DNA from: Bacilli bacterium | GTDB taxonomy: Bacteria > Bacillota_I > Bacilli_A > RF39 > UBA660 | Reading direction: 5' to 3' | DNA length: 64,000 nucleotides | Assembly: GCA_017612805.1 (NCBI GenBank) | Contig: JAGAFD010000007.1 | Coordinates: 48,616 to 112,615 of the forward strand | Shown here: piece by piece, positions 1 through 64,000 of the stretch | Position numbering within the stretch: the first letter of the stretch is position 1 | How the letters are laid out: the number at the start of each line of letters is the position of its first letter | Translations under genes and position numbers: made by a program | The notes under the pieces: model-generated | Database searches by the model: none | Told to the model about the DNA's origin: nothing | Seen by the model: only the letters and a program-made list of their open reading frames with translations

Positions 1-1392
1 GAAAAAATTCAACAAAAAGCAATTAATGCTGGAAAGACACCAAAAGCATTTGTTGATGAAGTATCTAGTGAAGTAAAAAGAATTTGGGATAAGATGAATA
101 CGTCTTACGATAAATTTGTAAGAACAACTGATGAAATTCATGAACGAGAAGTTCAAAAGATTTTCCAAAAAATGTATGATAAAGGTGATATTTATAAGGG
201 CGAATATAAAGGTTTATATTGTACTCCTTGTGAATCTTTTTGGACTGAATCACAATTAGTAGATGGTAAATGTCCTGATTGTGGTAGAGATGTTGAAGAA
301 AAAAGTGAAGAATGTTATTTCTTCAAATTATCTAAATATCAAGATCGATTAGTTGAATATATTGAATCCCATCCAGATTTTATTAAACCAGATTCTCGTA
401 AGAATGAAATGTTAAATAATTTTATTAAACCAGGTTTACAAGATTTATGTGTATCTAGATCTACATTTGATTGGGGTATCGAAGTTCCTTTTGATCCAAA
501 ACATGTTGTATATGTATGGTTAGATGCTTTAACTAACTATATTACTAATTTAGGTTTTGATGTTGATGGATCAAGTGATGAGTTTAATAAGTATTGGCCA
601 GCTGACTTACATTTAATTGGTAAAGATATAGTTAGATTCCATTCCATTTATTGGCCTTGTTTCTTGTGGAGTCTAGATTTAGAATTGCCACATCAAATTT
701 TTGGTCATCCTTGGTTATTAACTAATAATGATAAGATTGGTAAGAGTAAAGGTAATGCTATCTATGCTGATGATTTAGTAGATTTATTTGGTGTTGATGC
801 TGTTCGTTATTATGTTTTACATGAAATCCCTTATGCTAATGATGGTAACTTAACTTATGATTTATTAATTGAAAGATATAATAGTGATTTAGCAAATATT
901 TTAGGTAACTTAGTTAATAGAACTATTTCAATGGTTAATAAATATTTTGAAGGAGAAGTAAAAGCTCCTAATGAATATAATGAACTTGATAATGAATTGA
1001 TTACATATGTTAATAGTGCATCTAAATTAGTAGATGAAAAGATGGATGAATTAAAAGTAGCTGATGCTATTGATGCTATTTTTGAAATCTTTAAAAGATG
1101 TAATAAATATATTGATGATACAACTCCATGGACTTTAGCTAAAGAAGAAAACAATGATAGACTAGCTACAGTTTTATATGTTTTACTTGATAGTATTCGT
1201 GTTGGAGCAGTATTATTATCATCATTCTTACCTGATACAGCAGAGAATATATTAAATCAAATAAAATCAAATGATCAAGAATTAGTATTTGGTAAATTAA
1301 ATGCTGGTATTAAATTAGATCAACCAACACCAATCTTTGCTCGTATTGATAAAGAAGCAAAATTAAAAGAAATAGAAGAAGCTAATAAATAA
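1..1392 (+). CDS. metG: Methionyl-tRNA synthetase, 5'-truncated by the window edge; short form without the C-terminal Trbp111 domain
   Basis: Frame is open from base 1; Zn knuckle CTPC..CPDC, YVWLDAL, GKDI, KMSKS-like KIGKS, LAN.LGNL. Confidence 0.97.
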   Translation, partial: EKIQQKAINAGKTPKAFVDEVSSEVKRIWDKMNTSYDKFVRTTDEIHEREVQKIFQKMYDKGDIYKGEYKGLYCTPCESFWTESQLVDGKCPDCGRDVEEKSEECYFFKLSKYQDRLVEYIESHPDFIKPDSRKNEMLNNFIKPGLQDLCVSRSTFDWGIEVPFDPKHVVYVWLDALTNYITNLGFDVDGSSDEFNKYWPADLHLIGKDIVRFHSIYWPCFLWSLDLELPHQIFGHPWLLTNNDKIGKSKGNAIYADDLVDLFGVDAVRYYVLHEIPYANDGNLTYDLLIERYNSDLANILGNLVNRTISMVNKYFEGEVKAPNEYNELDNELITYVNSASKLVDEKMDELKVADAIDAIFEIFKRCNKYIDDTTPWTLAKEENNDRLATVLYVLLDSIRVGAVLLSSFLPDTAENILNQIKSNDQELVFGKLNAGIKLDQPTPIFARIDKEAKLKEIEEANK

Positions 1393-1458
1393 TTAGCTTT
1401 TTTTATTGCATTTTGATTTCATTATGTTATAATAAATCCCAATTTGGGAGAAATGTAT

Positions 1459-2175
1459 ATGAGTAAAAAAAATACAATTAAAAAATATTGTAATTATTAT
1501 ATTTGGGCTAGTTCTTTATGCCCTTGGGGAACTAATAGTGATGTAATTATTGATGGTGAGGTTGGGGTTACAACTTTAAAATATAATGAATTAGGAGTTA
1601 ATACTAAAAAAGAATTATATGATTCATGTGACTCAGAAGATATGCTTATCGAAGTAAGATATTTAGGTCACGGTGAATTCCGTGAAGTATTAACTAATGA
1701 AAGTATTCTAGCAATTAATGATAACGGTAATAATTTTGAAGATAAAAATTATTTTAATGAAAATAATGAAAAGTTTATTAGATCTACACTATACGATTTA
1801 GATGAATATATCAAATTTAATGATCTTGCTTTCGGTAAATATGTAGATGTTCATTCATTTGGAAAAAGTATTAGTGATTTTATGCTTACGGCTCATCGTA
1901 CAGCTTTAGTTATTAATCCAGATTTTAATGTTATTCATATTAAAAAAGAATCTAAACAAGCTTATGAAGAAAAGTCAGATGATGAAAGAATTGAATTAAT
2001 TAAGAAGATGCTTAAAAAAGCCGAAAAAGAAAGAGCTAAAGTATACGCAAAATTAATGTATGCTTATGGAATGTCTTTTGAACCATCTAAGGAATTTATT
2101 GATGCAGCTTATCGAGAAAATGAAAAACGTTCTTTAGCATTAAAGCCAAAGCAAACTAAAAAAGATAGTAAATAA
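1459..2175 (+). CDS. Hypothetical protein, paralog of the next gene (LCPW family)
   Basis: Long ORF after SD GGGAG and TGTTATAAT; shares motifs with 2243-2923. Confidence 0.8.
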   Translation: MSKKNTIKKYCNYYIWASSLCPWGTNSDVIIDGEVGVTTLKYNELGVNTKKELYDSCDSEDMLIEVRYLGHGEFREVLTNESILAINDNGNNFEDKNYFNENNEKFIRSTLYDLDEYIKFNDLAFGKYVDVHSFGKSISDFMLTAHRTALVINPDFNVIHIKKESKQAYEEKSDDERIELIKKMLKKAEKERAKVYAKLMYAYGMSFEPSKEFIDAAYRENEKRSLALKPKQTKKDSK

Positions 2176-2242
2176 ACTATCTTTTTTATTGTTATTTAAT
2201 AAATATTTTATTATAATAACTAATTGATTGGAGAATTTATTT

Positions 2243-2923
2243 ATGAACAAAATCGAAGTAGGAAAAAAATATTATATGAATTTATATGGATTATGTCCTT
2301 GGGAGATTATGACTGAAACGGAAACTATGCATTATGATCCTGAAGTATATGAATCTAAAGTAGTTAGAGTTAATACTACTAATAATTTATACAATAAAAA
2401 ATTTAACTTTATTGAAGTAACTTATAGAGGAAACGGAGTATTTTATGAATCGCTAACTAAAACTAAAATATTAGTTACTGAAGCTCCATATGATTGTGAG
2501 TTAGAAGATTTTAATGATAGTATGGTAACTAAAGCTTATTTAGATTTAGATGATTATATTACTATTTCTAAACAAATTCATAATAAAGATGTTGATATTA
2601 ATATGTTTTTTGAAGCCAATAAAAAGATTCGTGAAACCATTGCTCGTGCTTCATTAGTTTATGATACTAATGGTTATAAGATATATTCAAAAAATGATGA
2701 AAACGGAAAAATTTATAAAACTTTACCAAATAATGAAAGAACTAATATTATGATTGATTTATGTAATGAAGCAGAAATTAGTAAATATCGTACCATTCTA
2801 GAACTTAATAATGCCTATAATAATTTTATTAAACCTAGTGATGAATTAATTAAACAAGCTTATAAAGAAAATGAAGCATATAACTTAACACTAAAGAGTA
2901 AAGCAAAGAAAGATAGTAAATAG
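2243..2923 (+). CDS. Hypothetical protein, paralog of the previous gene (LCPW family)
   Basis: SD GGAG; shares LCPW, IEV.Y.G.G.F.E.LT, DLD.YI, AY.ENE and KKDSK with 1459-2175. Confidence 0.8.
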   Translation: MNKIEVGKKYYMNLYGLCPWEIMTETETMHYDPEVYESKVVRVNTTNNLYNKKFNFIEVTYRGNGVFYESLTKTKILVTEAPYDCELEDFNDSMVTKAYLDLDDYITISKQIHNKDVDINMFFEANKKIRETIARASLVYDTNGYKIYSKNDENGKIYKTLPNNERTNIMIDLCNEAEISKYRTILELNNAYNNFIKPSDELIKQAYKENEAYNLTLKSKAKKDSK

Positions 2924-2967
2924 ACTATCTTTTTTACATGCTATAATAAATTTAGAGGTGAATTATT

Positions 2968-3663
2968 ATGGAATATGTATATCATGGTAGTAAAACTTCA
3001 AATTTAAAAGAATTAACTCCTCATGAATCAACCCATGGTAATTATGTATATGCTACTAAAAGAAAAGAAATCGCAATTATTATGAGCAGATGTTGTGGTG
3101 GAGATTCCATATATTCTTTATATATTAATAATAACGATGGTTCAATTGATTTAATTGAAAGGGTACCACTTGCTTTTGATAAGATGTTTGCGAATAGTTT
3201 TTCATTATATACTTTGGATGCTACCAATTTTAAGGATATCAATACTGGATTTGATGAGGTTGTTTCAGATAATGTTGAGCGAGTTTTAAAAGAAGAGCAA
3301 TATCCACTATTAAGGGATGTAATTAATGAATTAGCTGAACAAGGTTTGATTAACTTATATTTTTATCCTGAACGTCCTCAATATATTCCTAATGATGATC
3401 ATGATTTAATTGATCAATTGCATAAGTATGCTAATCAACTTAACCATCAATTTACTCATGAAGAATTATATAAATGGATTTTTTTGCATCCTAATTTAGA
3501 GGAAGATATTAGACTTATTGCTAAAGAACAAGGAATTGATTTATCAATGGATTATGATGAAATTAAATATAAGTTTATTGAATTACAAAATGAAAATCCA
3601 AACCATCAATTTTATATTGATAATGGTCTAGCAATAAATGAATATTTTAATAATAAATTGTAG
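2968..3663 (+). CDS. Hypothetical protein, possible ADP-ribosyltransferase-like fold
   Basis: SD GAGGTG; N-terminal YHGS...YVYAT pattern. Confidence 0.6.
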   Translation: MEYVYHGSKTSNLKELTPHESTHGNYVYATKRKEIAIIMSRCCGGDSIYSLYINNNDGSIDLIERVPLAFDKMFANSFSLYTLDATNFKDINTGFDEVVSDNVERVLKEEQYPLLRDVINELAEQGLINLYFYPERPQYIPNDDHDLIDQLHKYANQLNHQFTHEELYKWIFLHPNLEEDIRLIAKEQGIDLSMDYDEIKYKFIELQNENPNHQFYIDNGLAINEYFNNKL

Positions 3664-3671
3664 GTGGTTTT

Positions 3672-4409
3672 ATGTTTACAGATACACATTGTCATTTATT
3701 TAAAGAATATTATGACGATATTAATATGATTGTTAATAATGCAGTTAACAATAATGTTAATCGATTGATTGTAAGCGGTTGTTCCCATAGTGAAAATATA
3801 GAAGTATTGGAATTAAAATATCCTAATGTCTATAAAGTTATTGGGTTACATCCGGATCAAGCTTCAGTTTATGAAGATAGTCAAATAGATTTTATTAAAG
3901 AAAATATTGATAAAATTATTGGAATTGGTGAGATTGGGCTAGATTACTATTATGGTAAGGAAGATATTGATAAACAAAAAGAATTGTTTAGAAAGCAATT
4001 AAAGTTAGCACAAGATTTAGGGCTACCAGTAGTAATTCATTCGAGAGAAGCAACCCTTGATACAATAAATATATTAAAAGAATATAATGTTAATGGGGTA
4101 ATTCATTCTTTTTCTGGTAGTAAAGAAACGGCTTTAGAATATATTAAGATGGGATTTATCTTAGGAATAAATGGTGTTGTTACTTTTAAAAATTGTAATT
4201 TAATTGAAGTGTTAAAAGAAATTGGCGTAGATAAGATTGTTTTAGAAACTGATTCCCCTTATTTAACACCGGTACCTTATCGTGGTGAAGTTAATGAACC
4301 AAAACATATTATTGATATTGCAAATTTCATTTGTGAAAACGTTAATATTTCACTAAATGATTTGGCAGAAATTACTAATAAAAATATTAAATCGCTTTTT
4401 GACATTTAA
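3672..4409 (+). CDS. tatD: TatD-family nuclease (YabD)
   Basis: DTHCH, GLHP, GEIGLDY, IHSRE, ETDSPYL; position near metG. Confidence 0.95.
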   Translation: MFTDTHCHLFKEYYDDINMIVNNAVNNNVNRLIVSGCSHSENIEVLELKYPNVYKVIGLHPDQASVYEDSQIDFIKENIDKIIGIGEIGLDYYYGKEDIDKQKELFRKQLKLAQDLGLPVVIHSREATLDTINILKEYNVNGVIHSFSGSKETALEYIKMGFILGINGVVTFKNCNLIEVLKEIGVDKIVLETDSPYLTPVPYRGEVNEPKHIIDIANFICENVNISLNDLAEITNKNIKSLFDI

Positions 4410-4452
4410 GCCTTATTAAGGTATAATATTTATTGATTTGAGGTGATATAAA

Positions 4453-5001
4453 ATGCCAAAATCAATGAAAAAAGTTTATCAAATTAGTTTAATTGTAATT
4501 GCAATAGTTATAGTTTTAGTTGTAAGTAGTTCTTCTAAGAAAACTTATATTGAAGCTAAGAATGAAACAGTAACAAATAAAGTTGATTTGAATATGATGG
4601 CTTTAAGAGTTGAAGAAGAAATTAAAAATGATATATATAGTGCTAAAGATACTTACGTTGGTCATTTAACTGGTTATACTGCTAGATGTCCACTATGTAC
4701 TGGTCATTTAGCTTGTAAAAGTTCTTATGATGTTTTAAATGGACAAGAATATTATAATGATCCAACGTATGGTAATGTAAGAATTGTGGCATCATCAAGA
4801 AATTTACCTTGTGGTACCATTGTTAGATTTAATCAACCAAGAATATCTAGTGAACCAATTATTGCAATTGTTCTAGACCGTGGGGTTTTAGGAACAGCAT
4901 TAGATTTACTTACTAATAGTGAAGAATATGCAGTTACAACAATTGGAAGATCTACCGTAAGTTATGATGTATTAAGAGAAAGTTGGGGTAATAAAGAATA
5001 G
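4453..5001 (+). CDS. Secreted 3D-domain protein (YabE-like cell-wall lytic protein)
   Basis: Signal/TM; TGY, IVAS..LP.GT, VLDRG, LDL; sits at the yabE position. Confidence 0.7.
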   Translation: MPKSMKKVYQISLIVIAIVIVLVVSSSSKKTYIEAKNETVTNKVDLNMMALRVEEEIKNDIYSAKDTYVGHLTGYTARCPLCTGHLACKSSYDVLNGQEYYNDPTYGNVRIVASSRNLPCGTIVRFNQPRISSEPIIAIVLDRGVLGTALDLLTNSEEYAVTTIGRSTVSYDVLRESWGNKE

Positions 5002-5016
5002 GAAACTATTCTTTTA

Positions 5017-5799
5017 ATGTTTATGGAAAAATTTATTGTTAAGAAAAAATTTGGTCAAAACTTTTTAAAGAATGATTTAATTATTGAAAAAATAGTTAAT
5101 AGTATTGAAGTTAATCACGACGATTTAATAATTGAAGTTGGTCCCGGAAAAGGAGCTTTAACGAAAAAGTTAGTTAAAAAAGGCTGTAAGGTTATAGCTT
5201 TTGAAATTGATAAAGATACTTATCCTTATTTAAAAGATTTGGAAAATGATAACTTTAGTTTAATATATGATGACTTTCTCAATATCGATGTAAATAGTTA
5301 CTTAAGTGACTATCAATATCATGATTTATATATTGTTGCTAATCTTCCTTATTATATAACCACACCAATTATTACTAAAATAATTGATGATAAATTATGT
5401 CCAAAAGCAATGATTTTAATGGTTCAAAAAGAAGTAGCGGATCGTTTTAGTGCTAAACCAGGTTCTAAGGATTATGGATATTTCACGGTTAAGTTAAATT
5501 ATTATTTCGCAGTAGAAAAATTATTTAATGTTAAGAAAACTGAATTTAATCCAGTGCCAAAGGTAGATAGTGCTGTAGTTAGTTTTAAAATAAAAGACTA
5601 TGATAAAAATCTTGCTAAAAAGTTTGATAACTTTATTAAAGATGCGTTTAAGATGAAAAGAAAAACCTTAAAAAATAATTTAGGTAGTGATTTATTTAAT
5701 AAGGTGTTACCAATCCTAATGGAAGCGGGATTTGGTAGTGATGTTCGAGCTGAACAAATTGATTTAGAAACATTTATTAAAATGGTTAAAGAAACATAA
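5017..5799 (+). CDS. rsmA: 16S rRNA m6,2A dimethyltransferase
   Basis: KKFGQNFL, EVGPGKG, ANLPYYIT, PVPKVDS. Confidence 0.97.
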   Translation: MFMEKFIVKKKFGQNFLKNDLIIEKIVNSIEVNHDDLIIEVGPGKGALTKKLVKKGCKVIAFEIDKDTYPYLKDLENDNFSLIYDDFLNIDVNSYLSDYQYHDLYIVANLPYYITTPIITKIIDDKLCPKAMILMVQKEVADRFSAKPGSKDYGYFTVKLNYYFAVEKLFNVKKTEFNPVPKVDSAVVSFKIKDYDKNLAKKFDNFIKDAFKMKRKTLKNNLGSDLFNKVLPILMEAGFGSDVRAEQIDLETFIKMVKET

Positions 5800-5822
5800 G
5801 ATGTTTCTTTTTTTCATATAAT
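5796..5822 (+). promoter_or_regulatory. sigmaE/sigmaK-type promoter upstream of yabG
   Basis: ATA-16 bp-CATATAAT (CATAnnnT at 5815-5822). Confidence 0.5.
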
Positions 5823-5837
5823 AAATTGGTGGATATA

Positions 5838-6587
5838 ATGAAATTTAAAAAAGGTGATTATGTTACAAGAAAGAAATATCATCATGATTTAATTTTTAAA
5901 GTAATTAATATTATTGATGATAAGTATATCTTAAAAGGGGTTGAGGTTAGGTTGTATGCGGATAGTTTAGAAGATGATTTAACTTTATATGAAGATAAAG
6001 TTAGATATGATGATATTCCTAATATAAATGAAGAACGTTCTAGTTATGATTATTTTTATATGCCACCTAAAATATTACAAATTGATGGAGATTCGGAATT
6101 TTTAAAAAGATGTTTGAAATATTATGAATCAAATAATGTATATGCTGTTGGTAAAAAAATCAGTGAGGATAATATGTCTTTACACGTAATTAATCTACTT
6201 AAAAAATATGAACCTAATATTTTAGTAATTTCGGGACATGATTCTTATAATAAAGAGCATAATAGTTATAAGAATAGTAATAATTTTATTAATACGGTTA
6301 AAAAAGCGAGAAGTTATGAAAAAGATCATAGTAAGTTAATAATTATAGCTGGTGCTTGTCAAAGTAACTATGAAGAGTTAATTAAAGTTGGTGCTGATTT
6401 TGCATCTAGTCCGAAGCGTATTAATATTCATGCTCTTGATCCAGCAATTATTGCTAGTTCTATAGCTTTAACCAAACGAAGTGAAATTGTTGATTTAATA
6501 AAGTTACTTAATAAAACAAAGTATGGACCAGATGGTATTGGGGGAATAGAATGTAATGGATTAATGTATGTTGGTTATCCTAGATAG
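5838..6587 (+). CDS. yabG: Sporulation-specific protease YabG
   Basis: RLYADS, ILQIDGD, SGHD, GACQS, GADFASSPKRINIHALDP; follows rsmA. Confidence 0.93.
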   Translation: MKFKKGDYVTRKKYHHDLIFKVINIIDDKYILKGVEVRLYADSLEDDLTLYEDKVRYDDIPNINEERSSYDYFYMPPKILQIDGDSEFLKRCLKYYESNNVYAVGKKISEDNMSLHVINLLKKYEPNILVISGHDSYNKEHNSYKNSNNFINTVKKARSYEKDHSKLIIIAGACQSNYEELIKVGADFASSPKRINIHALDPAIIASSIALTKRSEIVDLIKLLNKTKYGPDGIGGIECNGLMYVGYPR

Positions 6588-6594
6588 GAGAAAT

Positions 6595-6810
6595 ATGAAT
6601 CTTGATATTATTAAGAATGATATTAAAAATCATTTAAATAATGAAGTATTAATCTATGTTAATGCTTTACGTAATAAATCTTATAGTTTTAAGGGGAAAA
6701 TATCAAAAATATACCCAAATATTTTTATTGTAAGTAGTAGTGATTTTGAAAAAACGATATCTTATTCTGATATTGCATCAGAAGATGTAAAAATCACATA
6801 TTTATCGTAA
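6595..6810 (+). CDS. veg: Veg family protein
   Basis: IK..I..H, G.I...YPNIF.V, SYSDI; synteny after yabG. Confidence 0.85.
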   Translation: MNLDIIKNDIKNHLNNEVLIYVNALRNKSYSFKGKISKIYPNIFIVSSSDFEKTISYSDIASEDVKITYLS

Positions 6811-6887
6811 TTACGATTTTTATTGCATAAAAACGAAAAAAATATTAAAATTAAATTAAGTTAGTAAACTTTAGAAGGAGAGAGTAT

Positions 6888-7166
6888 ATGCAAATAACAT
6901 CTGTTAGCGTACGTAAAGTTGAAAAAGAAGGATCTCGTATGAAAGGAAAAGCATCTGTAGTTATTGATGACTCATTTGCCGTTCATGACATTCGAATCAT
7001 AGAAGGAGATAATGGCTTATTTATAGCTATGCCTAGTAGAAAAACAGCAACAGGTTTATATAGAGATATTGCTCATCCAATTAACCCTGATGTTCGTAAA
7101 CTATTCCAAGATGCTATTATTGAAGAATACAATAATACTGAACTAGTAACTGATGATGCTGAATAA
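6888..7166 (+). CDS. spoVG: SpoVG nucleic-acid-binding regulator
   Basis: FAVHDIRIIEG..GLFIAMPSRK...YRDIAHPI. Confidence 0.97.
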   Translation: MQITSVSVRKVEKEGSRMKGKASVVIDDSFAVHDIRIIEGDNGLFIAMPSRKTATGLYRDIAHPINPDVRKLFQDAIIEEYNNTELVTDDAE

Positions 7167-7172
7167 GATGTA

Positions 7173-7199
7173 ATAAAATACATCTTTTTTTCATATTAT
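7173..7199 (+). promoter_or_regulatory. sigmaE-type promoter upstream of yabP
   Basis: ATA-16 bp-CATATTAT. Confidence 0.5.
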
Positions 7200-7215
7200 T
7201 TTTTAGGAGGATAAT

Positions 7216-7491
7216 ATGGAAAATAGTTTAGTAGGATCACACGAGATAAAAATTAATGATCGTAAAAGTATTAGTTTAAGTGGAATTAAAAAAATTGTTA
7301 GTTTTAATTTAGAAGAATTTATTATGGAAAGTAATCTAGGTGTTTTGGAACTTAAAGGACATGATTTAGAATTAATTAAATTAGATACTAACCTAGGTAA
7401 TGTAGCAATAAAAGGTACAATTAATAATTTAAATTATTTAAATAAAGATAAGGTTAGAGAAGAATCCATCTTTGCTAAATTATTTAAATGA
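7216..7491 (+). CDS. yabP: Sporulation protein YabP
   Basis: H.I....RK....SGI...SF...F.ME..LG.L.LKG..L....LD...G...I.G.I; ends in KLFK. Confidence 0.9.
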   Translation: MENSLVGSHEIKINDRKSISLSGIKKIVSFNLEEFIMESNLGVLELKGHDLELIKLDTNLGNVAIKGTINNLNYLNKDKVREESIFAKLFK

Positions 7492-7805
7492 ATATAATTA
7501 TTCAAATTAAATGTATTATCTTTGCTACTTGTTTTGGCATTTTACTTAATATGATTAAGAATATTTTTTTCAAATCAAATAAGATATATATGATAATTAT
7601 TAATATTATCTTAATTATTCTATTAAGTGGGTTATATAACTATATTTTGTATTTAATATGTTTTAATGTTTATTCAACTTATATTATATTGATTACATTA
7701 ATTAGTTTTATTTTATCGAATAAATTGTCAAATAGATTATTAAATTATGTCAAAAAAGGTCTTAGACATTGTAAATCCCTAATTAAAATGGTATATTTTA
7801 AGTAA
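7488..7805 (+). CDS. yabQ: YabQ-like membrane protein (spore cortex)
   Basis: Hydrophobic; ATGA overlap with yabP; lies between yabP and divIC. Confidence 0.6.
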   Translation: MNIIIQIKCIIFATCFGILLNMIKNIFFKSNKIYMIIINIILIILLSGLYNYILYLICFNVYSTYIILITLISFILSNKLSNRLLNYVKKGLRHCKSLIKMVYFK

Positions 7806-7820
7806 TAATAGGTGGTTTAT

Positions 7821-8114
7821 ATGAAAAAAATAGGAAAGAAAGCAAAGCGACGTTTGGTAACAGTTACTTTTTTGATATTGCTAGCTAGTGGTGTTTTGGT
7901 CTTTATGATATTTAAAGATTGGAAACAAATAATTTCTAATCGTTCCAAAGCAAAACAACTAGATACTGAATACCAAGAATTGTTAAGAGAAGAAGAAAAA
8001 TTAAATTCGGAAGTTAACAAGTTATCTGATCCTGATTATGTAGCACGTTATGCCAGAGAAAAGTTTTTATATTCACTACCTGATGAAATAATAATTCGAA
8101 AGTCAGAAAATTAA
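7821..8114 (+). CDS. divIC: Septum formation initiator DivIC/FtsB
   Basis: Basic N-terminus, TM, coiled coil, L.DPDYVARYARE...YS. Confidence 0.9.
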   Translation: MKKIGKKAKRRLVTVTFLILLASGVLVFMIFKDWKQIISNRSKAKQLDTEYQELLREEEKLNSEVNKLSDPDYVARYAREKFLYSLPDEIIIRKSEN

Positions 8115-8173
8115 ACATTTTTGTTTAATTTTTTTTAATATATGTTTATAATAGTACTAATTTGGTGATGGAA

Positions 8174-8680
8174 ATGGATTATAATATAAACTTTAAATTC
8201 GATTCTAATGTATTAATTATTGGTAATGCGATGAGTGGCAAAACAACTTTTGGTAAGCATTTAGCTAAAACATTAGATGGCGCTTCTTTTGTTGAAAATA
8301 TTAATACGGATAATTATTATGAATATATTTTAGGCAACTTAACCGGCAAATATGTAATTATTGATGATATGTTTACGCATTTAACGGTGGAACAACGTAA
8401 TATCGTTTTGGACATTGCTTCTAAAAAGGATATTAAAATAATTAATATATCTACCGATAGTAAAGATTTATTATTATTTCCATATATCATTGTTATTAAT
8501 GAATATAATGTTTTAATGGAAGGTTTAAAAGAAAATGTTTTAAATGAAGATCGTATTTTAAGTCATTTAGGTATTGAATTACCTTTTGTTTATCAATTAA
8601 GTCGTGAACTAAAAGATTATAATTGTATTGATAAAGCATGTTTTAGTAATAAGGAGCTAGTAGATTTATTATGGAAGTAA
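8174..8680 (+). CDS. Shortened EcfA1/CbiO-like ATPase derivative
   Basis: Walker A GNAMSGKT, Walker-B-like YVIIDD, EcfA-type C-terminus LGIELPF..L...L...ELVDLLW; no ABC signature; upstream of truA. Confidence 0.6.
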   Translation: MDYNINFKFDSNVLIIGNAMSGKTTFGKHLAKTLDGASFVENINTDNYYEYILGNLTGKYVIIDDMFTHLTVEQRNIVLDIASKKDIKIINISTDSKDLLLFPYIIVINEYNVLMEGLKENVLNEDRILSHLGIELPFVYQLSRELKDYNCIDKACFSNKELVDLLWK

Positions 8681-9246
8681 TTATTAATGATAATAAGTTT
8701 GAATTAGAAGATTCAAATATATATGGGTTAATTATGGAAGATAAACTCACTGGTAATGATCATACCTTAATTAATGCTTCATATTATGATGATGTTTCTT
8801 TATCTGGTGATGATGAACTAAAACTAGCTAGTTTAATAGGGGTAGTTGACGGGAATAGTTTTACTAATAATAAAAGAAAATTATTAGTTAAAATATTATG
8901 TAAGAAATATGATTACATTATTTTAGAAAATTTTTTTACTAATTTTACTTATATTGATAGTAATGCATTTATTAAGTTATTTAGAAATATTACTAAGAAA
9001 TATCATAAAGTAATTATTATTAAAGAAAAAAACATGGACTTTTTATTAAATAATTGTGATTATTTATTAAATTATCATAATCAAAGTCTGGTATCTAAAA
9101 GTGATTATTATTTAATGGATTATTTAAATTTTGATAAACCATCTATTTATGAATTTACGAATTTGATAATCGATAAAAATATTAAAATTAAATATTATGC
9201 TAATCGCTTAGATTTATTAAAATCTTTATATAGGTTGGTGATGTAA
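8671..9246 (+). CDS. Degenerate EcfA2-like protein
   Basis: YIILENFF and IIIKEKNMDFL..CDY remnants; no Walker A; occupies the ecfA2 position. Confidence 0.5.
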   Translation: MEVIINDNKFELEDSNIYGLIMEDKLTGNDHTLINASYYDDVSLSGDDELKLASLIGVVDGNSFTNNKRKLLVKILCKKYDYIILENFFTNFTYIDSNAFIKLFRNITKKYHKVIIIKEKNMDFLLNNCDYLLNYHNQSLVSKSDYYLMDYLNFDKPSIYEFTNLIIDKNIKIKYYANRLDLLKSLYRLVM

Positions 9247-9965
9247 TGAACTATTTAATTAGAATGCAATATGATGGTTCTAAGTTTAATGGCTTTCAAA
9301 GATTAAAAGATCGCAATACGGTTCAGGAAACTATTGAAAATGCTTTAACAATTATTGATAAAGATAAAGTAATTATTAAGGGTGCTGGTAGAACTGATAA
9401 GGGAGTGCATGCACTAGATCAATGTGCAACATTTAAGATGAATCATGATATTCCAGAAACAAGATTAAAAAACGCTATTAATAGTATTGTTAAACCATAT
9501 ATTTATATAAAAGAAGTTAAAAAGGTTGATGCCGATTTTCATGCAAGATTTAGTGTTAAAGAAAAAACTTATGTTTATAAGATATATCGTGGTGTTTTTG
9601 ATCCCTTCTTAAGCGATTATTGCTTATTTAGAGATAATTTAGATGTTGAAAAAATGAAAAAAGCATCCAAGATATTTATTGGAGAACATTATTTTACTAA
9701 TTTTGTAAGCGGTTTTAGAAAAAATTACGCATCCACCATTTACAGCATTGATTTTAAAGAAGAAAAAGATTTTATTTATATTACTTTTACAGGGATTAGT
9801 TTCTATCAATATATGGTAAGGAATTTAGTTGGTGCGATGATCGCTTATAGTGACGGTAAAACTACGCTTGAAGAGATTAAATACTTACTAGAATGCAAGG
9901 AAAAGAAGCAAATTTTACCAACAAGTAGTCCAAAAGGACTTTATTTGACAAAAATTACTTATTAA
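9246..9965 (+). CDS. truA: tRNA pseudouridine(38-40) synthase
   Basis: YDGS.F.GFQ, GAGRTDKGVHA, FHARF, F.QYMVR. Confidence 0.97.
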   Translation: MNYLIRMQYDGSKFNGFQRLKDRNTVQETIENALTIIDKDKVIIKGAGRTDKGVHALDQCATFKMNHDIPETRLKNAINSIVKPYIYIKEVKKVDADFHARFSVKEKTYVYKIYRGVFDPFLSDYCLFRDNLDVEKMKKASKIFIGEHYFTNFVSGFRKNYASTIYSIDFKEEKDFIYITFTGISFYQYMVRNLVGAMIAYSDGKTTLEEIKYLLECKEKKQILPTSSPKGLYLTKITY

Positions 9966-10011
9966 TCGAATATTTTGTTTGACTTATTAGATATTTTTGC
10001 TATAATCTAAA

Positions 10012-10089
10012 TTGGTACATTTTATTGGTTGTTTTACTAATAACCCTGGGAAAGTTAGAAAGCAAAACAGCGATGAAAGGAAAAAAATT
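10012..10089 (+). promoter_or_regulatory. Probable L13 leader (ribosomal protein autoregulatory RNA)
   Basis: 5' UTR of rplM with hairpin GTTTT-ACTAA-TAACCCTGGGAAAG-TTAG-AAAGC, after promoter TTGACT..TGCTATAAT. Confidence 0.6.
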
Positions 10090-10521
10090 ATGAATACTTA
10101 TATGGAAAATAAGAATACTGTAAAGCATGAATGGTATATTATTGATGCTGAAGGTAAAAACTTAGGTCGTGTTGCAACTAAAGCTGCTACATTATTAAGA
10201 GGAAAACATAAACCTACATTTACTCCACATATGGATTGTGGTGACTATGTTATCATTATTAATGCTGGTAAAGTTAATTTAACTGGTAATAAATTAAATG
10301 ATAAGATGTATTATAATCATTCTGGATATCCAGGAGGATTAAGAGAACGTAATGCTAAATTAATGTTAGAAAAATATCCTGAAGAAATGGTTGAAAGAGC
10401 TGTTAAAGGTATGTTACCTAAAGGAAGATTAGGAAGAGAGTTATATACTAAATTATATGTATATGCTGGTGCTGAATATGATCAAGTAGCTCAAAAACCA
10501 ATTGCTATGGATATTGATTAG
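10090..10521 (+). CDS. rplM: 50S ribosomal protein L13
   Basis: [29 protein letters not shown]. Confidence 0.98.
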
Positions 10522-10531
10522 GAGGGTATAT

Positions 10532-10951
10532 ATGAGTAAGAATCAAGTATGGACTGCAACAGGTCGTAGAAAACGTTCTAGTGCACAAGTTAGATTAACT
10601 AGTGGTACTGGTAAAATTACTGTTAATGGTGTTGATGTTAATGAATATATGCCATACCAAACTTTAGTTATGGATTTAAAACAACCTTTAGTTGTTACTG
10701 GTAACGAAACTAAATTTGACGTTGAAGTAACTGTTAAAGGTGGTGGATTCTCTGGTCAAACAGGAGCTATCCGTTTAGGTATTGCTCGTGCATTAATGTT
10801 ATTTGATGCAGATGCTGATCAAGGTAGAGACGATGCTTATCGTAAAGTATTAAAAGTTAATGGTTTCATTACACGTGATTCTCGTAAGAAAGAACGTAAG
10901 AAACCAGGTCTTAAAAAAGCACGTCGTGCTCCACAATTCTCAAAGAGATAG
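10532..10951 (+). CDS. rpsI: 30S ribosomal protein S9
   Basis: [41 protein letters not shown]. Confidence 0.98.
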
Positions 10952-11046
10952 TATTATGTTTATTAAAAGTCTGTTTTTACAGACTTTTTTTATTGTAAAA
11001 TTGTATTTTTTGATATAAAATAGTTAAGCGTTTGGAGGTTTTTTAT

Positions 11047-11745
11047 ATGTTTAAACCAGCAAGATTATTAAGAATACAAAAAAACCGAATGGTTCAATTA
11101 TTTGCTAATGTTTTAAATATTAAATATCATAAATATTATTTACCAGCTATTGATGTAGTTGGAAGTGAAGCTTATGAAATTACCGATAACATGATTTTCT
11201 TTCGTCCATTCAATGATGGTAAAAGAAATGAAGTGCGTTCTTTTTATAAGGGTGGTAAGTTCATAATTAATAATGAAAGTTCATTTAGTCAAATTAGTAA
11301 TTTGGATGATATTATTCTTGAAATGGTTAGATTATATAATAAGGCTTTAGATCGTAATATTGTATTAAATCCTTATTATTTTATGTTAGAATTAACTGAT
11401 AATATTGATGAAAACTATCAAGGTAAAGCAAAATTGGTTATTACTGAATTAGCAATTTGTAATCAAAATATTCCAAGTAGAGATGTCGATAGAATGAAAA
11501 AACATTATGTTAATAAATTTTTAGATTTATTTATTGGATGGAACTTTGGCCTTTCTATTAATCGCAATGAAGAGTTAAGAAAAGCATTGGAAGAATTAAA
11601 TGATCGCGTAATTGATATGGGAATAAGAGAATGGGCTGGTACGATGGAATCGGTTAAATGTGATGAAAATGATAGTGTTATAAGTTACCAATTACCAGCA
11701 GCTAAAGAAGAAGAAGGTTATTATCCTTTAAAACTAGAAATATAA
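11047..11745 (+). CDS. Hypothetical protein
   Basis: Long ORF with SD GGAGG and its own terminator. Confidence 0.7.
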   Translation: MFKPARLLRIQKNRMVQLFANVLNIKYHKYYLPAIDVVGSEAYEITDNMIFFRPFNDGKRNEVRSFYKGGKFIINNESSFSQISNLDDIILEMVRLYNKALDRNIVLNPYYFMLELTDNIDENYQGKAKLVITELAICNQNIPSRDVDRMKKHYVNKFLDLFIGWNFGLSINRNEELRKALEELNDRVIDMGIREWAGTMESVKCDENDSVISYQLPAAKEEEGYYPLKLEI

Positions 11746-11822
11746 CATGTTAACTGTGCGTCTAAAATAGTTATCAAATATTTTAGATGCTTTTTTTATG
11801 ATATAATTTAATTGGTGATTAT

Positions 11823-12875
11823 ATGTTGTATTTAAAGCCAGTTAATTACGAAGATATTGATGAAGAATATCGTGCAATATCATTAATGCCAGCGGATGAA
11901 AATGGTTTTCAAAATGATTATTATGGTGTTTCAAAAGAAGAGTTTAAGAATGTGGTAATTCCTACATTGTTGAATAATTCAAAAGGAATTAATCTTCCAG
12001 AAGGGTATGTTCCATGTACATTTTTCTTTTTATGGGATGATGACCGAATAGTTGGTTTGTTTAAAATAAGACATTATTTAAATGAGAGTTTAAGAAATGG
12101 CGCTGGCCATATTGGAGCGGGTATTCTTAGTGATAGTCGCGGACAGGGATATGGCGTTGAAGGTTTAAGGCTGGCAATTGAAAAATGCCTTGAAATTATG
12201 CCGGAAGATGAAGTATATTTATCAGTTCATAAAACAAATATTCCTTCAATAAAAATGCAATTAGCTAATCATGCTTATCTAGTACGTGAAAAAGAAGAAC
12301 AATTTTTATTTAGAGTTAATCCTAAAATTAAAGATATAACTTTTAGTTTAATCGATTTAGAAAGAAATGATTGGAAAAAAAATGTTGATAAAGATGTAAT
12401 AATTGATGATATTTCAACTAATGATTTTGAAGGTAAGATTGCTTTACTTAATATTAAGGAAGTTAAAGCCCCTTTATGTATCGATTCACCAAACGGAACG
12501 GTAAAGATTGTGGATAAAGGTTATAAACATTTAATGATTGCACCCCAAAATCAAAATTGGTGGCTAACGGCTGTGTTTGATGAAAATGATAATTTAATTG
12601 AAAGTTATTTTAATATTACCAAAGTAAATTGCTTTGATGCTAAAACCCCTTATTTTATTGATATGAAATTAAATGTTTGTATTCCAGCAAATGGAAAACC
12701 AACCATTATGGATGATTCAAAACTAAAAGAAGTATATGATAAAAGCATGATTACTAAAGATGATTATGAAAATGCTTATTTAACGGCAAATAAACTGGTT
12801 AATTTTATTAATAGTAATCATGAACAATATGATAGTTTTATTTATGAACAATATAATAAATTAAAATCGGTTTAA
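11823..12875 (+). CDS. GNAT acetyltransferase fused to a DUF402-like domain
   Basis: IRHYLN..L...AGHIG....RGQGYG; C-terminal WWLTAVFD...ESYFNI, YFIDM.L. Confidence 0.75.
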   Translation: MLYLKPVNYEDIDEEYRAISLMPADENGFQNDYYGVSKEEFKNVVIPTLLNNSKGINLPEGYVPCTFFFLWDDDRIVGLFKIRHYLNESLRNGAGHIGAGILSDSRGQGYGVEGLRLAIEKCLEIMPEDEVYLSVHKTNIPSIKMQLANHAYLVREKEEQFLFRVNPKIKDITFSLIDLERNDWKKNVDKDVIIDDISTNDFEGKIALLNIKEVKAPLCIDSPNGTVKIVDKGYKHLMIAPQNQNWWLTAVFDENDNLIESYFNITKVNCFDAKTPYFIDMKLNVCIPANGKPTIMDDSKLKEVYDKSMITKDDYENAYLTANKLVNFINSNHEQYDSFIYEQYNKLKSV

Positions 12876-12919
12876 AAAAATAAAACAATATCTATGTGAT
12901 ATAATAAAGGTGTTAGAGG

Positions 12920-13432
12920 GTGAATGTGTTGGAGAAAATTATAATTAATACAGATAATTTAAATGATAGTGAAATTGATAAATATAATAATAAAGTACGT
13001 GCTATTTTGATTAAAGATAATAAATTATTAATTTCACGCTATGCCGGTATTACTTTATTACCCGGTGGTAAAGTTGATAAAGATGAATCTTTAGATGAAG
13101 CAATAACACGTGAATTAAAAGAGGAAACGGGAATTATTTATAATGAAAATGAATTAGAAAAATATTTAGAAGTTAAATATTATCAAAAAGAGTATCCAAC
13201 TCGCACTAACGGAACTATCAATCGTTTACTTACAACAACTTATTATATTGGTAAATACAAAGGAACTAATTTAGATAATGCTAATCGTACTTTATCCGAA
13301 CTATTAAATGGATTTAGTTTAGAATTAGTTGATATTGATAAGTTACCGGAATTGATGGATGAAAAATCAGATAATCCTCGAAAAACATTCTTTGATACTG
13401 AATTAAACGCAGTGGTAAAGACCTTGAAATAG
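12920..13432 (+). CDS. NUDIX hydrolase
   Basis: Nudix box PGGKVDKDESLDEAITRELKEETG. Confidence 0.92.
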   Translation: MNVLEKIIINTDNLNDSEIDKYNNKVRAILIKDNKLLISRYAGITLLPGGKVDKDESLDEAITRELKEETGIIYNENELEKYLEVKYYQKEYPTRTNGTINRLLTTTYYIGKYKGTNLDNANRTLSELLNGFSLELVDIDKLPELMDEKSDNPRKTFFDTELNAVVKTLK

Positions 13433-13498
13433 GTCTTTTTAATTGCTATTTAAAATATTTTGTGTTAGTATATAAACCGATTTAAAGAAGGGGATAAC

Positions 13499-14275
13499 AT
13501 GGAAAAAGAATTACTACGTTTGATTTTTAATTATATTAATGAACATCGTGATCCAGATCTTTTATTTGCTTCAATGATTGGTAAAATTAGATTAGCTAAT
13601 AATTCATTTTTTTATAAAAATACTGCTTTTGAACAAGTAAATATGAAACAAAGTGATGAAGGTTTATTTAGTGCTTGTTATGAAGAAAGATTTGAAAGAA
13701 TTTTACTTGATTTAAATGCATTAGAAAAGATTTATGAAGATATTTTATATAAAAATAGCGGTAAGTTTTTAGAATATGATTTAATGTTTCTTCGTTATAG
13801 TACTTTTTTACAAATTATATTACATGAATGTGAACATGTAGTTCAACATGATGATAACTATATTGGTATTAATGAAGATATGATTGTTAAAGCTTGTCAA
13901 ACCGGCTTGGAAGCAATGATGAATGAAGAAAATCCTGAAAACTTTAACATGTTTTTACGTGAAAACAGGTTTATTAATCCATTAGAGAGATTAGCAGAAA
14001 TTAATTCATTAAAGATAACTATTAATACTTTATCTTCTACATGTTTTATGCCTGTTAATTTATTGAAATATTATCATAATGTTTATGAAAATGTGATTAG
14101 TAACGGTTATGATTATACAAACTGTCCTACTCGATATTTTTTAGGTTTAATAAATCAAGAAGATAGCTTTAATGATCTTGATTCAACTTTAATTGCAAAT
14201 TATCCATTAAGAAAAAGATTAGAATTAGGTTTACCGGTAAGTAAGCAAGAACTATTAAGTATTAGAAATCACTAA
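13499..14275 (+). CDS. Hypothetical protein with HExxH (zincin-like) motif
   Basis: ILHECEHVVQ ... NPLERLA. Confidence 0.6.
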   Translation: MEKELLRLIFNYINEHRDPDLLFASMIGKIRLANNSFFYKNTAFEQVNMKQSDEGLFSACYEERFERILLDLNALEKIYEDILYKNSGKFLEYDLMFLRYSTFLQIILHECEHVVQHDDNYIGINEDMIVKACQTGLEAMMNEENPENFNMFLRENRFINPLERLAEINSLKITINTLSSTCFMPVNLLKYYHNVYENVISNGYDYTNCPTRYFLGLINQEDSFNDLDSTLIANYPLRKRLELGLPVSKQELLSIRNH

Positions 14276-14329
14276 AAACTCTTTATTTTCCAAAAATAAC
14301 TATGTTATAATGGAATTGGGAGGATTTAA

Positions 14330-14878
14330 ATGAAGAAGTTATTTGTTATAGCATTAGCAGCATTAATGTTAGTACCTACGGTAGCTTTAGCTAAAAAGAC
14401 TACAAAGAAAACTTCTAGTGAAGAAGTAGTTGAGTTTAAAGAAACCGCTAAAGTTTATATGTTTAGAGGTGAAGGATGCCCTCATTGCGAAGAAGCTTTA
14501 GAATACTTTGATAGCATTAAAGATAAATATGATTTTGAATTAATTACTTATGAAGTATGGTACGACGAAGATAATAAGAAAATTTTAAATGACGTTGCTG
14601 AAGGTTTAGGAAGAGAAGTTGGTGGAGTTCCATTTATCGTAATTGGTAAAACAGCATTCTCTGGATATTCTGAATCTTATAATAAAGATATTGAAGAAGC
14701 TATTAAAACTGAAGGTGTTAATGGTAACGCTAATGAATCTGTTTCTAAATATGCTAATGGTGCTAAAGAAGACGAAAAGAAAAGTAAAAACTCTGCAATA
14801 ATTATTATTTCGGTATTAGTTGTTGCTGGTGTAGTTGCTTTAATCGTTTTAGGTAGAAAAACAGCAACTGAAGAATAA
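14330..14878 (+). CDS. Surface-anchored glutaredoxin/thioredoxin-like protein
   Basis: Signal peptide, CPHC, GVPFIVIG, C-terminal TM. Confidence 0.85.
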   Translation: MKKLFVIALAALMLVPTVALAKKTTKKTSSEEVVEFKETAKVYMFRGEGCPHCEEALEYFDSIKDKYDFELITYEVWYDEDNKKILNDVAEGLGREVGGVPFIVIGKTAFSGYSESYNKDIEEAIKTEGVNGNANESVSKYANGAKEDEKKSKNSAIIIISVLVVAGVVALIVLGRKTATEE

Positions 14879-14918
14879 TAAAAAATAAAAACACATGATT
14901 TAATGTGTTTTTTTATGT

Positions 14919-15851
14919 CTAAAATTCAAAATATTTAATAGGATTTAAAGTATTACAATCTGTTCCACGAATATAACCTTTATTACCAATAATTTTTAGG
15001 AGCGGTTTAATACTCTTTTTATTATAGATGACATCATAACATGCATTAATAGCATTTATTCCATCAGTTAGGGCATTATTATATAAATCAATCATGGAAT
15101 CAGTTTTAACAATGGTGTTGTCAGAAGGATATACCCATTTACGATGATTAACATTTAAGAAATTATAAGAAATATTATTTTTGCTATATAAGTAATTTCT
15201 TAAAGATTTATTCTTTGGTATTGCATAATAAATACCATTTAAGATATTTGGTCTTCTAATAAGATTCATATATCTTCTAGCACATTTATATCCATAGAAT
15301 AAATAAATACCACCATTAAAGTTATACATATTTAAAAATACTTGATTAATACTAGCAATAGTTGCTTTTTTAACTTTTAAAAATGGAATAAACTCTTTTT
15401 TAATATTATGATTAATTAATACTTTTTGATAATATCTTTGATAAGTAAACAAATCATATTGGGTTTCCATTAAAGAGTGTAGTCCATAATACTTTAATGT
15501 TTCTGGTTTGTGATTATAAATACCAGTTTTATAAACAATATATGGATGCATCGTTGCATCAAGAATTTGATGTAAGATAGATCCGAAGATAAAAGCGTTT
15601 AATTCATCGTTATTTTCGATTTTGGCAATATTTACTAATTCTTCAAAATATTTATTAACATTGATACGATGACATTTCTTACATAAATTAGTACATTCTT
15701 TATGTTTTTTTAAAGAGTATTTTAATAAATCAAAACTTTGTGAAGCCATTTCATAAATTTCATTATAATTATTTAATATTTCTTTAGCTTCTGGCTTAAT
15801 ACTTGCTTTTACTTCTTTAGCAAAAATATTATGGGTTATAAAACTTGGCAT
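14919..15851 (-). CDS. Zinc-dependent phospholipase C family protein
   Basis: MP..TH, H..LD...HPY, H..ME. Confidence 0.8.
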   Translation of the reverse strand: MPSFITHNIFAKEVKASIKPEAKEILNNYNEIYEMASQSFDLLKYSLKKHKECTNLCKKCHRINVNKYFEELVNIAKIENNDELNAFIFGSILHQILDATMHPYIVYKTGIYNHKPETLKYYGLHSLMETQYDLFTYQRYYQKVLINHNIKKEFIPFLKVKKATIASINQVFLNMYNFNGGIYLFYGYKCARRYMNLIRRPNILNGIYYAIPKNKSLRNYLYSKNNISYNFLNVNHRKWVYPSDNTIVKTDSMIDLYNNALTDGINAINACYDVIYNKKSIKPLLKIIGNKGYIRGTDCNTLNPIKYFEF

Positions 15852-15942
15852 ATTATCACCTCTATTTACATTATATCACAATTCTTTTTAACTTTTATTT
15901 AAGTATTGTGATATAATCTATTATATATAATAGGTGATAGAA

Positions 15943-16872
15943 ATGAAAGTAAAGACATTTAAAACCCTTGATGAACAAGTTGAAATATTACGTAATAAAG
16001 GGTTAATAATTGATGATGTTGAATCTACTAAAGAAATACTATTACGCGAAAATTATTTCTTCTTATTAGGTTATCGTCATGTTTTTCTGAAAGATGAAAA
16101 TGGTAGGGATTTTATTCCTGGCACTAATTTTAGAGAGTTATATGCTTTATTTTCTTTTGACCGACAAGTAAGAAACATCGTATTTAAAAACCTATTAATT
16201 ATTGAAAATAATATTAAAAGTATTTTATCTTATCAATTATCTAAGAAATATGGTATTAAAGAACGAAATTATTTAAATCCTAATAACTTTACTAAGGATC
16301 CATCTAAGACTAGACAAGTTAATGATTTAATCAAGAAAATGAAAAGGCAAATAAGAGTTAATGGTGGCCAACATAGTGCAACAATGCACTACTTAACTAA
16401 TTATGGTTATATTCCACTTTGGATTGTTGTTAAAGTATTATCATTTGGAATAGTTTCAGAATTATATTCTATATTAACTAATGAAGATCAAAAAGAAATT
16501 GCCGATTTATTTGATGTTAATAAGAATGATTTAGTAACTTATTTATCAATATTATCAAATTTTAGAAACCTTTGTGCTCATGAAGATATCTTATTTGATC
16601 ATCGAACTCATCGGGTAATTGGTGATACGAAATACCATCATTACTTAAATATTAAACAATCGGAAGGTGAGTTTGTTTATGGTAAGGAAGATTTATTTGC
16701 ATTGATTTTAATATTAAAGCATGTATTGCGCAAGGATGACTTTTCATTAATGGTTAATGAAATTAGTTATGAAATTGATGTTTTAGCGGGAAGATTACAT
16801 TCTATTGAACTAAAAAAGGTTTTAGATTTAATGGGATTCCCTGAAAATTATCGAGATATAGTGAGGTATTAA
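15943..16872 (+). CDS. Abi_2 (AbiD/AbiF-like) HEPN protein
   Basis: FKT.DEQ..IL, ENYF, FDR, PLW....LSFG, HEPN RNLCAH. Confidence 0.85.
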   Translation: MKVKTFKTLDEQVEILRNKGLIIDDVESTKEILLRENYFFLLGYRHVFLKDENGRDFIPGTNFRELYALFSFDRQVRNIVFKNLLIIENNIKSILSYQLSKKYGIKERNYLNPNNFTKDPSKTRQVNDLIKKMKRQIRVNGGQHSATMHYLTNYGYIPLWIVVKVLSFGIVSELYSILTNEDQKEIADLFDVNKNDLVTYLSILSNFRNLCAHEDILFDHRTHRVIGDTKYHHYLNIKQSEGEFVYGKEDLFALILILKHVLRKDDFSLMVNEISYEIDVLAGRLHSIELKKVLDLMGFPENYRDIVRY

Positions 16873-16873
16873 A

Positions 16874-17962
16874 ATGAATATAAAGAAAGTATTATTAAGT
16901 ATTTTATTAGTAATTGTTTGTGTATTCTTTAGTGCGTTAACTACTTTAGGTATTTTATATTTATATCCTAAGAGTACTAAAAAGGTTACTAATGTAAATA
17001 AATTAGAAAAAGAAGTAACAATTACTGACAAAGGTATTAGTGAAGCGGTAGCAAAAGTTTACGATGCTACGGTAGTAGTTATTACTAATAAAAGTGGTAA
17101 GACAGTAAGTAGTGGATCAGGATTTATCTTTAAAAAAGATTCCGGAAAAGCTTATATTATTACTAATAACCATGTAGTATCATCTGGGGATAGTTTTTCA
17201 ATTAAATTATCTAATGAGGATGTTTTAGAAGCTAAATTGGTTGGTAGTGATACATTAGCTGATATTGCAGTATTAAGTGTTGATGGTGATAAAGTTAAGA
17301 GCGTTGCAAAGATTGGTAAAACAACTGATTTAAATGTTGGTGATACTGTATTTGCCGTAGGGGCACCACTTGATTATGAAGCATTTGCGTTTAGTGTTAC
17401 CAGAGGAGTATTATCTGGTAAGGATCGTACTGTAGAAGTATCATTAAGTTCTTCTTATAATGCTGATTGGGTTATGAAAGTTATTCAAACCGATACAGCA
17501 ATTAATTCTGGTAATAGTGGTGGGCCATTATGTAATGTTAATGGTGAAGTAATTGGTGTTACAAATATGAAACTAGCTAAAACTGGTGTTGAAGGTATGG
17601 GATTTGCTATTACGATTGAAGATGCCTTAGATTCAGCTGATAACATTATTAAAGGCATTAAAAAAGAATATCCATATATTGGAATTAGTGTTTATAATGT
17701 TGCTGATTTAGCAGCTTATGGATCAACTTATACCCAAAACTTAAGTAAAGGAGTAATTATCACAAAGATTGATGAAGCTGGTTCAGCAGCTAAGTCTGGT
17801 TTTAAAGTTGGTGATATTATTTTAAAAGTTGATGGTAAAGAAGTTTCTAGTGTTGCAACATTTAGATATGAATTATTCCAACATAATATTGGTGATACGG
17901 TTAAAGTAGTTGTTAGTAGAGATAATGAACAACAAACATTTAGTTTAAAATTAGAAAAGTAA
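16874..17962 (+). CDS. htrA: HtrA/DegP serine protease with PDZ domain
   Basis: TM anchor, TNNHV, DIAV, IQTDTAINSGNSGGPL, PDZ. Confidence 0.95.
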   Translation: MNIKKVLLSILLVIVCVFFSALTTLGILYLYPKSTKKVTNVNKLEKEVTITDKGISEAVAKVYDATVVVITNKSGKTVSSGSGFIFKKDSGKAYIITNNHVVSSGDSFSIKLSNEDVLEAKLVGSDTLADIAVLSVDGDKVKSVAKIGKTTDLNVGDTVFAVGAPLDYEAFAFSVTRGVLSGKDRTVEVSLSSSYNADWVMKVIQTDTAINSGNSGGPLCNVNGEVIGVTNMKLAKTGVEGMGFAITIEDALDSADNIIKGIKKEYPYIGISVYNVADLAAYGSTYTQNLSKGVIITKIDEAGSAAKSGFKVGDIILKVDGKEVSSVATFRYELFQHNIGDTVKVVVSRDNEQQTFSLKLEK

Positions 17963-17983
17963 AAGCTTAAGCTTTTACTTTTT

Positions 17984-18619
17984 TTAATACTTGATAATTA
18001 TTTTTTTACCATAAGTAACAATTAAACCATCGTCTTTCATGTTTTTAAGTTCACGCATCATTGCGCAACGATCGACTCCTAAGTAGTCAGCAAACATAGT
18101 GTAAGTAAAAGGAAGATAGATGGTTTTTGATAATGCTTTTAATGATAGATTGTTAAAATACTCTAATAGCTTATCACGAATAGTTCTTTTACTTAAAATA
18201 TTCATATGTTCATTTAAAATTTCTAGTTGGTTTGATAGAGTAATAAAAATATTATTTAAAAACTTAACTTGAACTTCATTATTACTTTTATAGTTTTTTA
18301 AAATATATTCATAATCAAATAATATGATTTTAGTATCAATAATTGCTTTAATACTTAAGTCGTTGTTATTATCACTGGTAAAGAATTTACCAAAGGTATC
18401 TTTGTTTTCGATGTGTTCAATAATCGTTCTGTTCCCATTGTATTCATATCTGATGATTGCTGCTTCACCATCTTCAATATAACCAATTGTGTTTGTATTT
18501 TTAATATTGGTGATAATAATTGAATCTTTTTTGCAAGTAATTTTTTGCGCTTTGAAAAAATTTAACAGATACTTTACATCTTGCTCTGTTAGCCCGGAAA
18601 ATAAGGAAATATCTGGCAT
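17984..18619 (-). CDS. Crp/Fnr family transcriptional regulator
   Basis: cNMP-binding domain plus HTH (FADYLGVDR.AM.REL). Confidence 0.9.
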   Translation of the reverse strand: MPDISLFSGLTEQDVKYLLNFFKAQKITCKKDSIIITNIKNTNTIGYIEDGEAAIIRYEYNGNRTIIEHIENKDTFGKFFTSDNNNDLSIKAIIDTKIILFDYEYILKNYKSNNEVQVKFLNNIFITLSNQLEILNEHMNILSKRTIRDKLLEYFNNLSLKALSKTIYLPFTYTMFADYLGVDRCAMMRELKNMKDDGLIVTYGKKIIIKY

Positions 18620-18661
18620 TTTGTATCACCCGAATTCATCTATTTTTATTATATTTGCAAA

Positions 18662-18679
18662 TTGTTGCAAATGCAACAA
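18662..18679. promoter_or_regulatory. Palindromic operator TTGTTGCA-AA-TGCAACAA between the crp/fnr gene and the nrdD operon
   Basis: Perfect 8-bp inverted repeat in the divergent intergenic region. Confidence 0.7.
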
Positions 18680-18731
18680 AAACTTTTTTGATATGATGCT
18701 AAAATGAAATCATGGTAAGGGTAGTGAAAAT

Positions 18732-20591
18732 ATGAAAATAGTTAAACGGGATGGTAGAACCGTTGACTATGATCCTTTGAAGATTCACTTAGCAATAAAT
18801 AAAGCGAATCAAGAGGTCGAAGAGTCAAAGAGGTTATCAGACAAATATATCGATAAGATAGTTCAATATATTGAATCACTCGGTAAGAAACGAATATTGG
18901 TTGAAGACATTCAAGATATTATTGAAGAGAAGCTAATGGAGTATAAAAAATATGAATTAGCTAAATGTTATATTATCTATCGTCATAACCGAGCTTTAAT
19001 TCGTAAGTCAAATAATACCGATGAAAATATCCTAGGTATTATAAAAAGTCAAAATAAACGGCTTGTTGGTGATTCATACAAAAAGAATTGTGCAATAGCA
19101 GCGTTACAACGTGATATCGTTGCTGGAGAAATTTCTAAGGATATTACTAAGCGAGTCTTGTTACCAGAAAAGATAATAAGTGCTCACGAAGAAGGATTAA
19201 TATATTTTCACGATATGGATTATTTCATTCATTCAATATTTAATGCTTGTTATGTAAATATTGAAGATATGTTAAATAACGGAACGGTGATGAATGGTAT
19301 TACGATTGAATCGCCAAAGAGTTTCCAAGTAGCTTGTAATGTTACGACGCAGATATTATCACAAGTTGCATCTGGTCAATATGGAGCTACAACCATAAAT
19401 GTTTCGAAGTTAAGCCCTTACTTAAAAAAATCTTATTTAAAAATTAAAAAGAAATTAACAAAATTATATAAAGATAAAATCAGTCCTGAATTAATGGAAG
19501 AACTAATTGAAGAAAGAACTCAAACCGAATTATCTAACGGAGTTCAAACCCTTTTATATCAAACAAATACATTAATGACATCAACTGGTAAACCACCATT
19601 TGTAACCTTGGTGTTACATTTGGATAAAGATGATCCATTAATTGATTTAAGTGCCAAGATAATTAATAAGATAATAGATTTGTTTAAAGTTGGTATTTTA
19701 GATGAAGATGGTAGCTTTATTAAATATCAATATCCTAAATTAGTTTATATCTTAAGTGATAATAATGATATTAATAAGAAATATGGTTATATTACGGAAA
19801 ACTTATTAAACACTATCAATGAAATTGATGGATTAACAATTATTTCTGAACCAAAAATGAAGGAATTATTTGGTAGTGTATATGGACCTTTAAATAATAA
19901 TATGTTTTTAAGTCCATATAAAGAAAATGGTGAATATAAAGTTGATGGTAGATTTATTACCGGAATGGTATCAATAAATCTTACTAGTGCTTGTATTGAT
20001 GCTAACTATGCTATTGATAAGTTCTTTAAAATCTTAGAGGATCGCTTAGAGTTATCAAAAGATGCTTTATTGTGTCGTTATCGTTCACTTTTAAATGTTT
20101 CTAGTGACGTATCACCAATCCATTGGCAATATGGTGGAATTACTAGAATAGCAACTAATGAAAAAATTGATAACTATTTAAAAAATGGTTATAGCAATTT
20201 AGTATTAGGATATTCTGGATTAGAAGAATGTGCTAATGCAATGGATAATGAAAATAAGTTAGCAATTAAAACTAAGATCTTGCATTTTATTAATGAAAAA
20301 ATTAAGAGTTGGAATAAAGAAAATGAAATCGTAATAACCCTTTATAATAATTTAGATATCGGTAGTTATTTTATTAAAAAGGATTATGAACGATTTGGAA
20401 TTATTAAAAATTTAACAGATAAAGAAAGTTATGATAATGATCATTATATCGATTTAAATAACTATGAAAATCAGACAATCTTACAAGATATGTCTTTAGG
20501 GGGCTACACATTAAAAATTAAGAAGGAAGATTTAACGGTAGAAAATCTTTCAATTATTAAGAAAAATATTTGGTATGTAGAGGTAGAGTAA
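18732..20591 (+). CDS. Class III RNR (NrdD) paralog with ATP cone, lacking catalytic Cys and the glycyl-radical domain
   Basis: ATP cone IVKRDG; FHDMDY; NAC for NCC; GPLNN for MGCR; no CxxC/RxxGY C-terminus. Confidence 0.85.
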   Translation: MKIVKRDGRTVDYDPLKIHLAINKANQEVEESKRLSDKYIDKIVQYIESLGKKRILVEDIQDIIEEKLMEYKKYELAKCYIIYRHNRALIRKSNNTDENILGIIKSQNKRLVGDSYKKNCAIAALQRDIVAGEISKDITKRVLLPEKIISAHEEGLIYFHDMDYFIHSIFNACYVNIEDMLNNGTVMNGITIESPKSFQVACNVTTQILSQVASGQYGATTINVSKLSPYLKKSYLKIKKKLTKLYKDKISPELMEELIEERTQTELSNGVQTLLYQTNTLMTSTGKPPFVTLVLHLDKDDPLIDLSAKIINKIIDLFKVGILDEDGSFIKYQYPKLVYILSDNNDINKKYGYITENLLNTINEIDGLTIISEPKMKELFGSVYGPLNNNMFLSPYKENGEYKVDGRFITGMVSINLTSACIDANYAIDKFFKILEDRLELSKDALLCRYRSLLNVSSDVSPIHWQYGGITRIATNEKIDNYLKNGYSNLVLGYSGLEECANAMDNENKLAIKTKILHFINEKIKSWNKENEIVITLYNNLDIGSYFIKKDYERFGIIKNLTDKESYDNDHYIDLNNYENQTILQDMSLGGYTLKIKKEDLTVENLSIIKKNIWYVEVE

Positions 20592-20593
20592 AA

Positions 20594-22744
20594 ATGGTAA
20601 AAAATAATATTAGAATTCTTAAAAAAAGTGGAGCCATTCAAGAGTTTAATGGTGAAAAAATTAAATCAGCAATTAGAAGAAGTGCTGAAAGAGTATGTGT
20701 AACTTTAACCGACAAGGAAGAAGAAAAGGTTGTTGAAACGGTAAGAAAACAACTTGAATTTAATGAGGTTCCAGTTCCGGTTTCAACAATTCATAATATG
20801 GTTGAATGTGCACTTGATACCGTAAACACTTCAGTTGCTAAAAGTTATCGTGAATATCGTGATAACAAAAGTGCTTTTGCATCAATGTTAGATAAAGTTT
20901 ATAACAAAAAGTTATCGCTAAACTTTATTGGTGATCGTAGTAATGCTAATTCTGATAGCGCTTTAGTTACTACTCAAAAAGCAATTGTTTATAACGAACT
21001 TAATAGTGAACTATATAAAAAATTCTTTTTAACAGTTGAAGAAGAAAAAGCAATGAGTGAAGGTTTTATTTATATTCATGACCGTGGTTCAAGACTCGAT
21101 GCCATGAATTGTTGCTTATTTGATATGAAAAGCTTACTTACTGGCGGATTCCAAATGGGTAATCTAGATTATCAAGAACCTAAAACCTTAGATGTTGCAT
21201 TTGACTTAATTGCCGATGTTTCAATGAATGCTGCTTCTTGTCAATATGGTGGATTTAGTATTTCTGAGATTGATAAATTACTAGCACCATATGCTGAAAA
21301 ATCATATAAAAAGTATCTTAAAGATTATAAAAAGATTGTTGAAGAAGCTGGTGGTAAATATGATAAGAAAAAAGCCGACGAATATGCAATGAAAAAAGTT
21401 GAACGTGATATGGAACAAGGTTTCCAAGGATTCGAAATGAAGTTCAACTCAGTAGCATCTAGTCGTGGTGATTATCCGTTTACTTCAATTAGTATGGGTT
21501 TAGGAACTGGTAAGTTTGAAACATTAGCTACATCAGTTTGTATGCGTGTAAGAAAAGAAGGACAAGGAGCTCCGGGATTTAAACATCCAGTGCTATTCCC
21601 AAAAATTAGTTTCTTCTTTGATCATAACTTACATGGCAAAGGTAAAAAACTAGAGTGGTTATTTGATGAAGCAATTGATTGTTCTTCAAAAGCAATGTAT
21701 CCTGATTATATTTCTTGTACAGGTGATGGTTATGGACCTTCAATGTATAAAAAATATGGGGTTACAATTTCAAGAATGGGTTGTCGTGCTAATTTATCGC
21801 CTTGGTATGAAAGAGGCGGTATGGATCCCGCTGATGAAAACGATAAACCAGTTTATGAAGGAAGATTTAATTTAGGAGCTATTTCCATAAACTTCCCAAT
21901 GATTGCTTATAAAGCACAAAAAGAAAATCGCGATTTCTATGAAGTATTAACATATTACATGGAAATGATTAGAAATATTCATAAAAGAACATTTAATTAT
22001 TTTTCACATAAAAAAGCTGGAACTAATCCATTAGGTTTCTGTCAAGGAGCTTTCTATAATGGGCACTTTGATCCAGAAGATGAAATTGGTGAAGATTTCT
22101 TAAGACCAATGACCATGAGTTATGGTATTACTGCTTTAAACGAAGCTAGTATTATTCAAACCGGAAAAGAAATTCATGAAGATAACAGTTTTGCTATCGA
22201 AGTATTAAAATTTATTAATGATTATACTAATCGTATTAAAAGAGAAGATAATATTTTATATGCTATTTATGGTACACCTGCTGAAACATTATCTGGTACT
22301 CAAGTTAAACAATTTAGAAAAATGTATGGTGAATATAAAGGCGTTACTGATAAACCATATACAACTAATTCATTCCATTGTTCAGTAAAAGCTGATATTA
22401 CGCCAATTCAAAAACAAGATATTGAATATCCAATGTTCCATTTATGTAATGGTGGAAACATTCAATATTGTCGATATAAACTTGGTTATAATAAAGAAGC
22501 TATTAAAACCATGGTACTTCGTGGAATGGATATGGGATTCTATGAAGGCGTTAATTTACAATTAGATTATTGTGAAAAATGTGGACATCAATTTATTGAT
22601 AGTGACACATGTCCAAAATGTGGTAGTAGCGATATAACTAGAATTGAAAGAATGAATGGTTATTTAGGCTATTCCAGAATTAAAGGTAGAACAATGTACA
22701 ACGATGTTAAACTTGCTGAATTTAAAGATAGGGTGAGTATGTAA
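20594..22744 (+). CDS. nrdD: Anaerobic ribonucleoside-triphosphate reductase
   Basis: ATP cone, NCC, MGCR, YGTPAE, CEKC..CPKC, glycyl motif RMNGYLG. Confidence 0.96.
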   Translation: MVKNNIRILKKSGAIQEFNGEKIKSAIRRSAERVCVTLTDKEEEKVVETVRKQLEFNEVPVPVSTIHNMVECALDTVNTSVAKSYREYRDNKSAFASMLDKVYNKKLSLNFIGDRSNANSDSALVTTQKAIVYNELNSELYKKFFLTVEEEKAMSEGFIYIHDRGSRLDAMNCCLFDMKSLLTGGFQMGNLDYQEPKTLDVAFDLIADVSMNAASCQYGGFSISEIDKLLAPYAEKSYKKYLKDYKKIVEEAGGKYDKKKADEYAMKKVERDMEQGFQGFEMKFNSVASSRGDYPFTSISMGLGTGKFETLATSVCMRVRKEGQGAPGFKHPVLFPKISFFFDHNLHGKGKKLEWLFDEAIDCSSKAMYPDYISCTGDGYGPSMYKKYGVTISRMGCRANLSPWYERGGMDPADENDKPVYEGRFNLGAISINFPMIAYKAQKENRDFYEVLTYYMEMIRNIHKRTFNYFSHKKAGTNPLGFCQGAFYNGHFDPEDEIGEDFLRPMTMSYGITALNEASIIQTGKEIHEDNSFAIEVLKFINDYTNRIKREDNILYAIYGTPAETLSGTQVKQFRKMYGEYKGVTDKPYTTNSFHCSVKADITPIQKQDIEYPMFHLCNGGNIQYCRYKLGYNKEAIKTMVLRGMDMGFYEGVNLQLDYCEKCGHQFIDSDTCPKCGSSDITRIERMNGYLGYSRIKGRTMYNDVKLAEFKDRVSM

Positions 22745-23271
22745 TGAGATATCATAATATTACTAAAGCGGATATGTTAAATGGTAGTGGACTTAGAGTA
22801 GTTTTGTGGGTAAGTGGCTGCTCTCATCATTGTAAGGGTTGTCAAAATAAAATTACTTGGAATCCGCTATGCGGTTTAATATTTGATGATGACGCTAAAC
22901 AAGAAATATTTACTGAATTAGAAAATGATTGGTGTAGTGGAATTACGCTTTCTGGTGGGGATCCTTTATTCCCTGGTAATAGAGCTGATATCGCATTATT
23001 AGTTAAAGAAATTAAAGAAAAATATCCAAATAAAAATATTTGGTGTTATACCGGATTTACTTGGGATGAATTAATGGAACAAGTAGAAACGGATGAAAAT
23101 CTAAAAACCATTTTAGATAATATTGATGTATTATGTGAAGGTCGATATGTAGAAAATGAACGTAATATTAATAAGCACTGGGTTGGTTCAAATAATCAAA
23201 AAGTGTTAGATGTTCATAAGAGCTTATCTACTCATCACGTTAACTTGATAGAAGGAGAAATTTATGGCTAG
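22744..23271 (+). CDS. nrdG: Anaerobic RNR activating enzyme (radical SAM)
   Basis: NG.GLR..LWVSGCSHHCKGC, SGGDP, GS.NQ. Confidence 0.96.
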   Translation: MRYHNITKADMLNGSGLRVVLWVSGCSHHCKGCQNKITWNPLCGLIFDDDAKQEIFTELENDWCSGITLSGGDPLFPGNRADIALLVKEIKEKYPNKNIWCYTGFTWDELMEQVETDENLKTILDNIDVLCEGRYVENERNINKHWVGSNNQKVLDVHKSLSTHHVNLIEGEIYG

Positions 23272-23716
23272 AGGTTTTGAAATTGCTAAAGGATGGGAAG
23301 ATAAAGGAATAAATATTCCTGTTAGAAAAACGAAAAATGCTGCTGGTTATGATGTAGAAGCAGCAGAAGATATTATTATTCCAGTATGGAAACCAGGTAT
23401 TAAACCAACATTAATTCCAACCGGTTTAAAAGCTTATTGTGAACCTGATGAATGGTATATGTTAGCTAATCGTAGTTCGGGACCTAAAAAAGGTTTTGTA
23501 ATGGCTAATTCAATCGGAATTATTGATTCAGATTACTATTGTAATCCTGATAATGATGGACATTTCTATTTTTCATACTTTAATTGTTCAGATCATGATA
23601 TAGAAGTTAAAAAAGGAGACGTAATTGGTCAAGTAATATTCATGAAGTACTTAATTACTGATGATGATAATGCTTCTGGAATACGCCAAGGAGGCTTCGG
23701 ATCTACTGATAAATAA
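23264..23716 (+). CDS. dut: dUTPase
   Basis: AAGYD, RSS, GIIDSDYY, R.GGFGST. Confidence 0.95.
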   Translation: MARGFEIAKGWEDKGINIPVRKTKNAAGYDVEAAEDIIIPVWKPGIKPTLIPTGLKAYCEPDEWYMLANRSSGPKKGFVMANSIGIIDSDYYCNPDNDGHFYFSYFNCSDHDIEVKKGDVIGQVIFMKYLITDDDNASGIRQGGFGSTDK

Positions 23717-23807
23717 AGTAAGTTTTACTTACTTTTTTTATTGATATTTAAAAATTATTTCATTATAATTAATAGCGTGCGATATAAATTAAATATGGAG
23801 GATTATA

Positions 23808-25571
23808 ATGTTTAAAATAATAAAAAATTTAACAATTAAAGATGTAATTTTTTGTTTAATAGCACTTGTTTTAATTGTTGGACAAGTCTATTTAGATTTA
23901 AAAACACCAGATTATATGTCGAAGATAACAGAATTAGTAACCACTGGTGGATTGATGAAAGATATTTTAATTCAAGGTGCTTACATGTTACTTTGTACTT
24001 TAGGCGGATTAGTGTTAGCAGTAAGTATTGGTTATATTACGGCTAGAGTTGGAACTAATTTTAGTAAAGTTTTAAGAAGAAAAATCTTTAAAAAAGTTAA
24101 TTCCTTTAATATGGGAGAAATTAAAGGATTTTCAACAAGTAGTTTAATTACAAGAAGTACTAATGATGTTATGCAAGTGCAAAACTTTATTACCATGGGA
24201 TTACAAATGGCTGTAAGATCACCAATTATGGCAATATGGGCGATAACAAAGATAGCCAATAAAGGATTTGAATTTTCAATTGTAACGGCTTTTGGGGTAT
24301 CAATTATTATCGTGATGATTACAATTTTGTTAGTATCGGTATTACCTAAATTTAAGTTAATTCAAACATTAACTGATGATTTAAATAATACTACCCGTGA
24401 AAATGTTACTGGTATAAGAGTTATTAGGGCTTTTAATGCGGAGAAATTTCATCAAAAAAGATTTAATAAGGCTAATAATAGTTTAACAAATATTCACATG
24501 TATATTCAAAAAAGATTAGCATTAATGAGTCCAACGATGACTTTAGTAATGCAAAGCTTATCTTTAGGTATTTATGTTATTGGAGTATTACTAATTAATA
24601 AAACTATTAATCCAGCTGATAAAATTACCGTATTTGGTAATATGGTAGTCTTTACTTCTTATGCTGTTCAAGTAATCTTTTCTTTAATTATGTTAATAGT
24701 AGTATTTGTATTTTATCCAAGAGCAGCTGTTTCTGCTAATCGTATTAATGAAGTATTAGAAACCGATACAACTATTAAAGATGGATTAGTTGATCACGAT
24801 GTTAATAATGTTAAAGGGGAAGTTGAATTTAAAAATGTTAGCTTTAAATATCCAGATGCTGAAGAATATATTCTAAATGATATTTCTTTTAAAGCAAATA
24901 AAGGCGAAACAATTGCATTCATTGGTTCAACTGGTTCTGGTAAATCTACCTTAATAAATTTAATTCCGCGCTTTTATGATGCTACTAAAGGCGAAGTTTT
25001 AGTTGATGGGGTTAATGTAAGGGAAATGAAATTATCTTATTTATATAATAAGATTGGTTATATATCTCAAAAACCAGTAATGTTTAAAAAATCAATTAAA
25101 GATAATATTTCATTTGGTAAGTGTGCGAGTGGTAAAGCTTCGGATAAAGATATAACTGATGCATTAAAATATGCTGAAGCATCTAGTTTCGTTAAAAAAT
25201 TAGAAGGGCAAGAAACTTATGAAATTGCTCAAGGTGGTAATAATGTATCTGGTGGACAAAAACAACGTTTATCGATAGCTCGTGCTATTGCTCGGAAACC
25301 GGAAATCTTTATCTTTGATGATTCATTTAGTGCCCTAGATTATAAAACTGATTATGAACTTAGAAAGAATCTTAAAAAATATTTAAAAGATTCAACAGTA
25401 TTCATTGTTGCTCAAAGAATTGGAACAATTAAGAATGCGGATAAAATTATTGTTTTAGATAATGGTACTTGTGTTGGAATGGGTACGCATCATGAATTGT
25501 TAAAAACTTGTGAAGTTTATAAAGAAATAGCTGAATCACAATTATCAAAGGAGGAGTTAGAAAATGCATAA
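23808..25571 (+). CDS. Heterodimeric multidrug-type ABC exporter, degenerate-site subunit
   Basis: TMD plus NBD; GSTGSGKS, VSGGQ, FDD, AQR. Confidence 0.92.
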   Translation: MFKIIKNLTIKDVIFCLIALVLIVGQVYLDLKTPDYMSKITELVTTGGLMKDILIQGAYMLLCTLGGLVLAVSIGYITARVGTNFSKVLRRKIFKKVNSFNMGEIKGFSTSSLITRSTNDVMQVQNFITMGLQMAVRSPIMAIWAITKIANKGFEFSIVTAFGVSIIIVMITILLVSVLPKFKLIQTLTDDLNNTTRENVTGIRVIRAFNAEKFHQKRFNKANNSLTNIHMYIQKRLALMSPTMTLVMQSLSLGIYVIGVLLINKTINPADKITVFGNMVVFTSYAVQVIFSLIMLIVVFVFYPRAAVSANRINEVLETDTTIKDGLVDHDVNNVKGEVEFKNVSFKYPDAEEYILNDISFKANKGETIAFIGSTGSGKSTLINLIPRFYDATKGEVLVDGVNVREMKLSYLYNKIGYISQKPVMFKKSIKDNISFGKCASGKASDKDITDALKYAEASSFVKKLEGQETYEIAQGGNNVSGGQKQRLSIARAIARKPEIFIFDDSFSALDYKTDYELRKNLKKYLKDSTVFIVAQRIGTIKNADKIIVLDNGTCVGMGTHHELLKTCEVYKEIAESQLSKEELENA

Positions 25572-27351
25572 TCACGGAAAACCAAATAACTCTAAGCCTA
25601 AAGATTTAAAGGGTACCTTAATTAAATTAATTAAGTATTCTAAATCTTTTGCTCCTCTATTTATTTTAGCTATTATCTTAGCTTTCTTATCTAGTATTAT
25701 TCAAATAATTGGACCAGATAAAATAAAAGATATTACCAATATAATTACCCAAAACTTAATGGTAGGTATCCCATTTGCCGAAGTTAGAAAAATAGCTATA
25801 TTCTTAGCTATCATCTATGTATTAGGGTTTATCTTTAATTATATTCAAGGTTATATCATGGCATATATTACTAACATTATTTCAAGGAACTATAGAAATG
25901 ATATAGCTATTAAAATTAATAAATTACCACTAGCTTATTTTGATCGCTCTGAAACTGGTGATATTTTATCAAGGGTTACGAATGATGTTGATACCATTTG
26001 TCATACATTAAGTGATTCAGTTGGTGTATTAGTTGGCTCTGGAACATTATTTATTGGTACTACTATTATGATGTTTTATACTAATTGGATTATGGCATTA
26101 ACGGCAATCGTTTCGAGTATAATTGGTTTTATTGGAATGATTTTGATTGTTTCTTTAAGTCAAAAATACTTTGATGGTATGCAAAAAGGTTTAGGAGACA
26201 TTAATGGCCATATTGAAGAAGTTTACTCAGGACATAATGTAGTTAAAGCTTATAATGGTGAAGAAGAAGTATTAAAAGAATTTGATGAAATTAATGAAAA
26301 GTTATATAAAGACAGTAAAAAAGGTTATTTCTATTCGGGTTTAATGGGACCTTTAATGGGATTTATCGGAAACTTTGGTTACGTATGTGTCTGTATTGTT
26401 GGTGCCGTATTAACTTCTAAAAACTATATTGATTTTGGAGTTATTGTTGCCTTTATGATTTATATTCGCTTATTTTCTAATCCGCTTTCTCAATTAGCAC
26501 AAGTTGCTAATCAAGTCCAAATGATGGCAGCTGCTGGTGAAAGAGTATTTGAATTCTTGGAAGAACAAGAATTATCTAATGAAGAGGCTATTACTAAAGA
26601 ATTAATACCATCAAAAGTTAAGGGAAATATTAAATTTGATCATGTTAAATTTGGTTACAATGATGATAAATTAATAATTAAAGATTTTAGTGCTGATATT
26701 AAAAAAGGTCAAAAAATAGCTATTGTTGGACCAACTGGTGCTGGTAAGACAACTTTGGTTAATCTATTAATGCGTTTTTATGAAATTAATCAAGGTTCAA
26801 TATCTATTGATGGGGTTAATATTAAAGATATTACGCGGGAAAATATTCATAAATTATTTATTATGGTATTACAAGATACGTGGACATTTGATGGCACAAT
26901 TAATGAAAATATTAAATATAATAAATATCATGTTACGGATGAAGATGTTGTTAATGCTTGTAAAACGGTTGGATTACATCACTTTATTAAAACACTTCCT
27001 AATGGTTATGATACTAAATTAGGTGATGTTGATTCGCTTTCAGCTGGCCAAAAACAATTATTAACCATTGCCCGTGGTATGATTGAGGATGCTCCGTTCT
27101 TAATTTTGGATGAAGCTACATCTAATGTTGATACAAGAACCGAAAGTTTAGTACAAAAAGCAATGGATAAATTGACTAAAGGAAGAACAAGCTTTATTAT
27201 TGCCCATCGTTTATCAACAATTAAAAATGCTGATTTAATCTTAGTATTAGATGAAGGTAATATTGTTGAAATGGGTAATCATGAAGAATTATTAAAACTT
27301 AATGGTTTTTATGCAAACCTTTATAATTCACAATTTCAAAGTATTGATTAA
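25564..27351 (+). CDS. Heterodimeric multidrug-type ABC exporter, consensus-site subunit
   Basis: TMD plus NBD; GPTGAGKT, LSAGQ, LDEATS, AHRL. Confidence 0.92.
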   Translation: MHNHGKPNNSKPKDLKGTLIKLIKYSKSFAPLFILAIILAFLSSIIQIIGPDKIKDITNIITQNLMVGIPFAEVRKIAIFLAIIYVLGFIFNYIQGYIMAYITNIISRNYRNDIAIKINKLPLAYFDRSETGDILSRVTNDVDTICHTLSDSVGVLVGSGTLFIGTTIMMFYTNWIMALTAIVSSIIGFIGMILIVSLSQKYFDGMQKGLGDINGHIEEVYSGHNVVKAYNGEEEVLKEFDEINEKLYKDSKKGYFYSGLMGPLMGFIGNFGYVCVCIVGAVLTSKNYIDFGVIVAFMIYIRLFSNPLSQLAQVANQVQMMAAAGERVFEFLEEQELSNEEAITKELIPSKVKGNIKFDHVKFGYNDDKLIIKDFSADIKKGQKIAIVGPTGAGKTTLVNLLMRFYEINQGSISIDGVNIKDITRENIHKLFIMVLQDTWTFDGTINENIKYNKYHVTDEDVVNACKTVGLHHFIKTLPNGYDTKLGDVDSLSAGQKQLLTIARGMIEDAPFLILDEATSNVDTRTESLVQKAMDKLTKGRTSFIIAHRLSTIKNADLILVLDEGNIVEMGNHEELLKLNGFYANLYNSQFQSID

Positions 27352-27365
27352 TATAGGAGGTATAC

Positions 27366-28037
27366 ATGGCAGGTAAAATAATTGTTATTGAGGGATCTTG
27401 CGATGGTATTGGTAAATCAACCCAATACAAAAAATTAATTGAAAGATTAAAAGGAGAAGGCTATGACATCTATGCTCATCATTTTCCAACTTATGATACA
27501 CCACATGGAATGCTAGTACAAAAGTACTTAAATGGTGATTATGGAGATCGTAAAAACTTACCACCATATCTAATTGCAGATTTTTATGCAATTGACCGTG
27601 GTGTTATGTGGCAATTAGAATTAAAACAAGCTTATGAAGAAGGTAAAATAATCTTGTTAGATCGTTATACTACTTCATCATTATTTTACTTATCATCTGA
27701 ATTTGACTCTAAAGAAGAAGTTATTAAGTTTGTTGATTATAATACGGACTTTGAATATAACAAACTGGGAATTCAAGCTCCAGACTTAGTAATATTCTTG
27801 ACTGCTCCTTATGATTTAGTAATGGAAATGAAAAAAAATCGTAAACAAAATGATGGAATTATTAACGATATTCATGAAAAAGATTTAGAATTTATGAAGC
27901 ACGTTTATGATAATTCATTATTTGTTGCAGATTATCAAAACTGGAGTATTGTTAATTGTGCTAAAGATAATAAATTACGTGCAATTGATGATATTCATGA
28001 AGAAGTTTATCAATTAGTTAAAAAAATAGGTATTTAA
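27366..28037 (+). CDS. tmk: Thymidylate kinase
   Basis: IEG..DG.GKSTQ, FP.Y, DRY, PDLVIFL. Confidence 0.88.
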   Translation: MAGKIIVIEGSCDGIGKSTQYKKLIERLKGEGYDIYAHHFPTYDTPHGMLVQKYLNGDYGDRKNLPPYLIADFYAIDRGVMWQLELKQAYEEGKIILLDRYTTSSLFYLSSEFDSKEEVIKFVDYNTDFEYNKLGIQAPDLVIFLTAPYDLVMEMKKNRKQNDGIINDIHEKDLEFMKHVYDNSLFVADYQNWSIVNCAKDNKLRAIDDIHEEVYQLVKKIGI

Positions 28038-28100
28038 ATACCTATTTTTTGTTGGTTATATGTTATAATAATACTGGAATAATAGTAATGGGGTTATCTA

Positions 28101-30320
28101 ATGAAGAAGAAATATAAAGATAGGAATAATTATATTTATCTTGTAGCTGTAGTTACTATTTTAACAATAGTGTTTTTAACTATTGGTTTTTCAGATTCAA
28201 CAATTTATGGAAATATAGATAATATTGGGGCTCGAGTAAGAATTCAAAGAGATATTAGAATAACTGAAGTTACTATTAATAATGCTTTAAATAATGCGGT
28301 TTCTAGTTGGGAAACTGAAAATGTTAAAACCGTTGCTGCGGGAATTAGTTTACCAGATAATAATTCACAAATAACATATAATGTTAAAGTAATGAATATC
28401 GGTAATATGGAAGCAGTGATTTCAAATATTAGTGGTCTTCCTGGTAATTTAACATATACTTTGAATAATTATAATTTAAATGATGTTTTATGTGATGATA
28501 ATAATTCTTCACAATGTAAGCTTGGATCAGTAACAACGATTGCAATTACGATTAAATATGCAGCAAATGGTTATAATAGTAGTAACACTGATTATAATAT
28601 AGCTCTTGATTTTACTTTTGATTATACTGTTGATTCGGTTGCTAAAATTGGAGCAAATTACTATAACACGTTACAAGCAGCAATTAATGCGGTTCCAAAT
28701 GATAAAACAGAAACAACAATTACGTTATTAAAAAATATCAGTGAAACTGTATCAATGACAGAGAATAAAAATATTGTTTTGGATTTAAATTATCATACAT
28801 TATCAAATAATCAAAATAAACCGGTTATTTCAAACAAAGGTATATTAAAATTAACTAATGGTATTATTACTACTGATGCTGCCACAAATGGGGCTGTAAA
28901 TAATGAATCATCTGGTACTATTGTAATTGACGGTGTTAGAATAATTGTTACTGGTGGAAGACAAGCTTTTTATAATAATAAAGGTAAAGCAACGATTACA
29001 GGAAGTTCATACTTATATTCAGAAGCTACTGAAAGAGCTGCTTGTCAAAATGTTTCTGGTGGTACGATGACAATTCTTGGTGGAACAATAATTTCTACTG
29101 GTTCAGCGGCTTTAAATAATGCCGGAACATTAACGATTGGTACTAAAGATGGTGAAGTAAGTTCGCTTATTCCATCTTTCCAAGGTACTACTTATGGTAT
29201 TACTAGTACAACTAATTATAAATTTTATGACGGTATTGTTAAAGCGACAGGGTCAATATTTAATGATGTTAATAAAATTACGGAAAAAGAAGTTAATAGT
29301 AGTTTTATTTATGAAACCGATGGTAATTTAAAAATTGCATATTTAGCACAAGCTTGTGTTGTTACATTCACGGCTAATATCAGTGGGGCTAATTTAAGTG
29401 AATCAAGTAGAAGTGTTTTAAAAAATCATGAACTAGGTACGTTACCAACAGTTACAAAAGCCGGATATGAGTTCTTAGGTTGGTATACGCAATCTTCTGG
29501 TGGTGAACAAATTAATGCTTCCACGGTTATTACTGAAAATATTACCTTCTTTGGTCATTGGATGAAAAATACTGATGTTGCATCTATCGGCGATTCTTAC
29601 TATGGAACATTATCAGCTGCGGTTAATGCCGCACCAGATAATATTGAAACAACTATTACAATGCATAAAACAATTAGTGAATGGGTTGTTATTCCAAGTA
29701 CAAAAAATATTATTTTAAACGGTAATAATATTACTTTAACAAATAATGGTAATAAACCGATAATTGAAAATAATGGAACAATTACCATTAATAATGCTGT
29801 TTTAAATTCTGGGGCAGCCCAAGCAGCAATTAATAACTTGGCTGGTCATTTAATAGTTAATAATAGTCGTGTTGTTGAAACCAGTGCTAAACAAGCAATG
29901 TATATTACTGGAGGTACTGTTGAAATAACTGGAAATTCTTATTTTGAATCACAAACATATGGAACACCCGATGGTAGTACAATGGAAAGAGGTACTGTTC
30001 AAGTAATTTCGGGTAATTTAATTGTTCATAGTGGAACCATTGTTGGTACTAAACAACAAGCTATCTCTAATGAAGGAACATTAACCATTGGGGTTAAAGA
30101 TGGTTCTATTGATAGTTCATCACCAGTATTAATGGGAGCAGTTCATGGTATTAGAAATGCTGGTACTTTCAATTTTTATGATGGTATTATTAAAGGAAAA
30201 AATGATGCTATTTATGGAAATGTTGATGATCAAGAAACTGATTCTCAAATTGTAATTGGTTCAGAAACCATTAGTAATAATACTTATATTACTGCACAAT
30301 TAGTTTTAGATGAGGAGTAA
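28101..30320 (+). CDS. Large secreted protein: TasA-like N-domain, duplicated beta-rich modules and an InlB B-repeat
   Basis: SipW-type signal LTIGFS; TY.V.V.N.G...A; two VA.IG..YY.TL.AA.NA.P modules; LP...K.GY.F.GWY. Confidence 0.75.
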   Translation: MKKKYKDRNNYIYLVAVVTILTIVFLTIGFSDSTIYGNIDNIGARVRIQRDIRITEVTINNALNNAVSSWETENVKTVAAGISLPDNNSQITYNVKVMNIGNMEAVISNISGLPGNLTYTLNNYNLNDVLCDDNNSSQCKLGSVTTIAITIKYAANGYNSSNTDYNIALDFTFDYTVDSVAKIGANYYNTLQAAINAVPNDKTETTITLLKNISETVSMTENKNIVLDLNYHTLSNNQNKPVISNKGILKLTNGIITTDAATNGAVNNESSGTIVIDGVRIIVTGGRQAFYNNKGKATITGSSYLYSEATERAACQNVSGGTMTILGGTIISTGSAALNNAGTLTIGTKDGEVSSLIPSFQGTTYGITSTTNYKFYDGIVKATGSIFNDVNKITEKEVNSSFIYETDGNLKIAYLAQACVVTFTANISGANLSESSRSVLKNHELGTLPTVTKAGYEFLGWYTQSSGGEQINASTVITENITFFGHWMKNTDVASIGDSYYGTLSAAVNAAPDNIETTITMHKTISEWVVIPSTKNIILNGNNITLTNNGNKPIIENNGTITINNAVLNSGAAQAAINNLAGHLIVNNSRVVETSAKQAMYITGGTVEITGNSYFESQTYGTPDGSTMERGTVQVISGNLIVHSGTIVGTKQQAISNEGTLTIGVKDGSIDSSSPVLMGAVHGIRNAGTFNFYDGIIKGKNDAIYGNVDDQETDSQIVIGSETISNNTYITAQLVLDEE

Positions 30321-30425
30321 TAAATTGCTATTAGACACTGATATTTGTGATTTTTTACATATTATTGGTAATTTTGTGTTATAATTCAATTGTAATAGTA
30401 TAAGGATATGTTTGGAGGTGAATAT

Positions 30426-31064
30426 ATGAATAACAATGCTTATAAGATTATTTCAATTATTGCTTTAGTTTTAGGAGTTTTAGGAGTTACTTTAGGATAT
30501 GCAGCTTTTTCTAGTACACTTACTATTTCATCATCAGCTAATGTTACCCCATCATCTTCGACATTTAATGTAGATTTTTCATCAAGTTCTTCTTCTGTTG
30601 TTGCTGATCCAATCACACCAACATTAAATAAAACTGCTACTGGTTTTTCTGCTACCAATGCAACTATTAATAATAGTAGTGATCCAATAATTTCAAATTT
30701 AGTAGCAACATTTACTGAACCTGGACAAAGTGTTACTTATGATTTTTATGCATATAATGCTGGAGAATTTATTGCTTATTTAAATGGTATTAATTTCTCA
30801 GGTTCTAAAACATGTACTGCTGTCACTGGCACAACTCAAGCATTAGTTAATAGTGCTTGTAATGGTATTACGTTAAGTGTAAAAGTTGGTAGTGAAGATG
30901 CAACTACTACTTCTATTGGTAGTATTAGTGGACATTCACTTGCAAAAAATACAGCTGAACAAGTAACAGTAGTTATTTCATATGTTAGTGGTAGTGCGGT
31001 TGCTGATGGTAATTTCAATGTAACATTACCTGATATTGTATTAACTTATGATTCATTAGATTAG
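30426..31064 (+). CDS. SipW-substrate TasA/camelysin-like secreted protein
   Basis: Signal LGVTLGYAAFS; Ser/Thr-rich beta protein with PGQSVTY.F...NAG; adjacent to sipW. Confidence 0.7.
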   Translation: MNNNAYKIISIIALVLGVLGVTLGYAAFSSTLTISSSANVTPSSSTFNVDFSSSSSSVVADPITPTLNKTATGFSATNATINNSSDPIISNLVATFTEPGQSVTYDFYAYNAGEFIAYLNGINFSGSKTCTAVTGTTQALVNSACNGITLSVKVGSEDATTTSIGSISGHSLAKNTAEQVTVVISYVSGSAVADGNFNVTLPDIVLTYDSLD

Positions 31065-31092
31065 TTAGTGTTTTTAAAAAGGAGGAAGTAAT

Positions 31093-32211
31093 ATGAAGCC
31101 TGGATATAAGCGATTAATAATATTTATATTTTGCTTACTTGGTATTCTTATAATCAACTCCTTTTTTTTTAATTTCCTATCGGGTTATCGAATAAGTATC
31201 CTGATTTTTGCTTTATTAGCTTTTTTTCATTGTTATTATGTTTTTGAAAAAAAAGATTTTCGCCATTTTTATGATATATTATTTGAAATCTTTGTCTTTG
31301 TAATGAGCTTTTTTATAATATATTACTTATTTGGAATAATTGTTGGTTTAGCAAAGACGGTTAATTATTTTACAATCAGAGGGATATTTATTATAATCTT
31401 ACCTTTGGTTTTATATATTATTTTACGAGAAATATTAAGATATAACTTATTATTAAAGGCAGATGACAGTAAGATTATTTCTATACTAGTAGTAGTCTTA
31501 TTTGTTATGTTTGATTTAACGAATAGTATTTATTATGCTAATTTAAATTCTGAATATGCAACATTTAGATTCACGGCATTAAGTTTATTGCCTGTTATTT
31601 CATCAAATATTGCTTATTCTTATATTTCTAAGAAAACGGGATATATTCCAATTGTGATCTTTGATTTAATAATGGTTTTATATCCATATTTGTTACCAAT
31701 TATTCCTAATCCAAGTGAATATGTGGTTTCAGTTATTACATTTATTATTCCAGTATTATTTGCATTAAGAATAAGACGATTTTTTAATCGTTATAAAGAT
31801 GATTTTATTCCGAGTAATTATCGTAAAAAAAGATATATTGGTTTGTTTCTACCAGCAATAATTATCATAGTTTTAGTATATTTATATAGTGGTTATTTCC
31901 GTTATTATGCGATTGCTATTGGTAGTGGTAGTATGGAACCGAAGATAAAAAAAGGTGATGTAGTTATTGTAAATCAAAAAACTTCTAAATTTGAAGTTGA
32001 TGATGTTATTGCTTTTAAAGAAAGTGAATATATAATTGTTCACCGTATCGTAAATATTGTTAAAGTTGGCAATGAAGAATATTATTATACTAAAGGAGAT
32101 GCCAATCAAAATATTGATGATTTTGTAGTTGATAAAAAATCAATTATTGGAAAGGTTTATGGAAAAGTGGCATATGTTGGATATCCAACCGTATGGTTAG
32201 GAGAAAAGTAA
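31093..32211 (+). CDS. Signal peptidase I, SipW/Sec11 type, with multi-TM N-terminal extension
   Basis: SGSMEP, GDVVIV, VHRI, TKGDAN (Ser-His type). Confidence 0.9.
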   Translation: MKPGYKRLIIFIFCLLGILIINSFFFNFLSGYRISILIFALLAFFHCYYVFEKKDFRHFYDILFEIFVFVMSFFIIYYLFGIIVGLAKTVNYFTIRGIFIIILPLVLYIILREILRYNLLLKADDSKIISILVVVLFVMFDLTNSIYYANLNSEYATFRFTALSLLPVISSNIAYSYISKKTGYIPIVIFDLIMVLYPYLLPIIPNPSEYVVSVITFIIPVLFALRIRRFFNRYKDDFIPSNYRKKRYIGLFLPAIIIIVLVYLYSGYFRYYAIAIGSGSMEPKIKKGDVVIVNQKTSKFEVDDVIAFKESEYIIVHRIVNIVKVGNEEYYYTKGDANQNIDDFVVDKKSIIGKVYGKVAYVGYPTVWLGEK

Positions 32212-32224
32212 GGAAGTGTGTTTA

Positions 32225-33367
32225 ATGGCTAATACTAAAAAAAGTAAAAGTATTAAAAAAGTACCTAATAATCCTACAAATAAAAAAGATTCTTTAATAA
32301 AAAGAATATCTAATTATTTGAGTTTTAATATGCGTTTTTCTATTGATATCATCTTATTAATGGTATGTGCTTTTGCAATGGTTTACTGTGTTGGTATGGC
32401 TTTTAAATATGCTCAAAACGAATTAATTACTTATACTGAAAATGGTAATGTTGATTATAAAGTTTATTTAAAGAAAAATAATTTTTATGATAAACCTTTC
32501 TTAAATAAAGATATGGTTTATGTAGCTAGTTTAATTGATAAGATAGTGATTGATTTTGATTATAATTTTAATGTTAACGAAGCAAGTGATATTATTTTTA
32601 AATATAATGTGATTGCTAACTTAGTTATTACTAGCCAAAATAATTCTAAAACCTTCTTTGAAAAAGAATATGTTTTGTTAGATGATGTTACTGATGAAAT
32701 AAAGAAAAGTAAAAATTATAATATTAAAAAAGAAGTAGTTATTAATTATGCTAAGTATAATAATTTAGCTAATCAATTTAAATCACATTATGCGGTTAAT
32801 ACGGTTAGTTATTTAGATGTTTATTTACAAGTATTAGAACGTAGTAAAGACTCTAACTTATATCAATTAAATGATACTAATAAAACTTTATTAAGAATAC
32901 CAATTTCAGAGCAAGAAGTTAATATTAATTTGGATAATGAAAAAGTTCATGAAGAAAAACAAGTAGTTTCTAAATCAAGAATCTTAATTAAAAATAAAAA
33001 ATACATTGTAGCAATGGGATTCTTGTTATTTATGATGCTAATTGCATTAATTGGAATTGTTCGTAAAGTGATAACATTAATTGAAGAAATCAGTTATTAT
33101 GATCGTCATGTTAAACGTTTACTTCGTGCTTATGATCGTATTATAGTAAATGTTGTAACGCCACCTAATTTTAAAGGGTATAACGTTATTAAGGTAGAGA
33201 ACTTCCAAGAATTAGTTGATGTACGTGATAATACGAAGGAACCAATTAAGTATTATGTTATTACTCCACATAAGAAGTGTGAATTCTTCTTAACTAATGG
33301 TAAAGATTTATACTTATTTGTAATTGAAGAAATTGGTATGAAAGAAATAATTAAAAACCATTCATAA
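32225..33367 (+). CDS. DUF5305-like membrane protein
   Basis: Two TMs around an extracellular beta domain; C-terminal Y...I.....V..F.ELVD......PI. Confidence 0.6.
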   Translation: MANTKKSKSIKKVPNNPTNKKDSLIKRISNYLSFNMRFSIDIILLMVCAFAMVYCVGMAFKYAQNELITYTENGNVDYKVYLKKNNFYDKPFLNKDMVYVASLIDKIVIDFDYNFNVNEASDIIFKYNVIANLVITSQNNSKTFFEKEYVLLDDVTDEIKKSKNYNIKKEVVINYAKYNNLANQFKSHYAVNTVSYLDVYLQVLERSKDSNLYQLNDTNKTLLRIPISEQEVNINLDNEKVHEEKQVVSKSRILIKNKKYIVAMGFLLFMMLIALIGIVRKVITLIEEISYYDRHVKRLLRAYDRIIVNVVTPPNFKGYNVIKVENFQELVDVRDNTKEPIKYYVITPHKKCEFFLTNGKDLYLFVIEEIGMKEIIKNHS

Positions 33368-33390
33368 TAAATGAATGGTTTTATTATGTC

Positions 33391-33417
33391 ACCTAATATT
33401 TTGATGTTTCATATATT
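33391..33417 (+). promoter_or_regulatory. sigmaK-like promoter upstream of the amidase
   Basis: AC-17 bp-CATATATT. Confidence 0.4.
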
Positions 33418-33433
33418 AATATAGGTGATTAAT

Positions 33434-34459
33434 ATGGCTAAAAAAGTTGTTATTGATGCTGGTCATGGTGGTAGTGATCCGGGTGCTATTGGTAATGAGA
33501 TAACTGAAAAAGATCTTACTTTAAAAATTAGTAATTATATTCACAAAAGACTAAATGAATTAGGAATCGAAAATAGTTTAACAAGAAGTGGTGATGCAAC
33601 ATTAAGTCCTACTGATCGGGTTAAGAAAATATTAAGTTTTTATGGTAATGGTAATGATGTTATTGTTCTTTCTAATCATATTAATGCTGGTGGTGGTGAA
33701 GGTGCTGAAATTATTTATGCTTTAAGAAATAATGATAATTTATCAAAAAAAATATCCGAAAGTTTAGAAGCAAATGGTCGTGAAGTGAGAAAATATTATC
33801 AAAGAAGATTACCTAGTAATCCGGCAAAAGATTATTATTTTATAATGCGCGATACTCCGGATACTGAAAGCATTATTATTGAGTATGGTTTTTTAGATAA
33901 CGTTAGTGATGCTAATAAGTTAAAGAATAATTGGCAAGAATATGCTGAAGCGGTAGTAAAAGGGATAGCCAATTATTTAGGAGTACCATATCAAGAAGAA
34001 ATTAGTGAGATCAATAAATATTACATTGTTAAGAAAGGTGATACTTTATATAGTATTGCTAAGAAATATGGTACTACGGTTGATAACTTAAAACTTATTA
34101 ACAATCTAAATTCTAATATGTTATCAATTGGCCAAAAATTATTATTGGCTAAAGATTCTGAAGATAATATTGATAATCAATATATTGTGAAAAAAGGCGA
34201 TACATTATATAGCATTGCTAAGAATAATAACACAACCGTTGATGACATTAAAATGACTAATAATTTATCTTCTAATTTATTATCGATTGGTCAAAAGTTA
34301 TTAATACCAATAACTTCTATAATATATGAAGTTAAAAAGGGAGATACTTTGTATGGAATAGCTAAACAATTTAATACTACGGTGAATAACTTAATAGATA
34401 TCAACAATTTAAAATCTACTTTACTTTCAATAGGTCAGAAATTATTAATCAAGAAATAA
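33434..34459 (+). CDS. N-acetylmuramoyl-L-alanine amidase with three LysM domains
   Basis: IDAGHGG.DPGA, SNHIN, IEYGF; 3x Y.VKKGDTLY.IAK. Confidence 0.95.
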   Translation: MAKKVVIDAGHGGSDPGAIGNEITEKDLTLKISNYIHKRLNELGIENSLTRSGDATLSPTDRVKKILSFYGNGNDVIVLSNHINAGGGEGAEIIYALRNNDNLSKKISESLEANGREVRKYYQRRLPSNPAKDYYFIMRDTPDTESIIIEYGFLDNVSDANKLKNNWQEYAEAVVKGIANYLGVPYQEEISEINKYYIVKKGDTLYSIAKKYGTTVDNLKLINNLNSNMLSIGQKLLLAKDSEDNIDNQYIVKKGDTLYSIAKNNNTTVDDIKMTNNLSSNLLSIGQKLLIPITSIIYEVKKGDTLYGIAKQFNTTVNNLIDINNLKSTLLSIGQKLLIKK

Positions 34460-34488
34460 GATGTGATATAATGTAGTTAGGTGATAGA

Positions 34489-35523
34489 ATGAATAAGAAA
34501 GTAGTAACAATTATTATATGTACAATTATATTAATATTATTAGCAACGGGAGTGTTGACAGCATTCTTCTATATCAGAGGAAGAAAACCAAATAATAATG
34601 GTGGAAGTAATAATAAAACGAAATATATTTATTTAAATAATCCTAATGTAGCTTATGAATATATTGATTCATATAAAAAATATAGTGATTTTATGGAAAA
34701 ACAAGAAATCACTAAAGATGATGAATATGAATTATTTAGTAAAAATGATTTTAAAGATCAAACTTATTTATTTATCGTAGTTCCATATGATATGTGTAGT
34801 GAAACTATTAAGAGGGATTATTTGAAAAAAGAAGGTAGTACTTATCGATTATATCTAGACATCGCCTATGGATGTGGAGTATGTCCACTTGCTAAAAAAG
34901 TATTTGCTTATAAAGTAGATGATAATTCATTAGAGGTAGAAATATTTACTAAAGAAGTATCAAAAACTCAATGTGATCCTAATGTAGCTTATAAACCAAT
35001 TATTTACATTTATCCGCAAGAAGATCTTGATTTAACAGTTAAACTAGGTAATAAAAATGATTTACTTTATACTTATCCTAAATATAATAATGGATGGAAT
35101 ATTCATGTAAGTAAAGATGGTAATATCTATGACTATAATACTAAAAGAAATTATTATGCTTTATATTGGGAAGGTAAAGATAATTACAAATTAGATATGA
35201 GTAAAGGTTTTGTAGTAAAGGGTAGTGATACGGTTAAATTCTTGGAAGAAAAACTAAGTATTTTAGGATTAAATGACTATGAAATTAATGAATTTATTAT
35301 TTATTGGATTGATAAACTAGAAAATAATAACTATAATTTTATTTCATTTAGAAATCAAAGTGATATGATGCCTTTAAGTTTATCTAAAACTCCTGATACT
35401 TTAATTAGAGTAATGATGGATTATAAACCATTAGATAACTATATAAATGTTGAAGAACAAATATTAACTAAAGTTAATCGTACTGGATTTACGGTAGTTG
35501 AGTGGGGCGGAACTAAACATTAA
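34489..35523 (+). CDS. Membrane-anchored hypothetical protein (KP.IY.YP...VVEWGG family)
   Basis: N-terminal TM; conserved-looking C-terminal motifs. Confidence 0.75.
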   Translation: MNKKVVTIIICTIILILLATGVLTAFFYIRGRKPNNNGGSNNKTKYIYLNNPNVAYEYIDSYKKYSDFMEKQEITKDDEYELFSKNDFKDQTYLFIVVPYDMCSETIKRDYLKKEGSTYRLYLDIAYGCGVCPLAKKVFAYKVDDNSLEVEIFTKEVSKTQCDPNVAYKPIIYIYPQEDLDLTVKLGNKNDLLYTYPKYNNGWNIHVSKDGNIYDYNTKRNYYALYWEGKDNYKLDMSKGFVVKGSDTVKFLEEKLSILGLNDYEINEFIIYWIDKLENNNYNFISFRNQSDMMPLSLSKTPDTLIRVMMDYKPLDNYINVEEQILTKVNRTGFTVVEWGGTKH

Positions 35524-35580
35524 AAAGATGTATATTGATACATCTTTTATTTTTGTTATAATATTAATGAGATGATTAAT

Positions 35581-36552
35581 ATGAAAAAGAAATTTAAGTT
35601 ATTACTATTATTAATTACATTTATATGTTTAGTATTCATAGGAATAATGTTTTATATTCGTAATGTAAGATATACTTTTAAATTAGCAGATAAAGTGTCA
35701 GTTAATTTAAATGACTCAGTTGATCCAGCTAAATATATTAAAGACATGAAAAATGTTAATGTTTATTATGAATCAATTGATACATCAAAAGCTGGTATAT
35801 ATAAAATTAAGTATACAGTTAAAACTAATTTAGGGATTAAAAAGGATTATTATTTAGAAGTTGAAGTTATTGATAATACGCCAGTAATCAAAGTAGAACC
35901 AGAAGTAGAACCAAATCCCGAAAAGGTTGAAATTAAAACTACTGAACCAGTTAAGAATAATAAGGTGGTTAGTAGAACATCAAGTAAAGGTTATAAAGTT
36001 GAAGAAATTAATTCGGTAACATATGTTAATGGTATTTTGATCGCTAATAAAACTTTTTCCCTTCCATCAACTTATAATCCAGGAGGATTAACAAGTGAGG
36101 TTAATGCAGCTGCTGATGAAATGTTTGCGGCTGCTAAAGTGGTAGGATTTGAAATGAAAGCACAAAGTGGTTTTAGATCATATGAAACGCAAAGAAAGTT
36201 ATATAATAATTATGTTAATCGTGATGGCAAAGCAAAAGCTGACACGTATTCTGCAAGACCTGGCCATTCGGAACATCAAACTGGCTTAGCATTTGATGTG
36301 TGTGCTAAAGGTTATGCGTGTATTAATTCTAATTTTAATGGTACTGCACCGGCTAACTGGTTAGCTAATAACGCTCATCTATATGGTTTTATTTTAAGAT
36401 ATCCAAAAGGTAAAACAAATGAAACTGGTTATTTGTATGAATCATGGCATTTTAGATATGTAGGTAAGGAATTAGCAGCAGAATTATATAATAATGGTGA
36501 TTGGATTTCACTTGAAAATTATCTAGGAATTACTTCTGAATACAGTAATTAA
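35581..36552 (+). CDS. M15B D-Ala-D-Ala / LD-carboxypeptidase (VanY/LdcB-like) with Ig-like domain
   Basis: SGFRSY, SARPGHSEHQTGLAFD, ESWHFRYVG. Confidence 0.93.
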   Translation: MKKKFKLLLLLITFICLVFIGIMFYIRNVRYTFKLADKVSVNLNDSVDPAKYIKDMKNVNVYYESIDTSKAGIYKIKYTVKTNLGIKKDYYLEVEVIDNTPVIKVEPEVEPNPEKVEIKTTEPVKNNKVVSRTSSKGYKVEEINSVTYVNGILIANKTFSLPSTYNPGGLTSEVNAAADEMFAAAKVVGFEMKAQSGFRSYETQRKLYNNYVNRDGKAKADTYSARPGHSEHQTGLAFDVCAKGYACINSNFNGTAPANWLANNAHLYGFILRYPKGKTNETGYLYESWHFRYVGKELAAELYNNGDWISLENYLGITSEYSN

Positions 36553-36971
36553 TGTAATTCTTTGCATACTCCAGGATCTGGTTTATAAAAACAATGATTT
36601 TTGTATTTTCCGGCTAGTTGTTGATCGTACCAAGTACTTTTACAATTATAGCCTTTTTTTGGTGCATAAAACCATAAAGCATTAGTTGCTGGATAATAAT
36701 ATTCGCCATTTAATACACGTTTTGCTAAATTTTTTTCTAATGTTGTTGAGGTACTTTGAAATAGTGATGAACTAGTACCAACAAATTGATTCTTTTGGTA
36801 GATAGCATCATAAATTGTTGAAATGTTTTTAAAAGTTAAGCAATTAGCTAAAACACGGTTTACAACTACATTACCAACCATCAACATCCCTAGATTACCT
36901 TCTGCTAGTGCTTCGGCACGCATAATTCTTGCCAATAAATCTAATTCTTTAGTTGTATAGTTAACTAACAT
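36549..36971 (-). CDS. cwlJ: Spore cortex-lytic enzyme CwlJ
   Basis: LLARIMRAEA..EG..GML.VGNV..NR..ANC..FK, LWF, WY.Q, HCFY. Confidence 0.92.
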   Translation of the reverse strand: MLVNYTTKELDLLARIMRAEALAEGNLGMLMVGNVVVNRVLANCLTFKNISTIYDAIYQKNQFVGTSSSLFQSTSTTLEKNLAKRVLNGEYYYPATNALWFYAPKKGYNCKSTWYDQQLAGKYKNHCFYKPDPGVCKELH

Positions 36972-37061
36972 ATATATCACCACTTTATCTTATGCATTTT
37001 TCTAATAAATGTTGTTATTTTTACGATTATATGGTAATATATAGAAGTCTTAAAGATTTAT

Positions 37062-37135
37062 AGAGGTGTAGTTAAATGGTATAATAATGGTCTCCAAAAC
37101 CACTGTTGGGAGTTCGATTCTCTCCACCTCTGCCA
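37062..37135 (+). tRNA. tRNA-Trp (CCA), encoded CCA end
   Basis: Cloverleaf: AGAGGTG/CACCTCT acceptor stem, loop CTCCAAA, TTCGATT T-loop, ends GCCA. Confidence 0.96.
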
Positions 37136-37177
37136 TGGATTATTAAGTAGCTTAGGCTACTTTTTTCATGGTATAAT
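37131..37177 (+). repeat. Cassette head module, copy 1 (TGCCAT + terminator + extended -10)
   Basis: TGCCATGGATTATTAAGTAGCTTAGGCTACTTTTTTCATGGTATAAT; near-identical copies at 38574-38621 and 39068-39115. Confidence 0.9.
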
Positions 37178-37195
37178 AATGTTGGAGTTGATAAT

Positions 37196-37750
37196 ATGTC
37201 TAAATATTTAAAAGTAATGTTTGGTAATAAAGGTGTTAACTTTGAATATAAAATAGATGAAGTAAATGTTTCAAATATTTGGAATCCTAATGCATCTCGT
37301 CCTGAAGAAATGGGTGGATTTAATTTTTCTATTGAAGATAAAATATTAAGATGGTTAGTAAGAGGGGATACTCTTTATGATGTAATAATACCTGATGATG
37401 CTGAAGTAATAGATTGCCCTAGTGAGTCCGCTCCACATGGTGTGTTTAGAAGTAATAAAATAATATTAACTAATCCTAGACCAATGACTGATGAATTAGC
37501 AATGAATTTTTATTTAAAATCTGACTTGCCAGAAAAATCATATTTTAAGTCCCTTGCTGGTGTTGCTATTAGAGGATATAAAAATACAGCCATAAAAATA
37601 ATAGAGGATAAAATTAATAATGATAATATAGATTTAGTATTAAGTGAGATAGAAGATTTTACTAAACCTTATCAAAATGATTTTGATGATACATACACTG
37701 TCTATAATGAAGTAATGCAAAAACTTCAAGATATAAAAGAAAATATGTAG
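37196..37750 (+). CDS. Hypothetical protein (cassette 1 cargo)
   Basis: ORF with SD; its stop codon abuts repeat R1. Confidence 0.8.
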   Translation: MSKYLKVMFGNKGVNFEYKIDEVNVSNIWNPNASRPEEMGGFNFSIEDKILRWLVRGDTLYDVIIPDDAEVIDCPSESAPHGVFRSNKIILTNPRPMTDELAMNFYLKSDLPEKSYFKSLAGVAIRGYKNTAIKIIEDKINNDNIDLVLSEIEDFTKPYQNDFDDTYTVYNEVMQKLQDIKENM

Positions 37751-37780
37751 AGTTTTAAACCCTTATCAATTACGTGCCAT
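37751..37780 (+). repeat. 30-bp cassette junction repeat R1
   Basis: AGTTTTAAACCCTTATCAATTACGTGCCAT. Confidence 0.95.
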
Positions 37781-37790
37781 TTAGAATATT

Positions 37791-37818
37791 AAAACACTAA
37801 CTTAATTGTTAGTGTTTT
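37791..37818. terminator. Bidirectional terminator, family B copy 1
   Basis: AAAACACTAAC-TTAATT-GTTAGTGTTTT. Confidence 0.85.
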
Positions 37819-37832
37819 TTATTTATATAATC

Positions 37833-38504
37833 TTACCATATAAATGGTATCAATTTATATTTTACTTTCTTTTTATACTCTTTATATCCCTTAAGTTCTC
37901 TTTCTAATACTTCTTCTTCATACTTTATTCTTTTGCTAATAATAAATGGATATATTAGGAATATTATAAATGAGATAATTGAACCTAGTATTAGTGGCAT
38001 AGTTAAGAATAACATAAGAGAGGCAGAGTACATTGGATGTCTTACAACACTGTATAAACCACTATCAACTACTTTTTGTTCTTTTTGTACTTCAATAGTT
38101 CTGGAAAGATATGTATTTTCTCTTAATACCTCAGCATATAAGATATATGCAATCATAAATAAAAAAGAAGCAATTATTACAATATATTTAGGCATTATTA
38201 TCCATGAAAATCTATAGTTTAAACCTGCAATTATAAATCCTGATAAAAACATAAATCCACTATATAAAATAACTAACTTTTGTTCTTTTTCATTTTCTTT
38301 AACATCTAATCTGCTTTTTAACAATTGTGGATTCTTAAATATTAATATTATACCCGCCATAAACATTGGAATAAATAATAATGCCATAAAAAGCCATGCG
38401 TTCGAATAGTAAAATGAACCAGCTGAAATAAATAATATAGTACCAACCAATAATACTCCTAAAACAAATTTTGTTATGCCTGATAAAAACAATTTTGCTT
38501 TCAT
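37833..38504 (-). CDS. Isoprenylcysteine carboxyl methyltransferase (ICMT/PEMT) family membrane protein (cassette 2 cargo)
   Basis: Q.VV.SGLY..VRHPMY, RI..EE..L, Y..Y. Confidence 0.88.
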   Translation of the reverse strand: MKAKLFLSGITKFVLGVLLVGTILFISAGSFYYSNAWLFMALLFIPMFMAGIILIFKNPQLLKSRLDVKENEKEQKLVILYSGFMFLSGFIIAGLNYRFSWIIMPKYIVIIASFLFMIAYILYAEVLRENTYLSRTIEVQKEQKVVDSGLYSVVRHPMYSASLMLFLTMPLILGSIISFIIFLIYPFIISKRIKYEEEVLERELKGYKEYKKKVKYKLIPFIW

Positions 38505-38549
38505 ATTATCACATCCTAGTTTAAGTATATCATAATATTTAGGATAATG

Positions 38550-38621
38550 AGTTTTAAACCCTTATTAATTACGTGCCATGAGATTATTAAGCTGCTTCGG
38601 CTACTTTTTTTATGTTATAAT
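38550..38621 (+). repeat. Junction repeat R2 plus head module copy 2
   Basis: AGTTTTAAACCCTTATTAATTACGTGCCAT-GAGATTATTAAGCTGCTTCGGCTACTTTTTTTATGTTATAAT. Confidence 0.95.
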
Positions 38622-38642
38622 GGATATATATGGAGGTATTAT

Positions 38643-39041
38643 ATGAGTACTAAAATTGTTTTAACTGGAATTTTAAAAGACGATAACGAATTGTTAATTG
38701 TTAAAAGAAGTGAAAATGATGATTTATACCCTGGGGCTTGGGAGTTTCCTGGTGGTCATTTAGAAAATGGTGAAACTTTAAAAGAAGGATTAAAAAGAGA
38801 GTTATTTGAGGAAATTGGATTTGATATAGATTTTGAACCAATTATTACACATTATTATGATGAAATTAAAGAAAAAAATAATGAATTGATTCATGACTTA
38901 GAAATTGATTTTATTATAAATGTAAAAAAAGAAGATATTAATGTTGTTTTAAGTAATGAGCATTGTGATTTTAAATGGGTTACTAAAGAATCTGATTTAT
39001 TAGATGAATATATAAAAGATAAATTAATTAACATTAAATGA
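38643..39041 (+). CDS. NUDIX hydrolase (cassette 3 cargo)
   Basis: WEFPGGHLENGET...GLKRELFEEIG; SD GGAGG. Confidence 0.92.
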   Translation: MSTKIVLTGILKDDNELLIVKRSENDDLYPGAWEFPGGHLENGETLKEGLKRELFEEIGFDIDFEPIITHYYDEIKEKNNELIHDLEIDFIINVKKEDINVVLSNEHCDFKWVTKESDLLDEYIKDKLINIK

Positions 39042-39043
39042 AT

Positions 39044-39115
39044 AGTTTTAAACCCCTATCAATTACGTGCCATAAGATTACTAAGTAGCTTCGGCTACTT
39101 TTTTTATGTTATAAT
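39044..39115 (+). repeat. Junction repeat R3 plus head module copy 3
   Basis: AGTTTTAAACCCCTATCAATTACGTGCCAT-AAGATTACTAAGTAGCTTCGGCTACTTTTTTTATGTTATAAT. Confidence 0.95.
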
Positions 39116-39131
39116 GTATCTAGGTGATATT

Positions 39132-39689
39132 ATGGAAGATATCGAGATAAGCTTATCAGTTGACAAAGAACCATATATAAAAAAGATAACTGATGATAGA
39201 ATTATTAATCTTACTGGACAAAGTGGATCTGGTAAATCTACGTATGCTATGAACCATTTTAACACTAATGAATATTTAGTAATTGATACTGATGATATTT
39301 TTTCTGATAATCGTTTTAAAGATAGCGTAGGTATTAATAGAGAATTAGGAGAATATTTTAGAAATAAATATCCTACATTGCCTAATTGTGGTGATGATTT
39401 TGATCTTATTTATAAGGAAATATTAGATTATTGTCAAAAATATGATAAAACGATTGTTATTGATTGTGCACAATTTCATTGTATTAAAGATATTTCCCTA
39501 TTAAAAGGAACTATAATTGTGATTAGAACTTGTATTGATAATTGTTATAACAGGGCGATTGAAAGATATAAACAAATTACGAAGGATTATACGGAAGAGG
39601 ACTTAATTAACTATCAAAACAAGAAAAAAAGTTTATATGTATGGTATAAATACACTAATGAATTTTTAAATAAAATAGACAAATTATAA
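39132..39689 (+). CDS. P-loop nucleotide-kinase-like protein
   Basis: GQSGSGKST, IDTDDI, IVID. Confidence 0.8.
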   Translation: MEDIEISLSVDKEPYIKKITDDRIINLTGQSGSGKSTYAMNHFNTNEYLVIDTDDIFSDNRFKDSVGINRELGEYFRNKYPTLPNCGDDFDLIYKEILDYCQKYDKTIVIDCAQFHCIKDISLLKGTIIVIRTCIDNCYNRAIERYKQITKDYTEEDLINYQNKKKSLYVWYKYTNEFLNKIDKL

Positions 39690-39691
39690 AT

Positions 39692-39717
39692 AAAACACTA
39701 ACTTACGTTAGTGTTTT
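39692..39717. terminator. Bidirectional terminator, family B copy 2
   Basis: AAAACACTAAC-TTAC-GTTAGTGTTTT. Confidence 0.85.
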
Positions 39718-40118
39718 TTTAACCACATATACATACCATCTTCAGCTACTTTTTTATTAGCTTTAAATCCGAATTTTTTATAAAAATCTTGTTTACCTGG
39801 CGCTGATAATAGTTGAATCATTATTTGCTCATCATCTTCTAAATTATTTTTTAAGTGTCTTATTAAATATTGAATCATTTTTTTGCCATAACCTTTACCT
39901 TGGTAATCAGGATGAACAATAACATCCATTAATAATCCTGCATATCCACCATCAGTTACATATCTTGCCATACCAATGGTTTTACCATCAAGCACATATT
40001 TAACATTAATACCGTTTGCTAATGAAATTTTTAATAATCTTTCTGATGGTTGCTTCCAACCAAGGGAGTTTAATAAATAATAGTATTCTTCTGCTGTTAA
40101 TTTATTTAGTTCAATCAT
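39708..40118 (-). CDS. GNAT N-acetyltransferase
   Basis: DVIVHPDYQGKGYG, FYKKFGF. Confidence 0.92.
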   Translation of the reverse strand: MIELNKLTAEEYYYLLNSLGWKQPSERLLKISLANGINVKYVLDGKTIGMARYVTDGGYAGLLMDVIVHPDYQGKGYGKKMIQYLIRHLKNNLEDDEQIMIQLLSAPGKQDFYKKFGFKANKKVAEDGMYMWLKKH

Positions 40119-40212
40119 GTTAGTATTCACCTCATAATTATTATATCATAATAAAAATATTGGAGTTTCTCAATATAATTATGTTATAATTAAAACATAG
40201 GAGGGTTTGTTG

Positions 40213-40983
40213 ATGGATTGTATAATAACAAATAAACGCAGAGAAAGAATTATTGAGAATACTATAAAGATAATAAATGATTTTAAAGATATGGATGAAG
40301 TAGAAGCAATATGGATTGAAAGCTATAAAGGACCTACTATTATTAGAAATATTATTGATGAAATAACTACTTTATCAGGAGGATCAGGTCTTACTAAAAC
40401 AGGTAACGTACTATTTATTATGTTAATATGTAATACTGATGATCCATCTGAGGAATTTAGACGTAAGTTCTGGGATATTGGTACCGCTTATGAAAAGTTT
40501 AATATTTGTTCAAAACTAGGTGTCGATATTAAATTAAACTGGCGTGATAATAAAAACTACGTTTTATTATCTGATAGTGACAGGGATAAAACAGCAAAAT
40601 TGTATGATATGTTATATTCTAATAAAGTAGATTATGCTAGTGCATTAGATTATATCAAAAGGGTAGTAGTCCCAAAAGATTATAAATTTAGTGATTATCA
40701 CAATTATTTTAATCATATTCTACCATCAAAAATTGATAATGGTAAAAAAAGTAATGTTATACATCAGGCGCTTGAATATATTAATAATAGTTATGTGAGT
40801 ACACGATTTTTATCTGCTGGCCATGTTGTTGTAGATAAGACGCCAGATAATTTCTATAAAAAAGTTGCAACTCAATTTGATGAATATCCAGCAGTTAAAC
40901 CAAGCTATGAATCTAGAACTAATCGACTTATGGATCTTGGTATTAATGATCAAATTGTTAAAAAATTAAGTAATAATAATTAA
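40213..40983 (+). CDS. Hypothetical protein
   Basis: ORF with SD GGAGG, own promoter and terminator. Confidence 0.7.
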   Translation: MDCIITNKRRERIIENTIKIINDFKDMDEVEAIWIESYKGPTIIRNIIDEITTLSGGSGLTKTGNVLFIMLICNTDDPSEEFRRKFWDIGTAYEKFNICSKLGVDIKLNWRDNKNYVLLSDSDRDKTAKLYDMLYSNKVDYASALDYIKRVVVPKDYKFSDYHNYFNHILPSKIDNGKKSNVIHQALEYINNSYVSTRFLSAGHVVVDKTPDNFYKKVATQFDEYPAVKPSYESRTNRLMDLGINDQIVKKLSNNN

Positions 40984-41088
40984 AAGAACATTATCAATGT
41001 TCTTTTTTATTGACGCTTTTAAATGTAATATTCATGATATATTACCTAATATGATTATAACATGATATAATTTAATTAGGAGGATGTT

Positions 41089-41289
41089 ATGAGTAAGGTA
41101 GTTAGAAAACAAGTTAAATGTATAAAATGTGGTGAAGAAAGTGAACAATTAATAGTTTACAGCGTTAATTATTTGCTTGGAACTAAAGAAGATAATGATC
41201 GATTAATGCAACATAAGCAAAAGTGTCCTAAATGTGGATATGAAGCACCAGATATTTCTAAAGAAGAAATTAAAAACACTAACAATTAG
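41089..41289 (+). CDS. Small zinc-ribbon protein
   Basis: CIKC...CPKC; SD AGGAGG. Confidence 0.75.
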   Translation: MSKVVRKQVKCIKCGEESEQLIVYSVNYLLGTKEDNDRLMQHKQKCPKCGYEAPDISKEEIKNTNN

Positions 41290-41299
41290 TTAGTGTTTT
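41273..41299. terminator. Bidirectional terminator, family B copy 3
   Basis: AAAACACTAAC-AATTA-GTTAGTGTTTT overlapping two convergent stops. Confidence 0.85.
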
Positions 41300-41585
41300 T
41301 TAATCCATTATAAGTATCAGTAATTATTTCTCTAATTAGTTCTTTATTATCAACATCACTTATCAAATACATTGGTTTAGCCCCATTATAGGGGATTGCT
41401 TCTTCTAAGTGATACTTTTCATTATTGTTTACTTTTTTAACAAGCAGGCGATCATCATAAATACCACCAAATAAGATATTGTTATAGTATAAAAGATATT
41501 CACCCATCATTGGTTTATAGGTAATACTATCTAATAAATCTAATTGTTCTAAGATAAAATCTTTATAATCTTTTGTTGTTGTCAT
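41286..41585 (-). CDS. TfoX/Sxy N-terminal domain protein
   Basis: K.MMGEY.LY.....GGIYDDRLLVK, PY.GAK. Confidence 0.85.
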   Translation of the reverse strand: MTTTKDYKDFILEQLDLLDSITYKPMMGEYLLYYNNILFGGIYDDRLLVKKVNNNEKYHLEEAIPYNGAKPMYLISDVDNKELIREIITDTYNGLKNTN

Positions 41586-41587
41586 GT

Positions 41588-41857
41588 TTAATTCCAATTC
41601 AAATAAAATAAGTAAACAAATAATAAAGCTAGTATAAAATAGAATATGGCGATTGCTTTAGAACGACGCCATGCATTAATACCATCAGTAGTCATTAAAA
41701 TAATAAATAATGGTACAAAATACTTAGTTGGGAATTTAATTAAACCACATGCTTTTAAAAATATTGCAATCATTATAGTAGTTGAAATTGTGAATGTAAA
41801 AACAGATAATGTTCTTTCTAAAGGTAGAGCATCATCCCATTTTCTTAAAAATCTCAT
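41588..41857 (-). CDS. Small membrane protein
   Basis: Three hydrophobic segments; SD AGGTG. Confidence 0.65.
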   Translation of the reverse strand: MRFLRKWDDALPLERTLSVFTFTISTTIMIAIFLKACGLIKFPTKYFVPLFIILMTTDGINAWRRSKAIAIFYFILALLFVYLFYLNWN

Positions 41858-41919
41858 ATTATCACCTAACTTAATTATAACACTATGTGATATAATGAGA
41901 AAGAAGTGTTGGTGATAAA

Positions 41920-42462
41920 ATGATTAAACTTTATATTGTTAGACATAGTAAGACATTATGGAATGAACAAAGATTAATTCAAGGAAGAACAGATTTAGAT
42001 TTATCTCCTTTAGGAATTAGTGATGCTGAAAAATTAAAAGAACAAATTGATTTAAATAAAATCGATATTTGTTTTTGCTCACCACTTTTAAGAGCTAAAA
42101 GTACTGCTAAAATAATTACTGATAATAAAATTGACATTATTTATGATGATTTATTAATAGAACGAGATTGTGGCATATTAGAAGGGACACCTTCGCAAAA
42201 TATGGATAATTTAAGAAGAACATGGGATTTAAAGTTAGATGATACTTCGGATAATAATGAACCATTATCTAGTTTGTTAGAAAGAGCAAGATTATTTATT
42301 GAAAAGTTAAAAAATGAGTATGATGGCAAATCAGTTTTAATTGTTTCTCATGCTTGTTTAATTAAATGTATCCATTTTAATTTATTAGGTTATGATGAAA
42401 ATACAGACTTTTTATCTTGGTATCCCGATAATGCATGTGTTTATGAATATGAAATCAAATAA
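41920..42462 (+). CDS. Histidine phosphatase family protein
   Basis: LYIVRHS.T.WN, SPL.RA, LIVSH. Confidence 0.9.
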   Translation: MIKLYIVRHSKTLWNEQRLIQGRTDLDLSPLGISDAEKLKEQIDLNKIDICFCSPLLRAKSTAKIITDNKIDIIYDDLLIERDCGILEGTPSQNMDNLRRTWDLKLDDTSDNNEPLSSLLERARLFIEKLKNEYDGKSVLIVSHACLIKCIHFNLLGYDENTDFLSWYPDNACVYEYEIK

Positions 42463-42494
42463 AAAACTCCTAATGGAGTTTTTTATATTTAAAA

Positions 42495-42833
42495 TTATTT
42501 TCGAATAAGGACATGTTTAAAGTATTGTTCTTGGAATTCAGTAAGTGCCTCAATGGCATCGTCTGAGTAATATTTATCAATAGGAACAACAACTAGTTTA
42601 TCATCGTCATCATCAGTACGATGAATAATTGCAATACATTTTCCTTCGTATTCTTCTACTGGTTGAAATACGCCAAGCAAATAAGCGTCAAGTTCTTCTC
42701 CATCACCACTAATAGTGTTAGGAACATATCCATAATTAACTGGATAGATAAATCCATGTTTTGGATGAGCAGATCCAAATTTGCGATCAATCTTAATATT
42801 AATGATTTGATCTAAGTATTTTTCATTTTCCAT
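42495..42833 (-). CDS. Inorganic pyrophosphatase-like protein
   Basis: YPVNYGY, DGEELDAY, DDDDKLV. Confidence 0.85.
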   Translation of the reverse strand: MENEKYLDQIINIKIDRKFGSAHPKHGFIYPVNYGYVPNTISGDGEELDAYLLGVFQPVEEYEGKCIAIIHRTDDDDDKLVVVPIDKYYSDDAIEALTEFQEQYFKHVLIRK

Positions 42834-42955
42834 TAAAGCACCTCTTTTCAAAATTAATTATATTCTAATGCATTTGACACATATTGTAAATAGAAAGTTA
42901 TAAAGCTTGCTTATAAAATTAAGATTATTTTATACTATAAGTGGAGGGATATAAC

Positions 42956-43222
42956 ATGAATTATAAAGATTATATTGTACGTAATGCAAAACTTATACAA
43001 GACGGAAAGATATCTAATGAAAATGATATTTCTACCGTAGCTCACCATGTTCGTTGGGCTAATCAGTTATCTGCTCGATTAGATAAACTTGATCCAGATC
43101 AAAGACAAATAGCAATGCAAAATATTATTAATGTTATGAATGATGATTATAAAGCACTCGGTTTTATTATTGATGAAGATAACGAAATAACTGAAGAAAT
43201 ACCTACTATGGGTGGAATGTAA
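42956..43222 (+). CDS. Hypothetical protein
   Basis: SD GGAGG; followed by a terminator. Confidence 0.65.
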   Translation: MNYKDYIVRNAKLIQDGKISNENDISTVAHHVRWANQLSARLDKLDPDQRQIAMQNIINVMNDDYKALGFIIDEDNEITEEIPTMGGM

Positions 43223-43338
43223 TTAATACTACGTTAGGTAGTATTTTTTTTATGATAAGTTGATGTAAAGGTAGTAATAAAAGTTTGATTATAATAGTTT
43301 AATTAATGTTATACTTATTATAGAGAGTAGGTTTTGAT

Positions 43339-43917
43339 ATGGATCGAATTGAAAAAGAAGGTTTAAATACTATTCGCCTTGAAACTTTAGTAGATTATTT
43401 TACTCCAGAAAATATTGGTTTTTTAGCTGATCATCATTTTTATTGTTTAGGAGATTTATTTGAAGCTGCTAATCAAGCTAATTTTTATGAAATGTTTAAA
43501 AATGAACAAAAGCAATACATGGATATTGTTGGTTCAATTAAAATATTAAAATGTAAATATTTAGATGAAGATCCATTTATTGATATTAACGATAGTTATA
43601 CTCGTATTGAAGAAGTTGCTTTTCGAATGGGATTTAAATTTCAAACTAGAAAAGAATTAGTTGATAATAAGATTAAAACGGTTAAAGAATTATTTGAATT
43701 AGTAAATAAAAATGGTTTTAATGAAAACCATTTCTTCTCACCATCATCAATTAACGAAATTAAAGCAAAATGTGGAGTAGTTTTTAATTATGGTAGAATT
43801 CATCAATTTAATAACAGCATTGAATTATTGAAGAATGATTTTGCTAAATTAAAAGTTAGAAATGATGTTTTAGATGTACAATTAGGAGCTAATAAAAAGA
43901 AAGTAGGGTTGTTTTAA
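43339..43917 (+). CDS. Hypothetical protein with RNA polymerase alpha-CTD-like repeats
   Basis: MGF..QT...L....IKTVKEL...FSPSS.NEI pattern; weaker copy in the N-terminal half. Confidence 0.5.
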   Translation: MDRIEKEGLNTIRLETLVDYFTPENIGFLADHHFYCLGDLFEAANQANFYEMFKNEQKQYMDIVGSIKILKCKYLDEDPFIDINDSYTRIEEVAFRMGFKFQTRKELVDNKIKTVKELFELVNKNGFNENHFFSPSSINEIKAKCGVVFNYGRIHQFNNSIELLKNDFAKLKVRNDVLDVQLGANKKKVGLF

Positions 43918-44030
43918 TGGATAAGAGTAGTATTATATTAGAAATAAAACAAAAATTAGATTTATTAAAACAAGAAATCCTAATTAAAGAATTAGAAATA
44001 ACAAATATTATTATGGAAGATAACAATTAA
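43917..44030 (+). CDS. Small coiled-coil protein (37 aa), absent from the ORF track
   Basis: TAATG overlap with the upstream stop; MDKSSIILEIKQKLDLLKQEILIKELEITNIIMEDNN; ends at a terminator. Confidence 0.5.
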   Translation: MDKSSIILEIKQKLDLLKQEILIKELEITNIIMEDNN

Positions 44031-44105
44031 AAAGAGCTTTTATAATGAAGTGAACCCCAAATAGTTCACAAGAAAAAAAGAGAGTTTTAAAGGAAGTAAA
44101 GTAAA

Positions 44106-44864
44106 TTACTTCCTATTTTTTGACTTTAATCTAGTTGTATTATAGAATAATATCCATTCTTCTACAAGTTTTTGGTATTCTTGTAAAGATATGATATTAT
44201 TGTTATGCAAGGTTTCCTTTTTAAGGATACCATGCCAACTTTCCATTGGTGAATCATCTATCGGAGTACCTTTTCTGGACATAGAAATAGTTATTCCATT
44301 AGATTTACAAATGGATTTGTATTCAAAAGATGTATATTGGAAGCCTTGATCACTGTGAATGATGAGTCCATGTACATCTTTTCTTTTTGAAATAGCTTCA
44401 TTTAATGTATCAATCACAAGTTGATTATTATTAAATTTTGATATTTTATAAGCAACAACTTTTCTATCATATAAATCTAATATGGTTGATAAATATAAAC
44501 GCTTATTTTTAAATATTAGATATGTAATATCTGTTGTCCATTTTTCATTAGGTTTATTTGCTTTAAAATTCCTTTTTAATATATTAGGCTGTACATTTTC
44601 TTCAATTCTTTTATAAGTATTTGGTCTAGTTCTCTTTATATATTCAGGCTTTAAATAATATTTTTTCATTATTCTAGCAACCTTTTTATGATTAAATATT
44701 ACACCATATTCAATCTTTAAGCCTTCTGTTATCCTTCGATATCCATATGTGCCCTTAGATTTATTAAATACATTTTTAATCATTAAGTAATCTAAATAAT
44801 CAGGATCATCTGAATTTCTATATTTATAATAAGTTCTTCTACTTATTTCCAAAACAGCACACAT
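44106..44864 (-). CDS. IS3 transposase OrfB (DDE/rve)
   Basis: YGYRRI, W.TDITY, HSDQGFQY, D.SPMESW..LK.E. Confidence 0.95.
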   Translation of the reverse strand: MCAVLEISRRTYYKYRNSDDPDYLDYLMIKNVFNKSKGTYGYRRITEGLKIEYGVIFNHKKVARIMKKYYLKPEYIKRTRPNTYKRIEENVQPNILKRNFKANKPNEKWTTDITYLIFKNKRLYLSTILDLYDRKVVAYKISKFNNNQLVIDTLNEAISKRKDVHGLIIHSDQGFQYTSFEYKSICKSNGITISMSRKGTPIDDSPMESWHGILKKETLHNNNIISLQEYQKLVEEWILFYNTTRLKSKNRK

Positions 44865-44905
44865 GTTTGAAAGTTTATATTTATTAATATATAAATTTAT
44901 AAATG

Positions 44906-45178
44906 TTACTTTCTCTTTCGTTGTGCCTTTAGGAAGGCTTGGTATTTTTTTAATATTTCATATCTTTCTTTATAATCAATATTTTCTTCTTTTCTACGTC
45001 CTCTTGAATGATTTATATCATTTTCTTGAGAATGATATAATTTTTCTTTTTTTAACCAATTAAAAATTGTTTTATATGATATTCCATATTCTTTTTGTAA
45101 AGAATTTAATGTTCCATTGCCATTAAAATATTTATTGACAATTTCTTTTTTAAGATTAATATCATAGTGTTTTCCCAT
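44906..45178 (-). CDS. IS3 transposase OrfA (HTH)
   Basis: HTH; A7 slippery run at 44945-44951 leads by -1 shift into the orfB frame. Confidence 0.9.
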   Translation of the reverse strand: MGKHYDINLKKEIVNKYFNGNGTLNSLQKEYGISYKTIFNWLKKEKLYHSQENDINHSRGRRKEENIDYKERYEILKKYQAFLKAQRKRK

Positions 45179-45276
45179 AAAAATAACATCTCCTTTTCTT
45201 AAGATGTTATTTTATATTATTATTCTCTTTTTTTTTAAGTGCCCAAAATAGGGTTCACTTCAATAAAGCTCTTTTT

Positions 45277-46077
45277 TTATTTAGTTGTTTCAAGCGGTTT
45301 GGTATATTTAATACAAATATTATCAGTTAAGGTATATTCACTATCATTACATTTACCGGCAGTAATTTCTTCGCTAGTAGCATCTTTAGTATATTTACAT
45401 AAATATTCATTATTTCTAGTGACTACTAATCCGCCTGGACATTCTCCTATACCTTCTTTAGTTTCTTCTTTTTTATAATATGTTTCATTTACTGTTGTTT
45501 CAGTTTTAGTTGATTTAGTAGTTTCTTCATTCTTTTCCCAATTAGCATATAAAGTAATATCATCACATGTTAATAGGGCACCATCTAAAATTACTTTACC
45601 ATGTTTATCAGCCCATGAAACAAATGTATAACCAGCTTTAGTAGGATTACTTGGTAATTTTACCGTATCATCACATTTAATAATAACGTTTTTAACTTTA
45701 CTACCACCATTAGAATTAAATGAGATGGTATAAGTTTTAGGAGTATTAGTAGTTAATACCCATTTAGCAGTTAAAGTAATATCTTTTTTAAATGTATAAT
45801 CTTCATCAATTAATGTTTCATCATAATACCAACCATCAAATTCATAACCATCTCTTACTGGTGTTGGTAAGTTAGTTGCTTCATCTTTTCTAACTTTAAT
45901 ACTTTTTAAATCATCTCCACCTGCAGTATCAAATTTAATAGTTATAGTAGTATTTTTAATACTGTTATCGTTTTTAACGAATACTAATGCACCTGTAATT
46001 AAGATAATTGCAACAATTAGTCCAATTATTGCTAAAGCTATAGCAATAATGGCACCAATAATAAAACCTTTTTTCAT
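45277..46077 (-). CDS. Membrane-anchored protein with two InlB B-repeats
   Basis: F.T.GG......LP.P.R.GY.F.GW twice. Confidence 0.85.
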   Translation of the reverse strand: MKKGFIIGAIIAIALAIIGLIVAIILITGALVFVKNDNSIKNTTITIKFDTAGGDDLKSIKVRKDEATNLPTPVRDGYEFDGWYYDETLIDEDYTFKKDITLTAKWVLTTNTPKTYTISFNSNGGSKVKNVIIKCDDTVKLPSNPTKAGYTFVSWADKHGKVILDGALLTCDDITLYANWEKNEETTKSTKTETTVNETYYKKEETKEGIGECPGGLVVTRNNEYLCKYTKDATSEEITAGKCNDSEYTLTDNICIKYTKPLETTK

Positions 46078-46164
46078 ATAATCGCCTTCCTCTAATCTTA
46101 TTATTACAAATATCATTAATTATTTCAATTCTAAAATCATATATTTAAAAGAAAGGATAAAAAT

Positions 46165-46644
46165 ATGATTTTAATAATACATGATCTTTTAGAAGAAGAA
46201 TTTCAAAAATTAAATATTAAAGGTGATAAAGTTTTATCATCAGATATGAAAATAACTAAGTGCATGGGTTGTTTTGATTGTTGGATTAAAAATCAAGGTT
46301 ATTGTAAGTATAAAGATAATTTTTATAATATGAAAGACTTATATAATGAAGCGGATAAAATCATTGTTATTAGTAAGAATTGTTATGGAATGTTTTCTCC
46401 ATTTATAAAAAACGTCTTTGATCGTAGTATTGGTTATATTAAACCGTATTTTCGAACTTATAAAGATGAAGTACATCATCAAATGCATAGTGATAAAGTA
46501 TTAAAAATGGAATATATCATTTATGGTGACATGAATAAGCTTTATCAAAATACCTTTGATAAATTATTAACATTTAATCAAGAAAACTTTGTTAATGATT
46601 ATCAAGTTAAATATGTTGATAGAATCGAGGATTTATATGAATAG
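46165..46644 (+). CDS. Iron-sulfur flavoprotein / flavodoxin-like protein
   Basis: CMGCFDCW.....C, SP..KN.FDR. Confidence 0.8.
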   Translation: MILIIHDLLEEEFQKLNIKGDKVLSSDMKITKCMGCFDCWIKNQGYCKYKDNFYNMKDLYNEADKIIVISKNCYGMFSPFIKNVFDRSIGYIKPYFRTYKDEVHHQMHSDKVLKMEYIIYGDMNKLYQNTFDKLLTFNQENFVNDYQVKYVDRIEDLYE

Positions 46645-47215
46645 GATTGTTATGTTAAATGGAAGTCCTAAGAAAAAAGGTAGTGCATCTGAACAATATT
46701 TAAATATGATTTATGAAAACTTAGATAATAACTATTATATTGAAGAATATGATATGAATAAATTAACTAATACTATTAAAAAAAGTATCTTAAATGCGGA
46801 TATGTTAATAATAGCAACTCCTTTATATATTGATTGCCTACCTTCACATGTTATTAAGTTTTTGATGGAATTAGGTGATAATGATATTGCCGGTAAAGAA
46901 GTTTATTTTTTAGTTAATTGTGGCTTTTTAGAAGGAGTACATACTGATGTTTCGGTAGAAATTTTGAAAAATTATTGTGATTATCATCATCTAATATATA
47001 AAGGTAGTTTAGGAATTGGGGCTGGTCCAATTGCTTATAAAAAACGTATTTATAATTATTTTGTTAAAAAAGAATTAATTATTTTTAGTAATTATATTAA
47101 TTATCATAAAAATTATGAAGATGATTATGTAAGGCCATTAATTCCAAGGTTTATTTATATTTTATTTGCTAATATAAATTGGTTTATTCAAATAAAATCT
47201 TTTAAAAAAAATTAG
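46637..47215 (+). CDS. Flavodoxin-like NAD(P)H-dependent oxidoreductase
   Basis: NGSPK..GSAS, TPLYID.LPS, NCGF.EG. Confidence 0.8.
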   Translation: MNRIVMLNGSPKKKGSASEQYLNMIYENLDNNYYIEEYDMNKLTNTIKKSILNADMLIIATPLYIDCLPSHVIKFLMELGDNDIAGKEVYFLVNCGFLEGVHTDVSVEILKNYCDYHHLIYKGSLGIGAGPIAYKKRIYNYFVKKELIIFSNYINYHKNYEDDYVRPLIPRFIYILFANINWFIQIKSFKKN

Positions 47216-47259
47216 ATTATGATAATATTTAGATATAAAAGTAATAATAAGGTGTTTAT

Positions 47260-48207
47260 ATGAAAAAGAAAAATTTTATCATTTCAATAGTTATTATTTT
47301 AATCTTATTTTTATTATTAGTATCTTGTTATCAATATGATGTAGCAATTTCTGATTATTTAAAATCAATTAGTAGTGATGGATTAGATTTTGCTATGCAA
47401 ATGATTACTTATTTTGGGAATATTATTTGTTTGTTAATCATTACGTTATTTTTAATAATTGCGCTTGATTATCGGACTTCTAAAAATATTGTCGAAGTTA
47501 TATTAACGGGTTTACTAACTAACACATTAATTAAATTAATTTTTAGAAGACCTAGACCATTATCAATATTTTATGAACAAGGTTATAGTTTTCCAAGTGG
47601 TCATATGATGTTATCGGTAATGTTTTATGGCTACTTATGTTACTTGGTTTATCATTCTAAATGTCGAAAAAGTTTAAAGATTGCTTTTTATATTACCATG
47701 ACACTTTTAGTAGGAGCTATTGGTTTAAGTAGAGTTTATTTAAATGTTCATTATTTAACTGATGTAATTGGTGGTATTTTATTTGGCTATTTAATGATGT
47801 TATTATTTATAATATATACAAAACAAAAACATAAATTAATTGATGAATCAATTCGCTTGGATCGTAGTTTTAAATATGCCTTTAAAGGTATTGGAACGGT
47901 TGTATTATATGAAAAGAATATGCATATTCATGTCTTGGCAACTATTTGTGTATTAATTCTTGGCTTGAAATTTGAAATTACTAAGTTTGAATGGTTAGCT
48001 TGTTTAATTGTAATTGGGATGGTTATATCTTCAGAAATCTTTAATACAGCTATTGAAAAATGTGTTGATTATATTAGCTTAGAGAAAAATAAATTAGCAG
48101 CTTCAATTAAAGATATGGCTGCCGGAGCAGTTTTAATAAATGCTATTATTGCTTTAATCGTAGGTATTATTATATTCCTACCAAAAATTATTTTATATTT
48201 GAAATAA
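47260..48207 (+). CDS. PAP2 phosphatase fused to DgkA (undecaprenol/diacylglycerol kinase)
   Basis: K..F.RPRP, SFPSGH, SRVYL.VH..TDV; then F.YA..G, E.FNTAIE..VD, KDMAAGAV. Confidence 0.9.
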   Translation: MKKKNFIISIVIILILFLLLVSCYQYDVAISDYLKSISSDGLDFAMQMITYFGNIICLLIITLFLIIALDYRTSKNIVEVILTGLLTNTLIKLIFRRPRPLSIFYEQGYSFPSGHMMLSVMFYGYLCYLVYHSKCRKSLKIAFYITMTLLVGAIGLSRVYLNVHYLTDVIGGILFGYLMMLLFIIYTKQKHKLIDESIRLDRSFKYAFKGIGTVVLYEKNMHIHVLATICVLILGLKFEITKFEWLACLIVIGMVISSEIFNTAIEKCVDYISLEKNKLAASIKDMAAGAVLINAIIALIVGIIIFLPKIILYLK

Positions 48208-48265
48208 ACTTTATAGTTTATTTTTTTTATGCGTTCATTTATAATTAAAATAGCGAGGTATGGTT

Positions 48266-50458
48266 ATGACAAAGAACAATATTTTTAAATATTTAGGATA
48301 TATCTTTTTATTGGCTTTAGTTGGCATTGGTGCATATCTGTTTATTAGTAATCACTTTAAAAAGAGTAAACTTATTAATTTAAATAGTGACCGTATTTTA
48401 TTATATGTTGGTGATTCTTACCCTTTAGAGGGGGAATATACCAAAGAGGATGGAACTAAAGCTAAGATTATTTATTCAATTAATAATGAAAAAGTAGCTA
48501 CAATTGATCGTGAATCAGGTGTTGTTATCGCCAAAAAACGTGGTAAAGCAACCCTTTTAGCATCAGTAGATGGTGATAATTCAATTTATGGTGAATGTAG
48601 TATTGAAGTAAAACCATCTAGTAATAAGGCGGTTATTTCTAATTCTAAGAATATTGTTATGAAATCAAATGATAAACAAAGAATGTATATTAGTACTGGT
48701 AATGTTGATCCATCCCGTATTACTTATAAATCTTCAGATAATAGTGTTGCAACGGTTGATCAAAATGGGGTAATTACCGGAGTTAGTAACGGAAAAACAA
48801 AAGTTACCGTTTCTGTAGATGGGGTTGACCAAGCTACATCGGATGTTAATGTTGATAATACTAATACAAAAACAATTACAAATACTAATAAAACTTCTAC
48901 CGGTAATACAGATAATACTACAAAAACAACTAAAACAAATACTGATAATAAAAAGACGGAGAATAATAAACCAAAAACGATTAAAGTTACTTCAGTTACA
49001 ACTAATGTTGCGGTAAAAAAAATGATCGTTGGGGATTCCTTTAAACTTGAAGCATATGTAAACCCTAGTAATGCAACTAATAAAACGGTTACATGGTCAA
49101 GTAGTAATACTAAGGTAGCAACGGTTGATCAAAAAGGTAATGTTAAAGCCATTAAAGCAGGTAGTGCAGTAATATCTGTAGTATCAAAGGATGGTAATAA
49201 ATCAGCTACTTGTAAGATTGATGTTGCAAGTAAGACGGTAGATGTTGAAAGTGTGGGAATTGTTAATAAACAAGTGACTTTACAAGTTGGAGCCGAAGCT
49301 ACAATTGATGTAAGCGTATTACCAAGTAATGCTACTAACAAAACCATTACATGGTCAAGTAGTAATACTAATGTTGCAACAGTTGATAAGAATGGGAAAG
49401 TTAAAGCAATAGCCATAGGTAGTGCGGATATTGTTGCTAAATCAAATAATGGAAAAACTGCAATGAGTAAGGTTACCGTTACTGAACCACCAAAAAGTCA
49501 TGTTAATAAGATTCATTTTTTAGATACACAATCGCAAACTAATCCATATTATCATAATGATGCCATATTATTAGAAAGTAATGGTAAATTTGCGATGGTA
49601 GATACTGCTGTTGGTGGTGAGTCTTGTAATAAAATATTAAATTATTTAAATTCAGTTGGTGTCAAAAAACTTGAATTTGTTGTAATAACGCACTGGCATA
49701 ATGATCATTATGGATGTAATGGTATATTTAGAGATGGTAGTGGAATTGAAACAGATAAGTTCTATTTAAAAAATATTGATGCTACTTATCGTGTAAGTTT
49801 ACCAGAAGCTTATCAAAATGATTATGTTTTATTTAAAACTAATGCTGGTAGTAAAGCAATTTTATTAACTGAAAACATTAATATTAATTTTGAGGATTAT
49901 ACTTTAGAATTAAAAAATATGACAAATCGTGTTCAACAATTGGTAAACGGCAATTATTGTAATGGTAACCATGCTACTTGTAGTGAGAATGCTAATAGTA
50001 TTGTTATTAAAGGAACGGATAAAAACAGCGGTAAAACCTTCTATTTAGCAGCTGATGCGGAAGGATATCGTGATAATAATGGCGATGTAGTTTATAATTG
50101 GGAATATGAATTAGCTAGAAGTGTAGGATATGTTGATATTTATAAAGTTTCCCATCATGGTCATGGAAGTTCTTCATTAACTTATAATAATCCTCGTCAG
50201 CTAATGGATGTATTAAAACCTAAATATTCAATATTAACATCAGCGAGAACTTCTAATAATGCAACTGGTATTAATGATACCGTGCAATATTTAAAAGATG
50301 TTGGTAGCAAGGTATATTTTTCTGGATGCGGAACCGTTATTACTACCTTCCCTAAAAACGCCGGCGGTAATATTGAAGTTGTGCAAAAAGCTAATGTTGA
50401 TACTACTGGTCTAGATGCTTGTAGTGATGTTGGCGGAACATTAACTCCTCAACCATAA
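48266..50458 (+). CDS. Surface protein: Ig-like (Big_2) repeats plus metallo-beta-lactamase hydrolase (Pce/ComEC-like)
   Basis: WSSSN..VATVD.G.V.A repeats; DAILLESNG.F.MVDT, THWHNDH, SHHG. Confidence 0.85.
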   Translation: MTKNNIFKYLGYIFLLALVGIGAYLFISNHFKKSKLINLNSDRILLYVGDSYPLEGEYTKEDGTKAKIIYSINNEKVATIDRESGVVIAKKRGKATLLASVDGDNSIYGECSIEVKPSSNKAVISNSKNIVMKSNDKQRMYISTGNVDPSRITYKSSDNSVATVDQNGVITGVSNGKTKVTVSVDGVDQATSDVNVDNTNTKTITNTNKTSTGNTDNTTKTTKTNTDNKKTENNKPKTIKVTSVTTNVAVKKMIVGDSFKLEAYVNPSNATNKTVTWSSSNTKVATVDQKGNVKAIKAGSAVISVVSKDGNKSATCKIDVASKTVDVESVGIVNKQVTLQVGAEATIDVSVLPSNATNKTITWSSSNTNVATVDKNGKVKAIAIGSADIVAKSNNGKTAMSKVTVTEPPKSHVNKIHFLDTQSQTNPYYHNDAILLESNGKFAMVDTAVGGESCNKILNYLNSVGVKKLEFVVITHWHNDHYGCNGIFRDGSGIETDKFYLKNIDATYRVSLPEAYQNDYVLFKTNAGSKAILLTENININFEDYTLELKNMTNRVQQLVNGNYCNGNHATCSENANSIVIKGTDKNSGKTFYLAADAEGYRDNNGDVVYNWEYELARSVGYVDIYKVSHHGHGSSSLTYNNPRQLMDVLKPKYSILTSARTSNNATGINDTVQYLKDVGSKVYFSGCGTVITTFPKNAGGNIEVVQKANVDTTGLDACSDVGGTLTPQP

Positions 50459-50525
50459 TAATGAAATAAGGATATTTATATATCCTTATTTTTTATTATT
50501 TGATATAATATGTTTGGTGATATAA

Positions 50526-51597
50526 ATGAACAAAAACGAATTAATTAATAAAATCAATGAATTAAAAGAATTATTAAATGACCTTGGGAGGTCACTTTGA
50601 CATTAATGATAAGATTAATCATTTAAAAGAATTAGATGTTTTAATAAACGATCCTAGTTTTTGGGAACAAAGTGATGCCATTAATATTAATAAAGAATAT
50701 ACTAATTTAAAAAAAGAGATTGATCTATATCAAGAATTAGATGAAACGCTATTATTAAATGAAGAATTACTAAATGTTTCAGATGATGTAACTATTATTG
50801 AAAGCTCAATTAATGATCTAGATAGCAAAATTAATGAATTAAAAAAACTTACTTATTTAAGTGATAAGTTTGATGATTTAGCTTGTTATCTTGAAATTCA
50901 TCCTGGAGCTGGTGGAACTGAATCTTGTGATTGGGCTTTAATGCTTTTACGTATGTATGAAAGATTTTGTGATAAAAATGGTTTTAAATATGAAGAACTT
51001 GATTATCAAAAAGGTGATGAAGCGGGTATCAAATCTTGTAATGTTTTAATAACCGGACCATATGCGTATGGTTATTTAAAACACGAAGTAGGGGTACATC
51101 GTCTTATTCGTATTTCACCTTTTGATTCAAATAAAAGAAGACATACTTCATTTTGTAGTGTTGCCATAACTCCAAAGATTGATAAAGATATAAATATTGA
51201 AATAAATGAAGCCGATTTAAAGATTGATGTTTATCGTTCTTCTGGCAATGGTGGTCAAGGAGTTAATACGACCGATTCAGCAGTAAGAATAACCCATTTG
51301 CCGTCTAAAATCGTAGTAACGTGTCAAAATGAACGTAGTCAAATCCAAAATAAAGAACAAGCTTTAAACATTTTAAAATCAAAATTAATTCAAATTGAAG
51401 AGAATAAAAATAAAGAATTCTTAAATAGTTTTTCGGATAGTTCAATGATTAATTTTGGTAGTCAAATAAGAACATATACTTTGGAACCATTTCAATTAGT
51501 AAAAGATCATCGTAGTAATTATGAAGTAGTTGATGCTTATAAATTCTTAGATGGCGAAATAATGGAAATGCTTGAAAATAATCTTTCTATCGAATAA
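50526..51597 (+). CDS. prfB: Peptide chain release factor 2 (programmed +1 frameshift)
   Basis: Short first ORF from 50526 ends at CTT-TGA-C; SPF and GGQ motifs in the +1 frame. Confidence 0.97.
50586..50601 (+). promoter_or_regulatory. prfB autoregulatory frameshift site
   Basis: Internal SD GGGAGG-TCA-CTT-TGA-C. Confidence 0.95.
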
Positions 51598-51629
51598 AAT
51601 AGTTTTTTATAAAAAAGGAGGTGTAATAA

Positions 51630-52955
51630 ATGCACGTAGATTTAAGTTATTTAAAAGATAATGATGTAATTGTGGTTGCTACATCTGGTGGACCAGATTC
51701 AATGTATTTATTACATCTATTAAAGAGCGATTCAAGAAACTTTAAACTTATTTGTGCTCATGTTAATCATAAAATGCGCAAAGAAAGTGATATGGAATAC
51801 CAAAAAGTACAAGAATACTGTGAAAAAAATGGTATTATTTTTGAAGGGCATGAAATTTTAGAATATCATAATGATAATTTTCATAATGAAGCTCGTATTA
51901 TTAGATATGACTTCTTTAAAAGCTTAATTAATAAGTATCATGCTAAGTATCTAGCAACCGCTCATCATGGTGATGATTTAATGGAAACTATTTTAATGCG
52001 TATTGGAAGAGGTTCTAATTTATCTGGTTATGCTGGTTTTAGAGAAATTGTTAAAAAGGATAATTATACTTGTATAAGACCATTAATTCATCTTACTAAA
52101 GATGAAATTAAAGCTTATATGGATGAACATGATTTATGGTATGCAATTGATAACTCTAATTTAGAAGATCACTATACAAGAAATAGATATCGTCATCAAG
52201 TACTAACATTTTTAAAAAATGAAGATAATTTAATTCACGAAAAATATTTAAAATATAGTTTAGAACTATTAAAAAATAATGAATTTATTGAACGTGTTAT
52301 TAAAAAATATGAAAAAAAGGTATTGGTTGATAATAAAATTATTATCAAAGAATATCTAATTTTAGAAGATTTTGTTAAGGAACGTTTAATTAGTAATTTA
52401 TTACATAAAATATATGGTGATGATTTATTTTTAATTAATGATAATCATATTAAAGTAATTGATAAACTTATTTGCTCTAATAAAGCTAATAGTTTTATTA
52501 ATTTACCAGGAAAATATGTCGGTATTAAAGAATATGATTATTTTAAAATAGTTGAAGATAATTTTAATGAAGTAGATAATAATACATATATTTTTGAAGA
52601 TTATTTAAAGATTAATGATTATGTGTTTAGTTTATGTAATACAAAAGATTCTAGTAATTATACTATTAGATTAAATTCTAAGGAAGTTAGTTTACCACTT
52701 TATTTTAGATATCGTAAAGACGGTGATAAAATGGCGGTAAAAAACTTAAATGGGTCTAAGAAAGTTAAAGATATTTTAATTGATAGCAAAGTAGCTTTAA
52801 ATGTTCGTGATAACTTACCTATCTTAGTAGATAGTAATGATCTAGTATTATGGATTCCCGGTATTAAAAAGAGTCAATTTGATAAAGACAAAGATGATTT
52901 TTGTGATATAATAATTAAGTGTGAAAGGAAAATAAACAATGAAGAAGAAAAATAA
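51630..52955 (+). CDS. tilS: tRNA(Ile)-lysidine synthetase
   Basis: SGGPDS, HVNH, TAHH.DD..ET, RPL, RNRYR. Confidence 0.96.
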   Translation: MHVDLSYLKDNDVIVVATSGGPDSMYLLHLLKSDSRNFKLICAHVNHKMRKESDMEYQKVQEYCEKNGIIFEGHEILEYHNDNFHNEARIIRYDFFKSLINKYHAKYLATAHHGDDLMETILMRIGRGSNLSGYAGFREIVKKDNYTCIRPLIHLTKDEIKAYMDEHDLWYAIDNSNLEDHYTRNRYRHQVLTFLKNEDNLIHEKYLKYSLELLKNNEFIERVIKKYEKKVLVDNKIIIKEYLILEDFVKERLISNLLHKIYGDDLFLINDNHIKVIDKLICSNKANSFINLPGKYVGIKEYDYFKIVEDNFNEVDNNTYIFEDYLKINDYVFSLCNTKDSSNYTIRLNSKEVSLPLYFRYRKDGDKMAVKNLNGSKKVKDILIDSKVALNVRDNLPILVDSNDLVLWIPGIKKSQFDKDKDDFCDIIIKCERKINNEEEK

Positions 52956-54903
52956 TATATTTAAAACAATATTTCCTTACTTACTATTAGTTTTAGTAGC
53001 AGCAGGATGTATGTATTTTTTAGAATATAAAAAGTATAAGGTTAATAAATTAACTACTGGTGATTTTATTAATGCTTTAAATGCTGAAAAAATTACTGAG
53101 TTAACAATCATGCCTAAAAGTAGCGATAGTGTATATTACTTAGAAGGTAAATTAGATGGTTATGGTAAATATGAATCATTTAAAACTAAAGTTGTTGAAT
53201 CAAATATTGCTTTAGTTACGGATTATGCTAATACCCATGAATTAGATTTATATGATACTAAAAAAGATCCAGGTACTAATTCGATTTTATTAATTATTAT
53301 TAATGTAGCACCAATCTTAATAATTTGTGTTGCATCATATTTCTTATTTACTAAACTTGCTTCAGGTAATTCAAAATCAATGGATTTTGGTAGAAGTAGA
53401 GCAAGATTAAGTGAAGATGGTGGCAAAACTAAATTTAGTGATGTTGCTGGATTAAAAGAAGAAAAAGAAGAAGTATCTGAATTAATTGATTTCTTGAAAA
53501 ATCCTAAAAAATTCCAAAAATTAGGTGCAAGAATTCCTAAAGGAGTTTTACTTGTAGGTCCTCCAGGAACTGGTAAAACATTACTTGCTAAAGCAGTAGC
53601 CGGCGAAGCTAATGTACCATTCTTCTTTATCAGCGGTTCTGATTTTGTTGAATTATTCGTAGGTGTTGGGGCAAGCCGTGTTCGTGATATGTTTAAGCAA
53701 GCTAAACAATGTGCTCCATGTTTAATATTTATCGATGAAATCGATGCAGTAGGACGTCAAAGAGGTACTGGTTTAGGTGGTGGACATGATGAAAGAGAAC
53801 AAACATTAAACCAATTATTAACGGAGATGGATGGATTTGGGGCTAATGAAGGTATTATCATCATTGCTGCAACTAACCGTCCTGATGTATTAGATCCAGC
53901 ATTATTAAGACCAGGAAGATTTGACCGTCAAGTAACCGTATCACTTCCTGATTCTAAAGCTCGTGAAGAGATTTTAGCAGTACATGCTCGTGATAAAAAG
54001 TTTGGCCCAGATGTTAACTTAACTAATTTAAGTTTAAGAACTCCTGGATTTAGTGGTGCTGATTTGGAAAACTTACTTAATGAAGCAGCATTACTAGCCG
54101 TTAGAAGAAATAAAAACTTTATTACTATGGATGAAATTGATGAAGCAACGGACCGTGTTATTTTAGGCCCTGCTAAACCAAGTAAGAAGATTACCGATAA
54201 AGAAAAACGTTTAGTAGCTATCCATGAATCTGGACATGCCGTAATTGGATTAAAATTACAAGATGCTAATGAAGTACATAAAATTACGATTATTCCAAGA
54301 GGTATTGCTGGTGGATACACTATGATGCTTCCAAAAGAAGAAAAAATTGGTATTATGACTAAAACTGAATTAATTTCTACTATCACTGGTCTTCTTGGTG
54401 GACGTGTTGCTGAAGAAATGTTTTTAAAAGAAATTACTACTGGCGCATCAGATGACTTTAAAAGAGCTACATCAATTGCCCGTTCAATGGTTACTGAATA
54501 TGGTATGTCAGATTTAGGGCCAATGCAATTAGAACAAAAAAGTGAAGGTGTATTCTTAGGAAGAGATTATACTTCACACAAGAACTTCTCTGATCAAGTA
54601 GCTTTAGAAATTGATAAAGAAGTTAGAAAAATTATTGAAACTTGTTATGAAGATGCTAAAAAGATTATTAAAGAAAATGAAAAATTAATCTATTTATTAG
54701 CTGATGCATTAATGGAAAGAGAAACTTTAACTAGAGAACAAATCGTTAAGATTGTAGAAACTGGTAAGATTGATGACGAAACTATTAATGCCGAATTAAC
54801 ATTAAAAGAAAAAGCTAAAGCACTTAAAATCAAAGGTTATACAAAAATGACTGATGAAGAATTGGCAAAAGCTATAAAAGAAAAAGAAGTTAAAGATAAA
54901 TAA
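52939..54903 (+). CDS. ftsH: ATP-dependent zinc metalloprotease FtsH
   Basis: 2 TMs, [21 protein letters not shown]. Confidence 0.98.
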
Positions 54904-54964
54904 TCTTTAACTTTTTTTATTGAATATAATAGTTACTTATGTTACTATAAATATAGGTGATAAT

Positions 54965-55855
54965 ATGATATGTAATAAATGCAAAGGAATTAATGTTAGA
55001 GAAGAAAACTATCATCATGTTCTTAATATTAAAAACCATATTATTGAATATGATGCGCCAAGATTTATATGTAAGGATTGTCGAGGTATCGTTCCTGATA
55101 AAGAATTAGATTTAGCTGCTACAATTAAAGGCTATGATTTATATAGTGCTAAGTATGGTATTCCAAAAGAAGATATTATCCTTTTACGTAAGAAACTAAA
55201 TCTATCACAAGAATTATTTGCTAAAATTATTGGTTGTGCTAAAAAAACTTTAGTTAGTTATGAAGTTGGTTATTCTATTCCTAATGATATCTATATGGGA
55301 GTTTTAAAGCTTTTAAAAGCAGATAATCGCGTTATTTTAGAATTATTAAGTGCTAATAAGGATAGTTATAGTAAAGAGGAATATAATAAGTTAATTAATC
55401 GTATTAATCTTAAGAATAATAATTCAATTGTGGATAAAGATGAACTTGTTAACAATATCATTTTATATTTCAGTGAAAATGGTGTATCTAAAACTAAAGT
55501 TATGTGCTTATTATTCTTATCTGAATATAATTATTATATGAAATATAAAAAATCTTTAACTAACTTAGATTTTATTAATAATAGTAATTATTTAAATATC
55601 TTTGGTTTTGAAGATACTATTATTAATTTAATAAATAATAAAAGATTACAACTTATTTATGATGTTAGTTCAAACAAAGAAATGTGTTACGTAAAAACTA
55701 GTGAATATGTTACTAGTGATGATTTTGATCCTAAGGTGTTTGAAATTATTGAAGCAATTAAAAAAGAACACAAATTATTAAGTGTAGAGCAAACCTTAAA
55801 ATGTGTTAAAAATAATGCTTTATTCATTAATAGTACTGATAAAATAGTATTTTAA
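54965..55855 (+). CDS. MqsA-type Zn-finger + Xre HTH + SocA/Panacea-like domain (orphan antitoxin-like)
   Basis: CNKC..CKDC; LRKKL.LSQ..FA...G......YE.G; KTK..LLF..E. Confidence 0.75.
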   Translation: MICNKCKGINVREENYHHVLNIKNHIIEYDAPRFICKDCRGIVPDKELDLAATIKGYDLYSAKYGIPKEDIILLRKKLNLSQELFAKIIGCAKKTLVSYEVGYSIPNDIYMGVLKLLKADNRVILELLSANKDSYSKEEYNKLINRINLKNNNSIVDKDELVNNIILYFSENGVSKTKVMCLLFLSEYNYYMKYKKSLTNLDFINNSNYLNIFGFEDTIINLINNKRLQLIYDVSSNKEMCYVKTSEYVTSDDFDPKVFEIIEAIKKEHKLLSVEQTLKCVKNNALFINSTDKIVF

Positions 55856-55882
55856 AAAGATATTACAATGTAATATCTTTTT

Positions 55883-57262
55883 TTAGAATCTAAAATAAAT
55901 AAATGGATTATAAGTATTACTAATTAAGAATACTAAACATAGGATGAATAATAAGATTAAAATAATATCATAAATCATGTTTAAATACTTATTTTTAGTT
56001 TCTTTAATAATTGGCATTGCAAATATAATACCAGCAATAAATGCAATTATATTTATTACGGTAAATGATTCCGTATAAATAAATACTTTAAAACTACCAA
56101 ATCCATATAAGCCAATTAAAGCTTTAAATGAATTTAATAAATCACCAATATTGGTGTGATAGAAGATATTCCATCCAAGCATTACAATTATTAAAGTATA
56201 AAGATGTCTTATCAATTTTGGCATCCTATTTAAAATATTTTTTAATAGGTATTTTTCTATTAGTAGGAAGATCGCATAAAATAATCCCCAACATAAGAAA
56301 TTAATTGATGCGCCATGCCATAAACCAGTTAATAACCAAACAATTAAAATATTAATAATATGTCTAAATGGTTTAACTTTATTACCACCTAGGGGAATAT
56401 AAACATATTCTTTAAACCAAGTTGACAAGGTAATATGCCATCTGCGCCAAAAATCAGTAATTGATTCAGCAATATATGGATAATTAAAGTTTTTAGGGAA
56501 ATTAAATCCTAACATTTTACCAATCCCAATTGCCATATCACTATATCCAGAAAAATCATAATAGATTTGTAAGGTATAACAAATAATGCTTGTTATTACA
56601 CCAATAAAACCATAAGTTGATGGTGATGTTTGAAATATATGATCTGCAACATAACCAACATTGTTAGCAATTAATACTTTTTTAGATAAACCAATAATAA
56701 ATAGCCTTAATCCTTGATAGAAATTATCAATATTAGTTTTACGATTAATTAATTCATCTTCGATTGTTTCATATCTTACTATTGGACCTGCAATAAGTTG
56801 TGGGAAAGCAGTAATATAACAACCAAGGAATAAGATATTTTTTTGTACTTTTACTTTTCCTAAATAAACATCAATAACATAAGATAAGATTTGGAATGTA
56901 TAAAAACTAATTCCAATTGGTAATAAAATATTTTTATGAACAAATGAAGTATTAAATAAGAAATTATTAATATCAATAATAAAATCAGTATATTTAAATA
57001 TAATTAACAAGCCAATATTAATGGTAATTGCTAGAATTAATAATAGTTTATTTTTATGTTTATCCATTAATAAAGCTAGTAAATAGTTTATGATAATGGA
57101 TGCAATCATTAATAAAATATAGATTGGTTCACCAAAGGCATAAAAGACTAAACTAAATAGTAAAAGGATAATATTACGATAGGTATTATTCTTAATTAAA
57201 AAGTAACTAAATAAGAAGATTGGTAGGAATATTACTAAAAAGATGATACTTGAAAATTCCAT
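55883..57262 (-). CDS. MBOAT O-acyltransferase (AlgI/PatA-like)
   Basis: LPIGISFYTFQ, FPQL.AGPI, DFSGYSD.A, FWRRWH, GLWHGA. Confidence 0.95.
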   Translation of the reverse strand: MEFSSIIFLVIFLPIFLFSYFLIKNNTYRNIILLLFSLVFYAFGEPIYILLMIASIIINYLLALLMDKHKNKLLLILAITINIGLLIIFKYTDFIIDINNFLFNTSFVHKNILLPIGISFYTFQILSYVIDVYLGKVKVQKNILFLGCYITAFPQLIAGPIVRYETIEDELINRKTNIDNFYQGLRLFIIGLSKKVLIANNVGYVADHIFQTSPSTYGFIGVITSIICYTLQIYYDFSGYSDMAIGIGKMLGFNFPKNFNYPYIAESITDFWRRWHITLSTWFKEYVYIPLGGNKVKPFRHIINILIVWLLTGLWHGASINFLCWGLFYAIFLLIEKYLLKNILNRMPKLIRHLYTLIIVMLGWNIFYHTNIGDLLNSFKALIGLYGFGSFKVFIYTESFTVINIIAFIAGIIFAMPIIKETKNKYLNMIYDIILILLFILCLVFLISNTYNPFIYFRF

Positions 57263-58416
57263 TATTTCACCACCTTATCTTTCATACCATAATCATATTG
57301 ATCAAAGAAGATGGAACCAGCTTCATAGATAAATAAGACATCACTGATATTATGTTCTTTAACAAATTTATTTAGAGATATTTTATCAGGATAATATCTT
57401 AATTCAATAACATAGGTTTTATTATAATTACTGGCAATTAAATCATCAATTTGCCATCCATAAGAATCCCCAATAATTAATAAATTATCTTTATTATTAT
57501 GATAATCGTATTCTACCATACCATATAAACCATTATAGTAATGAACATATTGATCATAGAATGGATTAGTAGATTCTTTAATTGTTTTTGGTTTATAATT
57601 TTCATTTATATTTCCATCAACTAAAATATCATGATTAATTAGATTAAAATCGGCAGTGTAAAAATAATCAGATAAATCAGTTAAATAACTGCTTTTAGCC
57701 ATACTGCCATGATAATTAATATCATTTTTAGTAACTTCATAATTGATATAATTGGGTTTATTTAATAAATTCATGATTAAATTATAACTAACTAAAGCAC
57801 CTTCCATATTATAGTGATGATCAGTATGATAAAAATACTTGTTATATTCAACTTCACTATCTAATAAGAATTCGCCTACATGAATATTATCATTAAGTTT
57901 ATCTAAAAACTTGGTACGGTATAAAGCCATATTACGAATACTATTATCATTATTGATATTTAAATATTCATAACGATAAGGAATAAAGATATTAATATTG
58001 GTATCTAAACTATTAAAGAATTTGACTTGATCATTTAATCTATTATTTAATTCTTCATTATTTAAATTATTAAATATAATATATTTTTCATTGTTTCTAA
58101 AAACATATTCATTATCATTATTAATACCTACCGGATAGTATTCTAGGCTTACTAAATCATATAGTTTATTATTTAATTTAGCTTCGGTACTTTTCTTAAT
58201 TTTATTAACATTATCATACATAAATAGATAGTTAATACTTTTTGATTCAATACTAGCTTTAATGCTATTAAGTTTATTAGTAGTTTTAGTATTACTAACA
58301 TATAAATTAGTAATATTTAAGTACCCTTTTTTTACTAAAATAAAATTAATTGGATACATGAATAATAATCCAAATATAATGATTAAAAATGTTATTATAA
58401 ATAATTTCTTTTGCAT
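57262..58416 (-). CDS. DHHW/AlgJ-like SGNH O-acetyltransferase
   Basis: TDHHYN, IIGDSY; coupled to the MBOAT gene. Confidence 0.8.
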   Translation of the reverse strand: MQKKLFIITFLIIIFGLLFMYPINFILVKKGYLNITNLYVSNTKTTNKLNSIKASIESKSINYLFMYDNVNKIKKSTEAKLNNKLYDLVSLEYYPVGINNDNEYVFRNNEKYIIFNNLNNEELNNRLNDQVKFFNSLDTNINIFIPYRYEYLNINNDNSIRNMALYRTKFLDKLNDNIHVGEFLLDSEVEYNKYFYHTDHHYNMEGALVSYNLIMNLLNKPNYINYEVTKNDINYHGSMAKSSYLTDLSDYFYTADFNLINHDILVDGNINENYKPKTIKESTNPFYDQYVHYYNGLYGMVEYDYHNNKDNLLIIGDSYGWQIDDLIASNYNKTYVIELRYYPDKISLNKFVKEHNISDVLFIYEAGSIFFDQYDYGMKDKVVK

Positions 58417-58502
58417 GTTATCTCCTCATTTAAAATAATAACATAATATTTAGATTATTGCTAATTAATAAAAAAATATGTATAATGAAAATAGGTGATA
58501 AT

Positions 58503-58895
58503 ATGAATAATAAGATTGTGAAATTATTTAATCATAATCGTGTTTTAACGATAATAGTAGGAGTATTTGCTTTACTTTTGGTGTTAATTGTAACAATGTT
58601 ACTTTTAAACAAATTTGTGTTTGATAAAAAGACTCATGTTGATGGTTTAGCTATTTATGATGTTAAAATTATTAAAGATGGTGAGTATTATAGCTACACT
58701 GCTACAATTGAAGCAGAAAAAGACCGTAATGTTAAAAGCATCGATGTTATTTTTATTGATAAAGATAAAAAAGAAATGGTTAAAGTAAATAATATTATTA
58801 ATGCTAAATTAAAGGAAAAGCAAACAATTAAGATTAATGCATTAACGGATGTAAATATTAAAAAAGCTAAGAAAATTAAATATCAAGTTAATTAG
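58503..58895 (+). CDS. Membrane-anchored hypothetical protein
   Basis: Single TM plus small beta domain. Confidence 0.7.
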   Translation: MNNKIVKLFNHNRVLTIIVGVFALLLVLIVTMLLLNKFVFDKKTHVDGLAIYDVKIIKDGEYYSYTATIEAEKDRNVKSIDVIFIDKDKKEMVKVNNIINAKLKEKQTIKINALTDVNIKKAKKIKYQVN

Positions 58896-58904
58896 GAGGT
58901 TCTT

Positions 58905-60932
58905 ATGATTTGCCCTAAATGCGGAAAAGATGGCTTTGGTAAGTTTTGTAAAGAATGTGGTACCAAAATGCCAGTAAAGGAAAAGGTAAGCCCTGGTATT
59001 AAAAGATTGGATATTTTCTTAAAACTAGGCGTATTTATGGTATTAGTTGCTGGTTTAATACTAGCTACTAGTAATTATGAATTTATCAGTGATATTGTTA
59101 AAGTCTTATTATTAATATTAATAAGCATTGTGTTTTTTGGTTTAACGATTATTAGTTCATTATTTATTAAAATACGAAGTACTACTAAGAGCTATTTATT
59201 GATCGCCTTTTTATTCTCAATCTTCAGTATTGTAGGTATTGGATACTTTGAAATATTTGATGATTTATTTAGTTTTCATGAAAATCCTGAAGTGGTATTG
59301 AGTGTTATTTTTGGTTTAAACCTAATTTATATGTTGCTATATGATATTTTCTTTAAATCAAGATTCGCCAAAATATTGGGTGGTATTTCATTATTCTGCT
59401 TTAGTATTTCATTTATTTCAATTTTTGATTTAAATTTAATTAATAGTACTTTAATTTTAGGAATATTTTATTTATTACTAACGATTATTGCTCCGAAAAG
59501 AGGCTATTTGTACGGTATTAGTATAATAAGTAATTATTTATTCTATTTGTTAGTTGTTATATCAATTAATACCGCTGAATTTAGTTTATTGGCGTTTATT
59601 GCCGGAATGTTAGTAATAGTTAATACCATCGTATTAACTATTAAGGATCGCCGAAGAATATTAGTTGTTTTAAATGTTATTGCTACTTACTTGGTTGCTT
59701 TTGCTGTAGCTCATTTATTTGGTAAAAACTTAGGTGATTATGATTTAATTAATGTTGGATTAGTATTATTTATATATATTTTTTATTATTTATTTACTAA
59801 GATATTCAATAAAAAGAATGAAGACGTATTATTTAAAGCTAACCAAGTAATTGCCTTTATTTTCTCAATCTTCTTAGTACTTGATAACGTCGACTTAAAT
59901 TGCGCTGTATTCTTTATTACAACATTAGCGGTATTATTAATTAATATTTTGAGTAGTATAACTTCTAAATCAGGTGTTTATAGTTTATTTAGACCATTAA
60001 TCATTATTGCTAATGTCATTGCGATTGTTAATATCTTTGATTATTATTTAATTGATGTTAGTGCATTTAGTGCATTAGTAATAATTAGTTTTATTTCATT
60101 ACTTGCCCACTTTATTGCTCGCAAAGAAAGTATTAAAGGATTATATCTGGCGGTTAGTTTAGTGTTAATATCATTTAATATCATTGGAAATATAGTTACT
60201 AGTGATATTAGTAAAACAACCCTTTTAATTCAATTAATTGGTTTATTAACAGCATTTATAACTTATGTTTATAGTTTAATAAAAGGTAATAAGAATAAAG
60301 GTTATATTTTTATTGGTATATATAGTTTAATAACTTATTTATTTATGTTATCAATTATCTTTATGAAACATGATTTTATGGGTATTGGTGTTGGAATTGG
60401 AGCAATTATTTGTTATATAGTTACATTAATTAATTACTTTATTCCATTTAAAAATAAAGCTAACAAATTTATATTAACCGTTTATTCCATAATTCCGTTT
60501 GCGGTAATGATTGATCAATTAAATTTAAATAGTAATTTAAATGATTTATTATTAAGTTTATATTTGATATTAGATTTATTTATGGTAATTTTACCAATTA
60601 ATAAAAAACAAAGTTTATTAAAACATATTTTATTTATTATTTTTATAACCATTATAATAATAATAGATATTTATGCTCCAGGTATTTATTTAAGTATTTT
60701 AGCAGGCGTAACATCACTTGGTTTAATAATATATAGCTTAGTACAAAAGAAATATACTACAGCTTACTTTATAATTGGTATTATTACTTCAATATTAAAT
60801 TTAATGTATGCGTTAAAGGATGTATGGCGTGAGGTACCATTCTGGTTATACTTATTATTTGGTGGTTTAGTAGTAATTGTGTTATGTACGGTATTATTAA
60901 TAAAAGAAGCTAATAAAAACAAGACTAATTAG
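58905..60932 (+). CDS. Polytopic membrane protein with N-terminal zinc ribbon
   Basis: CPKC..CKEC followed by many TM segments. Confidence 0.75.
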   Translation: MICPKCGKDGFGKFCKECGTKMPVKEKVSPGIKRLDIFLKLGVFMVLVAGLILATSNYEFISDIVKVLLLILISIVFFGLTIISSLFIKIRSTTKSYLLIAFLFSIFSIVGIGYFEIFDDLFSFHENPEVVLSVIFGLNLIYMLLYDIFFKSRFAKILGGISLFCFSISFISIFDLNLINSTLILGIFYLLLTIIAPKRGYLYGISIISNYLFYLLVVISINTAEFSLLAFIAGMLVIVNTIVLTIKDRRRILVVLNVIATYLVAFAVAHLFGKNLGDYDLINVGLVLFIYIFYYLFTKIFNKKNEDVLFKANQVIAFIFSIFLVLDNVDLNCAVFFITTLAVLLINILSSITSKSGVYSLFRPLIIIANVIAIVNIFDYYLIDVSAFSALVIISFISLLAHFIARKESIKGLYLAVSLVLISFNIIGNIVTSDISKTTLLIQLIGLLTAFITYVYSLIKGNKNKGYIFIGIYSLITYLFMLSIIFMKHDFMGIGVGIGAIICYIVTLINYFIPFKNKANKFILTVYSIIPFAVMIDQLNLNSNLNDLLLSLYLILDLFMVILPINKKQSLLKHILFIIFITIIIIIDIYAPGIYLSILAGVTSLGLIIYSLVQKKYTTAYFIIGIITSILNLMYALKDVWREVPFWLYLLFGGLVVIVLCTVLLIKEANKNKTN

Positions 60933-61135
60933 TCTTGTTTTTTATTTTTCGTTGGTTTTAGTTTATATCCATTTTCATTAATTTCGATAGCGGCATTATA
61001 TGTATCATAATCCATACTAATAGTACATTTAATCTCGATTAATTCGGCCACTTTTTTAATATAATCGTTTTGATCTTTTAATTCTCTACTTTCATCAGCA
61101 ATTTTATTAAGCGATAAAAAAACTTGTAATTTCAT
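60929..61135 (-). CDS. Small hypothetical protein
   Basis: 68-aa ORF converging into a shared palindromic terminator. Confidence 0.5.
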   Translation of the reverse strand: MKLQVFLSLNKIADESRELKDQNDYIKKVAELIEIKCTISMDYDTYNAAIEINENGYKLKPTKNKKQD

Positions 61136-61173
61136 TATTTTTGTATATAATAAGTAGCAAGTTTGAGGTGGCT

Positions 61174-61539
61174 ATGAAAAGAATTGGATTTTTGTTAATT
61201 GTAATAATAGGGGCGGTTATCTTAAATAGTAGTGATACATATGGATTCTTTGATACAAACTTTAATTTTGATTTAAATAATTTAGATGTTAAAAGTGATA
61301 AGTATCATATGGATGAAATGGATGAAGATACTTTTGTAAACAAAGCAAATGAATTAGAAAGTAAAGTTGGTACAGAGATTGATTTTAGTAAATATCAATG
61401 TAGTGAAGATAATACGGCTTACTTTGTAAATGACATTTGTTTATCAAATGATGATTTAAAAGAAATTATGACAAAAGTGATTAGTAATGTCACTCCTAAT
61501 GAAGTTGAAAACGTATTAAATGAATTGCGAGCTAATTAA
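61174..61539 (+). CDS. Secreted hypothetical protein
   Basis: SD GAGG; signal peptide. Confidence 0.7.
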   Translation: MKRIGFLLIVIIGAVILNSSDTYGFFDTNFNFDLNNLDVKSDKYHMDEMDEDTFVNKANELESKVGTEIDFSKYQCSEDNTAYFVNDICLSNDDLKEIMTKVISNVTPNEVENVLNELRAN

Positions 61540-61600
61540 GCTCGTCTTTTTTATTGCATTTCCTACATGATAGGTAGTATAATTTGATTAGGTGATTAAA

Positions 61601-62266
61601 ATGAAGAAAGTAAGGGTTATAGTCTTATTATTGGCACTGGTATTAGTAATTACGGGATGTTCAAAAAAATGTGACTGTAATTTAGATAAACTTCCAAAAC
61701 CAGTTATATCTGGAGGCCAAAGAGGCGAATTGGGAATAGACAAAAATATTAATGAAAAAACGATTGATAAATATTTAGGTCGTAGTGATTCAGTTTATCG
61801 TGATATGAGAATGCTTGAAGATCCTGCAACTTATGAAAATATTGGTGGAGATTCTTATTTATCAGGATTTGTTAATGGATTTGAAATTGTACCATTACCA
61901 TATTTGATTGAAGTTACTGGGTTACCTGATGCAGTAGGTAAAACTTATACTGGTAAAACTTTATTTAAAATGGATCGTGATGGTAAATATCAACCAGTAT
62001 ACGAAGAATCAATGGCTATTTTAGAATACTTATTCCCTAAAGATAAAACTATTTTCTTAATGTGTGGTGGCGGTGGTTATGCTGGCATGACTAAGAATTT
62101 GTTAGTATCTCTAGGTTGGGATGAAGAAAAGATTTATAATGTTGGTGGATACTGGTATTATGAAGGTAAGAATAAAGTAGAAGTTAAAAATGATAAAGGT
62201 ACTTATGATTTTTGGAAGGTTCCATATCATAATATTAATTTTAAATCATTAACGGAGGTTAAATAA
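61601..62266 (+). CDS. Lipoprotein with rhodanese-like domain
   Basis: Lipobox ITGC; D.R, IFLMCGGGG, IYNVGGY. Confidence 0.75.
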   Translation: MKKVRVIVLLLALVLVITGCSKKCDCNLDKLPKPVISGGQRGELGIDKNINEKTIDKYLGRSDSVYRDMRMLEDPATYENIGGDSYLSGFVNGFEIVPLPYLIEVTGLPDAVGKTYTGKTLFKMDRDGKYQPVYEESMAILEYLFPKDKTIFLMCGGGGYAGMTKNLLVSLGWDEEKIYNVGGYWYYEGKNKVEVKNDKGTYDFWKVPYHNINFKSLTEVK

Positions 62267-62742
62267 TGAATAAGAAATCATTAGGTATTGTTGTAGTTAT
62301 TTTACTATTGGTAGTAGTTATTGGTGGTTGTGGATTATTCTTCGGAATTAAAGCAATAAATAATCGTCCATTTAGACTAGAAGAAAAATATTACGATAAT
62401 ATGTCAATTATTGATATTGACCATAATCGTTATGAAGAATTAGTTGATAAGAAAGAAAGCTTTATCTTATATCTAACTTTAGATGGTTGTACTACATGTA
62501 CCATATTTGCTCATAAAGCAACTGATTTTATTGTTAAGAATAAATTAACGGTTTATCGTATTGAGTATAAAGAATTTAGTCAAACTGATTTAAAAGGTGA
62601 AGTTGAATATGCTCCATCAATGCTAATATTTAAAAAAGGTAAATTAAAAGCCTTCTTGGATGCACAAAGTGATGAAGATTTACAATATTATAAAGATAGT
62701 GATTCATTAAAAACTTGGTTTGAAAAATACATTGAATTATAA
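62266..62742 (+). CDS. Membrane-anchored thioredoxin-like protein
   Basis: CTTC, APS.L.FK.G. Confidence 0.75.
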   Translation: MNKKSLGIVVVILLLVVVIGGCGLFFGIKAINNRPFRLEEKYYDNMSIIDIDHNRYEELVDKKESFILYLTLDGCTTCTIFAHKATDFIVKNKLTVYRIEYKEFSQTDLKGEVEYAPSMLIFKKGKLKAFLDAQSDEDLQYYKDSDSLKTWFEKYIEL

Positions 62743-62809
62743 AACAAGGATTATTCCTTGTTTTTTTATGTATTTTTTGGTAATATATAACTTGCTTTGG
62801 GGGATTATT

Positions 62810-63703
62810 ATGGAAAAGCTAGATTGTGATATTAATAATGCATCAAAATTTATTGAAGGCCAAGATATTGATAGTGAAGCTTTTAAAATAAACTTTGGTA
62901 CTATTTATCCATTTACTAATGAAAATGTTTTTGATTATATTGGTAAATTTGATTTTATTAATCATAACTTATTAACATTGGGTTCTTCTGGTGATCAAGC
63001 AATTAATGCAATTAATCGTGGAGCTAAAGAAGTGACTATTTTAGATATTAATCCCTTTGTTAAATACTATTATAATTTAAAAAAAGCGGCAATTCTTACA
63101 TTAGATCGAATTGATTATATAAGATTTTTAAGTAAATCGACAGATTATTATAATATGTTATATTCTAATTTATCTTTTAACCGAAATGTTTTTTATAAAG
63201 TATTAGAAACCCTACAATCAATTGATTATGAGTCATTCTTATTTTGGGATACTTTATTAGAAAATTATGATTCTAACTTAATTAGAACTAAACTATTTTC
63301 AACTGATGAAGAACATGATTTAAATAAGATTAAATATAATCCATATCTACATAGTGATGTTAATTATGCAGCTACTAAAAAACGTATTCAAGCCGCTAAT
63401 GTCTCATTTGTAGAGAAAAATGTTTGTGATTTTTTCACTAAGACTAAGTATGATAATATTTGGTTATCGAATGTTGGGCAATATTTAACAATATTTGAAT
63501 TTAAAAAAGTTATTGAAAAATATAAAGGCTTTTTGGATAAGAATGGTAAATTGTTATTTTATATTTTCTTTCAAGATGCTTTATATACGTATAAGAATTT
63601 AATAAAGAGTGGTAAAACGGATTTGTATCCTTTATCCCTTAATTATTTTGATAAAGTTAATGAAGACGAACACCATTTTGCATTAGTTTATAATAATAAA
63701 TAA
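62810..63703 (+). CDS. SAM-binding DUF3419/BtaA-like protein
   Basis: YPFTNEN, LLTLGSSGD, DIN, YD.IWLSN. Confidence 0.65.
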   Translation: MEKLDCDINNASKFIEGQDIDSEAFKINFGTIYPFTNENVFDYIGKFDFINHNLLTLGSSGDQAINAINRGAKEVTILDINPFVKYYYNLKKAAILTLDRIDYIRFLSKSTDYYNMLYSNLSFNRNVFYKVLETLQSIDYESFLFWDTLLENYDSNLIRTKLFSTDEEHDLNKIKYNPYLHSDVNYAATKKRIQAANVSFVEKNVCDFFTKTKYDNIWLSNVGQYLTIFEFKKVIEKYKGFLDKNGKLLFYIFFQDALYTYKNLIKSGKTDLYPLSLNYFDKVNEDEHHFALVYNNK

Positions 63704-63878
63704 TGCTTAACTGTTTATTTGGTAACTATTGCTAAAGATTAGTAGTTAATCTTAATATAGGGGCGTTATTGATTAACCGTAGCAGTAATAATAGGTATAA
63801 TTATTTAGCAGGTATTAATATACTTGCTTTTTTAATTGCTTTTGATATAATAAAAAACAATTTTAAGAAACTTATTGA

Positions 63879-63908
63879 ATTGACCCTTATGGGTCAATAA
63901 TATATAAT
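63879..63908 (+). promoter_or_regulatory. uvrB promoter TTGACC-17-TATAAT overlapped by palindrome ATTGACCC-TTAT-GGGTCAAT
   Basis: -35 at 63880-63885, -10 at 63903-63908; perfect 8-bp IR at 63879-63898. Confidence 0.7.
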
Positions 63909-63940
63909 AAAAGAGTTAATAATAGATAGGAGGATTGGTT

Positions 63941-64000
63941 ATGGATCATTTTGAATTAGTATCAAATTATCAACCATTAGGTGATCAACCAACTGCTATT
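63941..64000 (+). CDS. uvrB: Excinuclease ABC subunit B, 5' part (runs off the window)
   Basis: SD AGGAGG; MDHFELVSNYQPLGDQPTAI matches the UvrB N-terminus. Confidence 0.88.
   Translation, partial: MDHFELVSNYQPLGDQPTAI

Follow-up and report, generated by a model that had tools for sequence, protein, structure and literature searches.

A tRNA-Trp-anchored array of single-gene units bounded by a short repeat in a Bacilli genome

Genes and repeats behind tRNA-Trp

The DNA analysed here (the window, 64 kb in all, on contig C7) belongs to an assembly of 1,048,228 bases (1.05 Mb) that is 94% complete (G000). An intact tRNA-Trp gene, the sole Trp gene among the 33 tRNA genes found in this assembly by ARAGORN, is followed by a row of short units between a hydrolase gene and an acetyltransferase gene (Table 1). 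Both flanks recur in relatives. In L040 (G002), L048 and L039, tRNA-Trp is likewise preceded by a hydrolase homologue (71-84% identity), and the GNAT right flank is kept in G000, G002 and L038 (homologues 75-92% identical).

Table 1. Features of the tRNA-Trp locus (positions in the window).
Feature	Position	Strand	Basis or detail
Cell-wall hydrolase gene, conserved left flank	36549-36983	-	Pfam Hydrolase_2, E 7e-19
tRNA-Trp (CCA); 3' TGCCA is the array's left junction	37062-37135	+	ARAGORN
Cassette 1, 644 bp, head A	37136-37779	+	linker, terminator 37145-37162
Cassette 1 TGGTATAAT box	37169-37177	+	
Cassette 1 gene, 184 aa	37196-37750	+	no Pfam match
Cassette 1 arm, ends in TGCCA	37752-37779		
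Cassette 2, 799 bp, head B	37780-38578	.	two-way terminator 37791-37818
Cassette 2 gene, PEMT/ICMT family; promoter adjoins arm	37833-38504	-	Pfam
Cassette 2 arm	38551-38578		
Cassette 3, 494 bp, head A with TGTTATAAT	38579-39072	+	terminator 38590-38602
Cassette 3 gene, NUDIX	38643-39041	+	Pfam
Cassette 3 arm	39045-39072		
Fourth unit, no closing arm, head A with TGTTATAAT	39073-39717	+	terminator 39083-39100
P-loop kinase-like gene of fourth unit	39114-39689	+	Pfam
Head-B-like terminator of fourth unit	39692-39717		
GNAT acetyltransferase gene, conserved right flank	39708-40130	-	Pfam

A preliminary description of this DNA had reported a 30-bp repeat delimiting one-gene units, and its observations held. 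The 30-mer AGTTTTAAACCCYTATYAATTACGTGCCAT lies on the plus strand at 37751, 38550 and 39044, with the second and third copies (R2, R3) each one base off the first (R1); none of 100 shuffled sequences matched this. Within the repeat is a 28-nt arm, GTTTTAAACCCnTAT-n6-CGTGCCA. TGCCAT also occurs at 37131-37136, overlapping the 3' end of the tRNA gene, and TGCCA(T) borders all units. TGCCA(TT) alone is common to tRNA and arm, in agreement with the claim that only about 5 bp of the tRNA is duplicated. Cutting after TGCCA gave units of 644, 799 and 494 bp, and each held one gene, as had been noted. Gaps between stop codon and repeat, read off the sequence, are 0 and 2 nt.

Each unit opens with a terminator-like hairpin, as described earlier; a scan of the region found 6 such hairpins where 0.7 were expected. 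The TGnTATAAT boxes and the minus-strand TGATATACT were identified by eye, and a generic promoter scan returned 31 hits against 30.7 expected. The arm with its flanks is no more stably folded (0 to -1.1 kcal/mol) than shuffled sequences, which upholds the reported lack of an attC hairpin. A search for tyrosine and serine recombinases within the window likewise found none, all Pfam matches in the assembly lying on C3 and C10. The window does hold an IS3-type DDE transposase pair (44106-45178).

The 30-mer had also been considered as a possible genome-wide REP-like repeat. It is not one: with up to 6 mismatches allowed, it is confined to these three sites in the whole assembly. A weight matrix seeded with arms associated with large serine recombinases (LSRs, see below) gave the three arms 38-40 bits, while the runner-up among 1117 TGCCA-ending windows scored 13. 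Neither the mismatch search nor the matrix found a further arm beyond the 39045-39072 copy anywhere in the assembly. The fourth (kinase) unit may be the original neighbour of tRNA-Trp.

Discrete units with exact breakpoints at TGCCAT

The arm is kept downstream of tRNA-Trp in several genera of one family with genomes of about 1 Mb, and the cargo on either side of it varies among relatives. A strict arm pattern was found in 9 of 401 family genomes and 8 of 214 genera, with 23 stretches in the genome_contigs set and 57 in metagenome_contigs. ARAGORN analysis of 110 arm-bearing loci (not de-duplicated) identified 28 forward tRNA-Trp genes, 1 tRNA-Phe and 1 reverse tRNA-Ala. After de-duplication, tRNA-Trp was upstream in 22 of 87 loci, and in 12 of the 23 having more than 3 kb of upstream sequence. 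Going by the titles seen, the arm-bearing records are mostly rumen MAGs.

Comparing tRNA-Trp loci, a check put forward in the preliminary description, revealed that junctions stay constant while cassette content differs, as seen in a same-genus genome, other genera and metagenome contigs. In contigs assembled from other gut and rumen runs, for example, the ICMT cassette recurs with about 98% identity and precedes an arm and head B. In X7 record 18 the NUDIX cassette is replaced: beyond this head B come 1752 nt foreign to the window and then the kinase head. X5 record 3 has a similar layout. A homologue of the flanking GNAT gene sits within an arm-closed unit in L037 (G046).

A given cassette can also occupy different places in the array, and TGCCAT then marks the exact limit of similarity. 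The NUDIX cassette is third in G000 and first in L096, directly behind tRNA-Trp. The two copies are identical at 462 of 494 positions (93.5%). Outside the two bounding TGCCAT sequences all similarity is lost on both sides, and the tRNAs of the two hosts match at only 50 of 74 positions (68%). Two further cassette pairs (80.8% and 98.4% identical) are tRNA-adjacent in one locus and arm-adjacent in the other. Insertion at the tRNA-proximal junction, as had been proposed, is seen when an empty site is set against an occupied one. In L109 the tRNA is directly followed by a cassette; G414 has an identical tRNA, a 10.7 kb island that carries an LSR and ends in an arm, and then the cassette of L109. 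The core common to both sites is TGCCATT. The units are discrete, with exact breakpoints at TGCCAT, one cassette occurs with differing neighbours and positions, and one island shows an insertion polymorphism.

Altogether, 53 distinct units were collected; 46 measure 266-1629 bp and the other 7 span 3-10.7 kb. A forward gene follows head A in 21 of 21 cases and a reverse gene follows head B in 17 of 20, which bears out the claim that cassettes lie in either orientation; each also has a TGnTATAAT box, assigned by eye. The stop codon lies at most 3 nt from the arm in 14 of 25 units. GNAT acetyltransferases make up 6 of 48 cargo proteins.

Serine recombinase islands and cassette movement

In four relatives (G335, G414, G348 and G192), the tRNA-Trp site is occupied by islands of 8-11 kb whose LSR has Resolvase and Recombinase domains. 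Within the close clade of this enzyme (44-55% identity), 12 of 13 genomes have a GTGCCA-ending arm 55-940 bp past the LSR stop codon; G107 has a close-clade LSR and no arm. Among the seven loci having at least 8.6 kb of upstream sequence, four have tRNA-Trp 6-9 kb upstream of the LSR on the same strand, and in these the unit from tRNA to first arm is the LSR-bearing island. In G047 and G069, the 8.6 and 9.9 kb ahead of the LSR, respectively, contain no tRNA-Trp. Arm types track the LSR tree. At L103, an arm that shares its central CAATTA with the G000 arms lies 86 bp past an LSR fragment 92.5% identical to the LSR of G335. The G335 island has a reverse-strand lipoprotein gene between its LSR and the arm, so islands also carry arm-adjacent cargo.

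The preliminary description had called for a recombinase co-distributed with the repeat. This stands in part: LSR and arm are associated at the level of loci. Genome by genome the expectation fails, as only G335 is common to the 9 strict-arm and 13 close-LSR genomes. A search of G000 for a close homologue of the island LSR came back empty at E 1e-40; the four LSRs that this genome does encode, on C10, share 22-25% identity with the island enzyme. The association could reflect shared descent of whole islands, and the weight matrix was itself built from LSR-linked arms as seeds. It also suggests that the LSR is probably the enzyme that moves the cassettes.

We consider it fairly likely that the mini-cassettes of the array, which have no recombinase, owe their mobility to LSR islands at tRNA-Trp, being moved either in trans or along with such an island. 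A cassette would comprise a linker with a terminator hairpin, its own promoter, one gene in either orientation and a 23-nt arm followed by TGCCA; the hairpin would also terminate the tRNA or the preceding unit. Conservative site-specific recombination would insert cassettes at the TG(CCAT) ending the tRNA-Trp gene, with crossover presumably at TG, and the arm would represent the left half of the attachment site of the LSR clade. LSR islands would integrate at the tRNA junction, leaving the tRNA intact, and their enzyme would move mini-cassettes in trans. As for the route, mini-cassettes may travel as their own circles or, as we hold likelier, be co-excised with an island through a more distal arm and then left behind. 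Neither circles nor excision products appeared among the assembled contigs of public runs. Growth of the array would amount to accretion and cis-mobilisation, as in SCC composite islands. With no cognate LSR in G000, its array would currently be an orphan.

By eye, no inverted arm copy stands out in the heads of mini-cassettes, so their putative attP would be unlike a symmetric LSR attP. The G414 island alone looks like one, with TTTGGA and TCCAAA equidistant from TG (also by eye). To our knowledge, canonical LSRs recombine attP with attB only. Repeated insertion at one tRNA would therefore need either a head that mimics the right half of attB or a relaxed, Ccr-like enzyme.

It is unlikely that the cassettes were never mobile, alone or in trans, and are cargo ends of former LSR or other islands after internal deletion, a fossil record of successive visits. 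The lipoprotein cargo beside the arm of the G335 island is in keeping with such an origin, as is the lack of a cognate LSR in G000 and most arm-bearing genomes, and decay to a CIME followed by accretion is a route described for tRNA-linked elements in the relevant part of PMC5704250. However, random deletions would not be expected to leave the tight layout of linker, hairpin, TGnTATAAT, RBS, gene and arm in 21 of 21 forward units. Nor would they readily account for the 494-bp unit, kept end to end with both ends at TGCCAT in hosts whose tRNAs are 68% identical.

The length of the shared core raises the question of a tyrosine recombinase, either the host Xer pair (compare IMEX and pdif modules) or phage-type integrases from mobilisable elements, with TGCCAT(T) as the overlap region; 6-7 bp is the usual overlap length for these enzymes. 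G000 encodes two Xer-like proteins (288 and 292 aa). Upstream of the arm, L043 has a 321-aa tyrosine recombinase and L049 a tyrosine integrase, a Mob_Pre relaxase and an HTH_17 protein. Yet L043, L047 and L049 share the last 85-90 nt before the arm and differ further left, so the tyrosine-recombinase genes belong to variable cargo with no fixed distance to the site. Such genes were near arms in just these two contexts among all screened loci, against an arm in 12 of 13 LSR-clade genomes. Moreover, the best dif-like site of G000 (C10:137483), beside an Xer-like gene, is unlike the arm, and the conserved and variable blocks of the arm place TGCCA at its outer end rather than at the border of a central region. 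We regard the involvement of a tyrosine recombinase as quite improbable.

A model without any site-specific recombination, in which arm and terminator form a regulatory or RNA module at gene ends, is very improbable. Every junction does have a terminator, and the 90-100% likeness among repeated heads and arms would permit turnover through homologous exchange between such modules. The junction between tRNA and cassette is nonetheless exact, even though tRNA and arm share nothing left of TGCCA. In reverse cassettes the arm is upstream and antisense of the gene and thus not a 3' UTR element; it has only a shuffle-like fold (0 to -1.1 kcal/mol) and also terminates the 8-11 kb islands. Finally, single-strand HUH transposition of the IS200/IS605 (PATE) type is hardly credible. 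Insertion does invariably take place 3' of a fixed pentamer, the only part of the target to be duplicated, and a subterminal hairpin lies 10-16 nt inside the left end. However, the right end (the arm) has no hairpin, G000 at 94% completeness has no Y1 transposase (PF01797), none stands among the genes named in the other loci, and LSR islands are bounded by identical ends.

Beyond the mobilisation of mini-cassettes by LSR islands, we tentatively propose, at somewhat short of an even chance, an LSR-based gene-capture platform. Promoter-bearing one-gene cassettes (arm, TG core and terminator head around an ORF) would enter singly where the only tRNA-Trp gene ends in CCA; each insertion would restore the tRNA end and supply a fresh target, and the cassettes would form a pool common to genera of gut and rumen bacteria with genomes of about 1 Mb. 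If the reading of mini-cassettes moved by LSR islands holds, an uncultured gut and rumen lineage with genomes of this size would trade single accessory genes via compact cassettes at one tRNA gene. Integron-like one-gene cassettes would be united with SCC-like LSR mobilisation in trans, ideas that are usually separate. The candidate set of LSR, attB and attP (tRNA-Trp end, 23-nt arm, TG core) is directly testable, and metagenomes could be mined for the accessory genes of these organisms with the simple sequence signature.

Comparison with known systems

The preliminary description knew of no system with this layout. That statement needs softening, as tandem SCCmec cassettes and tRNA accretion of integrase-less elements are described in the portions of the literature drawn on here. 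Hairpins at both ends together with a Y1 transposase, which mark IS200/IS605 PATEs, are not found in G000. Tyrosine-integrase tRNA islands have a 15-60 nt repeat of the tRNA 3' end and an integrase at one end; the array has neither such a repeat nor any integrase. The pdif modules and IMEX exploit XerC/D. Like them, the units are small and recombinase-less with short bounding sites, and their enzyme would be encoded elsewhere; unlike them, the arm does not resemble the dif-like site of G000, and the 28-mer has its junction at one end, not in a central region. Tycheposons of Prochlorococcus are reportedly tRNA-linked variable islands with tyrosine recombinases and partial tRNA repeats. The array is likewise a tRNA-linked variable island with modular cargo in a streamlined genome, set apart by these reported features.

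Integrons pair the tyrosine recombinase IntI and an attI site with single-gene attC cassettes, which are promoterless, lie in one orientation and are read from a common Pc; attC sites fold as imperfect hairpins on one strand. The array resembles them in its mostly one-gene cassettes at one fixed site, in coding sequence that reaches the recombination site, and in a cargo rich in small enzymes such as GNAT acetyltransferases. Recombinase-less arrays also occur in both. In contrast, no intI lies by the array (PF00589 matches in G000 are confined to two Xer-like genes, located on C3 and C10), and the site lacks an attC-like fold. Cassettes here bring a promoter and terminator of their own and can face either way (21 forward with head A, 17 reverse with head B). 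They are anchored at a tRNA 3' end, and the candidate enzyme is a serine recombinase.

Integrase-less CIMEs accrete with ICEs and IMEs at tRNA genes (ICESt1/ICESt3 type) and are cis-mobilised by an incoming element, as related in the part of the IME review PMC5704250 used here. The same part states that serine-recombinase IMEs usually integrate within genes (PMC5704250). As in CIME accretion so described, tandem elements, some of them recombinase-less, lie at a tRNA 3' end and are bounded by att repeats. CIMEs as portrayed there involve tyrosine integrases, longer tRNA-derived repeats and decay of large elements, whereas here only TGCCA(TT) is common to the tRNA and the units are minimal.

The closest likeness is to SCCmec and ccr-less cassettes at staphylococcal rlmH (CcrAB/CcrC). 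The part of the SCCmec study considered here describes regions of tandem recombinase-less cassettes flanked by LSR att sites, with units that excise singly, paired or all together (bioRxiv 10.1101/2023.03.17.533233). In both cases a conserved gene takes the insertion at its 3' end and stays intact, tandem cassettes are each flanked by att core repeats, and most units have no recombinase; the LSR of one unit moves the others, as it would here judging from sequence. At least one unit carries an LSR in G335, G414, G348 and G192, whereas none does in G000. The likeness lies in layout and the presence of LSR genes, Ccr-clade membership being no part of it. Unlike SCCmec, the target is a tRNA gene rather than rlmH, the repeat consists of a 23-nt arm and a 5-7 nt core, and the units, mostly 0.3-1.6 kb against tens of kb, hold one gene behind a stereotyped terminator-promoter head. 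On the best reading, the array appears most like SCC composite islands, yet tRNA-anchored and integron-like.

The array behind tRNA-Trp

The tRNA-Trp gene is the sole tRNA gene within the window and the sole tRNA-Trp among the 33 tRNA genes found in this assembly (G000; 1.05 Mb, 10 contigs, G+C ~27%). The preliminary description had placed three copies of a 30-mer behind it, delimiting units of 644, 799, and 494 bp. Both the copies, which 0 of 100 shuffles matched, and the unit sizes, obtained by cutting behind each TGCCA, were confirmed. The array is real, and its interpretation as a series of cassettes found support in its main lines. A terminator-like hairpin stands at the start of every unit (six in 3.4 kb versus 0.7 expected); a promoter scan of the array region was uninformative (31 found versus 30.7 expected).

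Coordinates and contents of the features discussed in the text
Feature	Location	Strand	Size	Content
tRNA-Trp(CCA)	window 37062-37135
Repeat copies	window 37751, 38550, 39044		30-mer
Unit 1			644 bp	184-aa gene without Pfam match
Unit 2			799 bp	PEMT/ICMT-family gene on opposite strand
Unit 3			494 bp	NUDIX gene
Fourth gene				P-loop kinase-like protein; same head sequence in front, no closing repeat
IS3-type transposase pair	window 44106-45178	minus		rve core and HTH
LSR genes, two tandem pairs ~38 kb apart	G000 contig C10 ~6056-9300 and 44204-47517		527-588 aa	four genes
dif-like 28-mer	G000 C10:137483	minus	28 nt
Xer-like tyrosine recombinase gene	G000 C10:135685-136563
G414 island (L150)	native 9111-19622		10.7 kb	LSR, XRE repressor, Macro-domain protein, KAP-family NTPase (846 aa), small serine recombinase
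Arm-closed unit, L049	native 3189-6210			small mobilisable element: Mob_Pre relaxase, 426-aa tyrosine integrase, HTH_17 protein, winged-helix protein
Arm-closed unit, L043	native 4527-6655			tyrosine recombinase, Fic-domain protein
Arm pair, L155 (G069)	oriented 11692-11989			two identical type-3 arms 270 bp apart

Allowing up to six mismatches, the 30-mer was found nowhere else in the 1.05 Mb assembly. With a weight matrix for the 28-nt arm (23 nt plus TGCCA) that closes each unit, the three copies scored 38-40 bits versus 13 bits for the runner-up among the 1117 windows of G000 that end in TGCCA. A genome-wide REP element was ruled out, as only three copies exist, all at this locus, and a CRISPR-like repeat because the copies lie 270-1629 bp apart and have genes between them. 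A tRNA 3' half or minihelix inside the arm was likewise rejected: its positions were unpaired by eye, and ARAGORN gave no extra tRNA.

Distribution, anatomy, and cargo of the units

The flanks of the array, namely a cell-wall hydrolase gene, tRNA-Trp, and, farther away, an oppositely oriented GNAT gene, have matches in G002, a genome of the same genus. The genes between them are unlike those of G000, and the first is framed by a head (the linker and terminator hairpin that begin a unit) and an arm ending GTGCCAT. Searching with the pattern GTTWWAAACCCNTATNNNNWNCGTGCCA, we obtained matches in 9 of 401 sampled family genomes (8 of 214 genera; up to two mismatches), 23 stretches of one-genome-per-species contigs, and 57 stretches of metagenome contigs. 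The 23 stretches were titled Bacilli, Erysipelotrichaceae or Tenericutes MAGs, with a source, where named, that was mostly rumen or another ruminant gut site. Viral contigs gave no match to the pattern, which as regards a phage attP reading speaks for that collection only.

The DNA on either side of the 28-mer varied between loci. On the left, it was met by the stop codon where the adjacent gene was forward and by the promoter region where that gene was reverse; on the right, a hairpin was present in every case. Only tRNA-Trp was regularly near arms, upstream and on the same strand; the 110 loci before de-duplication included 28 with forward tRNA-Trp versus one with tRNA-Phe and one with reverse tRNA-Ala. 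After de-duplication it was seen in 22 of 87 loci, many of them on contigs too short upstream to decide, and in 12 of the 23 whose upstream sequence exceeded 3 kb. Two arm loci had no tRNA within ~10 kb of upstream sequence.

The weight matrix identified up to four arms per locus. Altogether, 53 distinct complete units were delimited, 46 containing one or two genes each and spanning 266-1629 bp, the other seven spanning 3-10.7 kb. Forward units begin with head A, which comprises a linker like TnAGATTATTAAG, the hairpin GTAGCTnAGCTAC, a T run, and TGnTATAAT, in that order. Head B (TTAGAATATTAAAACACTAAC...GTTAGTGTTTTTT) opens the reverse units, whose promoter lies within a conserved 60-90 nt module adjoining the arm. 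As a forward gene followed head A in 21 of 21 units and a reverse gene followed head B in 17 of 20, the head goes with the gene on its right. The stop codon was at most 3 nt from the arm in 14 of the 25 units ending with a forward gene. Pfam analysis of 48 unit proteins identified GNAT acetyltransferases (6), XRE-type HTH proteins (3), NUDIX, serine hydrolase, TM1586-type nitroreductase, and DNA alkylation repair proteins (2 each), and several methyltransferases.

Individual loci showed further variation. In genome G046 (L037/L018), 6.7 kb from tRNA-Trp, an arm-closed unit contains a homologue of the GNAT gene that constantly flanks the right side in G000, G002, and locus L038; the flanking gene may therefore have originated as a cassette. 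Genome G069 has an empty unit behind its LSR (large serine recombinase) gene, with no ORF of at least 50 aa between the arms. A copy 73% identical to the IS3-type pair of the window breaks the head-B terminator behind an arm in genome G053 (L043).

Exact junctions and cassette exchange

The NUDIX cassette, third in G000, stands directly behind tRNA-Trp in metagenome contig L096, with 462 of 494 positions identical. Similarity is absent to the left of the first TGCCAT (arm in G000, tRNA in L096) and to the right of the second. As the two tRNA-Trp genes are identical at only 50 of 74 positions, the hosts are not close. Two more cassettes adjoin the tRNA in one locus and an arm in the other (one pair 80.8% identical along 625 nt, the other 98.4% along 888 nt). 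The latter pair represents an empty versus an occupied site. In locus L109, a head-B cassette lies immediately 3' of tRNA-Trp, while in genome G414 an identical tRNA is followed by a 10.7 kb island ending in an arm and then by the same head-B cassette. TGCCATT is common to all three junctions. These alignments establish that the units are discrete and meet exactly at TGCCAT(T), that one and the same unit occurs at other positions and in other hosts, and that, in one case, island insertion is polymorphic at the junction next to the tRNA.

Contigs assembled from other gut and rumen sequencing runs were used in support only. A 2863-nt contig from run X7 contains the ICMT cassette (15 differences in 757 positions), an arm and head B, and 1752 nt absent from the window, after which the kinase unit begins, head included (13 differences in 283). 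Because these 1752 nt stand between the ICMT and kinase units, the NUDIX cassette has been replaced in this contig. This left-hand portion recurs in a 1210-nt contig from run X5.

Other candidate signals were set aside. A joint from the tRNA (37130) to 37775, skipping exactly 644 bp, was present in runs X6, X7, and X9, with sides of 24-28 letters at 90% likeness. It was not counted as excision, given these short sides and the possibility that other organisms with the tRNA joined to head B are its source. Two go-back joints, from 37761 to 37131 and from 38579 to 37139, were not counted as circles, since neighbours of another kind that carry a generic head A could produce them too. Stretches of the window that lacked cover in some runs were given no weight, and runs with small shares were left out. 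The ICMT cassettes of loci L066, L082, and L107 match that of the window in size and gene length, but their DNA is only ~45% identical, and they do not speak for recent transfer.

Candidate recombinases and related systems

Neither the window nor the array encodes a site-specific recombinase. Elsewhere, G000 carries two Xer-like tyrosine recombinases and four LSR genes in tandem pairs that recall ccrA/ccrB. These four LSRs are 35-58% identical among themselves and were rejected as the array enzyme, being only 22-25% identical to the LSR of tRNA-Trp islands in relatives. The latter is exemplified by G335, a single 1.26 Mb contig in which 11.5 kb separate tRNA-Trp from an arm. This stretch forms a single unit behind a head of the usual kind. 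Besides a 199-aa serine recombinase and a 123-aa fragment, it encodes an LSR of 545 aa (Resolvase and Recombinase domains), and three arms plus more cassettes lie beyond it.

Close relatives of this island LSR (44-55% identity, E <1e-140) were present in 12 further genomes of the 401. An arm-family sequence ending GTGCCA followed the LSR stop by 55-940 bp in 12 of the 13 clade genomes (at most 250 bp in 10 of these); one member had no arm. The three arm types have a common frame, nTTnnAAAC...GATTA.CG-TGCCA, and track the LSR tree, an agreement also expected if whole islands shared common descent. In locus L103, an arm that shares the central CAATTA with those of the window lies 86 bp behind an LSR fragment 92.5% identical to the LSR of G335. 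Among seven loci with at least 8.6 kb of upstream sequence, four had tRNA-Trp 6-9 kb upstream of the LSR on the same strand, and there the first unit after the tRNA is the LSR island. Together, these patterns tie the arm closely to one LSR clade. Joining the arm of the G414 island to its left end yields a deduced attP with TTTGGA and TCCAAA equidistant, by eye, from the TG of TGCCA; its size and symmetry are as expected for an LSR site.

The KAP-family NTPase, Macro-domain protein, and small serine recombinase of the G414 LSR island recall anti-phage defence islands. More distant LSR relatives (36-42% identity; L133, L139-L143, L145, L147) lie no more than ~1 kb from tRNA-Gly, tRNA-Arg or tRNA-Thr genes, and L120 (55% identity) is near a tRNA-Ala gene. 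The group may target several tRNA genes.

Against an LSR stand the lack of a cognate LSR in G000, the presence of only one of the nine strict-arm genomes among the 13 of the close clade, and mini-cassette heads in which the arm is not clearly mirrored. Because canonical LSRs are inactive on hybrid sites, serial insertion would need either a head imitating the right half of attB or Ccr-like latitude. Among other enzymes, tyrosine recombinases are encoded upstream of arms in two contexts (L049, L043). In both, the final 85-90 nt before the arm are the constant promoter module, and the recombinase genes sit to the left, in the variable part. Xer/dif likeness was rejected, as the best dif-like 28-mer of G000, ~900 bp from a Xer-like gene at a contig end, is unlike the arm. 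Mechanisms like those of attC or IS200/IS605 are disfavoured because the arm does not fold and G000 has no Y1 transposase.

We propose that an LSR would cut at the TG inside the core, with the arm as the left half-site of attP and the tRNA end plus its downstream terminator as attB. Cassettes without a recombinase would be moved in trans. An island would excise via a distal arm, take adjacent cassettes to a new host, and later depart alone. Such co-mobilisation is the more probable route; movement as single-cassette circles is less likely. The kinase unit, which has a head but lacks an arm, may have adjoined the tRNA originally, and we conjecture that the NUDIX, ICMT, and 184-aa cassettes were then inserted ahead of this unit. 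On sequence evidence, both the enzyme assignment and the mode of movement are candidate readings.

Integrons share the logic of one-gene cassettes, but three of their defining features are missing here: intI beside the array, an attC-like fold, and promoterless cassettes in one orientation. The nearest tRNA-linked concept is CIME accretion, as outlined in PMC5704250, in which integrase-less elements accumulate at tRNA genes; the same source describes serine-recombinase elements as integrating mostly within genes. A limited literature search, itself a thin basis for absence, returned no description of LSR-linked one-gene cassettes at a tRNA gene. The closest described system is the SCCmec region of staphylococci. 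As described in bioRxiv 10.1101/2023.03.17.533233, ccr-less cassettes there stand in tandem behind rlmH with Ccr att sites on each side, and the LSRs of one cassette excise cassettes singly or together. We rate the array as a probable SCC-like, LSR-linked composite island, anchored at a tRNA gene and shrunk to promoter-bearing single genes, within a cassette system common to several genera of small-genome gut and rumen bacteria.
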